From: Alkanindiges illinoisensis DSM 15370
GTDB taxonomy: Bacteria; Pseudomonadota; Gammaproteobacteria; Pseudomonadales; Moraxellaceae
Reading direction: 5' to 3'
Assembly (NCBI RefSeq): GCF_000619845.1
Contig: NZ_JHUX01000003.1
Span: forward strand, 580,064-612,063
Length of the DNA stretch: 32,000 nt
Of the stretch, positions 1 to 32,000 are shown in pieces. Positions within the stretch are counted from its first letter, which is position 1. Every line of letters starts with the position of its first letter. A program made the translations under genes and the position numbers. The notes below the pieces were generated by a model. It was given only the letters and a program-made list of their open reading frames with translations, did not search any database and was not told the DNA's origin.

Positions 1-241
1 GATGCTGGGTTTGGGAGGGGCGCATTTCGCCAGTACCACTAGCCAGCCATAAAGCATTTACACCTAAGCACGTAGCAGCCTTTAAAAGATTTTCACCTTC
101 CATTGTTTTTGACTTTCCGCTTAGCCAGTCACTTACTGATGGGGGTTTGACCCCTACACAGCGTGCCAGCTCAACACCCTTCATTTTTTTAGGAGTTGCT
201 TCTTCCATCGCAAGTTTAAGGCGCTCAGCTAACGTTTTCAT
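1..241 (-). CDS. cI: cI-like prophage repressor (XRE-type HTH), N-terminal part; gene runs off the left window edge
   Basis: Absent from the ORF track because the window edge truncates it. Reverse-strand ATG is the complement of CAT at 239-241. Hand translation: MKTLAERLKLAMEEATPKKMKGVELARCVGVKPPSVSDWLSGKSKTMEGENLLKAATCLGVNALWLASGTGEMRPSQTQH..., a canonical cI/LexA-type helix-turn-helix plus linker. It diverges from a cro-like gene across an operator-bearing spacer. Confidence 0.8.
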   Translation of the reverse strand, partial: MKTLAERLKLAMEEATPKKMKGVELARCVGVKPPSVSDWLSGKSKTMEGENLLKAATCLGVNALWLASGTGEMRPSQTQH

Positions 242-270
242 AAGAAAAAGACAAATTATCGATTACAACT

Positions 271-286
271 GTTAGGAAATCCTAAC
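271..286. promoter_or_regulatory. Operator site a: perfect 16-bp palindrome GTTAGGAAATCCTAAC
   Basis: Read directly. Half-sites GTTAGG/CCTAAC are separated by 4 nt. First of three similarly built sites in the cI/cro spacer. Confidence 0.65.
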
Positions 287-295
287 ATAAATAAA

Positions 296-311
296 ATTAG
301 GAATGCCTATT
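296..311. promoter_or_regulatory. Operator site b: ATTAGGAATGCCTATT (one mismatch from dyad symmetry)
   Basis: Same TTAGG-N4-CCTA architecture. Its centre is about 25 bp from site a. It overlaps the proposed -35 of the rightward promoter. Confidence 0.55.
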
Positions 312-338
312 GATTATTTATAAGGATTGCCTAATAAT
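310..338 (+). promoter_or_regulatory. PR-like rightward promoter for the cro operon
   Basis: -35 TTGATT (310-315), 17-nt spacer, -10 AATAAT (333-338). AGGAG Shine-Dalgarno at 351-355 ahead of the ATG at 363. Confidence 0.45.
320..335. promoter_or_regulatory. Operator site c: ATAAGGATTGCCTAAT (one mismatch from dyad symmetry)
   Basis: Same architecture. Its centre is about 24 bp from site b. It overlaps the spacer and -10 of the proposed rightward promoter. Confidence 0.55.
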
Positions 339-362
339 TGATTTATTGTTAGGAGATGCAAG

Positions 363-638
363 ATGACAGATGACCAACTCATTAATGCATTGGGTGGCTG
401 TACTGCTGTAGCCAATTTTTTAGGAATTAAGCCTCCGTCTGTAAGTGGATGGAACTCAATTCCTTTGGATAAAAAAATTTTGCTAGCAGTAATTGCGGAA
501 GATCATGGCATTTGCACCCGCAAAGAACTTTTTCCCGATTCTTATCAGAATATTTGGATTGAATTACGTCCTGAATTTAACACTGCTTCCAGTCGAAAAA
601 CCAAGTTAGCCACCTCTGTAAATGAACGTATTTCCTGA
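363..638 (+). CDS. cro: Cro/YdaS-like small HTH regulator
   Basis: 91-aa ORF with a good AGGAG RBS, divergent from the repressor. N-terminus ...LINALGGCTAVANFLGIKPPSVSGW... is the Cro/YdaS-type HTH. Confidence 0.75.
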   Translation: MTDDQLINALGGCTAVANFLGIKPPSVSGWNSIPLDKKILLAVIAEDHGICTRKELFPDSYQNIWIELRPEFNTASSRKTKLATSVNERIS

Positions 639-707
639 ATACAAGATTAGCCAAACTGGACGGCAAGTTACACGGCCAAATTTTTAAAAAGTACCGAGTA
701 CCCAAAA

Positions 708-1178
708 ATGAGAGACATATTTTTAGCCCTACAGCATATCGCTCAATCCTACGGAATTCGTCAGATTGCTGAATATCTGGGCACCAAGCCTGAGGGCCTG
801 CGTAAAAAACTAAATCCTAATGACGATTCGCATCAGGTCACGCTGGCTGAGTTTCTACACATTAGTAGTATTACAGGCAAGCCAGATGCGTTATTGGCCA
901 TCGCTGCTGAGCTGGGCTATGTATGTATTAAGGCTCATAAGGCAACTAATGAAACCAGCATGGCGCAGATGTGCTTCTTGACCATGATGCTTGAACTTGG
1001 TCAGTCCAAAGGTGATTTAAGCGGAGCGATCAAGTCAGGCATGAGTGACAACCGAATCTGCATGAGGGATGCCCGTGACATCAAAGCGGCTGTCTATGAA
1101 ATGCAGTGTGACCTTGCTCAGATTGAGCAAGCCATTGATGAGTGCTTTAACAATGAAAAACAAGGAAGCCGAAAATGA
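708..1178 (+). CDS. cII: Phage regulatory protein CII, coliphage 186 CII / CP76 type
   Basis: ...IAEYLGTKPEGLRKKLNPNDDSHQVTLAEFLHISSITG... closely parallels the 186 CII segment ...LRNKLNPEQPHQFTPPELWLLTDLT... as I remember it. Position directly after cro fits. Confidence 0.65.
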   Translation: MRDIFLALQHIAQSYGIRQIAEYLGTKPEGLRKKLNPNDDSHQVTLAEFLHISSITGKPDALLAIAAELGYVCIKAHKATNETSMAQMCFLTMMLELGQSKGDLSGAIKSGMSDNRICMRDARDIKAAVYEMQCDLAQIEQAIDECFNNEKQGSRK

Positions 1179-1369
1179 CCCAAAAACAATGTCCATGTCC
1201 TGAAGCCAAAGCAGGTGAGTGCTGCAAGCATTGCCCAACGCTGTTGGTTGATAACGAATGCCAGCCAGTTGCACCGGGCGATGCATCATTTTTTCCACCA
1301 GCAGAGTCACCGCTTTATGCGGTTGAGTCGAGTGATGAAGTCCGGCCGATCCTGAACGGGGGCTGGTAA
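1175..1369 (+). CDS. Hypothetical small Cys-rich protein
   Basis: ATGA overlap with the cII-like stop indicates translational coupling. Seven Cys in the first 29 aa (CPCPEAKAGECCKHC...C). No family recognised. Confidence 0.5.
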   Translation: MTQKQCPCPEAKAGECCKHCPTLLVDNECQPVAPGDASFFPPAESPLYAVESSDEVRPILNGGW

Positions 1370-1379
1370 AAACGAAAAA

Positions 1380-1401
1380 CCCAGCGGCCAGGCTGGGTTC
1401 T
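1380..1401 (+). terminator. Weak hairpin after the first early operon segment (possible tR1-like element)
   Basis: CCCAGC-GGCCAG-GCTGGG (6-bp stem) followed only by TTCT, so the T-tract is poor. Confidence 0.25.
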
Positions 1402-1449
1402 AAGCGTATCTGTTTTGAACAGGTACTAAGTCGATGAAGGAATTATGCA

Positions 1450-2208
1450 ATGTCTGAATTGAAAAGTAAAGCTGTACCCCAGTTGTACAAAACCCGCATG
1501 GTTCGTGCACTAATTCGCACCCTTAACCCTAAGACTGAAACCCGCCGCATTCTTGACCCACAGCCACCATTTGACCCTGAACACGTTTCAGTGGATGTAG
1601 ATGATCTTGGCTTTATTACGTTCTGGTCGGGCAATCATACCCAAGGTATTTATCATCAGGTTAGGGCTAAAGTCCGCCCGGGCGATATTATTTGGATAAA
1701 AGAAACTTTTGTTCGCGCCACGAATGCGCAGGATCAGGACTGCTCTATTTATAAGGCTGGCCGGATTGATGAGGAAATTGACGGGGGTTGGACGTCCTCA
1801 TTATTCATGCCGCGTGAGGCCAGCCGCATCACGCTGGAAGTGACTGAAAAAGTTCGGGTAGAGCGCCTACAGGATATCAGTGAAAAAAGCGCACTGGCTG
1901 AAGGCTTTATTAAATTACGTTCTGGTAGTGTGGTTGAGTTTGAGGGAGCACAGCACTTTGGAGCTGAATGGCTTACGGCTAAAGAGGCTTACCGCGACTT
2001 ATGGAACGATATCAACCTGACCCCTAAGCCACTTTATAAGAATAAAGAGATTGTAGGTTACGTCTGCTATCCCTGGTCACATGCTGACTTTGATGCTGAA
2101 TATCAGGGCGTTCGCAGGTCTGGCCTATACCGTAGCAAGCCCATCAAGGTGATTGAAAACCCATGGGTAACTGTAACGACCTTTAAACTAAAGGAGTTAC
2201 GGGTATGA
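1450..2208 (+). CDS. Hypothetical protein, possible ASCH-like domain
   Basis: N-terminus ...MVRALIRTLNPKTETRRILDPQP... resembles the xMVRAILxGxKTQTRR signature I associate with phage ASCH-domain proteins. GAAGGA RBS lies 8 nt upstream. Confidence 0.45.
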   Translation: MSELKSKAVPQLYKTRMVRALIRTLNPKTETRRILDPQPPFDPEHVSVDVDDLGFITFWSGNHTQGIYHQVRAKVRPGDIIWIKETFVRATNAQDQDCSIYKAGRIDEEIDGGWTSSLFMPREASRITLEVTEKVRVERLQDISEKSALAEGFIKLRSGSVVEFEGAQHFGAEWLTAKEAYRDLWNDINLTPKPLYKNKEIVGYVCYPWSHADFDAEYQGVRRSGLYRSKPIKVIENPWVTVTTFKLKELRV

Positions 2209-2657
2209 ATATCATTCAAATATTAGGCGGCTATACCGCTGCCAAGCGAATTCTACTGGATAAACCAGCTGGTGCAATCTACTGGGACCAGGTTGAAAGC
2301 GCTTATGTCAAAAACTTCACGGTCAATAATTCCGATGAATTTGAGTGGCAGTACCTTGATGTAAGCAATCGATGGAATTACTGCAATAGTAAAGCCTGTC
2401 CAGTAACAAATGGCGATTTTGTTGAACTGGCTGAACTGCACAAGCTAGTGAAATTAACAACGAATGAGTATTTAAACCAGTATTACAAAGCGATTCAAGA
2501 GTCACTGAATCGTCAAGTGTGTGATCAGGTTCTTATCAATGTGGTTGAAGCCAAGCATGTGCGCAAAGCAAAACGCCATACAGCGTTCTGGTTAGGGGCA
2601 TTGGCGTTACTGGTTGTGTTCACCCTGATTGTGCGGGGGTGCTTATGGCAGCAGTAG
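2205..2657 (+). CDS. Hypothetical protein with C-terminal transmembrane anchor
   Basis: ATGA coupling to the upstream gene. C-terminal hydrophobic stretch AFWLGALALLVVFTLIVRGCLW. Confidence 0.55.
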   Translation: MNIIQILGGYTAAKRILLDKPAGAIYWDQVESAYVKNFTVNNSDEFEWQYLDVSNRWNYCNSKACPVTNGDFVELAELHKLVKLTTNEYLNQYYKAIQESLNRQVCDQVLINVVEAKHVRKAKRHTAFWLGALALLVVFTLIVRGCLWQQ

Positions 2658-3349
2658 CGTTTAATCCCCTGAATGCTGGCCGCACCATGTCCAGCCGTGA
2701 AATTGCGGAACTCACCCGCAAGGAACATGGCCATATGATGCGTGACATCAAGAGTGTGCTTACCCAGCTGGGCTTTAATGACAGCCAGTATATCCATTAC
2801 TGGATACACCCCCAGAATTACCAGCAGTACCCGGAATATCAGCTGGACCATCAACTGACCATGATTTTAATCACGGGTTACAGCGTGCCTTTACGTGCTG
2901 CCGTGATTAATCGCTGGTCTGAACTGGAACAGCGCAACTTGTTGCCTGACTTCACTGATCCGGCTGCCACTGCAATTGCGTGGGCAGAGCAGTATCGCCT
3001 GAAACAGCAGGCCGAGCAGCAAATTGCCCAACTGGTACCTAAGGCCGAGGCATTAGACCGTATTACCAATACGGCTGACCTGTTTGGCATTCGTGAAGCC
3101 TGTAATGCCCTGAAAATTTCCCAGACCCAGCTGACCACAATGCTTATTGAGTGTAAGTGGGCCTTTCGCACGCCTAAGGGTAAGTTGCAGGGCTATGCCA
3201 ACCGCACAAAGCAGGGCGTTCTAACCCATATCGTAACGCAGCCAAAGCCTGACAATCATGGTGTTGAGCATGTTTACCAGCAATTAAAGATTACTTCCAA
3301 GGGCATCACTGTGCTTGCCGAAATTTTGGAAAAGGAAGGCTCAAAATGA
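2639..3349 (+). CDS. Rha-family regulator / antirepressor with KilAC (ANT)-type C-terminal domain
   Basis: MSSREIAELTRKEHGHMMRDIKSVL matches the Phage_pRha signature (xEIAELxGKxHxxVxRDI). The C-terminal part (...AIAWAEQYRLKQQAEQQIAQLVPKAEALDRI...FGIREACNALKI...) resembles KilAC/ANT antirepressor domains. An internal ATG at 2687 (MSSREI...) may be the true start. Confidence 0.75.
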   Translation: MLMAAVAFNPLNAGRTMSSREIAELTRKEHGHMMRDIKSVLTQLGFNDSQYIHYWIHPQNYQQYPEYQLDHQLTMILITGYSVPLRAAVINRWSELEQRNLLPDFTDPAATAIAWAEQYRLKQQAEQQIAQLVPKAEALDRITNTADLFGIREACNALKISQTQLTTMLIECKWAFRTPKGKLQGYANRTKQGVLTHIVTQPKPDNHGVEHVYQQLKITSKGITVLAEILEKEGSK

Positions 3350-3666
3350 GTAAGTTTTATTGTTCTACCCATAACAAGTACAAAGCCATTCCGCGTCAGA
3401 AATACGAGGATGGCGACCGTGTTCAATACATTCTAAAAGGCCGTGGCGGTCATCCAGCAACAACCGCCAAAGGTAGTGTCCAGTTGGTACAGGGTAATCT
3501 GCTGCATGTGGCTACTGATAGCGGTAAAAACATCAAGCTGACCAATGAACTTGAGTCCGTTACACCGGCCTGGGCGCCATCACCACTGCAGTATTTTAAT
3601 CCCGGCAAATGCTGGTGTGACATTGTTGAAGAGGCTGAACCTGTTCAGCAGGACGGTGCAGCATGA
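3346..3666 (+). CDS. Hypothetical protein
   Basis: ATGA-coupled 106-aa ORF in the early gene chain. No motif recognised. Confidence 0.55.
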   Translation: MSKFYCSTHNKYKAIPRQKYEDGDRVQYILKGRGGHPATTAKGSVQLVQGNLLHVATDSGKNIKLTNELESVTPAWAPSPLQYFNPGKCWCDIVEEAEPVQQDGAA

Positions 3667-4589
3667 GCTTAACTAAAGGACGGATCAATCGCACAGGCAA
3701 AATCTACTTTCACGATGCATCAGTTATGGTTCGAGATGATGGGGGCTTGCCGCAAGAATGGGAAGCCCGTCAAGCATGGGATAAGACACTTAAAAAACAG
3801 GTTTTTTTACGCATTGTGCAACAGCTTAATCGCATGGGCTGGATCTGTACTGTCCCCCAAGAATATGTTGGTCAGTACAGTGATAGTTTTGCTCGCTTGC
3901 ACCGTAGCTGTGAAAAAGGGGAGTTAAAAGGCGAGTTAAAAATCTTTGGTAATACTGTTGAATTTGAAATGTGGCAGGACATTATTACGCCTACACGCGA
4001 AGACCGTAAAGGCCGTTACGAGTTTAACAAAGAAAAAATTATGCCTTATATGCTCCGGCTGGAAATGGAGCGTACCCGTCAAAGGATTACTAGATATCTG
4101 ACTAATATCTTTACGGGATATGTGGTTGAGGGTAAGCGAACCGTTGAACGTGGGCCTCAATTACATGCTGTCTCGGTATTAGACTGGATTAAATTTGAAT
4201 ATCAACAAGGATGGGACTACGACAGTAAATTAGGCCGTCCTTGCGGTGAAGAGCGTTGCGGCAATAATAGAAGTGCGGATGAAAGCACCATCAAGCATGG
4301 TGAACGTGTCTGGTTCTATGACCGCAAAGGTCGTTTAAATACCGGTATTGCTTACTACAACATTAATAATATGTGGTGGGTAGTTACTGGAAAATATGAT
4401 GTCTGCAATGAAGCCAGTTTCCACTTGTATACCAGTTTACCTGATCATCCCCGGAAAAAGCATAACCAGAAATTAGCCAAAAGCCGCTTAAAACAAGAGC
4501 TGGATAAGGCAGTTGCAGTCATGAATTTTGAGCGGGCTATCAAGCTGCGTAATGTCCTTTACCCAAATGGTGTAGAGGCTGCAGCATGA
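3663..4589 (+). CDS. Hypothetical protein with C-terminal UVR-like (UvrB/UvrC-type) helical motif
   Basis: ATGA-coupled 308-aa ORF. The C-terminus LKQELDKAVAVMNFERAIKLRNVL resembles the UVR motif (L..L..A....FE.AA.LRD.I). Confidence 0.6.
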   Translation: MSLTKGRINRTGKIYFHDASVMVRDDGGLPQEWEARQAWDKTLKKQVFLRIVQQLNRMGWICTVPQEYVGQYSDSFARLHRSCEKGELKGELKIFGNTVEFEMWQDIITPTREDRKGRYEFNKEKIMPYMLRLEMERTRQRITRYLTNIFTGYVVEGKRTVERGPQLHAVSVLDWIKFEYQQGWDYDSKLGRPCGEERCGNNRSADESTIKHGERVWFYDRKGRLNTGIAYYNINNMWWVVTGKYDVCNEASFHLYTSLPDHPRKKHNQKLAKSRLKQELDKAVAVMNFERAIKLRNVLYPNGVEAAA

Positions 4590-4813
4590 TTTTCCAATCA
4601 CCTAAACCAAGTTTGAAAACTATTGAATCTGAATTTATTGAACGTGTCTGTGAAACCTGCGGTTGGTTATTTGTTTCCATTATTACGGGATTTGGTGCTG
4701 AAAAGATTAGAGATTTTAGTATTGGCCGCCGCAAGCCACGGCCAATAGATATGAGAAAGTTTATTGATGCCTTGGGTAAGTTCAACCAGCTAACGAAAGT
4801 GAGGTCGAAATGA
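4586..4813 (+). CDS. Hypothetical protein
   Basis: ATGA-coupled 75-aa ORF. No motif recognised. Confidence 0.5.
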   Translation: MIFQSPKPSLKTIESEFIERVCETCGWLFVSIITGFGAEKIRDFSIGRRKPRPIDMRKFIDALGKFNQLTKVRSK

Positions 4814-4992
4814 GTTCACTGATTCGCTGTGTTGGGCATCGCCACGGGCCTAAATTTAATCATGAGTTATTTCATGGCTGTGCTCGTTGTAAGCACCTTG
4901 ATACTAATGGCAAACCAGCCCCGCCTTTAAGTCAATGGATAGGCGTTTGCCCGACTCTACATCCTTACAAGAAAGGGGGTAGCCAATGCTGA
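4810..4992 (+). CDS. Hypothetical small Cys/His-rich protein
   Basis: ATGA-coupled 60-aa ORF. CVGHRH...HGCARCKH...C suggests metal binding. Confidence 0.45.
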   Translation: MSSLIRCVGHRHGPKFNHELFHGCARCKHLDTNGKPAPPLSQWIGVCPTLHPYKKGGSQC

Positions 4993-5351
4993 CATTAAGC
5001 CAGTTTCATCAGTTCGTGATCCAGTATGGCCAGAAAATCGGCTTTGAGTACAGTTTATTTGCTGTCAAAGCGATGTATGCCAGTTATTTTGCGGGCCATC
5101 CTACTGATGTGGCAAAGCAAGTCATTGCCGCGTTTAAAGAAGATATCAGCTGCCTAGAAGCACGTAATTACTTATTAAGCCGTATCAATGAGCGTGAGGA
5201 TAAACCTTCATCTGATTCTTTATTGACTGAAGAACTCAAAGTGTCGGGACATGGCACTGTCTATTACTACAACCAGGGCTGCCGCTGCGTATTGTGTTGT
5301 CATGCACGGGCAGAGTACTGGGCAAAGCACAAGAAGGAGCGTGCGGCGTAA
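4986..5351 (+). CDS. Hypothetical protein with one C-terminal HGT-x3-Y-x2-GCRC-x2-C module
   Basis: The C-terminus GHGTVYYYNQGCRCVLCCHARAEYWAKHKK is the same module that is triplicated in ORF 8008-8853. The stop overlaps the next start (TAATG). Confidence 0.6.
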   Translation: MLTLSQFHQFVIQYGQKIGFEYSLFAVKAMYASYFAGHPTDVAKQVIAAFKEDISCLEARNYLLSRINEREDKPSSDSLLTEELKVSGHGTVYYYNQGCRCVLCCHARAEYWAKHKKERAA

Positions 5352-6355
5352 TGCACTACTATGAACACCATATTGGTGATTTTACAAGAGATACGGTGCA
5401 CTTAAGTCCTGTAGAAGAGTGCTACTACAGGCGTGCCCTTGATCTGTATTACAAGAGTGAAATGCCCTTGAGTACAGATGTAGAGGACATTTGCCGCAAG
5501 TTAAGAGCTATCACTAAATCCCAAAAGAAAGCGGTGCAAATCATTCTGGCAGAATTTTTTACGCTGGAAGATGACGGCTATCACCAATCACGCTGTGACC
5601 GCGAAATTGCCGAGTATCTGGAACTAGAACCTGACCGCGAAGCCAAGAAAGAAAATGCCCGTGAACGTCAGCGCCGTGCCCGCGAGCGTCGTAAGGAATT
5701 ATTTGCTTTTCTACGTGAGCACAACATTGTTCCGCGTTATGACATCAAATCAGTTGAGTTACAGCGCATGGTTGATGAAGTGATATCACGAACAGGTAAC
5801 AAACCTGTCACGCGTGACAAGTCTGTGACGTCACAACCAGATTCATGTGATGTTACGGCTACCCAAGTACCAAGTACCACTCCCCAAGTACCAGATGACA
5901 ATTATATGTATCCCGCTGGTGATGAAGATGCGGCAGAGGCGTTTTTAAGTGGCTTGGGTGATTTTGAAGAAAAAAATGACCCACGAATGCTGACTTGGAA
6001 ACAGCTTGGATACACATCGATTCCTGAACACTGGCGTCAAATGGCACTTAAGGATTTTCCAGATTTAAACGAAGCCTCACTCAAAGCCCTGTTTATTGGC
6101 TGTGCTGCTAAATGCGCTGCCAATTATGGAACAAAGCAGTCAGTGCTTAAGTGGGATGCTCAATGGGCCTTCACCTTATCCACATTTGCAGACGAAAAAC
6201 TGGCACGGCAAAAGAGTGATAAAGCCACAGGCTCTAAACCAGCCACCTCACGTTCTTCTAAAACCAATTTAAATTGCAACCAGGACTGGAATAACCAGCC
6301 ACCACCAGACTATGCCGACCTGCCCCCGGTTGATGTCAGTGATATGGAGTATTGA
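5351..6355 (+). CDS. DUF1376 / YdaU-family replication protein (O-like initiator position)
   Basis: I place the start at the ATG at 5351 (TAATG overlap with the upstream stop), not at the track start 5294. MHYYEHHIGDFTRDTVHLSPVEECYYRRALDLYYKSEMPL matches the DUF1376 N-terminal signature. It sits directly upstream of a DnaC-like loader. Confidence 0.7.
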   Translation: MHYYEHHIGDFTRDTVHLSPVEECYYRRALDLYYKSEMPLSTDVEDICRKLRAITKSQKKAVQIILAEFFTLEDDGYHQSRCDREIAEYLELEPDREAKKENARERQRRARERRKELFAFLREHNIVPRYDIKSVELQRMVDEVISRTGNKPVTRDKSVTSQPDSCDVTATQVPSTTPQVPDDNYMYPAGDEDAAEAFLSGLGDFEEKNDPRMLTWKQLGYTSIPEHWRQMALKDFPDLNEASLKALFIGCAAKCAANYGTKQSVLKWDAQWAFTLSTFADEKLARQKSDKATGSKPATSRSSKTNLNCNQDWNNQPPPDYADLPPVDVSDMEY

Positions 6356-6357
6356 TC

Positions 6358-7194
6358 ATGAATGCACCATCAAAACAATTGTCAGATTATAAATCACGGC
6401 CAGCGCGACCTGCTCCAAAACGCATGTTTGTTGCCGATTTAACCGATAAGTCACATCCCCAATACTGTGACGTTCACGGCCAGTACTTTCCGTTGATTGG
6501 TGCGCCTGCCATGTGCCCAGAATGTGCCGTTATTAAGGCCGAACTGGCTGAGGCTGCACATCATGAAGCACTGTTTAATGCCCGTGAGAAAGCCCGCCAT
6601 GCAGCAGCTGGTGTACCAATCCGCCATTCTCATTGTGGCTTTGTGAATTACAAACAGGAATTACCAGGTCAGCGTGTGGCCCTAACAGCGGCCAAAGCCT
6701 ATACCAAGCGTATTCAGGCTGGCCAGACTGGCTGCCTGATAATGGTAGGTTCAACAGGTACGGGTAAAACACATTTATCAGTATCCATTATCCGCAACCT
6801 GATGGCGCGTAGACAGGATAAAGAGCCATTGTTTGCCCGTTATGCCACCAGTGCCGATATTGCCAATGACATTACAACAGCATGGGTACGGGAGCGTGCA
6901 AAGGAAGGTGACAACGAGAAAGCCACCCTACAGCGTTATGTTGATCCTGATGTGCTGGTGATTGATGAAGTTGGGCTGGATGATCAGCGCGATAACCAGA
7001 TCAATGCCATTCATCGCGTACTAACTGCCCGACATGACGCGCAAAAATCAACAGTTGTAGTGAGTAACCTGACCACTGCAAAAATGCAAGAACTGATGGG
7101 CGACCGCTTATGGTCCAGACTTGGTGAAGATGGCGCGATTGTTGAGTGTTTTTGGGCAGATCAGCGCACAGCTAGCAAAGGATGGATGAAATGA
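6358..7194 (+). CDS. dnaC: DnaC/IstB-like AAA+ helicase loader
   Basis: Walker A GSTGTGKTH and Walker B VLVIDEVG. The N-terminal Cys pairs (C-x2-H...C-x2-C) look like a zinc-binding motif. The track ORF begins at TTG 6352; the first ATG is 6358. Confidence 0.8.
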   Translation: MNAPSKQLSDYKSRPARPAPKRMFVADLTDKSHPQYCDVHGQYFPLIGAPAMCPECAVIKAELAEAAHHEALFNAREKARHAAAGVPIRHSHCGFVNYKQELPGQRVALTAAKAYTKRIQAGQTGCLIMVGSTGTGKTHLSVSIIRNLMARRQDKEPLFARYATSADIANDITTAWVRERAKEGDNEKATLQRYVDPDVLVIDEVGLDDQRDNQINAIHRVLTARHDAQKSTVVVSNLTTAKMQELMGDRLWSRLGEDGAIVECFWADQRTASKGWMK

Positions 7195-7775
7195 AAAAAC
7201 GTAAGCTAGTTAAATCGTCATCCACTGTCCAGCGTAAGCACCTTACTGCCAAATGGGAAATCCTGTCAGTAGCGAATTATGTTCTCGAGCATTTTCCCAA
7301 CAATGCACCATTGCCGCCTAAAGCCTTAATGGCCATATATCAGGGTGCGGCAGTGCCTTGCATTCAGGATGGCCTGATTGATGAAAAACAGCGTTGGGGC
7401 GTCACTATCCTGACCACTGTACGCATGCCGGATGGCTCTTTGCAGCCGCATGACGTGTCATGGCGTATTGATGAGCCAATTTCGTTTAAGGATTTTATGC
7501 GCGGAAATCCAGACATCAAGGTTGAGCGCGGCAATGGTCTGAAAACACGTTGGATTGGTGTAGCAGAGGAGTGGAAGCGCATCACTCAAGAAGAAATTCC
7601 AGATGGCCTTGTAATTGTATCTGCATGGGCTACTGCGAACTGTATGGCCGTACTACGCAACAACGGTATTAAGCCAGGCTTGCTGGCTAAGTACTTCAAA
7701 ACAATTGAACTAAAAAGCCGCATGTACCTGCAAGGCACGGTGCTTGAGCCGGTTTATAGCGAGGTAATTTCTTAA
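7182..7775 (+). CDS. Hypothetical protein
   Basis: 197-aa ORF that overlaps the upstream stop. No motif recognised. Confidence 0.6.
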   Translation: MDEMKKRKLVKSSSTVQRKHLTAKWEILSVANYVLEHFPNNAPLPPKALMAIYQGAAVPCIQDGLIDEKQRWGVTILTTVRMPDGSLQPHDVSWRIDEPISFKDFMRGNPDIKVERGNGLKTRWIGVAEEWKRITQEEIPDGLVIVSAWATANCMAVLRNNGIKPGLLAKYFKTIELKSRMYLQGTVLEPVYSEVIS

Positions 7776-8011
7776 TGGCCGGAGCGACCGCAGCAGTAGA
7801 GCTTATTGAATTTGATTGTAGTGCTTTTGGCCCTGAGCAAGTCACTGTAACGCTGCCCATAGTAAATATTAACCCTTATGACAATGTTTCTGATGATTGC
7901 ACCATCACAGTTGGGGGCGTTGAGCTGGTGATGGATATCAGTACTGCTTTGGAAATGACCTATCGCCTGTGTGATGCATTAGAAATTGAATATCTGGAGC
8001 CAAAAGAATGA
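7775..8011 (+). CDS. Hypothetical protein
   Basis: TAATG-coupled 78-aa acidic ORF. Confidence 0.5.
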   Translation: MAGATAAVELIEFDCSAFGPEQVTVTLPIVNINPYDNVSDDCTITVGGVELVMDISTALEMTYRLCDALEIEYLEPKE

Positions 8012-8853
8012 ATACCATTGAAAGTATTATTAGCATGATCGAATCAGAAGCAAAAGAAGCCATTCGCACTACTGGCGAAAATTACATACCGCCATTTAAA
8101 ACCAAAGATGAAGGGCTACAGGCGTTAGAAAAGGCAAAGTTATCAATAGGTCCACCATTAGAGTGGCCTGCCGACTGGCCAACAGATGCGCATTTTTACC
8201 GTATAAATATCAATACACCCATTTTCTATAAATATCAGCACGGCCAGATCAAACGCTGGGTTAAATACGCAAAGTGCTGGGTAGATTCCTGTATTCCTGA
8301 CTGGGCTGCGTTCTGTGAGCAAAATGGAGTAAAGAGTTTAATAAAATGGCCTTCTATTGCCGAAATGCTGTCAGTACGTGGTCTACGCAATGACGCGGAT
8401 TACATGACGCTCATTCATGGTGAATGGCCTGCATGTGATGCTAAAGAAAAGGATGAAAGTATTAAGCATGGAACAGAAACGGCTTACAGATATGGATGCC
8501 GTTGCGAGATATGTATAAATGCCCACAATCAGCAAACAATAAATTTTCAAAAAAAGGCCAGGAACCATTTTGCTGAAACAGGTGAATTTCTATCTACCAA
8601 AACTAAGCACGGTACTTATAGTTCGTATGTAAACTACGGCTGCCGCTGTGAGCTTTGCACCGAGGCTAACCGTAAACAGAATAAAAAAACTCTAAATAAG
8701 ATAAGAACGGGCTATAGCAAGACAGGCCGTTTTCCTAAGGCTGATCAGCATGGCACCAAGTACGGCTACTCAATAGGTTGTCGCTGTGAAGCTTGTTCTA
8801 AAGCTTATGCTGACTATCAAAAAAAACGTAGAGCGACAAAGAAAAATGGCTAA
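8008..8853 (+). CDS. Hypothetical protein with three tandem HGT-x3-Y-x2-GCRC-x2-C modules
   Basis: The C-terminal half contains KHGTETAYRYGCRCEICINAHNQ, KHGTYSSYVNYGCRCELCTEANRK and QHGTKYGYSIGCRCEACSKAYADY, each followed by a Lys/Arg-rich tail. ATGA-coupled start. Confidence 0.65.
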   Translation: MNTIESIISMIESEAKEAIRTTGENYIPPFKTKDEGLQALEKAKLSIGPPLEWPADWPTDAHFYRININTPIFYKYQHGQIKRWVKYAKCWVDSCIPDWAAFCEQNGVKSLIKWPSIAEMLSVRGLRNDADYMTLIHGEWPACDAKEKDESIKHGTETAYRYGCRCEICINAHNQQTINFQKKARNHFAETGEFLSTKTKHGTYSSYVNYGCRCELCTEANRKQNKKTLNKIRTGYSKTGRFPKADQHGTKYGYSIGCRCEACSKAYADYQKKRRATKKNG

Positions 8854-8862
8854 TTTTTATAA

Positions 8863-8882
8863 TGGAACCAACCAGAATGGCT
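8863..8882 (+). promoter_or_regulatory. Conserved intergenic motif, copy 1 (TGGAACCAACCAGAATGGCT)
   Basis: Starts 10 nt after the stop at 8853 and about 75 nt before the next gene. Shares TGGAACC-N2-CC with seven other intergenic copies. Confidence 0.35.
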
Positions 8883-8939
8883 CGCCAAAACATCCGTTAT
8901 ACATCAAAGCTGACACAAATCTAATTAAGTGGAACTTTG

Positions 8940-9641
8940 ATGAAAAATAATCGTGCGCGTCGTGACTGGACAAATTTTTTTAATACGGGGAAAAATTCAA
9001 AGGCACCAATGGTTGACTGGGATACTAAAAAAACCCAGCGACCAGCCCGCGAAAAGCGTGCATTGGAACCACGTAAAACCATTCCAACCTTTAGACGGGC
9101 AACCCTGCTTACTGAAAAACAGGGTGATGACATTGTGCATAAAGCCAATACCGGTGCACAAATGATTATTGGGGATGGCTTTGTGACTGTGAAGTTGCCG
9201 TATGGCATCAGTGCCAATGATATCTGGCGTGCCACGCTCACTGAAGAGGGTAAGCAGCGTAACAGCCTGTCACTGGGTGCCAAACACTATAAGCAGGACG
9301 TCAACAGCATGTATGCCCCGTTATTGCGGGCGCTGGACTGGAAAGCCATATCAAGGCCCTGTGAGATCAGGCTTATTGTGCAGCCACCAGCTAAAACCCG
9401 TAACTACAGCGCTGCGTCTTATCCCCGCTTTGATATCGATAACTATCCAAAGCTATTGATTGATGCACTGAAAGGAATAGACCTGCTTTATAAGGATGAC
9501 AATTTATTTGTGAGTGAAAAAATTGAACTGGCAGAACCCATTGAAGGGGGTTGTGTCTGGCTGTCATGTGTCTTTATTGAACAAACCAACTGGCTGAAAA
9601 AACCAGTGGACTTTGAATGGTTGGCAGGGAGAGTCGCATAA
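8940..9641 (+). CDS. rusA: RusA-family Holliday-junction resolvase with a basic N-terminal extension
   Basis: The C-terminal 159 aa (from MIIGDGFVTVKLPYGISANDIW...) carries the RusA core ...RFDIDNYPKLLIDALKGIDLLYKDDNLFV... (D-x-DN...K...DAL...DD). The track ORF starts at TTG 8937 and the first ATG is 8940. A RusA-sized product would start at ATG 9162, which has no obvious SD. Confidence 0.75.
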   Translation: MKNNRARRDWTNFFNTGKNSKAPMVDWDTKKTQRPAREKRALEPRKTIPTFRRATLLTEKQGDDIVHKANTGAQMIIGDGFVTVKLPYGISANDIWRATLTEEGKQRNSLSLGAKHYKQDVNSMYAPLLRALDWKAISRPCEIRLIVQPPAKTRNYSAASYPRFDIDNYPKLLIDALKGIDLLYKDDNLFVSEKIELAEPIEGGCVWLSCVFIEQTNWLKKPVDFEWLAGRVA

Positions 9642-9643
9642 TT

Positions 9644-10354
9644 ATGGCAAAGAAATTTGATGTACAACGTAGGCTGATGATCGGGCGTAAGTTTGCTTTA
9701 GCCCGTGATATGGCTGGCCTCAAGCAAGAAGAGGTGATGGTTAAAATCTTTGGGGCCAGTGGTGGACAAAAGAACCGGATCAGTGAGATCGAAAACGGTA
9801 AGACCATGCCTGATGCAGAGTTGTTTCAGGTGTTGTGTGAGCTTTATGTGGTATCTGCCGACTGGATTCTGGGTTTTACCGTAGAGCCGGAAATGGATAA
9901 AACCACGGCAACCGCTGGTATTTTATATAATAGTTTAGGAGATATGCTGACCGAATTTACTCAAGCTGCTACGGCACAAATCACAATGGCCTGCGCACGT
10001 CATATTACCTCGTTTCCCAAGGCTGACTCTGTAGTCTTACTGGAACAGGCCAAAGTACTGGTAAAAGCCTGTGGTAGTCTTAGTAGAGAGGCTTATGAAC
10101 AGATTCAGCCTGCATTAATCGGTGTCATGGAAAGTATTCGTAATTGTGACCAGAAAAATGCATTACAAATACGAAATCTGGAAATAGCCCTTGATGACGT
10201 GTACCAGCGTGAGGAAGCGGAACTACATCAAAAAATGCTGATGGATTTGGTGCTTAACCGTACTAAACGATATCCATCCACATCATTACCCAAGGCTGAT
10301 GAACCCGAAGTGCCTCAAATTGGTTTAGATTTATTTGCTGAAGAGAAGGCATAG
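9644..10354 (+). CDS. XRE-family HTH transcriptional regulator (late-regulator position)
   Basis: I place the start at ATG 9644 (MAKKFDVQRRLMIGRKFALARDMAGLKQEEV...ISEIENGKTMPDAELFQVLCELY), a typical XRE HTH. GGGAGAG lies upstream. It follows rusA, where lambdoid phages carry their late regulator. Confidence 0.7.
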   Translation: MAKKFDVQRRLMIGRKFALARDMAGLKQEEVMVKIFGASGGQKNRISEIENGKTMPDAELFQVLCELYVVSADWILGFTVEPEMDKTTATAGILYNSLGDMLTEFTQAATAQITMACARHITSFPKADSVVLLEQAKVLVKACGSLSREAYEQIQPALIGVMESIRNCDQKNALQIRNLEIALDDVYQREEAELHQKMLMDLVLNRTKRYPSTSLPKADEPEVPQIGLDLFAEEKA

Positions 10355-10362
10355 GCGGTGAT

Positions 10363-11229
10363 ATGGCAAAAATTGAGTATCCTGCCGAAGTCTGGGCACG
10401 ATTGCGCGAGGTCTGGGAAACCTCGCCCAAGATTACATGGGACAATCTCGTTAAGCAGGTCGGTGAAGAACTGGCCTGCGATATGCCGTCTGGCTCCGTA
10501 GTACGCCGCAAGTCACTGACTGAAAAATGGAAGAAACGGGCAAAGGGATTAGTCAAAAAGAACGCCCGTGAACTCAATAAAGAGATTAAAAAACTGACCA
10601 GTGATTTGACTAGTCAAAATGATGGTCATGAAGAATCACAAGACGCTGATATAGAACCAGAAACTGATGGTCAAGAACCTGTCAAAAATCAGTCAGAAAT
10701 CGTCGTAAGAAATGGTCAAAATCGGCAAAGTTATCAGGAAAAAACCAACACGCCAGTAAGTCAGCTTACTGCGGCCCTGATCATTAAGAAAAACCGTGCG
10801 CGCCTGGCTGATTTGGGTGATCTAGCAGGCGATACTATCACCAGTGTTATTCATATCCGGGATGAGGTTATAAACCTTGATCTTGAGGGGCTAGATGAAG
10901 CGGCGACAGAGTTAGCACTTAACAAAATCAAATTTAAGATGGGCCTGATTAACCAGGTGGTTGAGCTGAACATGAAGCAAAGTATCACGCTCAGCAATAT
11001 TGCCAAGGCAGAATCCATATTCTGGGGCTTGGAGCTTGAGGACCTAAAAGACCAGTCCGAAGTGCAGGCACGCCGTACAGCGGTTATTGATGACTCAGAG
11101 GCTAAACTGGCTGCTGCCAAGAAACAAATGGCACTCAAGAAGAAAGAGGCCTTTAGGCGTAAGCTGGCGATCATTGAGGCAGGGGATTACGACCCTGAAA
11201 ATGATGTGCCTGAGGAAGATGTGGCTTAA
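10363..11229 (+). CDS. Hypothetical protein: N-terminal HTH-like region, acidic linker, C-terminal coiled coil
   Basis: 288-aa ORF. The N-terminus YPAEVWARLREVWETSPKITWDNLVKQVG...VVRRKSLTEKWKKR resembles small-terminase or regulator DNA-binding heads, but the gene is about 9 kb from terL. Confidence 0.6.
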   Translation: MAKIEYPAEVWARLREVWETSPKITWDNLVKQVGEELACDMPSGSVVRRKSLTEKWKKRAKGLVKKNARELNKEIKKLTSDLTSQNDGHEESQDADIEPETDGQEPVKNQSEIVVRNGQNRQSYQEKTNTPVSQLTAALIIKKNRARLADLGDLAGDTITSVIHIRDEVINLDLEGLDEAATELALNKIKFKMGLINQVVELNMKQSITLSNIAKAESIFWGLELEDLKDQSEVQARRTAVIDDSEAKLAAAKKQMALKKKEAFRRKLAIIEAGDYDPENDVPEEDVA

Positions 11230-11234
11230 GTCAG

Positions 11235-11261
11235 TTGATTTAAAATAAGACAATGTATAGT
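11235..11261 (+). promoter_or_regulatory. Candidate sigma70-type promoter for the AT-rich membrane-protein gene
   Basis: TTGATT (11235-11240), then a 15-nt spacer (short), then TATAGT (11256-11261). Confidence 0.3.
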
Positions 11262-11272
11262 GTTTTATCTTT

Positions 11273-11280
11273 GGGGGGGG
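11273..11280 (+). repeat. Homopolymeric G8 tract immediately upstream of ATG 11287
   Basis: Read directly as ttGGGGGGGGaatccgATG. It doubles as the only SD-like element for the gene. Confidence 0.9.
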
Positions 11281-11286
11281 AATCCG

Positions 11287-12051
11287 ATGTTCAAAGATAA
11301 AACACTGGCTGAAAATGTAAGCGCTCTTTTAATAATTTATATCGTAATTTTAGGCTTAAGCTATTGCCTGTATTTTGCACTAGTTAAAGTTGGAATGCCT
11401 ACAGATGATTTTGTTGATATATCCGTTTGTGCATCTACATTGCTGGGGCCAATCATCTTACTATTCACTTTGACCGCATGGAAAGAACAGCATAATAAAT
11501 CGGTTTTAAAAGATATATCATTTGAAGGCATTAAAGACTTACTCACCATTAAAAATAGCCTAGACCTAATAAGACTTGCCAAAGATAGAATCTTTATTAC
11601 CCATGGCATTGAAGGCATTTTTCATCAGGATATTGAATTAATTTATCAAAACCATATTAAAGCTCAATCTGCCTCGTTGGATTTTCAATCAAAAATAGAA
11701 ATTTTTAAAATCTATAATATTTTTGATAAAGATATTAAGGACTTTGATTTGTTAATCAATGAATGCTTAATGGAGATTGAAGTGTTAATAATGGATATAA
11801 ATGCTTTGAATGCAACCTATGCCGAAAAAAAAGCTATGATTCATAAATATGAATCTCGATATAATCTTTTAACAACACGGGAGTTAACGTATCTGGATGT
11901 GTTAAAAGAGGATATCCAAAACTATGAAGGTACAGACATTGATGACCAGATTGAAAATTATCGAAATAATAAGTTTGAGGATGGTTTAAGTGAACTAAAA
12001 GATGTGATTGATGGATATATTCAACTTATTTCCAAGGTCACTGTGGCCTAA
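11287..12051 (+). CDS. Hypothetical 2-TM membrane protein with a helical cytoplasmic domain (accessory/moron gene)
   Basis: ATG 11287 is preferred over the track GTG at 11260. Two hydrophobic helices (LLIIYIVILGLSYCLYFALV and CASTLLGPIILLFTLTAW) precede a long K/E/D/I/N-rich helical region. The gene is very AT-rich compared with its neighbours. Confidence 0.65.
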   Translation: MFKDKTLAENVSALLIIYIVILGLSYCLYFALVKVGMPTDDFVDISVCASTLLGPIILLFTLTAWKEQHNKSVLKDISFEGIKDLLTIKNSLDLIRLAKDRIFITHGIEGIFHQDIELIYQNHIKAQSASLDFQSKIEIFKIYNIFDKDIKDFDLLINECLMEIEVLIMDINALNATYAEKKAMIHKYESRYNLLTTRELTYLDVLKEDIQNYEGTDIDDQIENYRNNKFEDGLSELKDVIDGYIQLISKVTVA

Positions 12052-12054
12052 TCC

Positions 12055-12753
12055 CTACCACTCATACTGGCCATTATCGAGCTTGTGAAAAATTTCCTGT
12101 GTGTTGATAAAGGCTACTTGTGAGGGATGGCAATTATTGACCTTTGCAGCCTGTATCGCCAGATTCATTGTGGTGTTATAGGCGTTGCTATGTTGTTTTA
12201 AGTCATCCAGCATTTTGGGAATGTATTCAAGCCGGTTGTCAGTTTTCTCAATGTATCTGCCAGTAACCTGGTAGATATGGGAAATTAGATAATCAGGGGT
12301 AAAGCGCGGTGTTTCGTCCAGCCAGTCCACAGCGGCGTCATACACTGTTTCTGATTGGGTAGCCAGTTCATTCACCAGCATCTGACAAAGTGACCGCATC
12401 ATCCAGCCGGATTCATTTTTTCTAAAATTATAATCCTCACAATAACAATAAATGATGTGTAGCTGACTAATAAACAGTGGAAACAGAATATCCACGGCAT
12501 AGGTAATTTTCTCAATCATGACAGTGCTGTTTTCAACCACGGGCTGCTGTTTTTTATAGACAATCCGTTTACCTTGGGCGGCCTGCTGCACTTCATAGAC
12601 TAAGCCCCATCCAAACGCGATATCAGGACTATCTTTGCCATTGTTATTTTCAGGTAGGATATCGTATGCAGCATCACATAATGCCATTAGCTCATCACTG
12701 GTGCCGGAAACCCGAACGCCTAAGTTATTTGGGGTCAATGAAAGCAACAGCAT
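12055..12753 (-). CDS. Hypothetical protein; the only complete - strand gene in the window (accessory/moron gene)
   Basis: 232-aa ORF with a strong reverse-strand GAGGA RBS 7 nt before its ATG. It converges on gene 11287-12051 with only 3 nt between the stop codons. No family recognised. Confidence 0.7.
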   Translation of the reverse strand: MLLLSLTPNNLGVRVSGTSDELMALCDAAYDILPENNNGKDSPDIAFGWGLVYEVQQAAQGKRIVYKKQQPVVENSTVMIEKITYAVDILFPLFISQLHIIYCYCEDYNFRKNESGWMMRSLCQMLVNELATQSETVYDAAVDWLDETPRFTPDYLISHIYQVTGRYIEKTDNRLEYIPKMLDDLKQHSNAYNTTMNLAIQAAKVNNCHPSQVAFINTQEIFHKLDNGQYEW

Positions 12754-12781
12754 TGTCTATCCTCAATTTTTTCAAGAGAAT

Positions 12782-12811
12782 ATATTAATCTGACCGGAAC
12801 TGCCATGTCTG
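12782..12811 (-). promoter_or_regulatory. Candidate sigma70-type promoter for the - strand gene
   Basis: On the reverse strand: CAGACA (12811-12806), 18-nt spacer, TAATAT (12787-12782), about 30 nt upstream of the ATG. Confidence 0.3.
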
Positions 12812-12834
12812 GATGCTTTATTGATTCAGGCACT

Positions 12835-12860
12835 ATTACCCTATGTTGAAATAGGGTAAT
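12835..12860 (+). promoter_or_regulatory. Perfect 10-bp inverted repeat ATTACCCTAT-N6-ATAGGGTAAT covering the RBS of gene 12865
   Basis: Read directly. The right arm contains the only purine-rich SD-like sequence (AGGG), and the repeat ends 5 nt before ATG 12865. Confidence 0.6.
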
Positions 12861-12864
12861 ACTC

Positions 12865-15276
12865 ATGCAAAACAATCAATCAGCCAGCGGCCTACAGTAC
12901 GATGATTTAGGTTTTATTATTGGCATGAAGCGCATGGGGCGTGATATCGATAAGATTGATATCAACGTCGAAGCCATACGCAAAATACTGGAACAGGCTG
13001 CTACAGAATTTAAAGCGATTGCTGGCCAGTCTGAGCGCCAGCAGCCCTCACTAAGTGCCTATCAGCGTGCTTTACTGGATGCCACACAACGTACGGCAGT
13101 TGATTTTGAGGAACACCTTCAACGCACCATCACACCCGTTAATCAATCATTGGTTGATATGGGTAATGCCACTGAAGAATTAATAAACCTGGTTGATCAG
13201 GTGGCAAGCCAGCAGACCAGTCCTAAGCAGGCCAATAACCGCAGTACTGCAAATAATTCGGGCAATAGACCCGGACGCAGCCGTATTACGCCAAACAGCG
13301 ACACGGTTGACATCGGTAGTACAGAATCGCTAAGACGTAACTTTAGCCGCCAGAATGCAGATAATGCACCAGGTGATGATGCAACCAGTGACCGTAGCCG
13401 TGATTCACGGGGCCGCTTTACTGGTGATGGTTCTGGTGATGGCCAGAAATCATTTTTTGCAAAAGTTGCCAAAGGGTTTGTTGGTGCAATTAAAGGGTTA
13501 ATGCCTGATTCAAAAGGGGTGGACCCGACTGTTGATGCCATTAACGAGCTGGGCACATTGTTATCACCTGTGCGCAAGGTGGCTGGCTTTGCCTTACGTC
13601 CACTATCCGGGCTATTCAAAAGCCGTAAACGCAATGAGCCTATTCCACGAGAACAGGAACAACATAACCGACGCCAGATTAAGCTATTACAGCGTATTGC
13701 CGACAATCTGAAAGGTACACGGGCAGGCAAGCTGCTGGGCGGCGCTGGCGGCCTGCTAGGTGGGTTGTTCGGTGGTGCTGGTAAAGGCTTGGGCAAGCTG
13801 CTTAAGGGTGGTGGCAAAGGCCTGCTAAAACTGTTGAAGTTTGGCCGTGGTATTCCACTGGTAGGTACCGCGCTGGCCGCCGGTGCTTCGCTGTTTGACT
13901 GGAAAAATCAAACCACTGAACAAAAGGGCGGTAGTGTGGGTTCGCTGGCTGGTGGTGCAGCTGGTGCGGCCTTAGGTAGCCTGCTGGGGCCAGTCGGTAC
14001 TATTGCCGGTGGTATGCTGGGTTCATGGGCTGGCGAGAAGCTGGGTACTGTGGTTGCACCATACGTCAAGAACTGGACGGATGATCTGACTAAGGCTGAT
14101 ATACCAGGTCGCATTGTTTCAGCGTGGAAAACCTTTACTGATGGCTTGGGTACATACTTTAAGGAAGCCTGGGACAATATTGTTGAGAAAGGCAAAGAGA
14201 TTGCCAGTGATACCAAGGATACTGTCTTTTCAATTGCAGACTGGAGCGCATCACTTCTTGATAAAGGTCTGGCTGGTATGGGTAGTAAGGATGCTCAAGA
14301 ACGGGTAAATCAGCGTGAACGTGGCGAGATTGGCTACCAGCGTAAGGGATATCAGGCCAAGACGACACAGAATGCGCCTACGCTTTGGCAAACGATGCAG
14401 GACAGCGCTAATAGTTTGATGATGCAGCCAGCTACCGGAAAATACGCGCCATTACTGGATGAAATTGCCCGAGGGGAGTCACGCAAAGGGGCGTTTGGTA
14501 CATCAGGCTATGATGCTGTTTATAGTGGTGCCACGGTTAAGCCGTCAAAGCCAATTTCACAAATGACTGTAGGCGAAGTAAAAGCCTATCAACGGCAATT
14601 AATGAAAGCCGGTTCTACATCCACTGCAGTGGGCCGCTATCAGTTTATCCATAACAAAGGTGCTTTTGCCAAGATGGCCGCCGAGGCTGGTTTAAAGGAT
14701 AGCGATATTTTTAATAATGCTGCCCAAGATAGGCTTGCCATTCATTATATGGGTGGGGCACAACAAATAGATAAGTGGATTAAAACCGGCAACCATAAGG
14801 CTTTAACTAATAAGGTTGCTGAGCAATGGGCCAGCCAGAAAAACAGTAGAGGCTTTGGGAACTATGATGGTGATGGGTTAAATACAGCCCGGCATGGCGG
14901 CGTTGCAGTCATTCGTGACCTTAGTGAGAAAATTGCAACAAATCAGGCCACTGTTCCGCAAACTAAGGCAACTGAAATCAAGCCTGCGCAAATACCAAAA
15001 GCGACCAAGCCCATTATTACCAAAGATTCCCCTGTTTATGTCTGGCGTAAACCGGTTGAGGCAAAGGCTACTCGTTCAACCACTACAACAAATCTGGCGA
15101 CTCAGCAGGCCAGCGCTGCTCCTAAAGTTGAGTCAGTCAAAGAGCGCTTATCATCACCAGCACCTAAGGAAGTGGTTGTGGTTAATCAAAATAATGATAC
15201 GATTAGCCAAAACGTGAGCAATAGGGGCCTTGCTCATGCATTTACTGGTGGGTTAGGGATGGGGAAGCATGATTAA
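12865..15276 (+). CDS. Large virion-associated / tape-measure-like protein with glycine-zipper membrane region and C-terminal lambda-R (GH104)-like lytic transglycosylase domain
   Basis: 803 aa. The middle region GKLLGGAGGLLGGLFGGAGKGLGKLLKGGGKG...GGSVGSLAGGAAGAALGSLLGPVGTIAGGMLGSWAG forms glycine zippers. The C-terminal part ...IARGESRKGAFGTSGYDAVYSG...STAVGRYQFI...LKDSDIFNNAAQDRLA parallels lambda R (...LAWSEGT...GYDVIVGG...STGAGRYQLL...LKDFSPKSQD...) as I remember it. Confidence 0.7.
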   Translation: MQNNQSASGLQYDDLGFIIGMKRMGRDIDKIDINVEAIRKILEQAATEFKAIAGQSERQQPSLSAYQRALLDATQRTAVDFEEHLQRTITPVNQSLVDMGNATEELINLVDQVASQQTSPKQANNRSTANNSGNRPGRSRITPNSDTVDIGSTESLRRNFSRQNADNAPGDDATSDRSRDSRGRFTGDGSGDGQKSFFAKVAKGFVGAIKGLMPDSKGVDPTVDAINELGTLLSPVRKVAGFALRPLSGLFKSRKRNEPIPREQEQHNRRQIKLLQRIADNLKGTRAGKLLGGAGGLLGGLFGGAGKGLGKLLKGGGKGLLKLLKFGRGIPLVGTALAAGASLFDWKNQTTEQKGGSVGSLAGGAAGAALGSLLGPVGTIAGGMLGSWAGEKLGTVVAPYVKNWTDDLTKADIPGRIVSAWKTFTDGLGTYFKEAWDNIVEKGKEIASDTKDTVFSIADWSASLLDKGLAGMGSKDAQERVNQRERGEIGYQRKGYQAKTTQNAPTLWQTMQDSANSLMMQPATGKYAPLLDEIARGESRKGAFGTSGYDAVYSGATVKPSKPISQMTVGEVKAYQRQLMKAGSTSTAVGRYQFIHNKGAFAKMAAEAGLKDSDIFNNAAQDRLAIHYMGGAQQIDKWIKTGNHKALTNKVAEQWASQKNSRGFGNYDGDGLNTARHGGVAVIRDLSEKIATNQATVPQTKATEIKPAQIPKATKPIITKDSPVYVWRKPVEAKATRSTTTTNLATQQASAAPKVESVKERLSSPAPKEVVVVNQNNDTISQNVSNRGLAHAFTGGLGMGKHD

Positions 15277-15739
15277 TACTAAAACAGTGATTTACGGTGT
15301 TTTACTTAGCAGTGTGAGTATATTGGCTCATGCTGATAATAATGTTCCACAGTTTAAGGACTATCCAGCCAAGGTATACAACGGTAAACCCGCTAAATTA
15401 TTATTGAATAATCAAACTGCAAAAGTATTTAAAACACGTTTGACCGAGGCATTAAAACAAAAACCTGTCTATGCAGGCGAATATGTTTTAGCGTCTTGGG
15501 GGTGTGGCACAGAGTGTGTATTTTATACCTTCGTCAACAAAAGAACGGGCCAAGTACTTGATAAAGGTTTTGGTGGTGAAACCGGCGAAGATATTAAGGA
15601 TTTTAAGTTAAACAGTAAGCTGTTAATCACTCGTAAATCAGACTTTGATGATAATTATAATGAGGTTGGCAGTTCTACAAATTATAGTGTCGTGAATAAT
15701 GATCAGTTTAAAGTGATTAAAGCGGTAGCATCGGAATAA
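15269..15739 (+). CDS. Secreted (periplasmic) hypothetical protein
   Basis: Sec-type signal peptide MINTKTVIYGVLLSSVSILAHA/DNN. The mature part has a WGCGTEC pair of cysteines. The start overlaps the upstream stop. Confidence 0.65.
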   Translation: MINTKTVIYGVLLSSVSILAHADNNVPQFKDYPAKVYNGKPAKLLLNNQTAKVFKTRLTEALKQKPVYAGEYVLASWGCGTECVFYTFVNKRTGQVLDKGFGGETGEDIKDFKLNSKLLITRKSDFDDNYNEVGSSTNYSVVNNDQFKVIKAVASE

Positions 15740-16452
15740 TGAATAAAAAAGTAATAATTATAACTGCCCTGATTATTGGTCTGGCAGCTTTAATCGGTGG
15801 ATATCTTTATTTTATTTATACTCAGTCCTCACAGAAGGCAAATCATCAAGAAATACTCCATACGGATGACACTGGTAGTCAGGCTGTACGTGAAACAGTC
15901 CCACAGCAAAGTGAAAATACTACACCTGATGAGTCTACAGTAAGCGAAGATTGGCAAGCCGTTCATACCGAAGAAAGCTTTATGAATACTGGTATTGCCT
16001 ACTTAAATCATAATGAGATTTTTCGCGGATTAATGTTCGGGGATTTAGAGAAAAATGCCCAAATTAAGGGAGTAGGCTTTGTTAATCAGATTTTTAAGCA
16101 AGATGGATATGATGTTGCCCTAATCAACTTGTTAAAAGACTCTGATAAAGACAAATGCAGTATTTCTTTTAATGGCTTGTCAGATAATTATGCTTTGATT
16201 GCCTTTCAGCACTCCCCTAGGGTTTTAGAAGGTGATGTAATCGCCTTTAAGGGAATGGCCGACAATATAAAGTTCTCATATAAAAATGCATCAAACATTT
16301 CAAAAGAAGTGCCGGTTATTTATGTGGCTTATTACAAGGGTGGGGCTAACCTACCAGGCCTTGAACTTGAGTTTTATACGTGTGGAACCATGTTTGGCAA
16401 GCCAGCCTCTCAAGAAGATGTAAGCCGTTTTTTAGAGAAAAATAAGTTATAA
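15739..16452 (+). CDS. Membrane-anchored hypothetical protein
   Basis: TAATG-coupled. N-terminal anchor KKVIIITALIIGLAALIGGYLYFIY, followed by a polar linker and a globular domain. Confidence 0.65.
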   Translation: MNKKVIIITALIIGLAALIGGYLYFIYTQSSQKANHQEILHTDDTGSQAVRETVPQQSENTTPDESTVSEDWQAVHTEESFMNTGIAYLNHNEIFRGLMFGDLEKNAQIKGVGFVNQIFKQDGYDVALINLLKDSDKDKCSISFNGLSDNYALIAFQHSPRVLEGDVIAFKGMADNIKFSYKNASNISKEVPVIYVAYYKGGANLPGLELEFYTCGTMFGKPASQEDVSRFLEKNKL

Positions 16453-16461
16453 CTAAACAAT

Positions 16462-16481
16462 TGGAACCTACCAGATTTAGC
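16462..16481 (+). promoter_or_regulatory. Conserved intergenic motif, copy 2 (TGGAACCTACCAGATTTAGC)
   Basis: Starts 10 nt after the stop at 16452 and 72 nt before ATG 16534. Full-consensus copy. Confidence 0.4.
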
Positions 16482-16533
16482 CAGACCTTAGATTGATACC
16501 GTGTTTGCTCAAATTTTGATTGAGTGATGCAAT

Positions 16534-17352
16534 ATGAGTTTAAATGATCTGGTTTTCTGGTTGGGCTTCATTATTGGTATTGCCCTTGTATTAATTTGCA
16601 CAGGGATTTTGCGCTATCTCAAGCCAAGTCGTACTTATGATAAACCGCCTTTTGTGCTTGAAACTTTCCCTATGCCTTCATACAGTCCATTAGAAGCACT
16701 ACGCGAAGATATCCGTAAATTGCATGGGAAATTTGATGAATTATTTAAGCCTTATGTGACCGGTTGTGAAAAATATAAACCAGGCTTAGAAGAGCTTTCT
16801 AGGAAGTGGGCAAAGCCGGAAGTTAAACCCAGTATTGTCCCTCAGACTGATTTAAAAACATCACTGGCCAAGGCTGGTTTAGATAAGCTAACACCCGTAG
16901 CAAAAACGAAAATTGCGGATCTGGATGGTGAAACCATTTATGAGGATGCAGACGGCCGCCGGGTATTGTCCCCAACTTCTGTTGAGATCAGTGGCGAGAA
17001 ATACAAGCTTTTAGCAGGCCGTACCTATATGGTTGATGTTAATGAGCTGCGTACCATTGATATTGAATTCCAGGCTGGCAACCCGGCAGTTAATGGGGTA
17101 AATGGCCTAACCAATGAATTGCTGCTGGCCATTCTTATTGATCGTACGAAGGTGCTGGATAGTGAGCAGCCTTGTGATGAAAACAAGCTGGCCTTGGATT
17201 ATATGCAGTCTGCGCTTGAGTGTTTTCAGGAACGTATAAAGGTCCAGAAACATAAGCCTATTGATAATAGCGATTTGAACGAGTTGCTTGAGCAGGCAAT
17301 AGACTTATGTAAATCTAATGATGAGATGAAAAAAGAATCAAATCAACATTGA
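16534..17352 (+). CDS. Type II membrane-anchored hypothetical protein (i-spanin-like topology only)
   Basis: N-terminal TM LVFWLGFIIGIALVLICTGIL, followed by a 240-aa largely helical, charged domain. Confidence 0.65.
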   Translation: MSLNDLVFWLGFIIGIALVLICTGILRYLKPSRTYDKPPFVLETFPMPSYSPLEALREDIRKLHGKFDELFKPYVTGCEKYKPGLEELSRKWAKPEVKPSIVPQTDLKTSLAKAGLDKLTPVAKTKIADLDGETIYEDADGRRVLSPTSVEISGEKYKLLAGRTYMVDVNELRTIDIEFQAGNPAVNGVNGLTNELLLAILIDRTKVLDSEQPCDENKLALDYMQSALECFQERIKVQKHKPIDNSDLNELLEQAIDLCKSNDEMKKESNQH

Positions 17353-17353
17353 T

Positions 17354-17373
17354 TGGAACCAGCCTCATTGATG
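17354..17373 (+). promoter_or_regulatory. Conserved intergenic motif, copy 3 (TGGAACCAGCCTCATTGATG)
   Basis: Begins 2 nt after the stop at 17352. Its first 16 nt are identical to copy 8 (30117), upstream of the capsid gene. Confidence 0.4.
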
Positions 17374-17394
17374 CCAATTTGAGCTAAGTACATT

Positions 17395-17424
17395 AGGGAC
17401 TCTTTCATAGAGTCCTTTTTATTT
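17395..17424 (+). terminator. Rho-independent terminator-like hairpin
   Basis: GGACTCT-TTCAT-AGAGTCC (7-bp stem, extendable by 2 bp), followed by TTTTTATTT. Confidence 0.6.
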
Positions 17425-17436
17425 AGGTCAAAGATT

Positions 17437-17814
17437 ATGCGTAAATTACGAATTGGTTTAATTGGTCTTATGGTTGGTTTGGCAATTACTGCATGCAGTG
17501 ATAATAACTATCACCCTACTTATAATGAAACACCAGCAACGGCACAGGCTCAACAAGGTGGCATTAATAACAATGATGTACTGGTTGCTGGTGCCGGGGC
17601 AGTAGCCGGTTATATGCTCGCCAATCGCAACAATCAGGCAAACCAGTATCACGCTCAGGATTATGGCGGTCGCTCATATCCGGCAGTCCACAAAACGGTA
17701 GTAGTGAATAAAGTGGTGAACGTATACCACAAGCCTAAACGCGCCAGTTATTTCAAGCGTTCATATTCCAGCTCACGTTCCTATAGCACCTCGCGTTCAT
17801 CCCGACGACGATAA
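17437..17814 (+). CDS. Lipoprotein with glycine-zipper segment and Ser/Arg-rich basic tail
   Basis: Lipobox LAITAC in MRKLRIGLIGLMVGLAITAC/SDNN. Glycine zipper VLVAGAGAVAGYMLA. C-terminus SYSSSRSYSTSRSSRRR. Flanked by its own upstream motif and a downstream terminator. Confidence 0.7.
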   Translation: MRKLRIGLIGLMVGLAITACSDNNYHPTYNETPATAQAQQGGINNNDVLVAGAGAVAGYMLANRNNQANQYHAQDYGGRSYPAVHKTVVVNKVVNVYHKPKRASYFKRSYSSSRSYSTSRSSRRR

Positions 17815-17817
17815 CAC

Positions 17818-17837
17818 TGGAACACGCCAGCTTTTCA
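17818..17837 (+). promoter_or_regulatory. Conserved intergenic motif, copy 4, degenerate (TGGAACACGCCAGCTTTTCA)
   Basis: Begins 4 nt after the stop at 17814. Keeps TGGAAC..GCC...TTT. Confidence 0.3.
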
Positions 17838-17858
17838 ATAAAGTATGGTCAGTAAATT

Positions 17859-17885
17859 AAGGGTTCATTGAAGGACCCTTTTTTT
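17859..17885 (+). terminator. Rho-independent terminator-like hairpin
   Basis: AAGGGTTC-ATTGAA-GGACCCTT (8-bp stem with one G-U pair) running into a T7 tract. Confidence 0.65.
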
Positions 17886-17899
17886 ATTGGACTAAAATC

Positions 17900-18046
17900 A
17901 TGCTTAAGCATTCTGTACGTCGTTCATTCCTGCAACGAGCCTTTATTGCCTTGATCAGCGTGATTGATAGGATGCAGGAAAAATTAACAACACCTACGAT
18001 AACCAAGCCACTGGAACCGCCCAGATTTAGCATAAATCCTGAGTGA
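17900..18046 (+). CDS. Possible 48-aa small ORF (below the track cutoff)
   Basis: Hand translation: MLKHSVRRSFLQRAFIALISVIDRMQEKLTTPTITKPLEPPRFSINPE*. It has no clear SD, and its 3' end contains motif copy 5, so it may not be a real gene. Confidence 0.2.
   Translation: MLKHSVRRSFLQRAFIALISVIDRMQEKLTTPTITKPLEPPRFSINPE
18012..18031 (+). promoter_or_regulatory. Conserved intergenic motif, copy 5 (TGGAACCGCCCAGATTTAGC)
   Basis: Full-consensus copy 71 nt before ATG 18083. Confidence 0.4.
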
Positions 18047-18052
18047 CACAAT

Positions 18053-18082
18053 AAGCCCTAATGAGATATTGGGGCTTTTTTT
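18053..18082 (+). terminator. Strong hairpin plus T7 tract ending exactly at the start codon of gene 18083
   Basis: AAGCCCTAAT-GAGAT-ATTGGGGCTT (10-bp stem with one G-U pair), then TTTTTTT (18076-18082) and ATG at 18083. The only SD-like GGGG lies in the 3' arm. Confidence 0.55.
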
Positions 18083-19009
18083 ATGACAACGCCAAAACCA
18101 AGGGGCAGAAAGACCAAGCCGATTACTTATAACTTGCATGACCGGGGCTGGAAACACAACGGCCCTGACCGTAGCAACGTCGATATGCAGTCCATGATTC
18201 GCTTGATCAATAGTTCCGGTGTGCAGGAACTGGTTGATGAAGGCAAATTATGGGGCTACTGCGGTCATAACATTCGCCAGCGCTATGGCATGCGGCCACC
18301 TGAAGCCATTGTCATTGAAGGCAAGATGGTTTACTTGGCACCTGCGTTTAAAACCATTGAAATTAAAGCGCATGCAAATGGTGACGTTACCCATCGTGCT
18401 GAGTTTACGACCAATGAAGCGGGTGAGTGGGCGCGTGAGCAATATCTGGCTCAGGTTGGTGGGTTTAGTACAGCGGTTAATTTTAAGCAATTTACCATGC
18501 CGAAACAGGTATCTGGTTTTTTTGGCTTTGATTATGTGCTGCAACCAAATTACACGACTAATGTTGGTGATGGCCAGCTTTATGACGGCCTGTTTTTGCC
18601 TGAGGATGTGTCAGCTGATAGTGGGGTTGCCTGTTTTGATAGTCTGACCAATGTTGAGCAGCTTGACCCGGCTAATGCTCAAATTGCCCGGATGCTAGAA
18701 CAGCAAATCTTAAGTGACATGCAGAACATCAATGCGCAATTGGGTTTGTTGCAGCATGCAGAACGTGCATATGACCATATTGAAGCCATGGCACAGCAGG
18801 AAGCGCGACGTGAACAGCGTGAGAACTTGCAGGCCCAGCGGCAGGCCGAACTGTACACGGGTATGGTTGGTGAGATTCGCTCATTTGATTCAGTGTGTGC
18901 AGAGGCAGATGAGTTGCTACAGCGCGCTATTAATCCTTATGACACCCGCACACGAACTGAACCGGCGAAGAAAAAACCCCGGCTGTTTTCATTTGGTATG
19001 CGCTCATGA
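18083..19009 (+). CDS. Hypothetical structural/morphogenesis protein (basic N-terminus, C-terminal coiled coil; scaffold-like)
   Basis: 308-aa ORF. N-terminal PKPRGRKTKP. C-terminal Q/E/R-rich coiled coil (...MAQQEARREQRENLQAQRQAELY...). Located upstream of the terminase block. Function unassigned. Confidence 0.6.
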   Translation: MTTPKPRGRKTKPITYNLHDRGWKHNGPDRSNVDMQSMIRLINSSGVQELVDEGKLWGYCGHNIRQRYGMRPPEAIVIEGKMVYLAPAFKTIEIKAHANGDVTHRAEFTTNEAGEWAREQYLAQVGGFSTAVNFKQFTMPKQVSGFFGFDYVLQPNYTTNVGDGQLYDGLFLPEDVSADSGVACFDSLTNVEQLDPANAQIARMLEQQILSDMQNINAQLGLLQHAERAYDHIEAMAQQEARREQRENLQAQRQAELYTGMVGEIRSFDSVCAEADELLQRAINPYDTRTRTEPAKKKPRLFSFGMRS

Positions 19010-19815
19010 GTGCCGCCATTGCTGATCCGCTCAAGGCCATTCAGGATGCCTGGTATAAAACGCTGATTGATTTTCGGGCGTGGTACATGCCTGAAACCCA
19101 GCAAACGGCAGAATGGAAACAACGGGTACTGGGGCATGCCATTAAATCCTGCCCGGGCCGCATGATGGATGATGCCGAGGCCATGCTTGCCGAATACCGC
19201 AAAGCCCAGAATGCAGCGGTGGCTGGCGGTGCGACTGCGTTTATGCCGGTCATGTTGACGGCTACAGCCATTGTTGACCAGCCGCCCAACGTCAGCCAAC
19301 TGCCCAATGTGCCCTATTTTGTGGATGTCATTATTTCGGGCAAGCCTGCAAAAATGCGGCTCATTCCCAAGACAGTTCGCGCACAAATCGCGTTCTTTGC
19401 TACCAATCCTCACGATGCCCGTTCTATCTGTGATCAGGTGTGTGCCTACGTTACAGATGACATCAAACGTCGTATCGCCGTGCAGTTTGATTTTGGCGAC
19501 GGGATTAAGCGGCCTAGTCCATTCACCGTACTTGAAAATGAGCTTTTCCCTACGCCTGTACCCAGTGAAGCCATCAACCTGTCTATATTCACTGTTGACG
19601 CGCAGCTGGTGGGTTATGTACCTCAGGTACTGGGCCTTGGCGGGCAGTTTGATAACACGGTGGGCAATGGATACAACCCTGACGGTTCGCCAATAGATAA
19701 GCCGCCGGTTAATGATTCAGTGGTTGTACAGGCCGATGCCTTTGACGTTGGCCATACCCGCGTGTTGGCGGATCCTGAAACTGGTATTGTGACCGTGGAG
19801 CAGCTTGATGATTAA
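19006..19815 (+). CDS. Hypothetical protein
   Basis: ATGA-coupled 269-aa ORF. No motif recognised. Confidence 0.6.
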   Translation: MSAAIADPLKAIQDAWYKTLIDFRAWYMPETQQTAEWKQRVLGHAIKSCPGRMMDDAEAMLAEYRKAQNAAVAGGATAFMPVMLTATAIVDQPPNVSQLPNVPYFVDVIISGKPAKMRLIPKTVRAQIAFFATNPHDARSICDQVCAYVTDDIKRRIAVQFDFGDGIKRPSPFTVLENELFPTPVPSEAINLSIFTVDAQLVGYVPQVLGLGGQFDNTVGNGYNPDGSPIDKPPVNDSVVVQADAFDVGHTRVLADPETGIVTVEQLDD

Positions 19816-20350
19816 GGTGACTCCCAATGAAATTAATCCGGCTGATGAGATTGTACGCATTGATAGCCGCGTCATGGGCTTTAACGGTGAACCTGTCCGT
19901 ATTCTGGCTGTTTGTTTTAAAGACACTGGGGAAATGCGGATTGAGAAAAAAGAAATTTACACCAATCTGCCGGTACCTGCGGAATTAAAGGCCAATACCA
20001 TTGTCGTGACGGACGCCATCCACCAGGTGCAAAACTGGGATATGCCGTTTAATCCTGAAAAAGACCTGGCTTCGGTTATCACGGTGTACCAGCAACGATT
20101 CCGGGCCGGCCTGATTGATATTGAAAAATCCCTCAACCGCTATAACCCGAAAACCGTGCTGCAGGTGCGTAAGGTTGATGAAAAGGGCTTAAAACAGGAA
20201 TTTGACAGCAGCAGCTTAAACAATGGTCACGTTGCGGTATTGCTCTGCGTGTGGGCCAGCCAGCGTGTTGCGATCAGCCATAGTATTACACATGCACAGG
20301 GGATAGATGCCAAAGCCATAGATACCTCGATGTTGCCTTTTAGCATCTAG
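19808..20350 (+). CDS. Hypothetical protein (small-terminase position only)
   Basis: 180-aa ORF immediately upstream of terL. The first ATG is at 19808 (track TTG at 19805). No recognisable HTH, so a TerS role is inferred from position alone. Confidence 0.55.
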   Translation: MIKVTPNEINPADEIVRIDSRVMGFNGEPVRILAVCFKDTGEMRIEKKEIYTNLPVPAELKANTIVVTDAIHQVQNWDMPFNPEKDLASVITVYQQRFRAGLIDIEKSLNRYNPKTVLQVRKVDEKGLKQEFDSSSLNNGHVAVLLCVWASQRVAISHSITHAQGIDAKAIDTSMLPFSI

Positions 20351-20358
20351 GGGGCAGC

Positions 20359-22350
20359 ATGGCGTTAAAACCCCTAAAAGACATACCTGAATGGTGGGAG
20401 CTGTGTGTACGCTACCGCTATGACATTTATGCTTTCGCGGTTGAGGCGCTGGGCATTACGCCCACATGGCAACAAGAACTACTATTTGAATCTGTCCAGT
20501 TTGATGGTAGCCGTACATCGGTTGCGTCAGGTCACGGCTGTTTTGGTAAAGGCACCAAAATCCGGCTGTTTAACGGCAAATGGAAGCGCGTTGAAAAAAT
20601 AACAATAGATGATCAGATCATGGGTAGCGATGGGATATCGCCCCGTGAGATCACCCATGTTGTGCGCGGCCAGCAGGAACTGTACCGCTTTAATTATGCC
20701 AATGGCGTCAGTCACGTTTATAACCGGTCACATATTTTGTGCCTGGTGTCGCTAGAAACAAAGAACGGCTGGAAAGCTGGCGACAAAATGGAAGTGCTAG
20801 TGTCCAAATGGCTCACATGGCCGGAAGATACCAAGCGCCAGTTTGCGGCCTACCAACTCAAGCATAAAAAATATCAGCCTGTTGCCATCACCAGTGCCAC
20901 GGCCTTAGGCGTAGGGGATTACTACGGCTTCGTGCTGGACGGTGACGCCACGTTTCTAGGCGCTGATGGCATGCTGCTACACAACACCGGTAAAACCGCC
21001 AGTGCGGGCATTGTGGCGCTCTGGCACCTACTGTTCTTTGATGAATCCATCATGATGTTTACTGCCCCGCAAATCGGGCAGCTGAAAAAACAAGTCTGGA
21101 AAGAAATCAGTATCAACCTGAGCCGCCTTAAAAGCGGCCCTTTGGCATGGCTGGCAGAATATGTCGGCTATCAGACTGAAATGGTCTACGTTAAAGGCTA
21201 TAAGGAAAAATGGCACGTCTTTGCCAAAACCGCACCGAAGCACCAGCCAACCAACTTGGCGGGGAACCATGGCGATAACTACATGGTGTGGGGTGATGAG
21301 GCCAGCGGTATTCCAGATGAAGTCTGGGACGTGGTACTGGGTGCATTAACGCATGCCGACAACCGGGCGGTGATGACATCACAGCCGACCCGTAACGCTG
21401 GCATGTTCTATGAAACACACCATGGCTTAAGTCACCGCTCAGACGGTATATGGATGGCGCTGACCTTTAATGGTGAAGAGTCGCCGCTTGTATCTGAGCA
21501 ATCCCTTGAAGAGCAGCGCCAGAAATACGGCAGCCGTGATGATGCCCAGTACAAAATTCGTGTGCTCGGTGAATTTCCTGATTTAGCCGATGAATTTTTG
21601 ATTACCAAGCGTATGTCAGAAGATATGTACGTTGGTAGCTCAATTTTTGAAGAGATTCACCAGTTTGGCTATGTGATTACCGTAGACGTCGGCGGCGGCG
21701 TGGGTCGGGATGATTCGGTTATTTGTGTGGGCAAGGTCTGGGGTGAAGATCAGTGGGGCGAGCGGGCAAGGCGGGTTGAAGTTGAAAAAATCCCGCTGTG
21801 TAAAAACAAGGACAATATTACTGAACTGTTTGGCATTATTAGTGAGCTGCTGGAAAATTATTCCAATGCTTTACTTGTGGTCGATGATAACGGCGCAGGT
21901 AAGGGTCTTGGCCAGTTGTTGCAACAGCATGGCATCTATTATTTGCCTGTGTATTGGGGCGGTGGCTGCTTTAACGAGGATAACCGCAAAGAGTATTACA
22001 ACAAGCGGGCGCTGGCCTATGTGTGCCTAAAACGTGCCATTGAGCATGGCCGATTCAAGATTAAAACCAACAAGTACAAAGTAAAGCTGCAAAACCAGAT
22101 TATTAAAATTCCCTATGGCTTTGATGAGCATTCACGCTACAAGCTGCTGGGTAAGGATGAAATGAAGCGTAAGGGTATCAAGTCGCCGGATATGGGCGAC
22201 GCGCTGGCGTTTTTCTTTCTTGAGAATGTGCATTACACCGAAGCGTACGAGAAAGCCGCGCTGGATGTGGATACACCAGAAGGACAGGAACAGGCCGCTA
22301 AAGCATCACGTTTTGAGCGATTAAGGCAGGCCGCACAAGAGCAATTATAA
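20359..22350 (+). CDS. terL: Terminase large subunit, interrupted by a mini-intein in the Walker A loop
   Basis: The exteins read ...SVASGHG/TGKTASAGIVALW..., which restores the Walker A GHGTGKT. Walker B is YMVWGDEASGI. The C-terminal part is nuclease-like (VITVDVGGGVGRDDSV...). Confidence 0.9.
   Translation: MALKPLKDIPEWWELCVRYRYDIYAFAVEALGITPTWQQELLFESVQFDGSRTSVASGHGCFGKGTKIRLFNGKWKRVEKITIDDQIMGSDGISPREITHVVRGQQELYRFNYANGVSHVYNRSHILCLVSLETKNGWKAGDKMEVLVSKWLTWPEDTKRQFAAYQLKHKKYQPVAITSATALGVGDYYGFVLDGDATFLGADGMLLHNTGKTASAGIVALWHLLFFDESIMMFTAPQIGQLKKQVWKEISINLSRLKSGPLAWLAEYVGYQTEMVYVKGYKEKWHVFAKTAPKHQPTNLAGNHGDNYMVWGDEASGIPDEVWDVVLGALTHADNRAVMTSQPTRNAGMFYETHHGLSHRSDGIWMALTFNGEESPLVSEQSLEEQRQKYGSRDDAQYKIRVLGEFPDLADEFLITKRMSEDMYVGSSIFEEIHQFGYVITVDVGGGVGRDDSVICVGKVWGEDQWGERARRVEVEKIPLCKNKDNITELFGIISELLENYSNALLVVDDNGAGKGLGQLLQQHGIYYLPVYWGGGCFNEDNRKEYYNKRALAYVCLKRAIEHGRFKIKTNKYKVKLQNQIIKIPYGFDEHSRYKLLGKDEMKRKGIKSPDMGDALAFFFLENVHYTEAYEKAALDVDTPEGQEQAAKASRFERLRQAAQEQL
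20539..20985 (+). mobile_element. 149-aa mini-intein (Hint domain, no homing-endonuclease domain) inside terL
   Basis: Starts at Cys61 (TGT 20539-20541) with block A CFGKGTKIRLFNG. Ends ...DYYGFVLDGDATFLGADGMLLHN (blocks F/G, Asn209 = 20983-20985), followed by Thr as the +1 nucleophile. Confidence 0.85.
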
Positions 22351-22386
22351 AAATATCCAATATGTAATTATAAATTTTAACATTAA

Positions 22387-22415
22387 TTTACAATCAATCA
22401 GATTTTAAGGTAAAT
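22387..22415 (+). promoter_or_regulatory. Candidate sigma70-type promoter for the TIR/Macro island
   Basis: TTTACA (22387-22392), 17-nt spacer, GTAAAT (22410-22415), in the AT-rich gap after the terL stop. Confidence 0.35.
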
Positions 22416-22432
22416 TGGTCTATAAATCTTTA

Positions 22433-23008
22433 ATGGACATAAGTATGGAATATGGACTGAGAACCCACAACTATTGTGCGTTTTATGTGGCTGAACCTTT
22501 TAACCCTTGCGCGTTAGGGGCATTCGCTACACATGATTTCTGTCATTATCAGATGTTAAAAGCATGGAAAGGAAAGGATACCACTTTCCCCTTCAGCGAT
22601 GCTCATGCTGCAACATATAGTGTGCGAGATAGTAGTGATTGGGAATCTACGCTCAAGCCTAGACTACGAAACAGACTACGCTTATCTAAAAATATTATCT
22701 TATTTTTGAGTGACTTTACTGGTAATTCAAGAGCTTTAAGAGAAGAGATTGACTATGGAATAAATACTCTAGGTCTACCCGTTATCATAATTTATCCTGA
22801 ATTTGATAATATTGATAAAATTGTTGATAAGAATAATACTTTTAGATTAGCTGTGAAAAACTTATGGGCAAAATTACCAATTCTTAGAGATTCAATGCAT
22901 AAAGTACCAACATTACATTTACCTATGAAGAAAGAAACTATTAAAGATGGATTAAGTAATAGAATGTTTATGATTAACTCTAAAGGCTCACCTGCAAAAT
23001 ATATTTAA
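22433..23008 (+). CDS. thsB: TIR-like (DUF1863/ThsB-like) protein
   Basis: ...YCAFYVAEPFNP...FPFSDAHAATYSVRDSSDWESTLKPRLRNRLRLSKNIILFLSDFTGNSRALREEIDYGINTLGLPVIIIYPEF... follows the ThsB/DUF1863 pattern (beta-strand start, RD.S.WE..LK, SK..I.L.S..T..S....EI with a conserved Glu, then ..PVI). The track ORF starts at TTG 22415; ATGs at 22433 and 22445 are alternative starts. Very AT-rich. Confidence 0.6.
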   Translation: MDISMEYGLRTHNYCAFYVAEPFNPCALGAFATHDFCHYQMLKAWKGKDTTFPFSDAHAATYSVRDSSDWESTLKPRLRNRLRLSKNIILFLSDFTGNSRALREEIDYGINTLGLPVIIIYPEFDNIDKIVDKNNTFRLAVKNLWAKLPILRDSMHKVPTLHLPMKKETIKDGLSNRMFMINSKGSPAKYI

Positions 23009-23019
23009 GAAGTTCACTT

Positions 23020-23859
23020 ATGGAAAATAAAGTTAAATTTTACGATAAAAAATTAATTGACGAGTTTTTGGTAAGAATTAGTACGATAAGTACGATTTTA
23101 TCCTTGGTGCTTATATTTATTTCAATTCCTGAGCAAATTAAAATTGCTTTTGGTGGAATATTTATTTTAGTTTTAATATTTATATATCAAAGAAGCTGGA
23201 GGGAAGCTAATGCTTTAAAAGATATTACTGTAAAAATTGATGAAAGTGATGTTAATATTAAAGTTGGTGATCTATTTAAAGAACCTGATTATAAAGTTAT
23301 AAGTTTTAATGAATATTTTGATACAGTAGTTGATGAGGTCTTAGTTAATGAGAGGTCTATTAATGGTATCTTTCTTAAAGAACATATAAGAATATCAATA
23401 GATGAATTAGATAATAAAATCAAAAATTATCCATTTGAGCAAAACGAAATAATTGGTAGTAATCAAAACCGTCCTTATGGAAAGAAAACTAAATATAAAA
23501 TCGGAACGATATTTGTTTTTGAGGATTATATTTTAACCGCTTTTTCAAAGTTTGATGAGCATAATAGAGCTTACCTAACGATGCCTGAATACCTTGAATT
23601 TTTAATAAATTTCTGGGATAAGGTTAATAAGGTATATGCACAAAAAAGTGTATCAGTACCTATATTTGGTTCTGGTATTACACGAATTAAGGAACATAAA
23701 AACATAAGTGATGAGGAATTACTTAAGATTATGATCTGGACTTTTAAAATTAGTGAAATGCGCTTTAAGTATCCTGCTAAGTTGTCCATAATTATTCATA
23801 ATGCAAAAATTAATCAAATTAATTTATTGGAAATCAAAAACACTGCAAATAGTCTTTAG
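23020..23859 (+). CDS. thsA: 2-TM protein with C-terminal Macro-like domain (type II ThsA-like effector)
   Basis: Two N-terminal TM helices (ISTISTILSLVLIFISI and IAFGGIFILVLIFIY). They are followed by NIKVGDLFKEPDYKVISFNEYFDT...SINGIF... and ...VSVPIFGSGITRI..., which parallel the Macro-domain motifs (GDIt..vDaIVNaaN...; ia.PligtGi.g). Starts 11 nt after the TIR-like gene. Confidence 0.5.
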   Translation: MENKVKFYDKKLIDEFLVRISTISTILSLVLIFISIPEQIKIAFGGIFILVLIFIYQRSWREANALKDITVKIDESDVNIKVGDLFKEPDYKVISFNEYFDTVVDEVLVNERSINGIFLKEHIRISIDELDNKIKNYPFEQNEIIGSNQNRPYGKKTKYKIGTIFVFEDYILTAFSKFDEHNRAYLTMPEYLEFLINFWDKVNKVYAQKSVSVPIFGSGITRIKEHKNISDEELLKIMIWTFKISEMRFKYPAKLSIIIHNAKINQINLLEIKNTANSL

Positions 23860-23875
23860 ATTTAATTATTACTTA

Positions 23876-23895
23876 TGGAACCTGCCTAAATCCTT
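23876..23895 (+). promoter_or_regulatory. Conserved intergenic motif, copy 6 (TGGAACCTGCCTAAATCCTT)
   Basis: Lies at the right edge of the AT-rich island, 67 nt before the tail-fibre ATG at 23943. Confidence 0.35.
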
Positions 23896-23942
23896 GTGTT
23901 TGGGTGGTTCTATCATTGCCATAGTGAATAAATGGGTGAGCT

Positions 23943-25274
23943 ATGGCAATTCTTCAATTCTACTTAACCGATGTTGGCCGTAATGCTGGAATTGATGCAG
24001 AAAATCTTGACCTGCATGTATCATTGAGCCATATCGCGGTCGGTTCAGCTAAATACAATGGGGCAACCGCTGCCAATACAAAAACCGCCCTGACCAACGA
24101 ATTGGCCCGTTATCCCTTAAATGGTGGTGGCGTTGATGCCACATCCCATACCTTACGTTTTGTTGTCAATATTGAAGCAACGATTACTGCCGATATCTTT
24201 GAGGTGGGTTTATATACCAATACTGGTGTGTTGTTTGCGGTTGCTGCTGTAACCGGCAATAGTCCATTGATTCAGCTGGTCACTAATATCGTGACCATCG
24301 TCACCATCGGCCTGACATTTGTAGATGTGGATTTTAGCAACATCCAGATCATGATTGACCCGAATACCCCTGTTGCTATTGCTCTGATGAATCAGCATCT
24401 GGCCCATCAAAACCCTCATCCCCAGTATGCCAAAAAGCTGGATTTTGATAATCATGTTGCTCAAAACGCATTTGAGCATAACAACCTTACCGCATTGATC
24501 GCAGCAGAGGCACAAGCGCGTGCTAATGCTGATGCAGCTGAAGCCCAGGCGCGTGGCAATGCGGATAATGCATTAGAAGATGATATTTATGCATTATCAG
24601 TATCGACGGAAAATGCACTTGAGCAAGAACGACAAATTCGCGCGACTGCAATTCAAAATGAAATCAATGAGCGTGCAGCGGCAGTTTGGGAAGCAATTCG
24701 GCAGCAAAGTGTTTTTATCGCAAAATATCTGAACAATACTGAGCCGTATCTGACAAGTGAAGGTTCAGCATCAGGTACTTTTAACCATAATGTGATTGGC
24801 TATGAACTCTCTCTCGGAAGCTGTTTAAATAACCCCTATATCAATGTGGTTAACCCTTCACCCAACTACAATGTTGGGGGTATCACATTTGGCAATAACA
24901 ATAATAAAACCGGCTTTATGCTCAAGCTCAGTGGGTTCATTCAGTTTGGGTGCTTTGCAGAACAAGGTGATACCAGCTGGTCGGGATTAAGTGTTGCATT
25001 AAGTTTCTATGATGAACACAACAATCTTCTTGCTGAAGTACCTTTAAATCTGGCTCAAGTCGCAGGCGGCTGGCCAAATAACTCTAATGTTGGCCACACG
25101 ACATACCGCTTCGACAATGGATATGACCTTTATTCATTATTTAAGCCAAACGGTTTTACACCGAATGATTTAAGACTTGCCTTAAGAGTTGCGGTATCTG
25201 TTAATTCGGATGGTGGTAGCCCGGCGCGTTCCATTTTAACCGTTGAAAAATTTGCGGTACGGTGCGTGCAATGA
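23943..25274 (+). CDS. Tail fibre protein (DUF3751/tail-collar-type N-terminus)
   Basis: N-terminus MAILQFYLTDVGRNAGIDAENLDLHVSLSHIAVGSAKYNG...LTNELARYPL...IFEVGLYTNTGVLFAVAA is the classic tail-fibre N-terminal domain pattern. An internal tandem AEAQARANADA/AEAQARGNADN coiled repeat is present. GGGTGAG RBS. Confidence 0.75.
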   Translation: MAILQFYLTDVGRNAGIDAENLDLHVSLSHIAVGSAKYNGATAANTKTALTNELARYPLNGGGVDATSHTLRFVVNIEATITADIFEVGLYTNTGVLFAVAAVTGNSPLIQLVTNIVTIVTIGLTFVDVDFSNIQIMIDPNTPVAIALMNQHLAHQNPHPQYAKKLDFDNHVAQNAFEHNNLTALIAAEAQARANADAAEAQARGNADNALEDDIYALSVSTENALEQERQIRATAIQNEINERAAAVWEAIRQQSVFIAKYLNNTEPYLTSEGSASGTFNHNVIGYELSLGSCLNNPYINVVNPSPNYNVGGITFGNNNNKTGFMLKLSGFIQFGCFAEQGDTSWSGLSVALSFYDEHNNLLAEVPLNLAQVAGGWPNNSNVGHTTYRFDNGYDLYSLFKPNGFTPNDLRLALRVAVSVNSDGGSPARSILTVEKFAVRCVQ

Positions 25275-25546
25275 TCAATGATTATTTAAATGCCGTACGC
25301 AACCGCATTGAGCAGCTTAAGCGGCAGGGGGATGCCAGTAAGCTCATTGTCTGGGATGTGCAGCCCGATGAGTCTATCCAGCCCGGATTGCTCAGTTATC
25401 GGGTATATGGCACGGAAGAGCATACCAATGTGGTTAATGTGGCTTGTGGTGTGTCGGGTGTATGGGAAGTACTACCACAACAGCGAATCGCCTTACTGCA
25501 ACCTGCTGAATTAATGGCACTGCGCCGTGAATATCTGGAGGAATAA
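25271..25546 (+). CDS. Hypothetical protein
   Basis: ATG 25271 forms an ATGA overlap with the tail-fibre stop (track GTG at 25262). 91 aa. Confidence 0.55.
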   Translation: MINDYLNAVRNRIEQLKRQGDASKLIVWDVQPDESIQPGLLSYRVYGTEEHTNVVNVACGVSGVWEVLPQQRIALLQPAELMALRREYLEE

Positions 25547-25548
25547 CA

Positions 25549-26664
25549 GTGGCTAGTCCAGATGACATCAGGCGCGCGCAAAAGCAGCTTTTAGAGTCCA
25601 TCAAACGTGGTGCACGCCGTGATGTACGCTCACGCCGGGGTGCTGATACGCGCCAGCGGGCACAGGCAGAAAAAGAAGTCGAATATGACGACAGTGGTCG
25701 CAAGATTCCAAAGCCCATGTTTTTGCGTCCGGCAGATATTGCACAGGGCGAAAATTACGATGTAGAGCGGGTCTTATACACCACTTTAGGGCAAGGCAAG
25801 GGCGAGGCGCCGCGCCGCATTACCCGTGATGACATCTTGGCATTTCAGGAAAATATCCTGCTGCTGAAAGACCAGTACAGCAAAGGGATTACCCCGCAAA
25901 GTGTTATCAATCTGAGTCGTCAGGAAGATATAGACCGGGCTAATGAAGAAATTCACACGGTTGTCCCTGTTAGCCGCGAGTCAGGTTTAATTCATTTTGT
26001 CACCAATGCCGGGCCACACAGTAAAGTCGTTAATCACCATGTGGAAGTGGAGTTTTCTAACTTCAAATCTGTGGTTTTTAACATTCATAAAGAAGCGGTG
26101 AGTACCGTTAAAAACCGATTGGCGTATGGGAATTTAAAGTTTGAATGTGATTGTGGTCGGCATACCTTCTGGTATCGCTATATGGCAACTATTGGCGGTT
26201 ATGGCCTAGGTCGGCAAGAGGGCGGCTTTCCCAAAGTCCGTAACCCGCATTTGTCGGGTGTGGCCTGCAAGCACGTCCTGCGCGTGATGCAATGGATTAT
26301 CTCACCTTTTGGCATCCAGTATCTTAAAAAACAGGTAGAGGCAGACCGGACAAAGCAGCTGGGTGCCCGTACCAAGCCAACGACAAAACAAACCAAGGAA
26401 ATACTGGAACAGCAGGCCAATGGCGCCAAGCCCATCAAGGCCAATTTGCAGCATGCCGAGCGCGAAATGATGCGCCGTGCTGAGAAAGTGGCCAAGCAAA
26501 TGTATGCCAAACAGCTCAAGGAATTACGTGCATTAACCAAGGAATTTAACACCATGGCTGAACGCCAGGTCATGCAAAGTGCTGCCCGGCGTTTAGATCA
26601 ATTGTTATCTGATGGCGTCATTAGCCAGCAGCAATATGAAATTTTTAAACGAGGGACCCAATAA
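25549..26664 (+). CDS. Hypothetical virion-module protein with SWIM-like CxC...CxH zinc motif
   Basis: GTG start with a perfect GGAGGA SD 7 nt upstream. Basic N- and C-termini. FECDCGRH...(37 aa)...GVACKHVLRV resembles a SWIM zinc finger with a long insert. Confidence 0.65.
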   Translation: MASPDDIRRAQKQLLESIKRGARRDVRSRRGADTRQRAQAEKEVEYDDSGRKIPKPMFLRPADIAQGENYDVERVLYTTLGQGKGEAPRRITRDDILAFQENILLLKDQYSKGITPQSVINLSRQEDIDRANEEIHTVVPVSRESGLIHFVTNAGPHSKVVNHHVEVEFSNFKSVVFNIHKEAVSTVKNRLAYGNLKFECDCGRHTFWYRYMATIGGYGLGRQEGGFPKVRNPHLSGVACKHVLRVMQWIISPFGIQYLKKQVEADRTKQLGARTKPTTKQTKEILEQQANGAKPIKANLQHAEREMMRRAEKVAKQMYAKQLKELRALTKEFNTMAERQVMQSAARRLDQLLSDGVISQQQYEIFKRGTQ

Positions 26665-27551
26665 TGCTTAATTCAGCAGTCAACCGGGTTGCCAATGGCC
26701 GTCGCATGGCCGCGCGCCGTGTGGTGATGACCGCGGTTTCTGGTATTCCGGCACAGGTCTGGCGTAAGCGCGTGGTTTACAACAACACGGCCAATCAGGA
26801 TGTGCCAGCGGATCCACTGTCATTTGAAGCCAATGCTGTATCGGTGTCTGATGAGCCGAACTATGCCTACGATCATTTGGGCTTTGCCTATGTGCTGGCA
26901 GACCGGTTTAACGGTGGGGCCATCCATAAAAACAAAAGCATGGTCAATCCATCGGACTTAACTATTTTTGCGCAAATTGAACTGTATGACGAAAATTTGC
27001 CAAGCAAGAGTGAGCAAATCAAGCAAATACCCACGTCACTAACTTTGAATGAAGGTGATTTGCTGGGCTTGATGATTTATGCCGGGTTTATGGTCTGGTT
27101 TGAGATTGTCGGTATGACAGGCCAGACGTTAATGGCTGATTTTGGCACAAAGTACGTGCTAAACCGCCGTGATGAACTGGGCATGCCGCCGGTCAATGGT
27201 GAAGTAGTAGAGCGTGCTGTTATCAGCTGTGGCGAGTTGATTCAACTGGAACGTGGCGAAATATTGGCGCTGTCCGTGCAGTTTAATAATGAAGCGGACA
27301 ATGAGCCTATCGCTATTACTTCTGACATGCTGATCACTGCAACAGTAAGCACGGCCAATAAACAGCTTATTGCGACGTTGCAGGCCACACCAGATAGCGA
27401 CCAGGTAAACAGCAAGGGCGAGGTGCTATTAGAGAGCCTGACAACAACGCAGGATTGGCCGCTGGGCAATGTTCAGCTTGATATTGTCTTAAAACAGAGT
27501 GATGTGGTTCTGGGTGAGCAGGTCATGTTTTTTAAGGTAGTGGATGAATGA
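26664..27551 (+). CDS. Hypothetical structural protein
   Basis: TAATG-coupled 295-aa ORF. No motif recognised. Confidence 0.6.
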   Translation: MLNSAVNRVANGRRMAARRVVMTAVSGIPAQVWRKRVVYNNTANQDVPADPLSFEANAVSVSDEPNYAYDHLGFAYVLADRFNGGAIHKNKSMVNPSDLTIFAQIELYDENLPSKSEQIKQIPTSLTLNEGDLLGLMIYAGFMVWFEIVGMTGQTLMADFGTKYVLNRRDELGMPPVNGEVVERAVISCGELIQLERGEILALSVQFNNEADNEPIAITSDMLITATVSTANKQLIATLQATPDSDQVNSKGEVLLESLTTTQDWPLGNVQLDIVLKQSDVVLGEQVMFFKVVDE

Positions 27552-27757
27552 CAGTTAAAGCAACGATCAACCTGACGCCACCACCACGCTGGGGCAAGAT
27601 TAAAGGCATTCTGACAGATCAACCGGATTTAAAAGCTGCCCTTGATGCAATTCATACTGAGATTGATGAGCAGCGTGACGAGCTGACAGTTTTAAATAAC
27701 GCGCTCAATGATTCAACGGATTTTGTTGGCCTGATTAATGCCACCATGGAGATTTAA
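27548..27757 (+). CDS. Hypothetical small protein
   Basis: ATGA-coupled 69-aa ORF. Confidence 0.5.
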   Translation: MTVKATINLTPPPRWGKIKGILTDQPDLKAALDAIHTEIDEQRDELTVLNNALNDSTDFVGLINATMEI

Positions 27758-27760
27758 TAA

Positions 27761-28258
27761 ATGGCTACTTTACCGGAACTAACCGCAGCAGGGATGGTAC
27801 GCCTTGTTCAGTTACTTAAAGGTGTACGGGATGATTTAAAAGGCAAGATGGGCGACCCCGTAAACCTGAACACCAGCACTAAGGCAAACTTGGTTGCTGC
27901 GATTAATGAGGTCCATGCTGGACTAACAGGTTTATCGCAAATTGATGATAATGCTTCGTCCAGTAGTAAGACTTATTCCAGTGATAAGATTCTGGCGTTA
28001 TTGAATCAAACCAAAGCCGATATTATCAATGGGGCAAATCCTGAAAGTGATACCTTAAAAGAATTACAGGATGCCATTTTAGCAGTAGCACAGGCCGATG
28101 CAGGACTGGTTAGTGCAATGGCTGCACAGAGTTTTACAGCCGCCCAGCAAGCGCAGGCTCGTACAAATATTGGTGCTGCATCAGCTGCGGATATAGGTGA
28201 TATCACTGGCGTAGATTTTGTGGCCACGATTAATACGGCATTTGCCAGTGGTGCCTAA
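27761..28258 (+). CDS. Tail-fibre-like protein
   Basis: Motifs common in fibre/spike proteins: ...NLNTSTKANLVAAINEV..., ...SKTYSSDKI..., ...DTLKELQDAI..., ...AQARTNIGAASAADIG.... Confidence 0.6.
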   Translation: MATLPELTAAGMVRLVQLLKGVRDDLKGKMGDPVNLNTSTKANLVAAINEVHAGLTGLSQIDDNASSSSKTYSSDKILALLNQTKADIINGANPESDTLKELQDAILAVAQADAGLVSAMAAQSFTAAQQAQARTNIGAASAADIGDITGVDFVATINTAFASGA

Positions 28259-28260
28259 TC

Positions 28261-28824
28261 ATGAACCTTATCCAGTTAGTTCAGGCAGGGTTTACCAGGG
28301 CTGGGGAAATCTCAAAAAGCCTGCAACAAGCTATTGCGCTTAAGCAAGACAAACTGCCTACCAATGGTGCGGCAGGACAGTTTTTAGCAAATGATTTGAC
28401 TTGGAAAACACCTGCCAGTGGTGGCAGTTCCAATATTACTTGGGAAACTATTGCTGTAATGACGGGTTGGACTTCTGGTTTCAAAACAGATAACACATGG
28501 CCTTTACAATTAGGGAAAGATACTTCAGGACGAATCTATATTCGGGGTGCTTTAAGAAACACGAGTGGTAACGGTAACACAAACCCATTTCTGACTATTC
28601 CTACAGCCTATAAACTTAAAGGACTAGAGAATCTTAATGGGACTTATCCTTTATCCTGTTTAGTTTATAGTGATAATTTTGGCAACTTTTCAACATCAGC
28701 CGCACCTTATATTAAATACGTAATGTCTAGTGGCGTTGCAACCTTAGTAGGTAGTACTAGCGCTACCAATAATTACGGCTATGTATTCCCTGAGCAATGC
28801 TTGGGTTTTGCAGCTAATCCCTAG
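28261..28824 (+). CDS. Tail-fibre distal / receptor-binding-like protein
   Basis: N-terminal ...LKQDKLPTNGAAGQFLANDLTWKTP is a typical fibre motif. The C-terminal two-thirds is G/S/T/N-rich and visibly more AT-rich than the 5' part. Confidence 0.55.
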   Translation: MNLIQLVQAGFTRAGEISKSLQQAIALKQDKLPTNGAAGQFLANDLTWKTPASGGSSNITWETIAVMTGWTSGFKTDNTWPLQLGKDTSGRIYIRGALRNTSGNGNTNPFLTIPTAYKLKGLENLNGTYPLSCLVYSDNFGNFSTSAAPYIKYVMSSGVATLVGSTSATNNYGYVFPEQCLGFAANP

Positions 28825-28833
28825 GAGTAATAC

Positions 28834-29283
28834 ATGGATTTTCAAAATAAGTTTTGTGATGAGTTGCTAACCAAAATTGCTGACGCAGGTTACAAGATAG
28901 ACCCAAGTGGAATTGATACTCTTATTTATGACGAAGTCGCAGTGCAGGCCATCATTGATAACTTTGAAATGCCAATGCCTGACTTAGAACCACGTCAATT
29001 TAAACTAATGGTTGCTGGGGTTGGGCTTGTCCCCCTCATTAAAGCCGCCTTGGACATCATTGCTTTGGCTACTACAGATGAAGGTAGAGAGATGTTTAAG
29101 TCTGCTTATTCCCAATATGAAGGGGGAACAGTTTATTTTTGGGACAAATCTTTATTTGAATGGCGACGTTTATCCCCAATGTTTGAAATTCTGTATACAG
29201 ATGTTTATGGGGATAATGCTCCACCTTTTACCTTAAACGAAGATGATTTGAGGGAAGCATGGATAGCAGCAAGCACACTTTAA
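28834..29283 (+). CDS. Hypothetical protein (fibre-chaperone position)
   Basis: 149-aa acidic ORF directly after the putative receptor-binding gene. Assigned by position only. Confidence 0.5.
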   Translation: MDFQNKFCDELLTKIADAGYKIDPSGIDTLIYDEVAVQAIIDNFEMPMPDLEPRQFKLMVAGVGLVPLIKAALDIIALATTDEGREMFKSAYSQYEGGTVYFWDKSLFEWRRLSPMFEILYTDVYGDNAPPFTLNEDDLREAWIAASTL

Positions 29284-29630
29284 GACCTAGCTATAAAGAT
29301 GCAACACCGGAACAGCTTGCCAAAATCTGCAATGGTGTCGGGCCATCATGGGCACCCGCACCGATACGCAAAGCCATGACTATGCTGTCAGACTGGTTTT
29401 TTAATTCTGCCAGCTGGCAACACCATGACTTTGGCTACTACATTGGGTGCACCGAAGAAGAACGGGCAGAGTATGACCGTAAATTCTTTGAGGCCATGCT
29501 CATTGATTGCCGCCAATTACCCTGGCATAAAAAAGCCAATGGCTACAGCCTCTCATGCTGTTTTTATGCCAGTGTCCGGGTATTTGGCCGTGCCAGTTTT
29601 TACTATGGCCAAGACTATCAGCCGCTATAA
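29259..29630 (+). CDS. Prokaryotic phospholipase A2-like protein (Phospholip_A2_3-like)
   Basis: ...ICNGVGPSWAPAP...SWQHHDFGYYIGCTEEERAEYDRKFFEAMLIDC...SLSCCFYASVRVFG parallels Streptomyces violaceoruber secreted PLA2 as I remember it (...CARHDFGYRNY...IDSAFYEDMKRVC...AWTYYQAVKIFG), including the catalytic HD dyad. Confidence 0.55.
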   Translation: MDSSKHTLRPSYKDATPEQLAKICNGVGPSWAPAPIRKAMTMLSDWFFNSASWQHHDFGYYIGCTEEERAEYDRKFFEAMLIDCRQLPWHKKANGYSLSCCFYASVRVFGRASFYYGQDYQPL

Positions 29631-29689
29631 TCAACTCACCAGATGAGCTGAATAATCCATTTATTCGACTCATTACTTATTCTGATCGC

Positions 29690-29709
29690 TGGAACCTGCT
29701 GCCTGAGCA
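29690..29709 (+). promoter_or_regulatory. Conserved intergenic motif, copy 7 (TGGAACCTGCTGCCTGAGCA)
   Basis: 69 nt before ATG 29759. Keeps TGGAACC-N2-C but lacks TTTAGC. Confidence 0.3.
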
Positions 29710-29758
29710 TGTCTGCTGTAACTGCATAATAACCATACTTAATACAGGTAGAACAGTA

Positions 29759-30061
29759 ATGGCTTTTTTAATTTTTAATACAACCGGTAAAAATATAGGC
29801 GATAAAGCAGTCGCAACTGAATGCACGTCTGCTATTTTTAATTACCAGGTGATTGGCGCCGGGGCAGTGGTTGAGTTTTCCGGCAGTAATAAACCGGATG
29901 CCGATATCGACAATGATGCACACTGGGAACCGATTGTCACGGTTACAGCTGGGGTTCCTGATGATGTGCCATACCGTCAACATACCTGGGATAATATTCG
30001 TTATGTGGTCACTGCAGGGAATAACGTGGAAATTTATGTGTCCAGCGGTGTGAGTGGCTAA
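29759..30061 (+). CDS. Hypothetical small protein upstream of the capsid gene (decoration/head-accessory position)
   Basis: I use ATG 29759 (MAFLIFNTTGKNIGDKAV...) rather than the track start 29555. The 5' extension overlaps the PLA2-like gene and crosses a motif-bearing spacer. Confidence 0.55.
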   Translation: MAFLIFNTTGKNIGDKAVATECTSAIFNYQVIGAGAVVEFSGSNKPDADIDNDAHWEPIVTVTAGVPDDVPYRQHTWDNIRYVVTAGNNVEIYVSSGVSG

Positions 30062-30076
30062 TTAAACCAGGTGAAC

Positions 30077-30102
30077 AAAAGGCGCATAACAGCGCCTTTT
30101 TT
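30077..30102 (+). terminator. Strong rho-independent terminator
   Basis: AAAAGGCGC-ATAACA-GCGCCTTTT (9-bp stem), followed by additional Ts. Confidence 0.8.
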
Positions 30103-30116
30103 ATGCCTGATGCAAT

Positions 30117-30136
30117 TGGAACCAGCCTCATTTAGC
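30117..30136 (+). promoter_or_regulatory. Conserved intergenic motif, copy 8 (TGGAACCAGCCTCATTTAGC)
   Basis: Full-consensus copy 15 nt after the terminator and 86 nt before the capsid ATG at 30203. Confidence 0.45.
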
Positions 30137-30202
30137 GTTTTTTGGCTATGTCATTCTGCATTCATTGAGTTAAAGCCAACATCGGCAAAAGGTGAATGTA
30201 AA

Positions 30203-31975
30203 ATGACCGTTTTAAGTGCAGAAATCGAAAAGGCGTATAAAGAGCAGCAGGATCAAATTGCTCAGTGCGCGAATTATTACTATGGTGGCTTTAATGCAAC
30301 TGAAATTGCTCAGTTTGACAGTATTGCCATTGCCCCTGAATCACGTCCAGACCTGGTAAAAAGCCTGTTTGATTCGATTGGTGAAGAAGGTCAGGCTAAT
30401 ATTGATAATGCAGTGCGCTGGGGTGTTGAACAATATCAAGCGCGTAATGGCGGCCAATTGCCTCATCCGTCAGTCATTGCCAGTGCGTTAGGTGCAGGCC
30501 TGCAAGCAAGCACAATTAACCCTGAAAACTTAAGCAAAGCGATTGCTGGTTTCGATAGTATCAGTAACCTGCAATATGAGCAGGCCAGTATCGTGCCAGC
30601 ATTGACCGTAGCGACCATTGCAAACGTCATTGCCTATGCATTGCCTATTTTTGCGCTGATTCCCAACAATAATCAGTCAGTTAAAGTGCCATTGGTGGCC
30701 ATGCGCTTTATTACTGATACGGCGTTTGGTGCAATGGGTGCAGGTGAATATCTGGACGGCGAAAATGCCGCAAAACCCTATGCTGAAGGCCGCTTCCGCT
30801 TTGCAATGGCTAAAGGCGCTGGTAATACTTACAGCGTAGTTGCCCATACCTGCTATGACGACTTTAAAGCCAAAACTCCAGACACCGCTACGCCGTTGCT
30901 GCCATTCTGGTCAGGTCTGGTATCTGTAAAAATCAATGGCATGGAAGTAGGTCATACCCGTGATGACCGCCTGCTGTCTGTTGATAAAGGCCAGATTAGC
31001 CTGATTCCAAACCAGAAGGGCGTAAAAGTTGGTAACACAGTTTACAAACTCACTGGCAGCACTATCAATCTGGATACCAGCTCTATTAGTGTGACACTTG
31101 ATGGGGCACTGCCTGCTGGTGCTTCTATCGAAGTGGCCTTGGTTGCCAATTTTGAAGCCCGTGACGCTAACAAGAAATTCAAGCTCAATCCGGTTGGTGT
31201 GAGCGTTGAAGCGGAATATGACTCACTGGTGGCTGCGCCATTTGCCATGCGTGTTAATGCGTCATACAGCACACAAAGCCAGCTGGCCAATGAATTAAAC
31301 CTGGGCTTTGTGGGTGCTGCATTATCAATTATGCAAGGTAAGTTCTTTTTGGAACAAACCATTCGATTGCTCAAAGAAGTGAAAGAACGCGCTGTTTTAA
31401 ATGGTCGTGGCTACTTTGATATGTCGCGTGGTGTAACTGGTAATTTGTCTGCCGTTGCCAATACCACCGGTGATTTGTTTGCCGAAGTGCTCAAAGTCAT
31501 TAAGAAAGGTAAGCGTCGTATCCGCCGTGCTTCAGGTGGCGCAACTACCAGCTTTGACCTGTACGTGGGCGACAACGGTGAAATCTTCTTCACTACGCTG
31601 TCTGCTGATAAGTTCACACCGACTGGTGTCAGCTCAACGTATGGCGAAATTGTGCGTATCGGTACGCTGGCTGATGGCACCGATGTTTATCACACGCCTA
31701 ATGCGCAGGGTGTTATTGAAGAGTCTGACGACAATAAGACCTTTGAAATGCTGCTGATTGGTAAAGGGAATGAGCCAGTGCGCAACCCATTGGTTGGTCA
31801 TATCCCTAACCCGCCTGTGGTACGTGAAGCGTTTGCCGATACCCGTGAGTTGGTGATGGATATTCACGGCAAAATGGCTGCGGAATTGAACCCGCTGGAA
31901 CGCTACGCTGACCAGTGTGCGGTGCTACAAGTGGTTAATGCACCAGCCATTCCATTTGACCCACCAGCCAAGTAA
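30203..31975 (+). CDS. Putative major capsid protein (large, about 590 aa, possibly with an N-terminal scaffold-like extension)
   Basis: ATG 30203 with an AAGGTG RBS. The track start 30071 would read through the terminator and the motif. The gene is insulated by a terminator and its own upstream motif, and its composition is A/G/V/N-rich as expected of a highly expressed structural protein. The capsid assignment rests on context and composition, not on a recognised signature. Confidence 0.5.
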   Translation: MTVLSAEIEKAYKEQQDQIAQCANYYYGGFNATEIAQFDSIAIAPESRPDLVKSLFDSIGEEGQANIDNAVRWGVEQYQARNGGQLPHPSVIASALGAGLQASTINPENLSKAIAGFDSISNLQYEQASIVPALTVATIANVIAYALPIFALIPNNNQSVKVPLVAMRFITDTAFGAMGAGEYLDGENAAKPYAEGRFRFAMAKGAGNTYSVVAHTCYDDFKAKTPDTATPLLPFWSGLVSVKINGMEVGHTRDDRLLSVDKGQISLIPNQKGVKVGNTVYKLTGSTINLDTSSISVTLDGALPAGASIEVALVANFEARDANKKFKLNPVGVSVEAEYDSLVAAPFAMRVNASYSTQSQLANELNLGFVGAALSIMQGKFFLEQTIRLLKEVKERAVLNGRGYFDMSRGVTGNLSAVANTTGDLFAEVLKVIKKGKRRIRRASGGATTSFDLYVGDNGEIFFTTLSADKFTPTGVSSTYGEIVRIGTLADGTDVYHTPNAQGVIEESDDNKTFEMLLIGKGNEPVRNPLVGHIPNPPVVREAFADTRELVMDIHGKMAAELNPLERYADQCAVLQVVNAPAIPFDPPAK

Positions 31976-32000
31976 GGGCAGTTAAAAAGGCGCGTTGATC

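Follow-up and report, generated by a model that had tools for sequence, protein, structure and literature searches.

Background

Phage morons lie between genes that are adjacent in related phages, deviate in base composition, and carry a promoter and a terminator of their own. The morons of lambdoid phages and HK97 and the hotspots of P2 and P4, reportedly described by Juhala and Hendrix in 2000 and by Rousset in 2022, serve as the comparison for the locus analyzed here. Phage hotspots also hold anti-defence genes. Membrane proteins of prophages that act in exclusion or abortive infection are exemplified by T4 Imm, HK97 gp15, SieB of lambda and P22, and RexB of lambda. Holins are typically under 150 aa and form a constant part of the lysis cassette. 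In IS10/Tn10, Davis, Simons and Kleckner are said to have found in 1985 that translation of transposase is blocked by fold-back inhibition on read-through transcripts.

The locus lies within a window of 32,000 nucleotides, the whole stretch of DNA that was analyzed, from contig NZ_JHUX01000003.1 of Alkanindiges illinoisensis DSM 15370. It resembles the known morons and defence hotspots in being a fixed site between conserved phage genes whose occupants are unrelated and in many cases AT-rich or reverse-oriented, with known defence and addiction systems in relatives, a promoter-like element on its cassette, and a defence system, Thoeris (ThsB and ThsA, detected by PADLOC), at a second site of the same phage, its other AT-rich island. 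It differs from them in that neither of its genes is followed by a terminator and in that its two occupants match no known defence family.

A variable cargo slot at the boundary of early and late genes

These genes are carried by a temperate myophage, a relative of Acinetobacter phage vB_AbaM_ABMM1, and the site is a genuine cargo slot of high variability where the early and late genes of this ABMM1-like phage meet. On its left, the slot is anchored by a 288-aa early-region gene (positions 10363 to 11229, + strand; phrog_7533, PHROG match 3.4e-77), and on its right by a gene for an 803-aa tail-tip lysozyme-type protein (12865 to 15276, + strand; PHROG match to phrog_6922), the ABMM1 homolog of which is annotated as "tail tip lysozyme" and the L001 ortholog of which matches Phage_lysozyme2. 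The preliminary description had placed an accessory slot at a module boundary, and the gene order bears this out, with early genes (Cro, CII, Ant, replication, RusA, HTH, and the 288-aa gene) on one side and late genes (tail-tip lysozyme, tail fibres, TerL) on the other. Relatives were anchored on homologs of the 288-aa protein (55% to 95% identity, 76 loci). The site is hypervariable among relatives; between the homologs of the 288-aa and lysozyme genes, the slot ranges from 386 to 6728 bp in 72 loci of more distant relatives and holds at least 30 unrelated protein clusters. A megablast search of window positions 8000 to 17000 against phage records gave no match, Rfam at gathering thresholds gave nothing across the window, and scanning of genome contigs with the 288-aa protein gave no confirmed relatives.

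Cargo in the slot of relatives includes IetA (1.8e-76) with IetS (2.1e-53), detected in L014 by PADLOC, the toxin YoeB (1.5e-41) with Phd/YefM (1.6e-17), and a C5 methyltransferase with a GHKL ATPase (HATPase_c_3). Reverse-oriented cargo recurs, as a toxin-antitoxin pair in L006 and as TM proteins of 303 to 324 aa in L010 and L014. Given its variable length and the IetAS, YoeB/YefM, and C5 methyltransferase cargo, the slot is a defence/moron and recombination/cargo hotspot. In the distant relatives, it is dominated by small proteins of unknown function, and its cargo is not all defence. A literature search found no description of such a hotspot in Moraxellaceae ABMM1-like myophages.

Two ORFs occupy the slot in the window, as had been described, with stop codons 3 nt apart: one at 11287 to 12051 (+ strand, 254 aa) and one at 12055 to 12753 (- strand, 232 aa), the latter being the sole minus-strand ORF of at least 90 aa outside longer plus-strand ORFs. 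Both had been taken for members of an AT-rich island of foreign composition and without recognizable families. Low G+C content held for the plus-strand gene (30.8%, under the 5th percentile), whereas the minus-strand gene, at 43.1%, is close to the window mean of 44.7% (sd 5.3% in 700-bp windows; z about -0.3) and is not compositionally foreign; the AT-rich island therefore reduces to the plus-strand gene alone. Similarly, the plus-strand product, a protein with two TM helices (2-TM protein), found no match in Pfam, PHROGs, PADLOC, NCBIfam, or PDB, whereas the minus-strand product belongs over its full length to Pfam DUF6904. The reported lack of a terminator between the convergent stops stood: the pattern scan was empty, and no hairpin of significance emerged when the junction was folded (z -1.5 and +0.6). 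Purifying selection acts on both genes (dN/dS 0.07 to 0.32 against the L004 orthologs), which on this basis were judged to be functional.

The DUF6904 gene and its upstream region

The minus-strand gene (12055 to 12753) encodes a cytoplasmic, acidic, mostly helical protein of 232 aa, identified by a profile match and by its orthologs. The match to PF21845 (E 2.2e-17; 64.1 bits compared with a gathering score of 27) joins residues 4 to 215 to profile positions 3 to 228 of 238 and thus spans nearly the whole family profile, and the orthologs bear the identical precomputed annotation. DUF6904 is a family with no described function, structure, or literature, so that membership names the protein but does not explain how it works; literature searches on DUF6904, PF21845, and DUF7669 found no papers. 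Orthologs with 63% to 96% identity occupy the same place and orientation in L001 to L004 and L080 to L086, so that every close-lineage contig recovered has the gene next to that for the tail-tip lysozyme and in reverse orientation; this constancy is biased, since these contigs were mostly retrieved through DUF6904 itself, with L004 alone found independently. The gene is absent from the 72 ABMM1-type relatives that share the flanking genes and module order. No match was found by tblastn against 50,697 phage records and 72,556 plasmids or in PHROGs, PADLOC, and NCBIfam; scans of genome contigs gave no confirmed relatives, and those of metagenomes and viral contigs gave nothing. A jackhmmer and hmmsearch comparison of both proteins with every ORF from 1.4 Mb of related loci recovered just the close orthologs already known, and the slot proteins of 222 to 231 aa in six Acinetobacter-type loci, considered as remote DUF6904 homologs, gave no hmmsearch signal.

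With a composition that matches the phage, the DUF6904 gene is the older resident of the slot. Its dN/dS against the L004 ortholog is 0.08. We also considered whether it evolves exceptionally fast and rejected this, its 63% identity to L001 being paralleled by 66% for the adjacent lysozyme gene in a mosaic genome.

The 111-nt divergent intergenic region between the DUF6904 and lysozyme genes (12754 to 12864) is conserved and contains the invariant block CGGAACTGCCATG in an alignment of 11 loci. Within it, the strong GAGGA ribosome-binding site that had been noted is present at 12759 to 12763, 6 nt upstream of the ATG of the minus-strand gene. The candidate promoter assigned to this gene (ATGGCA, 16-nt spacer, TATATT; 12806 to 12779) fared less well, as it matches the consensus at 9 of 12 positions and such sites number 8 compared with 7.3 expected in shuffles; its -35 block and a -10-like hexamer hold their position in the 63%-identical L001. 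All promoter calls made here are consensus matches, no commoner than in shuffled sequence. A perfect 11-nt inverted repeat, TATTACCCTAT-N6-ATAGGGTAATA (12834 to 12861, + strand; z -4.9), ends 3 nt before the lysozyme ATG and overlies with its right arm the likely lysozyme Shine-Dalgarno sequence; just its core, CCTAT-N6-ATAGG, is preserved in L001 and L003.

Insertion of the 822-bp cassette

The 2-TM gene lies on an AT-rich cassette of 822 bp (11230 to 12051, + strand; G+C 0.31), delimited by the census of relatives and by in-silico excision. The cassette is bordered by a 10-bp direct repeat, the left copy of which (TGTGGCTTAA; 11220 to 11229, + strand) forms the final codons and stop of the 288-aa gene and the right copy of which (TGTGGCCTAA; 12042 to 12051, + strand) forms the final codons and stop of the 2-TM gene. 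Removal of 11230 to 12051 in silico restores the empty junction of L001, GATGTGGCTTAA|TCCCTACCA. In L001 and L002, the cassette is missing and the 288-aa gene directly abuts DUF6904, and in L003 and L081 to L086 a gene of 71 to 73 aa takes its place; in close relatives, the sub-slot beside DUF6904 is thus empty, holds the 71- to 73-aa gene, or holds the 2-TM gene. The cassette is a recent insertion that sits immediately behind the stop of the 288-aa gene and duplicated 10 bp there.

These features agree in part with those of morons. The L001/L002 junction and the excision match place the cassette between genes that are adjacent in relatives, and base composition deviates for the cassette (0.308 compared with 0.447) but not for DUF6904 (0.431). 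Promoter-like hexamers precede both genes and are statistically undistinctive, and no terminator-like site was found. The promoter-like element on the cassette, read from the sequence and kept in L004 (TTGATT, 15-nt spacer, TATAGT; 11235 to 11261, + strand), went unreported by the promoter scan because of its 15-nt spacer, a suboptimal length.

The gene itself (11287 to 12051, + strand) encodes a predicted inner-membrane protein of 254 aa. Its two TM helices are accompanied by the motif ATLLGPIILxFTLxAWKxQHNK and by a cytoplasmic domain that is acidic, helical, and variable. In agreement with the preliminary description, a Kyte-Doolittle plot has hydrophobic segments at about residues 6 to 33 and 45 to 65, followed by an acidic, all-helical domain. 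The charge distribution assigns the C-terminal domain to the cytoplasm, and the predicted topology is N-in/C-in, with about 190 aa in the cytoplasmic domain. A frameshift arising from the G8 run near the start was considered and rejected in favour of a start at 11287, where the ATG has the G-run as its Shine-Dalgarno sequence; L004 carries GGAGG at the position of this run. Compared with its L004 ortholog, the protein is about 97% identical in its N-terminal half (dN 0.034) and diverged in its C-terminal half (dN 0.28), with dN/dS of 0.07 and 0.32, respectively. The family is very rare, with 9 clusters in 1.84 billion proteins (exhaustive phmmer, E < 1e-3), and the 9 representatives align to residues 1 to 90 only or to residues 1 to 158 at 27% identity. 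The family alignment has the same architecture, in which the 2-TM module is conserved and the cytoplasmic domain varies. Scans of metagenomes and viral contigs found nothing, and the other members are lone genes in mobile contexts: the L077 copy is a single chromosomal gene next to an IS element, and a distant member in L079 sits upstream of a CHAP lysin.

A predicted hairpin at the translation start

The longest perfect inverted repeat in the window surrounds the start of the 2-TM gene (11259 to 11306, + strand). Its 15-nt arms, AGTGTTTTATCTTTG and CAAAGATAAAACACT, enclose an 18-nt loop that holds the G8 Shine-Dalgarno run (11273 to 11280) and the ATG at 11287; shuffled sequence contains 0.0 inverted repeats with arms of at least 13 nt. 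The predicted -10 element of the cassette promoter overlaps the left arm. In a read-through RNA, the 5' region folds into the hairpin with -24.7 kcal/mol (z -3.7); in an RNA begun at 11268, the same region has -10 kcal/mol (z +0.5). The 15-bp hairpin may thus block translation of the 2-TM gene on read-through transcripts from the upstream lytic operon, and transcripts from the promoter of the cassette itself would begin inside the left arm, which would leave them translatable. The repeat would resemble the fold-back inhibition of IS10/Tn10 in that sequence preceding the transcription start pairs with the site of translation initiation; there, too, the inhibitory hairpin is possible only in externally initiated transcripts. 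The two differ in that the transcription start here is a prediction from sequence and that the Shine-Dalgarno sequence and AUG lie in the loop, or at the loop-proximal stem end in the extended fold, not deep in the stem.

Both arms are 100% kept in L004, including 15 of 15 positions of the non-coding left arm, and the loop has 5 differing positions and one indel. Conservation of the right arm would be expected anyway because it is coding, and a comparison of the window with L004 revealed no compensatory changes. The distant family members L077 and L079 have no comparable hairpin. Alternatively, the repeat could be a DNA operator or a recombination structure.

Two genes or one module, and their possible functions

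The convergent genes had been viewed as one island and a functional unit, a view that did not survive the census, as each occurs without the other. The INDEPENDENCE of the two genes rests on this context census and on the insertion anatomy (direct repeats and the exact match to the empty site). A two-component module (toxin/immunity, toxin-antitoxin, or sensor/effector), perhaps cross-regulated by antisense transcription, would account for a membrane protein next to a cytoplasmic partner, for stops 3 nt apart with no terminator, and for the recurrence of both genes together in L004 and L080, the latter being identical to the window. However, DUF6904 stands without the 2-TM gene at the same site in at least 9 contigs (L001, L002, L003, and L081 to L086), the distant 2-TM members in L077 and L079 stand without DUF6904, and the 2-TM gene forms an insertion of 822 bp that can be separated from its neighbor and has a G+C content of 0.31 compared with 0.43. 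The 3-nt convergent junction is already present in L001, where it joins the 288-aa gene to DUF6904, and thus predates the arrival of the 2-TM gene. Nor do the genes have the co-transcription and constant co-occurrence of toxin-antitoxin or toxin-immunity systems, being convergent and separable. The module is largely refuted by the relatives, and we leave it a very slim chance. The two genes are instead independent accessory passengers that were acquired at different times and are not a matched pair.

Individually, either gene might serve the phage and not the lysogen. A role of the 2-TM protein in the lysis module (holin, antiholin, or lysis-timing factor), acting with the adjacent muralytic protein, would fit its two TM helices and predicted N-in/C-in topology, its position upstream of the 803-aa gene, the small TM proteins that some relatives carry at this site (clusters C5, C6, C7, C26, and C27), and the CHAP lysin downstream of the L079 member. 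We nonetheless regard this role as very unlikely: the gene is absent from the otherwise near-identical phages L001 and L081 to L086 and so is dispensable, its product, at 254 aa with the long cytoplasmic domain, is neither small nor a constant cassette member as holins are, the 803-aa neighbor is of the virion tail-tip lysozyme type and not an endolysin, the copy in L077 stands alone on a chromosome next to an IS element, and the composition is foreign. Counter-defence or host takeover during lytic growth by one or both genes is similarly improbable; although the 2-TM gene points the same way as the lytic operon and directly follows the early genes, and hotspots are known to carry such genes, the start-site hairpin would hinder its expression from lytic read-through transcripts, DUF6904 is transcribed against the lytic operons, and such cargo as is known from the orthologous slot serves defence or addiction, not anti-defence. 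DUF6904 could also be a lineage-specific regulatory or housekeeping gene of the phage, in which case the early-to-late switch might be controlled either by its protein or by convergent transcription that interferes with read-through into the late operon. Its presence with fixed position and orientation in all close-lineage contigs, phage-like G+C content, strong purifying selection, divergence from L001 in step with the lysozyme gene (63% and 66% identity), the invariant blocks of the divergent intergenic region with a palindrome at the lysozyme start, and the lack of a PADLOC match are all consistent with such a role. It is missing, however, from all 72 ABMM1-type relatives despite the same flanks and module order, has no PHROG family and no tblastn match in the 50,697 phage records, and occupies the exact slot of defence cargo elsewhere, and we consider a regulatory function unlikely.

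From location, lysogen-expressed cargo of the exclusion or abortive-infection type is a reasonable guess, because the genes sit in a hypervariable boundary slot that holds defence and addiction cargo in relatives. We give roughly even chances to a hotspot with two independently acquired genes, each a stand-alone conversion gene that protects the lysogen. Both genes would then be lysogenic-conversion genes that shield the lysogen from other phages, each acting alone, with the 2-TM protein as an inner-membrane exclusion or abortive-infection protein. Its conserved 2-TM module, together with the juxtamembrane WKxQHNK motif, would act on the membrane as the constant part, and its fast-diverging cytoplasmic helical domain may be the specificity or sensor part. 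Like Imm, gp15, SieB, and RexB, it is a small inner-membrane product of a dispensable accessory prophage gene, with two TM helices, very little periplasmic exposure, and a cytoplasmic tail. This likeness is one of sequence features, as the protein has no sequence relationship to these four, is much larger than T4 Imm, and differs in its cytoplasmic helical domain of about 190 aa, which varies between family members. In particular, 10 members of the 2-TM family gave no match in Pfam, including SieB, at E up to 1, which places the family outside SieB and Imm by sequence.

Neither protein matched a family in PADLOC-DB v2 at E up to 0.1, a search that works on this material, as it detected ThsA/ThsB in the window and IetA/IetS in L014. 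PDB searches with single sequences and with the profile gave nothing meaningful for either protein. The AlphaFold2 models are unreliable (pLDDT 40.6 and 54.0), with shallow alignments of 3 and 7 sequences, and the best Foldseek matches of these two low-confidence models to the PDB (E 0.4 and 0.25) were generic helical bundles, which are not significant and were discarded. A more specific proposal, which we hold to be possible but rather doubtful, is that the 254-aa protein founds an undescribed rare family of single-gene membrane exclusion or abortive-infection systems, apparently confined to Moraxellaceae, with a constant 2-TM effector, a swappable sensor domain, and a fold-back hairpin that limits expression to its own promoter, and that DUF6904 is in addition a new stand-alone prophage defence gene.

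Conclusions

Prophage hotspots are a productive place to find new immune genes, and the IetAS, toxin-antitoxin, and methyltransferase cargo that relatives carry in this slot, together with Thoeris in the same phage, turns its two unannotated occupants into concrete candidates that can be tested at low cost. The hairpin at the start site may likewise serve as a testable case of how a cargo gene could be insulated from phage-operon read-through. Even with neutral genes, the locus is a clean, nucleotide-resolved case of cassette turnover at a single phage site. If a protective role holds true, it would provide the first functional handle on Pfam DUF6904 and on the 9-cluster 2-TM family.

Position and variability of the slot

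Gene order in the window, assigned with PHROG and tblastn, runs from Cro- and CII-like regulators and Ant, through primosomal and DnaC-like replication genes, a RusA-like gene and an HTH protein, to a 288-aa protein (10363-11229, phrog_7533), the slot, an 803-aa tail-tip lysozyme-type protein (12865-15276, phrog_6922), tail-fibre-like genes, and TerL (20359-22350). This TerL shares 72.8% identity with that of Acinetobacter phage vB_AbaM_ABMM1 (ABMM1), an already published temperate A. baumannii myophage (PMC10345192). The order places the slot exactly at the early/late boundary, bearing out the module-boundary position given in the preliminary description.

To assess the slot in more distant relatives, we used the 288-aa protein as an anchor, which retrieved 71 IMG/VR loci and ABMM1 (55-60% identity). 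Among the 72 loci with both anchors (window and related contig L001 included), the slot is 386 to 6728 bp long and holds approximately 30 unrelated protein clusters, so the site is indeed variable among related prophages. In the majority of the loci the slot holds one soluble 87-90-aa protein. Other cargo includes IetA and IetS (PADLOC 1.8e-76 and 2.1e-53) with a reverse-oriented 303-aa TM protein (L014:11691-15067), a C5 DNA methyltransferase and a GHKL ATPase with a reverse-oriented 324-aa TM protein (L010:11367-15478), YoeB and Phd/YefM on the minus strand (L006), a ParA-like ATPase (L012), and several small TM proteins. No homologue of either gene in the window's slot was found in the distant slot loci (~1.4 Mb searched); being missing there, the minus-strand gene (DUF6904, see below) is itself accessory at that depth.

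In both L014 and L010, the last cargo gene, adjoining the lysozyme gene, is reverse-oriented and encodes a multi-TM protein of 303-324 aa, the two being non-homologous; this parallels DUF6904 in position and orientation. The L010 ATPase holds a long GTT (collagen-like) repeat. Cluster C2, a recurrent slot protein of 222-231 aa that occurs at L008:10849-11538 and in five further loci, matches nothing in Pfam or PADLOC; its motif ...LLEAKTSRADF... presumably resembles those of PD-(D/E)xK nucleases.

Elsewhere in the window, a second AT-rich island (22415-23859, plus strand, G+C 0.26-0.34), directly after the large terminase gene and ahead of a tail-fibre-like gene, contains a complete Thoeris system, with a TIR-like ThsB (PDLC00421, 2e-66) and a Macro-domain type ThsA (PDLC00413, 1.8e-117). 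A second variable spot lies directly 3' of the lysozyme gene (15269-16452, plus strand), where a 156-aa signal-peptide-like gene and a 237-aa gene with an N-terminal TM segment (36-37% G+C) have no L001 homologue; L001 carries an Adhesin_E-like 134-aa gene and two small genes there (L001:4642-5633).

Separate origins of the two genes

Both ORFs of the slot, 11287-12051 (plus strand, 254 aa, the 2-TM gene) and 12055-12753 (minus strand, 232 aa), are present as first described, with stop codons separated by 3 nt. Apart from the latter, every minus-strand ORF of 90 aa or more is nested within a longer one on the plus strand. A scan of the convergent junction found no terminator-like site, again as described, and folding found no significant hairpin. 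The reported AT-richness holds for the 2-TM gene (30.8% G+C; window mean 44.7%, sd 5.3% in 700-bp windows, 5th percentile 33.3%) but not for the minus-strand gene, whose 43.1% is ordinary for the host phage; the "AT-rich island" is therefore just one gene wide.

Eleven contigs of the close lineage were recovered by exact-match and homology look-ups, one of which (L080) matches the window at 100% identity across 11,455 nt. A reverse-oriented DUF6904 orthologue (63-96% identity) adjoins the 795-807-aa lysozyme gene in all eleven, across a conserved intergenic region of ~111 nt, although this constancy is a biased statement because most of the contigs were retrieved via DUF6904 itself. What lies between the 288-aa gene and the DUF6904 3' end differs by locus: nothing but 3 nt in L001 and L002, an acidic helical gene of 71-73 aa (G+C 0.35) in L003 and L081-L086, and the 254-aa 2-TM gene in the window/L080 and L004. 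An insertion of 822 bp (11230-12051), flanked by TGTGGCTTAA (11220-11229) and TGTGGCCTAA (12042-12051), carries the 2-TM gene, and the 71-73-aa gene is inserted at the same nucleotide. In-silico excision joins GATGTGGCTTAA to TCCCTACCA and recreates the L001 junction. The 3-nt convergent junction is accordingly ancestral, and uninformative on any relationship between the two genes now there. The proposed island or pair is separable, since DUF6904 occurs without the 2-TM gene in nine of these contigs (L001, L002, L003, and L081-L086).

Purifying selection acts on both genes. Relative to the L004 orthologues, dN/dS is 0.07 and 0.32 in the N- and C-terminal halves of the 2-TM gene, 0.08 in DUF6904 (available part only), and 0.08 in the flanking 288-aa gene.

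The 2-TM protein and its start site

The 254-aa protein has hydrophobic segments at residues ~6-33 and 45-65, separated by a short net-negative loop, and a C-terminal domain that is acidic (23 K/R vs 35 D/E), all-helical and, by charge bias, predicted to be cytoplasmic. It matched none of the family libraries searched, and exhaustive phmmer against 1.84 billion representatives returned only nine proteins with E < 1e-3. Their similarity is confined to the N-terminal 80-160 residues, where the motif ATLLGPIILxFTLxAWKxQHNK lies, and does not extend to the C-terminal domain. Close alleles likewise are ~97% identical in the N-terminal half (dN 0.034), with dN of 0.28 in the C-terminal half. Two distant members whose context could be used are both lone genes in mobile surroundings, neither with DUF6904 next to it: the L079 copy lies upstream of a CHAP lysin on a phage-like contig, and the L077 copy, from Acinetobacter sp. 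HA, adjoins an IS transposase.

The start site of the 2-TM gene, comprising its G8 Shine-Dalgarno run and its ATG, lies in the 18-nt loop of a perfect inverted repeat with 15-nt arms (11259-11273 and 11292-11306), the longest such repeat in the window. Perfect inverted repeats with arms of at least 11 nt number three in the window versus 0.27 expected from shuffles, and arms of at least 13 nt did not occur in 100 shuffles. Folding the 5' region as it would stand in a read-through transcript gives -24.7 kcal/mol (z -3.7), while a transcript starting at 11268, approximately the start expected from the cassette's promoter-like TTGATT-N15-TATAGT, retains only an 8-bp stem (-10 kcal/mol, z +0.5). 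From these folds, IS10-type fold-back inhibition is possible. Both arms are the same in L004, with five differences and one indel in the loop; the right arm is coding, no covariation is seen, and distant family members lack the hairpin.

No other G or C homopolymer in the window reaches 7 nt, and the G8 run (11273-11280) could be a slipped-strand site. It has the same length in L080; L004 has an interrupted version (GGGAGGGG), whose distance from an in-frame ATG further upstream is off by one nucleotide.

Another of the three repeats (TATTACCCTAT-N6-ATAGGGTAATA, 12834-12861, plus strand, 11-nt arms) ends 3 nt ahead of the lysozyme ATG and overlies its likely Shine-Dalgarno (RNA fold z -4.9). 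L001 and L003 conserve just the core CCTAT-N6-ATAGG. The repeat may serve translational control or bind a protein that regulates the late genes. The third, CTGGCATAAAAA / TTTTTATGCCAG (29522-29572, 12-nt arms, 27-nt loop), lies in the late region.

The DUF6904 protein

The preliminary description recognised no family in either protein. This holds for the 2-TM protein, but the minus-strand product belongs, over its full length, to Pfam DUF6904 (64 bits vs a cut-off of 27), with a sub-threshold C-terminal match to DUF7669. It is acidic, lacks a TM segment, and is predicted to be mostly helical. A literature search found no papers on the family; sequence searches found no relative in the PDB and no hit among phage or plasmid records, and PHROG, PADLOC and NCBIfam contain no model for it. 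The structure predictions of both proteins were too weak to rely on, and Foldseek searches with them gave no significant match. Across the 63%-identical orthologues, H99, C103, C105, C208, and H209 are invariant (residues 99-105 and 206-210; motifs YCYC(E/D)DY and NNCHPSQVAF) and might form a metal site, a weak indication given an alignment of three sequences.

Cargo at a phage hotspot

The site is a cargo hotspot whose two occupants were acquired independently: the reverse-strand DUF6904 gene is the older, and the AT-rich 2-TM cassette is a recent arrival. From their location, orientation, architecture, and neighbouring cargo, we infer that both genes benefit the lysogen, each by itself and most likely through phage exclusion or abortive infection. 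A conserved membrane module would be the constant part of the 2-TM protein, and its variable cytoplasmic domain would determine specificity.

A true pair module, in keeping with the convergent arrangement, is now unlikely given relatives that carry DUF6904 alone. The other readings also carry lower weight than lysogen-benefit cargo: a regulatory role for DUF6904, a lysis role for the 2-TM protein, one distant member of which lies upstream of a lysin, and a counter-defence role. The preliminary description is thus partly confirmed in its observations, where the ORFs stand but the composition of the minus-strand gene does not, and partly supported in its interpretation, as a hotspot but not as a pair. 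Moron or defence-hotspot cargo in temperate phages is a well-known kind of thing, and the DUF6904 and 2-TM genes are legitimate candidates at a real, nicely resolved hotspot.

Follow-up and report, generated by a model that had tools for sequence, protein, structure and literature searches.

The window analysed here, a stretch of 32,000 nt from Alkanindiges illinoisensis DSM 15370, carries on its + strand a series of prophage genes. These include a module encoding a RusA-like protein, an HTH protein and the product of gene 10363-11229 (hereafter the 10363 protein), an 803-aa lysozyme-like gene, small accessory genes, and genes for packaging, tail fibre and head (Table 1). A short box is repeated in the gaps ahead of these genes. 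It had been picked out by a sequence-only reading of the same DNA, and we followed it here through the window and through related prophages.

Table 1. Features of the window; promoter assignments are predictions, and distances run from the box to the next start codon
Feature	Position	Strand	Details
Putative promoter of RusA-like/HTH/10363 operon	8863..8903	+	TGGAAC 8863-8868, TATACA 8898-8903 (hexamer without T at -7); intergenic; 74 nt to start 8937
RusA-like gene, first of conserved module	8937..9641	+	N-terminal extension of ~110 aa
Candidate activator, XRE/cI-type HTH with helical C-terminal domain	9644..10354	+	Pfam HTH_19/HTH_3
Candidate activator or co-factor (10363 protein)	10363..11229	+	predicted N-terminal three-helix HTH-like domain, disordered linker, three long helices
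Degenerate copy ahead of 803-aa lysozyme-like gene at 12865	12795..12836	+	CGGAAC 12795-12800, CACTAT 12831-12836, spacing 30; 70 nt
Putative promoter of 16534-17352	16462..16502	+	TGGAAC 16462-16467, TG 16494-16495, -10 TACCGT 16497-16502; 72 nt
Putative promoter of lipoprotein-like gene 17437-17814	17354..17394	+	TGGAAC 17354-17359, -10 TACATT 17389-17394; 83 nt
Hairpin and T-run	17395..17417	+	begins 1 nt after -10 hexamer; predicted start (~17401) in 5' arm
Promoter-like copy	17818..17858	+	TGGAACA 17818, -10 TAAATT 17853-17858; followed only by doubtful 48-codon ORF 17901-18047; 83 nt
Hairpin and T-run	17859..17880	+	abuts -10 hexamer of 17818 copy
Putative packaging/late operon promoter (18083 onward, including large terminase gene 20359)	18012..18052	+	TGGAAC 18012-18017, TG 18044-18045, -10 CACAAT 18047-18052; 71 nt
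Conserved hairpin and T-run	18053..18077	+	AAGCCCTAAT...ATTGGGGCTT; abuts ATG at 18083
Putative promoter of tail-fibre gene 23943	23876..23916	+	TGGAAC 23876-23881, -10 TATCAT 23911-23916; orthologous site in relatives; 67 nt
Hairpin without T-run, pairs start codon 23943	23915..23950	+	5' arm covers predicted start (~23923)
Putative promoter of 100-aa gene 29759-30061	29690..29730	+	TGGAAC 29690-29695, -10 CATAAT 29725-29730; 69 nt
Hairpin and T-run, ends preceding unit	30081..30102	+	GGCGC...GCGCC; upstream of 30117 box; read from sequence
Putative promoter of 591-aa head gene at 30200	30117..30157	+	TGGAAC 30117-30122, TG 30149-30150, -10 CATTCT 30152-30157; 83 nt

A repeated box in intergenic DNA

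The heptamer TGGAACC occurs nine times in the window and on the + strand alone (8863, 9064, 16383, 16462, 17354, 18012, 23876, 29690 and 30117). Seven of these copies fall within about 1.9 kb of intergenic DNA, while those at 9064 and 16383 are intragenic and lack the remaining parts of the element. The repeated + strand intergenic motif of the sequence-only reading is therefore real, and so is its density of at least seven intergenic copies, for which about 1.3 kb of intergenic space had been given. The eight positions that had been listed also stand, except that the copy at 17818 reads TGGAACA and is one base off the heptamer. The degenerate CGGAAC reported at 12795 does lie 70 nt ahead of gene 12865, and homologues of this gene in relatives have a true TGGAAC upstream (e.g. 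L006 503).

The unit originally proposed was a 20-mer (TGGAACC-N2-CC-N3-TTTAGC). Perfect matches to it stand at 16462, 18012 and 30117, and the copy at 17354 differs in three positions; these four occurrences compare with 0.83 expected, and four were reached in none of 100 shuffles in the window pattern search. As a conserved unit, however, the 20-mer had to be given up, since in an anchored alignment across the family the conserved core is TGGAAC alone and the TTTAGC half is not conserved. The identical stretch that had been noticed in the copies at 17354 and 30117 is present in both (TGGAACCAGCCTCATT).

At the nine window sites, including the degenerate one at 12795, the box precedes the next start codon by 67-83 nt, in agreement with the fixed upstream position described before. 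For the 29690 copy the start was taken at 29759, and for the 17818 copy at 17901, where a doubtful 48-codon ORF begins.

Architecture and conservation of the element

A second conserved block, missed in the sequence-only reading, lies 29 nt downstream of TGGAAC. Among 58 non-redundant sites of the family, 38 have A at -11 and T at -7 of a -10 hexamer at offset +35, as against 0-10 of 58 at other offsets. The exact -10 pattern is found in seven of the nine window copies and the remaining two are close to it. A TG at -15/-14 (offset +32) is present at 20 of the 58 sites versus a mean of 3.1, among them the window copies 16462, 18012 and 30117, and a pyrimidine-purine step at +46/+47, 6-7 nt past the hexamer, at 32 of 58 versus a mean of 13.6. 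Within the window, the combined pattern TGGAAC-N30-A-N3-T matched seven times, always on the + strand and always in intergenic DNA, with 1.18 matches expected and seven reached in none of 100 shuffles. On the - strand the heptamer does not occur, and the two-part element is missing from all 13 coding copies of TGGAAC in the window. Judged from sequence, the functional unit is an invariant TGGAAC followed after 29 nt by a sigma70-type -10 hexamer (nAnnnT), which places the box at about -47 to -42.

The statement that the motif fits neither sigma70 nor sigma54 geometry therefore stands for sigma54 only. A sigma54 promoter (TGGCAC-N5-TTGC) was rejected, since only one of the 58 sites has G at +13 and TTGC is missing at the required spacing. 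For sigma70, a -10 lies exactly 29 nt downstream and only the -35 is missing: at a spacing of 16-18 nt most sites agree with TTGACA in 1-2 of 6 positions at best, fewer than in control windows, and a scan for canonical sigma70 promoters gave no enrichment and no match at the motif sites. When the box was read as a palindrome (TGG-N6-CCA), the right half CCA at +9 was found in 9 of 58 sites, largely the window's own copies. At the RNA level, inspection of the downstream sequence by eye showed no pairing partner for the box, and Rfam gave zero matches at the gathering score for the whole window.

The box is widely conserved. The proposed comparison with relatives recovered TGGAAC across related Acinetobacter prophages and phage vB_AbaM_ABMM1 (ABMM1), with a box-to-start distance of 53-91 nt, mostly 66-73. 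In the window together with 16 non-duplicate related loci it is the top-enriched intergenic hexamer, with 79 copies on the + strand and 3 on the - strand versus 10.5 expected. The box is nearly invariant, with 63 exact copies 60-95 nt before starts and about 15 single-mismatch variants. In a further 77 loci (1.45 Mb) the + strand had 310 copies against 8 for the - strand; many of these loci are near-duplicates, and at least 47 of the 310 matches stem from a single intragenic site, in the 10363 homologue, at which TGGAAC is spelt by conserved W and N codons. Along the 57 full-length loci of this set, the 7 kb of early genes are nearly free of the element, which is first met immediately ahead of the RusA-like gene. 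Core packaging, tail fibre and head genes carry it at orthologous positions, and the site corresponding to 18012 is kept in 14 relatives.

ABMM1, a cultured phage, has about 15 copies 67-84 nt ahead of annotated late and structural gene starts, and also a homologue of gene 29759-30061. It is the only cultured phage found with a gene of the 10363 family, and its description makes no mention of promoters; a DNA similarity search of deposited phages matched only the ABMM1 terminase gene. The prophage family with this box is very common in Acinetobacter baumannii, and 7634 blocks of public assemblies are listed for one variant of the 10363-family protein. Our search of the literature on the motif and on late promoters of Acinetobacter prophages found nothing relevant.

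Taken together, strand specificity, intergenic location, fixed distance to the start codon, absence from the early region and conservation in the family favour the phage-specific late promoter or activator site that had been suggested. TGGAAC is probably the upstream box of a sigma70 late-gene promoter which depends on a phage activator made from the conserved module. After replication, the host sigma70 RNA polymerase would use the promoter at each copy, which lacks a -35 and has a -10 (in many cases an extended one, TGn) exactly 29 nt past TGGAAC. An activator encoded by the phage and bound to the box would recruit the polymerase in place of the absent -35 contact, and transcription would likely start at the pyrimidine-purine step about 7 nt past the hexamer.

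Hairpins, candidate regulators and other readings

Hairpins with T-tracts had been noticed after several copies, and indeed the sites at 17395-17417, 17859-17880 and 18053-18077 were the best three terminator-like hits in a scan of 8000-27000, all with the features of intrinsic terminators. In the hairpin at 18053 all nine pairs are kept in most of 15 sequences, with few cells mismatched or gapped. Changes that preserve pairing are one-sided only, including a U-G wobble that forms solely in + strand RNA, and support from covariation is therefore weak. The hairpin at 23915 has a counterpart in relatives (ATAGCCATAG...CTATGGCTAT). Over the family, stem starts cluster mainly at +36 to +43, 12 of them at +41, and a hairpin with a T-run follows the box in about one third of sites.

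Since the predicted start lies inside the 5' arm, these hairpins more likely act on read-through transcripts, as terminators or as blocks to translation. With a stem beginning at about -6, the promoter's own transcript would lack the 5' arm and escape the hairpin, whereas RNA reading through from upstream would be terminated at 17395, 17859 and 18053 and would have its start codon paired at 23915. If confirmed, hairpins embedded in promoters would be a compact insulation of transcription units against read-through.

Hairpins acting on read-through transcripts also make antitermination less likely, and we regard it as an unlikely explanation. TGGAAC would in that case be the DNA or RNA loading site of a phage antiterminator, and polymerase would pass the terminators at a fixed distance, whether it came from further upstream or had started at a promoter there. 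Terminator-like hairpins do stand at a fixed distance after three window copies and many family copies, boxes sit 2-17 nt past the preceding stop codon, and the candidate regulators sit just after the RusA gene, which is the position of the lambdoid Q antiterminator gene. A -10-like sequence can serve as a sigma70-dependent pause site, as with lambda Q, and the -10-like block might be such a site here. But only about one third of sites have a T-run hairpin; in the window it is lacking after the copies at 8863, 16462 and 29690 and stands upstream of the box at 30117, while the hairpin at 23915 pairs a start codon and has no T-run. The TG, A-11, T-7 and pyrimidine-purine signals suit an initiation site, sigma70-dependent pausing kilobases from a promoter would be unlikely, and no antitermination protein family was matched in PHROG and Pfam scans (which did not address Q, N, RfaH and NusG by name).

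For the activator of the preferred late promoter, both proteins named by the sequence-only reading, the products of 9644-10354 and 10363-11229, belong to the sole non-structural module conserved alongside the motif: apart from structural genes, only the RusA-like, HTH, 10363 and lysozyme genes are conserved. The box is always accompanied by the HTH/10363 module. Because the HTH and 10363 genes are always adjacent and never apart, co-occurrence cannot separate them. We infer that these two proteins are the best activator candidates, with the XRE-type HTH protein as first choice and the 10363 protein as partner or alternative. The start of the HTH gene was placed at 9644 because homologues begin with MAKK. 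Foldseek matched its product to ImmR, C.BclI and P22 c2 with TM-scores, normalised to the target, of 0.75-0.89, and these matches to known structures cover the N-terminal XRE domain only, the long C-terminal helical domain having no known relative. In fold this HTH domain is close to regulators of the cI and C-protein type, which activate from sites near -42. The asymmetric and invariant box nevertheless appears to count against an XRE-type dimer, the usual site of which is palindromic, as the right half CCA occurs in 9 of 58 sites.

The 10363 family was found in Acinetobacter only. Its representative in the window has a predicted structure of modest confidence (mean pLDDT 66) and no relatives in Pfam, including a relaxed search, or in the PDB by sequence and profile searches; Foldseek matches, HelD and DksA among them, were generic coiled coils with E-values of at least 0.26 and were discarded as evidence. 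In a bolder version, possible but rather unlikely, the 10363 protein, alone or with the HTH protein, would be a new promoter-recognition factor. Its modelled N-terminal HTH-like domain might read the box about one helical turn upstream of -35 while the helices hold RNA polymerase, replacing sigma region 4, and the embedded terminators would make the late units strictly factor-dependent.

A reading of TGGAAC as a -35-type element, recognised without an activator by a dedicated sigma factor (a host sigma of the ECF kind or a sigma-like protein of the phage), is distinctly improbable. GGAAC is the classical ECF -35 core, an invariant asymmetric hexamer would be expected where a single sigma domain reads the DNA, and the 10363 protein has a small predicted three-helix HTH-like domain at its N-terminus. 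However, an ECF -10 should lie 16-18 nt downstream, and there we found no conservation (information content at most 0.13 bit at +22 to +28). The conserved block is 29 nt away, which on established geometry would be more than sigma regions 2 and 4 usually span. The window proteins scanned gave no match to a sigma domain, and the sigma54 spacing does not fit either.

The module itself is preceded by a putative TGGAAC promoter, in the window as in most relatives; this requires a feedback loop or another factor. Such a factor could be a host transcription factor that reads TGGAAC, so that the phage borrows the signal of a host regulon. That the box precedes even the putative activator module would fit this, as would the early regions, which differ between phages sharing the box. 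We nevertheless hold it to be at least as improbable as a dedicated sigma, for the box is limited to post-replication genes, is absent from early genes and always comes together with the HTH/10363 module. Finally, the repeats could chiefly be recombination boundaries of accessory-gene cassettes with incidental promoter activity, given that a 33-nt direct repeat of 82% identity (16449-16481 and 17999-18031) flanks a 1.55-kb block of small accessory genes and that the region between lysozyme and packaging genes is variable among relatives, but this is highly improbable in view of the core genes preceded by the box at orthologous positions and would leave the fixed 29-nt spacing and start-codon distance unexplained.

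The signature TGGAAC-N29-nAnnnT narrows the search for the late-gene switch of these prophages to two uncharacterised proteins. It maps their late transcription units, marks accessory genes wired into the lytic programme, and might help to predict prophage induction. It might further be a source of tightly phage-dependent promoters in Acinetobacter genetics and in the engineering of temperate phages.

Relation to known systems

The element probably belongs to a known class, the activator-dependent phage late promoters. It is unlike the lambdoid Q (qut) arrangement, in which one late promoter is followed by a terminator, whereas here there are nine sites and about one third have a T-run hairpin. 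With the -35 of ECF sigma factors it shares an identical GGAAC core, but no conserved -10 follows at 16-17 nt and the partner 29 nt away is sigma70 -10-like. The middle promoters of T4 (MotA/AsiA, 'sigma appropriation') are similar in that the place of the -35 in a sigma70-type promoter is taken by an asymmetric box of about 9 bp that one protein alone recognises. The MotA box, however, is centred at -30 and about 11-13 nt from the -10, compared with a centre at -44.5 and 29 nt here, and no MotA or AsiA homologue was found in PHROG or Pfam scans. As in P2/P4 with Ogr/Delta, several late operons would each have a weak promoter with a single conserved site for the activator ahead of it; the Ogr site (TGT-N12-ACA near -55, the target of a zinc-finger protein) differs in sequence and position.

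Lambda cI at PRM and the C proteins of restriction-modification systems resemble the present case in the HTH fold of the candidate 9644-10354 and in the centre of TGG-N6-CCA at -41.5. Their operators are clear palindromes, in contrast to the weak right half found here, and the candidate also carries its long C-terminal helical domain. The middle and late promoters of Mu have a usable -10 and no functional -35, and their activators Mor and C bind immediately upstream of the -35 position or overlapping it, with the Mor site centred at about -43.5. The Mu sites are dyad-symmetric and bound by dimers of small proteins, whereas the hexamer here is asymmetric and invariant with weak symmetry, and no Mor/C-family protein was detected in PHROG and Pfam scans. 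As in Mu, a -10 is present without a -35, several late units share one box, and the position of the box fits, whether its centre is taken at -44.5 or at -41.5.

Phage setting and copies of the motif

The window is part of a lambdoid-style temperate phage with nearly all genes on the + strand. An immunity region (cro-like, cII-like), replication genes (primosomal, DnaC-like) and a RusA-like gene are followed by an XRE-type HTH gene, a 288-aa gene, an 803-aa lysozyme-like gene and small accessory genes, with packaging, tail-fibre and head genes at the right end. Operator-like repeats (TTAGGAAATCCTAA, TTAGGAATGCCTAT and TAAGGATTGCCTAATA) lie in 1-362, bounded by the end of a leftward ORF on one side and the cro-like gene on the other, and with the cro-like and cII-like genes form the predicted immunity switch. 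One gene alone lies on the - strand (DUF6904, 12055-12753); it separates the regulator module from the lysozyme-like gene and resembles an inserted accessory gene. Two small early ORFs rich in Cys and His, 1175-1369 (64 aa) and 4810-4992 (60 aa), showed neither a family match nor an ABMM1 homologue and may encode zinc-binding proteins. Relatives were Acinetobacter prophages with ~55% protein identity, and among deposited phages the temperate phage vB_AbaM_ABMM1 (75.7 kb; L022) was the only related one. The structural region of ABMM1 contains a single ORF of 3451 aa (16609-26964), annotated as hypothetical.

The sequence-only reading had described a repeated + strand 20-mer, TGGAACC-N2-CC-N3-TTTAGC, and this observation is confirmed. 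All nine TGGAACC copies in the window were on the + strand, and the 20-mer was exact at 16462, 18012 and 30117, as had been noted, with three mismatches at 17354. These four matches compare with 0.83 expected, and four were attained in 0 of 100 shuffles. Seven of the eight copies originally listed held the heptamer (the eighth, 17818, differs in its last base), and these seven lie within a total of ~1.9 kb of intergenic DNA, not ~1.3 kb as estimated. The short, fixed spacing to the next start codon also held, with a range of 67-83 nt instead of 67-86 nt when the gene after the 29690 copy is taken to start at 29759. The degenerate copy at 12795 was present as described.

Features of the window and of related loci
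Feature	Position	Strand	Remark
cro-like gene	363-638		immunity region
cII-like gene	708-1178		immunity region
Intergenic TGGAACC	8863, 16462, 17354, 18012, 23876, 29690, 30117	+	exact heptamer
Intragenic TGGAACC	9064, 16383	+	exact heptamer
Variant copy	17818	+	TGGAACA
Degenerate copy	12795	+	CGGAAC
Hairpin with T-run	17395, 17859, 18053	+	top terminator-like sites in 8000-27000
Paired boxes before module, locus L024	8484, 8527		first box with good AATAAT at +35
Paired boxes before module, locus L023	19516, 19559		first box with good AATAAT at +35

Conservation and geometry of the element

Conservation in relatives, which had been proposed as a check, was found for the core of the motif. Without any prior, TGGAAC came out as the most enriched intergenic hexamer when the window was taken together with 16 non-duplicate related loci (+ strand 79 copies, - strand 3, expectation 10.5). 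Close relatives carried 10-16 copies per 20 kb on the + strand and 0-4 on the - strand, and this bias was absent in the three most divergent or truncated related loci. Intergenic copies in related loci lay 53-91 nt, mostly 66-73 nt, upstream of the next + strand start codon and often a mere 2-16 nt past the preceding stop codon. The hexamer was near-invariant, with 63 exact copies at a distance of 60-95 nt ahead of starts versus ~15 single-mismatch variants, which are probably mostly noise. ABMM1 showed ~15 copies ahead of annotated late/structural genes and its RusA gene. In an anchored alignment of 58 non-redundant sites (T of TGGAAC numbered 0), the CC-N3-TTTAGC half of the 20-mer showed no family-wide conservation, which left no more than a weak bias towards C at +10 and A at +13/+14 downstream of TGGAAC.

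A second conserved block, overlooked in the sequence-only reading, was found at +36 to +47. A at +36 combined with T at +40 in 38 of 58 sites (0-10 at other offsets), corresponding to nAnnnT, the pattern of the sigma70 -10 hexamer with A-11 and T-7. TG ahead of this hexamer is the signature of an extended -10 element and was present at +32/+33 in 20/58 sites (mean 3.1). A pyrimidine-purine step at +46/+47 (32/58 sites, mean 13.6) sits where a start site would be expected, since it follows 7 nt after the hexamer. TTGACA matches at 16-18 nt spacing were below control level, which indicates that there is no -35 element. With the hexamer set at -12 to -7, TGGAAC falls at -47 to -42. The motif had been held to fit neither sigma70 nor sigma54; this stands for sigma54, whose required geometry fails in the alignment, but not for sigma70, as the -10 block is present 29 nt downstream and only the -35 element is absent.

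The combined pattern TGGAAC-N30-A-N3-T occurred seven times in the window, always intergenic and on the + strand (1.18 expected; seven attained in 0/100 shuffles), and at 0/13 coding TGGAAC copies. The seven -10 hexamers were TACCGT, TACATT, TAAATT, CACAAT, TATCAT, CATAAT and CATTCT, with near misses at 8863 (TATACA) and 12795 (CACTAT, 1 nt farther out). In 77 further loci (1.45 Mb, many of them near-duplicates) there were 310 matches on the + strand versus 8 on the - strand, at least 47 of the 310 representing one site inside the homologue of the 288-aa gene (10363-11229). Conserved W-N codons near the N-terminus of this homologue spell TGGAAC, with TAAGAT at +35 (10034 in both L024 and L025). 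This site is missing from the 10363 gene of the window; it may be fortuitous or may serve internally or in autoregulation. The element was nearly absent from 7 kb of early genes, with the first copy just before the RusA-like gene (57 full-length loci), and therefore marks a delayed or late gene class. Being strand-specific, intergenic, scarce in early genes and conserved among relatives, the two-part element is well supported by comparative statistics as a predicted promoter element, in line with the late promoter originally proposed.

Hairpins and the accessory block

Among the sites followed by a stable hairpin, the stem started at +41 in 12, with a main cluster at +36 to +43, which puts it immediately behind the hexamer or partly over it. 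Because the stem begins at about -6, the predicted start at ~+47 lies inside the 5' arm. This applied to all three terminators of the window, which bear out the hairpin/T-run terminators noted earlier behind several copies, and to a hairpin at 23915-23950. The latter has no T-run, pairs the tail-fibre start codon (23943) and leaves a Shine-Dalgarno-like GGGTGA in the loop; its counterpart, ATAGCCATAG...CTATGGCTAT, is kept in relatives. The hairpin ahead of the packaging operon was conserved in 15 sequences, with pairing-keeping changes that were all one-sided, among them U-G pairs that form solely in + strand RNA. In the simplest reading, hairpins would act on read-through transcripts from upstream by termination or translation block; those initiated at the TGGAAC promoter, having no 5' arm, would escape. 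Terminators at a fixed distance downstream would also agree with antitermination at TGGAAC, which is possible; however, they were found at only ~1/3 of the sites, the sites carry strong initiation signals, and PHROG and Pfam scans gave no match to an antitermination protein family.

Two TGGAAC promoters, each with 13 nt upstream, form a 33-nt direct repeat (82% identity; 16449-16481 and 17999-18031). The repeats flank a 1.55-kb segment with the small accessory genes 16534-17352, 17437-17814 and 17901-18047, which suggests that cassettes are gained through recombination between promoter copies, but such a role leaves the constant geometry of the promoters at core genes unexplained. ORF 17901-18047 (48 codons) follows the promoter-like copy at 17818, contains the 18012 box and has no clear ribosome-binding site. 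It is doubtful that it is a gene, and a gene may have been lost from the 17818 unit, leaving only a promoter and terminator.

Candidate activators and known systems

Conservation between the window phage and ABMM1 did not extend to early-region proteins. The conserved non-structural proteins were the RusA-like, HTH, 10363-11229 and lysozyme-like proteins, whose genes occurred all together in 72/77 loci. The homologues of the HTH protein have MAKK as their first residues, in agreement with the start at 9644 in the sequence-only reading, which is most likely correct rather than 9617 and removes the overlap with the RusA-like gene. The HTH protein combines an N-terminal XRE/cI-type domain with a helical domain without match, and Foldseek matched the former to ImmR, C.BclI and P22 c2 (target-normalised TM-scores 0.75-0.89). 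The 10363 product is predicted to begin with a small HTH-like domain of three helices, from which a disordered linker leads to three long helices; no relatives of it were detected outside Acinetobacter, and it had no Pfam or PDB match. The sites from which cI and C proteins activate sigma70 polymerase have their centre near -42, and the box, read as TGG-N6-CCA, is centred at -41.5, although its right half is weak (CCA in 9/58 sites). Owing to this position and its cI/C-type fold, the HTH protein (9644-10354) is our first candidate activator, with the 10363 protein as a candidate partner or alternative. Both had been named as possible regulators and both belong to the conserved module; their genes were inseparable by co-occurrence.

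The module itself has a TGGAAC promoter ahead of it, with a terminator upstream of that promoter in A. baumannii prophages. This complication implies either positive feedback, with leaky read-through as the primer, or the action of a different factor. A. baumannii prophages and ABMM1 show a terminator, then two TGGAAC boxes 43 nt apart, then the module. In some relatives the RusA-like gene adjoins the upstream gene and lacks a box, an arrangement compatible with priming by early transcription. The RusA-like protein (8937-9641) has a basic N-terminal extension of ~110 aa, and its match to PHROG family 9036 spans nearly the whole protein including the extension. Its near-constant linkage to the HTH and 10363 genes raises the question of a role beyond Holliday junction resolution. 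A dedicated sigma factor reading TGGAAC is unlikely, given the lack of conservation 16-18 nt downstream and a 29-nt spacer that is too long; a host factor in place of a phage protein is a further candidate of low probability.

No description of the two-part element was found in literature on the motif or on Acinetobacter prophage late promoters, including the ABMM1 description. The activator, the start site (~+47) and the hairpin logic are putative. In its logic the system resembles the Mor/C-dependent promoters of Mu, cI or C protein activation from ~-42, and the T4 MotA-dependent and P2 Ogr-dependent promoters. Each of these uses a phage factor in place of the absent -35 contact at several late units. 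By sequence, position or protein the present element appears to fall outside the Mor/C, cI/C, MotA and Ogr families.

Follow-up and report, generated by a model that had tools for sequence, protein, structure and literature searches.

In this study, we identify an AT-rich island of about 1.5 kb that separates the terminase gene from the tail-fibre gene in a temperate Alkanindiges illinoisensis prophage. The island is very probably an intact, horizontally acquired type II Thoeris cassette, sitting as a moron where terL and the fibre gene of an ABMM1-like element meet. This reading draws on domain identity, gene architecture, residue conservation, an exact insertion point and absence from related phages, all observed directly here; expression of the cassette, production of His-ADPR and an abortive-infection mechanism are what the characterised homologues would lead us to expect. 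The cassette is new and clear, yet ordinary as an instance of a known defence system carried by a phage. The features discussed below lie in the window, by which we mean the whole stretch of 32,000 nucleotides that was analysed:

20359 to 22350, plus strand: terL, large terminase and left flank of the island (73% amino acid identity to ABMM1 TerL, 31% to P1 PacB)
22351 to 23875, plus strand: AT-rich inserted island (moron) with the Thoeris cassette (low G+C; absent at the junction of relatives)
22387 to 22416, plus strand: candidate sigma-70-like promoter, TTTACA, a spacer of 17-18 nt and GTAAAT/TAAATT (9/12 consensus match)
22445 to 23008, plus strand: thsB, predicted TIR-like sensor and signal synthase of 187 aa (Pfam, PADLOC, PDB, Foldseek, conservation)
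23020 to 23859, plus strand: thsA, 279 aa, with a pair of transmembrane helices at the N-terminus and a ThsA-type Macro domain (residues 78-260) at the C-terminus (Pfam, PADLOC, PDB, hydropathy, AF2)
23876 to 23942, plus strand: conserved fibre-gene leader with TGGAAC(C), a CCATAG element and a GGGTGAG Shine-Dalgarno sequence in a hairpin pairing with the start codon (shared with relatives)
23943 to 25274, plus strand: tail-collar fibre gene and right flank of the island (Pfam Phage_tail_fib, 6.6e-08; synteny with ABMM1)

Extent and composition of the island

The initial annotation of this DNA had described a sharp change in composition after the terL stop and a return to the normal level at 23876, and the computed values agree with it. 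G+C is 0.285 over 22351-23875, compared with 0.493 in terL, 0.439 in the fibre gene and 0.453-0.461 in the remaining window. The drop begins with the base that follows the TAA stop codon of terL (22348-22350) and ends at the conserved TGGAAC motif at 23876, these two elements being the borders of the island. Internally, the 5′ half of thsB (22400-22700) has a G+C content of about 39-42%, and a plateau of 25% begins near 22700. A search of the island ends for direct or inverted repeats, as signs of a transposon or a target-site duplication, returned only short AT-rich chance matches. In every host examined the cassette lies 13-22 G+C points under its flanks. No match to the island was found in E. 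coli genomes by Megablast, and an Rfam search of the whole window matched no family.

The two tightly spaced genes that had been proposed for the island are present as co-oriented open reading frames on one strand, separated by 11 nt, and the peptide motifs quoted for them all occur in the two translations.

Identification of thsB and thsA

For the first gene, the ORF caller extends the reading frame to a TTG at 22415 (197 aa); we place the start at the ATG at 22445 (187 aa) because the NCBI identical-protein record and about 120 homologues of 184-188 aa support it. In Alkanindiges illinoisensis, a protein of identical sequence is annotated. Its assignment as a TIR-like protein of the ThsB/DUF1863 type was upheld by a match to Pfam ThsB_TIR (PF08937) at 1.4e-22 (cut-off 21.2 bits), by a nearly end-to-end match to the PADLOC ThsB model (2e-66) and by matches to the PDB entries 9UV0 (3.7e-71, 60% identity) and 3HYN (3.9e-69). 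The AF2 model (pLDDT 82.7) is predicted to resemble 3HYN (Foldseek TM 0.87), followed by weaker ThsB/TIR structure matches, with DNPH1/NDT folds also among the weak ones. Residues Y14, W41, K42, E100 and E101 are invariant (n = 30 homologues). Both glutamates of the REEID motif, in which a catalytic Glu had been suspected, are thus retained in 30 of 30 sequences, and E101 aligns with the Glu of the HEID motif of EcThsB2, which has been described as catalytic (PMC11204291). The Trp aligned with W41 is essential in E. coli ThsB2. As judged from the alignments, E100/E101 are conserved candidates for the catalytic Glu of the ThsB TIR active site.

For the second gene, the Macro-like character noticed earlier proved to be a ThsA_Macro domain (PF20016, 7.2e-64) covering 183/183 profile positions. 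The PADLOC ThsA model matched at 1.8e-117 over profile positions 2-277 of 278; the best PADLOC models carry the names "ThsA1/ThsB1", which follow PADLOC's own numbering and are unrelated to the type I/II nomenclature. Among PDB entries, 8V6S (2.4e-91), 8V6Q (3.4e-90) and 8R66 (3.2e-48) were matched. The two N-terminal transmembrane helices that had been predicted find agreement in hydropathy and structure modelling: Kyte-Doolittle 19-residue windows exceed 1.6 across residues 24-51, with hydrophobic cores at approximately 19-36 and 41-56, and the AF2 model places helices, which would be of transmembrane length, at 10-33 and 38-64. With AlphaFold2 and Foldseek, the modelled Macro domain reaches a TM of 0.95 to the EcThsA crystal structure 8V6R and of 0.90 to the His-ADPR-bound Macro domain of B. 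amyloliquefaciens. Neither SIR2 nor SLOG was found in a Pfam scan of ThsA, which returned, besides ThsA_Macro, only a sub-threshold EF-hand match.

The ligand pocket is likewise retained. The ADPR contacts of EcThsA (D83, L113, N114, S175, S217, G218, T220, H259, K262; PMC11204291) map at an offset of +1 to D84, I114, N115, S176, S218, G219, T221, H260 and K263 of ThsA, and the His-ADPR contacts of the B. amyloliquefaciens protein (D100, N133, S194, R240, Y277; bioRxiv 10.1101/2024.01.03.573942) map to D84, N115, S176, R222 and H260. These ligand-contact residues are mostly invariant (n = 26 homologues), R222 being so throughout. Bacillus Q135, which makes a water-mediated adenine contact, is replaced by Ile in ThsA (Leu in EcThsA), and the stacking Tyr (Bacillus Y277) is replaced by His, as it also is in EcThsA. 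With nearly all ligand-contact residues conserved, the nucleotide/His-ADPR pocket of the Macro domain appears intact at the sequence level.

Judged by sequence similarity, both identifications lie far beyond chance (E-values 1e-22 to 1e-117). NCBIfam and PHROGs gave no significant match for either ThsB or ThsA, and we therefore take both libraries to be without models for them. For the pair as a whole, the type II Thoeris assignment put forward in the initial annotation (a TIR ThsB with a TM-Macro ThsA) is consistently supported by Pfam, PADLOC, PDB, Foldseek and conservation. Its fallback, an undescribed TIR-associated membrane effector pair, is excluded.

Prophage setting

The host element is supported as a temperate prophage of A. 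illinoisensis related to the Acinetobacter phage vB_AbaM_ABMM1. This relative is temperate and has an integrase, and proteins with the lysogeny-control domains Cro-like, CII (CP76) and, from antirepressors, Rha and ANT are encoded in the window, in keeping with the temperate setting first suggested. A contig of 1.78 Mb from A. illinoisensis encodes the identical ThsB and ThsA proteins. When 20359-25274 was compared with phages by Megablast, the ABMM1 terL was the sole match, and in ABMM1 the tail-collar fibre gene lies directly 3′ of terL. As a separate observation, terL of the present prophage carries a 149-aa mini-intein within its Walker A motif (Pfam Hom_end_hint at residues 61-173; a clean C61-N209 indel relative to an intein-less relative).

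In about 80 of 87 related loci, and likewise in ABMM1, the terL-fibre junction measures only about 80 nt, and Thoeris (ThsA/ThsB) is found in 0 of the 87. We therefore regard the cassette as a precisely placed moron, and its absence at the same position in related loci, together with its distinct composition, agrees with the earlier description of the pair as a moron within the late genes. The junction is occupied in 6/87 loci, in five of these six by terL-like paralogues and not by recognised defence genes. To our knowledge, the terL-fibre junction of ABMM1-like Moraxellaceae prophages has no description as a hotspot.

Type II Thoeris appears to be rare in sequenced phages: this ThsB is encoded in 0 and a ThsA homologue in 1 of 50,697 phage records, and among 2.9 million IMG/VR contigs there are only 35 with a ThsA homologue. 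A Tad2/DUF2829-type anti-Thoeris domain was found neither in a set of 26 additional window proteins nor in the rest of those scanned against Pfam, in which short ORFs were partly covered.

Promoter, terminator and fibre-gene leader

The candidate promoter lies 29 nt 5′ of the thsB ATG, inside the 94-nt spacer upstream of this gene. A sigma70 promoter had been proposed at 22387-22415; the consensus match is indeed present, but the number of such matches in the AT-rich region (9) is not above the expectation from shuffles (10.6). We therefore treat 22387-22416 as a plausibly placed consensus match and not as evidence of a promoter, any function being presumptive. Alignment of the regions 5′ of thsB with seven related cassettes, including that of A. 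baumannii, revealed no convincing conserved promoter. A terminator was sought 3′ of thsA and none was found, the stop codon being only 16 nt from the conserved fibre leader; co-transcription with the late genes is therefore possible instead of independent expression.

The leader elements TGGAAC, CCATAG and GGGTGAG also occur in the roughly 80-nt terL-fibre spacer of relatives. For the start-codon hairpin (23915-23924/23941-23950), explicit pair counting in 14 relatives gave 87% pairing and two compensatory pairs; RNAalifold missed it owing to alignment gaps. Further copies of the TGGAAC motif lie in intergenic regions of the window. The role of this motif as a 5′ hairpin arm holds at 23876; as a general property this was rejected, since folding did not support it at the other seven copies.

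Proposed mechanism and alternatives

By analogy with its homologues, thsBA would be expressed in the lysogen, probably from the sigma-70-like promoter in the upstream spacer, and additionally by read-through from terL during late transcription. ThsB would recognise a structural component of an infecting phage, and its TIR active site (E100/E101; Y14 and W41 lie close by) would convert NAD+ and histidine to His-ADPR. The Macro pocket of ThsA (D84, N115, S176, S218-G219-T221, R222, H260, K263) would bind this ligand, which in turn would drive higher-order oligomerisation of ThsA and clustering of its N-terminal transmembrane hairpins. The clustered hairpins would then compromise the membrane or arrest growth, so that the infection would be aborted ahead of progeny release, and the prophage would gain a host population shielded from competing phages. 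Several of these steps have precedents. Type II systems of Bacillus (bioRxiv 10.1101/2024.01.03.573942) and Pseudomonas have been shown to produce His-ADPR, and Macro-driven oligomerisation and a need for the transmembrane helices are documented in characterised type II systems. One E. coli type II system causes growth arrest without detectable cell-death markers, and membrane-disrupting abortive infection is for that reason not universal.

It is unlikely that the cassette, as a genuine TM-Macro Thoeris, uses a signal other than His-ADPR, such as another ADPR conjugate resembling imidazole-adenine-dinucleotide or a deoxy-derived nucleotide. The Macro domains of EcThsA and PcThsA, 62-63% identical to that of ThsA, were crystallised with ADPR and IAD, and Tyr-containing ThsB active sites resemble those of deoxynucleoside- or deoxyribosyl-processing enzymes (Shi et al., PMC11204291), a resemblance that leaves some doubt on the substrate in the present ThsB clade. 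In line with this, Y14 is invariant and the DNPH1/NDT folds noted above appear among the Foldseek matches. Against it, 9UV0, to which ThsB is 60% identical, shares its deposition with 9UUZ, an entry whose sequence agrees with B. amyloliquefaciens ThsA in its numbering, and the B. amyloliquefaciens system makes His-ADPR, as does the Pseudomonas type II system. Moreover, the Arg that binds the histidine carboxylate (Bacillus R240, here R222) is invariant.

We consider it quite unlikely that the cassette is cargo that is silent or does not function, a recent passenger with no phenotype in a possibly defective prophage. The prophage is viewed over 32 kb only, promoter-like matches are not above chance, and a related Acinetobacter plasmid cassette is disrupted by IS17, which indicates that such cassettes decay. 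However, thsB and thsA are full length relative to the PADLOC profiles, contain zero frameshifts or internal stops and keep all of the invariant catalytic and ligand-binding residues. Identity to the nearest relatives is as low as 62-70%, yet the architecture is fully kept, which implies that purifying selection has acted over a long period.

In the one type II Thoeris studied for its trigger, the activator is a tail fibre in its folded state together with its chaperone. Because the cassette lies directly 5′ of the fibre gene of its own prophage, with which it probably shares a transcript, one could imagine a co-evolved "self-blind" pair of fibre and ThsB by which the prophage would tell its own virion proteins from those of related competitors, in effect a kin-exclusion device in the structural operon; we would give this little credence.

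Finally, the cassette is very unlikely to be expressed mainly with the late operon in service of the lytic cycle, through late exclusion of co-infecting phages or membrane permeabilisation, rather than for immunity of the lysogen: it does sit in a co-oriented late gene block without a terminator on either side, keeps the fibre-gene leader directly 3′ and adjoins a gene of the fibre class that triggers the studied system, but it has the candidate sigma-70-like element in place of the TGGAAC motif found 5′ of other late transcription units and other junction inserts, self-activation would reduce the phage's own burst, and we know of no Thoeris with a role in lysis. Immunity of the lysogen through a His-ADPR signal is the reading we prefer.

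Significance

The locus leaves existing knowledge of how Thoeris works unchanged. It adds a well-delimited natural type II Thoeris inside the structural gene block of a temperate Moraxellaceae myovirus, and its exact insertion point and many insert-free relatives make it a clean study system. Two questions could be addressed with it: how a prophage tolerates its own abortive-infection module upon induction, and whether such cargo affects competition among Acinetobacter-type phages, the latter being relevant to phage therapy against the Acinetobacter group.

Comparison with known systems

Type I Thoeris has a SIR2-SLOG ThsA, uses a gcADPR signal and depletes NAD+. The present cassette shares its logic, in which ThsA is activated through an NAD-derived signal from a TIR sensor, but has neither SIR2 nor SLOG; its effector would instead act on the membrane in response to a different signal.

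Defence morons and hotspots are well known in prophages, among them the P2/P4 hotspots and lambda-type morons in late operons. Like these morons, the cassette is compact, compositionally foreign, placed between conserved core genes and variable among relatives, and, as in prophage hotspots, a few relatives hold other cargo at the same junction.

The type II Thoeris of B. amyloliquefaciens Y2 (8R66, 9UUZ/9UV0; Sabonis et al.) likewise consists of two genes, a single ThsB and a 2TM-Macro ThsA. Its ThsB (9UV0) is approximately 60% identical to ours and its Macro domain 42% identical (TM 0.90), with the His-ADPR contacts D, N, S and R conserved and Q135 and Y277 replaced by Ile and His. In contrast to that system, the present one has a gammaproteobacterial host and resides in a prophage late gene block and not in a chromosomal defence island. 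The TM-Macro Thoeris of E. coli CFT073 and ATCC 25922, together with PcThsA (8V6Q/R/S/T; Shi et al. 2024; Englert et al. 2026), is closer in its Macro domain (62-63% identical, TM 0.94-0.95), with ADPR-contact residues conserved at the +1 offset. The 2TM N-terminus is common to both and is required for defence in E. coli ThsA. Unlike the E. coli loci, in which the ThsB2 gene is accompanied by one for ThsB1, a protein with an additional domain, ours has a single ThsB, and this comes from a different clade (9e-08 to EcThsB2 versus 1e-70 to 9UV0/3HYN).

The nearest sequence relatives are found in a chromosomal thsB-thsA islet of A. baumannii beside the paa operon. It has the same gene order, a G+C of 0.277, and ThsB and ThsA proteins 70% and 65% identical to those described here. 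Two features are found only in the A. baumannii islet, namely a convergent TIR gene (CAP12-PCTIR_TIR) as its third gene and a hairpin terminator 3′ of thsA; its thsB and thsA overlap by 4 nt and lie outside a prophage, whereas those of A. illinoisensis are separated by an 11-nt spacer and lie inside one.

Composition and gene content of the cassette

The initial annotation had marked a sharp change in composition after terL, and this change is real. In 200-nt windows, G+C drops from ~0.49 in terL to 0.31 directly past its stop (TAA 22348-22350), is held at 0.24-0.30 from ~22700 to 23900 and is 0.45 thereafter. Over exact intervals it is 0.285 for the island (22351-23875), 0.493 for terL on the left, 0.439 for the fibre gene on the right and 0.453-0.461 for the remaining window outside the island. 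Two ORFs in the same orientation occupy the island, and the peptide motifs quoted in the initial annotation are all found in their translations:

22445-23008, + strand, thsB (gene 1): matches ThsB_TIR, PADLOC ThsB and PDB 9UV0/3HYN
23020-23859, + strand, thsA (gene 2): matches ThsA_Macro, PADLOC ThsA and PDB 8V6S/8V6Q/8V6R/8R66

We place the thsB start at ATG 22445 because the identical public protein has 187 residues and ~120 homologues have 184-188; TTG 22415, the start in the ORF listing, is probably unused. Proteins identical to both are annotated on a 1.78-Mb contig of Alkanindiges illinoisensis (Moraxellaceae).

Identity of ThsB and ThsA

Gene 1 had been read as a TIR-like ThsB, which is borne out by its matches to Pfam ThsB_TIR (1.4e-22), the PADLOC ThsB model over almost its full length (2e-66), PDB 9UV0 ('cyclic ADP-D-ribose synthase ThsB'; 3.7e-71, 60% identity) and PDB 3HYN (3.9e-69, 58% identity). 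AlphaFold2 models of both proteins were built from homologue alignments (mean pLDDT 82-83); in Foldseek, that of ThsB superposes on 3HYN with a TM-score of 0.87, with further weak matches to ThsB, TIR and DNPH1/NDT folds. Invariant across 30 homologues are W41-K42, Y14, H54, R61-D62, W66-E67 and both E100 and E101 of REEID, the motif proposed to hold the catalytic Glu. In the alignment, E101 corresponds to the HEID Glu of EcThsB2, which is catalytic according to Shi et al. (PMC11204291), and W41 to the WxxxE Trp of E. coli ThsB2, mutation of which abolishes defence. An active-site Tyr was found by Shi et al. (PMC11204291) only in ThsBs of TM-Macro systems, and, going by sequence pattern, the invariant Y14 (NYCAFYVAEPF) is probably this residue.

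Gene 2, predicted to combine two transmembrane helices with a Macro domain, matches Pfam ThsA_Macro (7.2e-64, all 183 profile positions), the PADLOC ThsA model (1.8e-117, positions 2-277 of 278) and the crystal structures of PcThsA (8V6S; 2.4e-91), E. coli CFT073 EcThsA (8V6Q/8V6R; 3.4e-90) and the signal-bound B. amyloliquefaciens Macro domain (8R66; 3.2e-48). In Foldseek, its modelled Macro domain superposes on 8V6R with a TM-score of 0.95 (rmsd 1.6 Å) and on 8R66 with 0.90, whereas generic macrodomains (macroH2A, PARP14, OiMacroD) match far more weakly. The first 64 residues are modelled as two long helices (10-33 and 38-64), with hydrophobic cores at ~19-36 and ~41-56 (Kyte-Doolittle 19-residue means >1.6), and a Pfam scan found no SIR2 or SLOG domain. 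Sabonis et al. describe type II Thoeris as a TIR ThsB adjoining a 2TM-Macro ThsA; with that arrangement present here, the earlier type II reading was correct in substance.

The ligand pocket can be compared residue by residue. The ADPR contacts of EcThsA (D83, L113, N114, S175, S217, G218, T220, H259, K262; Shi et al., PMC11204291) correspond, shifted by +1, to D84, I114, N115, S176, S218, G219, T221, H260 and K263, and its loop-stabilising D100/N96/R150/K154 (Shi et al., PMC11204291) to D101/N97/R151/K155. For Bacillus ThsA, Sabonis et al. report His-ADPR contacts at D100, N133, Q135, S194, R240 and Y277. The 9UUZ sequence, rebuilt from its alignment to this ThsA, reproduces this numbering exactly and is therefore the Bacillus ThsA of Sabonis et al., with 9UV0 presumably its partner ThsB. 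These contacts map to D84, N115, I117, S176, R222 and H260; the sole replaced contact is the water-mediated Q135 (I117 here), and the stacking Tyr (Y277) is His, as also in EcThsA. Among 26 aligned homologues with 57-65% identity to this ThsA, N97, D101, N115, G116, R151, S218, G219, T221, R222, H260 and K263 are invariant.

Prophage setting and insertion point

Judged by its gene content, the window is a prophage. Besides lysogeny-control genes, it carries replication genes (primosomal and DnaC-like) and genes for tail, baseplate and fibre:

363-1178 and neighbouring early genes, left end of the window: lysis-lysogeny control region (Cro-like, CII (CP76), Rha and ANT antirepressor)
363-638: Cro-like protein; the ORFs after it include ones with CII (CP76), Rha and ANT antirepressor domains
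8937-9641: RusA-like resolvase
9617-10354: HTH protein

Its TerL shares 73% identity with that of vB_AbaM_ABMM1, a temperate Acinetobacter myovirus that encodes a tyrosine integrase and establishes lysogeny in its host, and 31% with P1 PacB. In ABMM1, 72 nt separate terL from the tail-collar fibre gene, and the spacer is 79-122 nt in ~80 of 87 related loci (80 contigs from IMG/VR, the other 7 Acinetobacter genomes). Within 6-8 kb, none of the 87 encodes a homologue of ThsA or ThsB. The short spacer of these relatives runs from the terL stop through a few nt, TGGAAC, ~40 nt and CCATAG to GGGTGAnCT-ATG. Here, the island extends from directly past the terL stop to directly before TGGAAC 23876, with the entire fibre leader kept downstream, and the cassette is thus a precise insertion of ~1,525 nt rather than a divergent version of the spacer, in agreement with its proposed status as a moron inside a temperate phage. 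Neither terminal repeats nor a recombinase was found with the cassette.

Other features of the junction and of terL

The motif TGGAAC(C)NNCC, conserved at the terL-fibre junction in all relatives, recurs between genes on the + strand (8863, 16462, 17354, 17818, 18012, 23876, 29690 and 30117; 14 matches against 5.4 expected), although the 29690 copy falls inside a listed ORF. Copies lie 2-17 nt past most upstream stops (56 nt at 30117), and the start that follows is typically 67-83 nt away. Several also have ATTTAGC ~10 nt 3', and intrinsic-terminator-like hairpins follow some (17395-17420, 17860-17885, 18053-18080); the window copies do not consistently fall within hairpins. The motif has the look of a promoter or regulatory element specific to the phage, and its GGAAC resembles ECF-type -35 boxes. 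In the fibre leader, 23915-23950 forms a perfect 10-bp hairpin (arms ATTGCCATAG / CTATGGCAAT) with the Shine-Dalgarno GGGTGAG in its loop and the start codon paired. Counted over 14 relatives, pairing reaches 87% of cells, compared with 26-42% in slid controls, and two pairs are compensatory; the folding energy of the 90-nt leader is -32.5 kcal/mol (z = -5.2). Fibre translation may be under the control of this hairpin.

At the same junction, a few related prophages carry terL-like paralogues that are AT-rich and highly divergent, each preceded by its own TGGAAC copy:

Related locus L003, 8068-9435: terL-like paralogue
Related locus L086, 10067-10831: terL-like paralogue
Related locus L009, 8095-8874 (= L084, 10095-10874): terL-like paralogue

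One is full-length (455 aa), one an N-terminal half and one a C-terminal half. Those of L003 and L086, which include the N-terminal region, have YGWGCNDS/YGWGCDEA for SGHGTGKT and are probably ATPase-dead, since the Walker A lysine is missing. The paralogues may be remnants of recombination or may serve as interference proteins. Another relative, L008, has a 977-nt AT-rich insert at the junction (7981-8957; G+C 0.31) with a 156-aa minus-strand ORF.

The window terL contains, at 20539-20985 (TerL residues 61-209), a 149-aa mini-intein inside Walker A (SGHG/C61FGKG…LLHN209/TGKTAS), with a Pfam Hom_end_hint match at residues 61-173. In three relatives (L078, L087, L088), terL lacks the intein and encodes 511 aa, a clean insertion/deletion exactly at this site, and P1 PacB aligns in two pieces flanking the intein. 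A second AT-rich islet (11260-12753; G+C ~0.35) holds two convergent ORFs and may be another moron:

11260-12051, + strand: 263 aa, no match in Pfam, PHROGs or PADLOC
12055-12753, - strand: 232 aa, Pfam DUF6904 (2e-17), the sole sizeable minus-strand gene

Expression and proposed mechanism

Identity, architecture, residue conservation and placement come from the data themselves; for the remainder we draw on characterised type II systems. The initial annotation had also proposed a promoter (22387-22415), which is delimited here as:

22387-22416, + strand: candidate sigma-70-like promoter (TTTACA, 17-18 nt, GTAAAT/TAAATT)

The TTTACA match exists, but the site fits the consensus at only 9/12 positions, and matches of this kind number 9 in the AT-rich region, where shuffles predict 10.6. 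Its implied transcript start (~22422) is 5' of ATG 22445 and 3' of the rejected TTG, and expression from it in the lysogen is plausible. As no terminator was found between terL, thsBA and the fibre gene, late transcription after induction probably covers the cassette as well. A role limited to the prophage's own lytic cycle is possible, yet we know of no precedent for a Thoeris system so confined.

In Bacillus and Pseudomonas type II systems, ThsB makes His-ADPR upon infection, and the ThsB described here would do the same. A different signal is disfavoured, given the 60% identity of ThsB to 9UV0 and the invariance of the Arg that binds the histidine carboxylate. His-ADPR would then be bound by the ThsA Macro domain, for which PMC11204291 describes ligand binding and higher-order oligomers; such oligomers would cluster the transmembrane helices, whose deletion abolishes defence in E. 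coli. The end point would be abortive infection or growth arrest; one E. coli type II system arrested growth but showed neither NAD depletion nor cell-death markers. That the cassette is silent or decaying is unlikely, as both proteins match their profiles at full length and retain every invariant residue. A recent preprint shows that, in Pseudomonas, a side tail fibre together with its chaperone activates a type II Thoeris; the position of the cassette directly upstream of the prophage fibre gene may be coincidence.

Relatives and comparison with known systems

The system appears rare in sequenced phages. Among 50,697 deposited phage records, none has a ThsB of this type and one, a metagenomic record, has a ThsA homologue; a ThsA homologue is found on 35 IMG/VR contigs, ~7 of them with a same-clade ThsB immediately adjoining. 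Cassettes of ~70% nucleotide similarity are found on 75 plasmids, mostly conjugative enterobacterial ones and two from Acinetobacter. On one of the latter, the mobilisable A. haemolyticus plasmid NZ_CP031992.1 (locus L132, 2977-4979), a related thsB-thsA pair, its thsA truncated by IS17, adjoins a RelE/ParE toxin-antitoxin pair. In all contexts examined, the cassette lies 13-22 G+C points under its flanks, and Acinetobacter copies (0.277) are similar to the window copy (0.285).

In a collection of 5.8 billion proteins, the closest ThsA (only 65% identity) and ThsB (only 70%) are both from A. baumannii, where they are encoded in a chromosomal islet adjoining the paa operon. The islet has the same thsB-thsA order but, unlike the window, also a third TIR gene in convergent orientation and a terminator hairpin. 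The window cassette is neither a new variant nor a new mechanism; it is a new and clearly delimited example of an established defence family, and its setting, the prophage moron, is likewise of a known kind.
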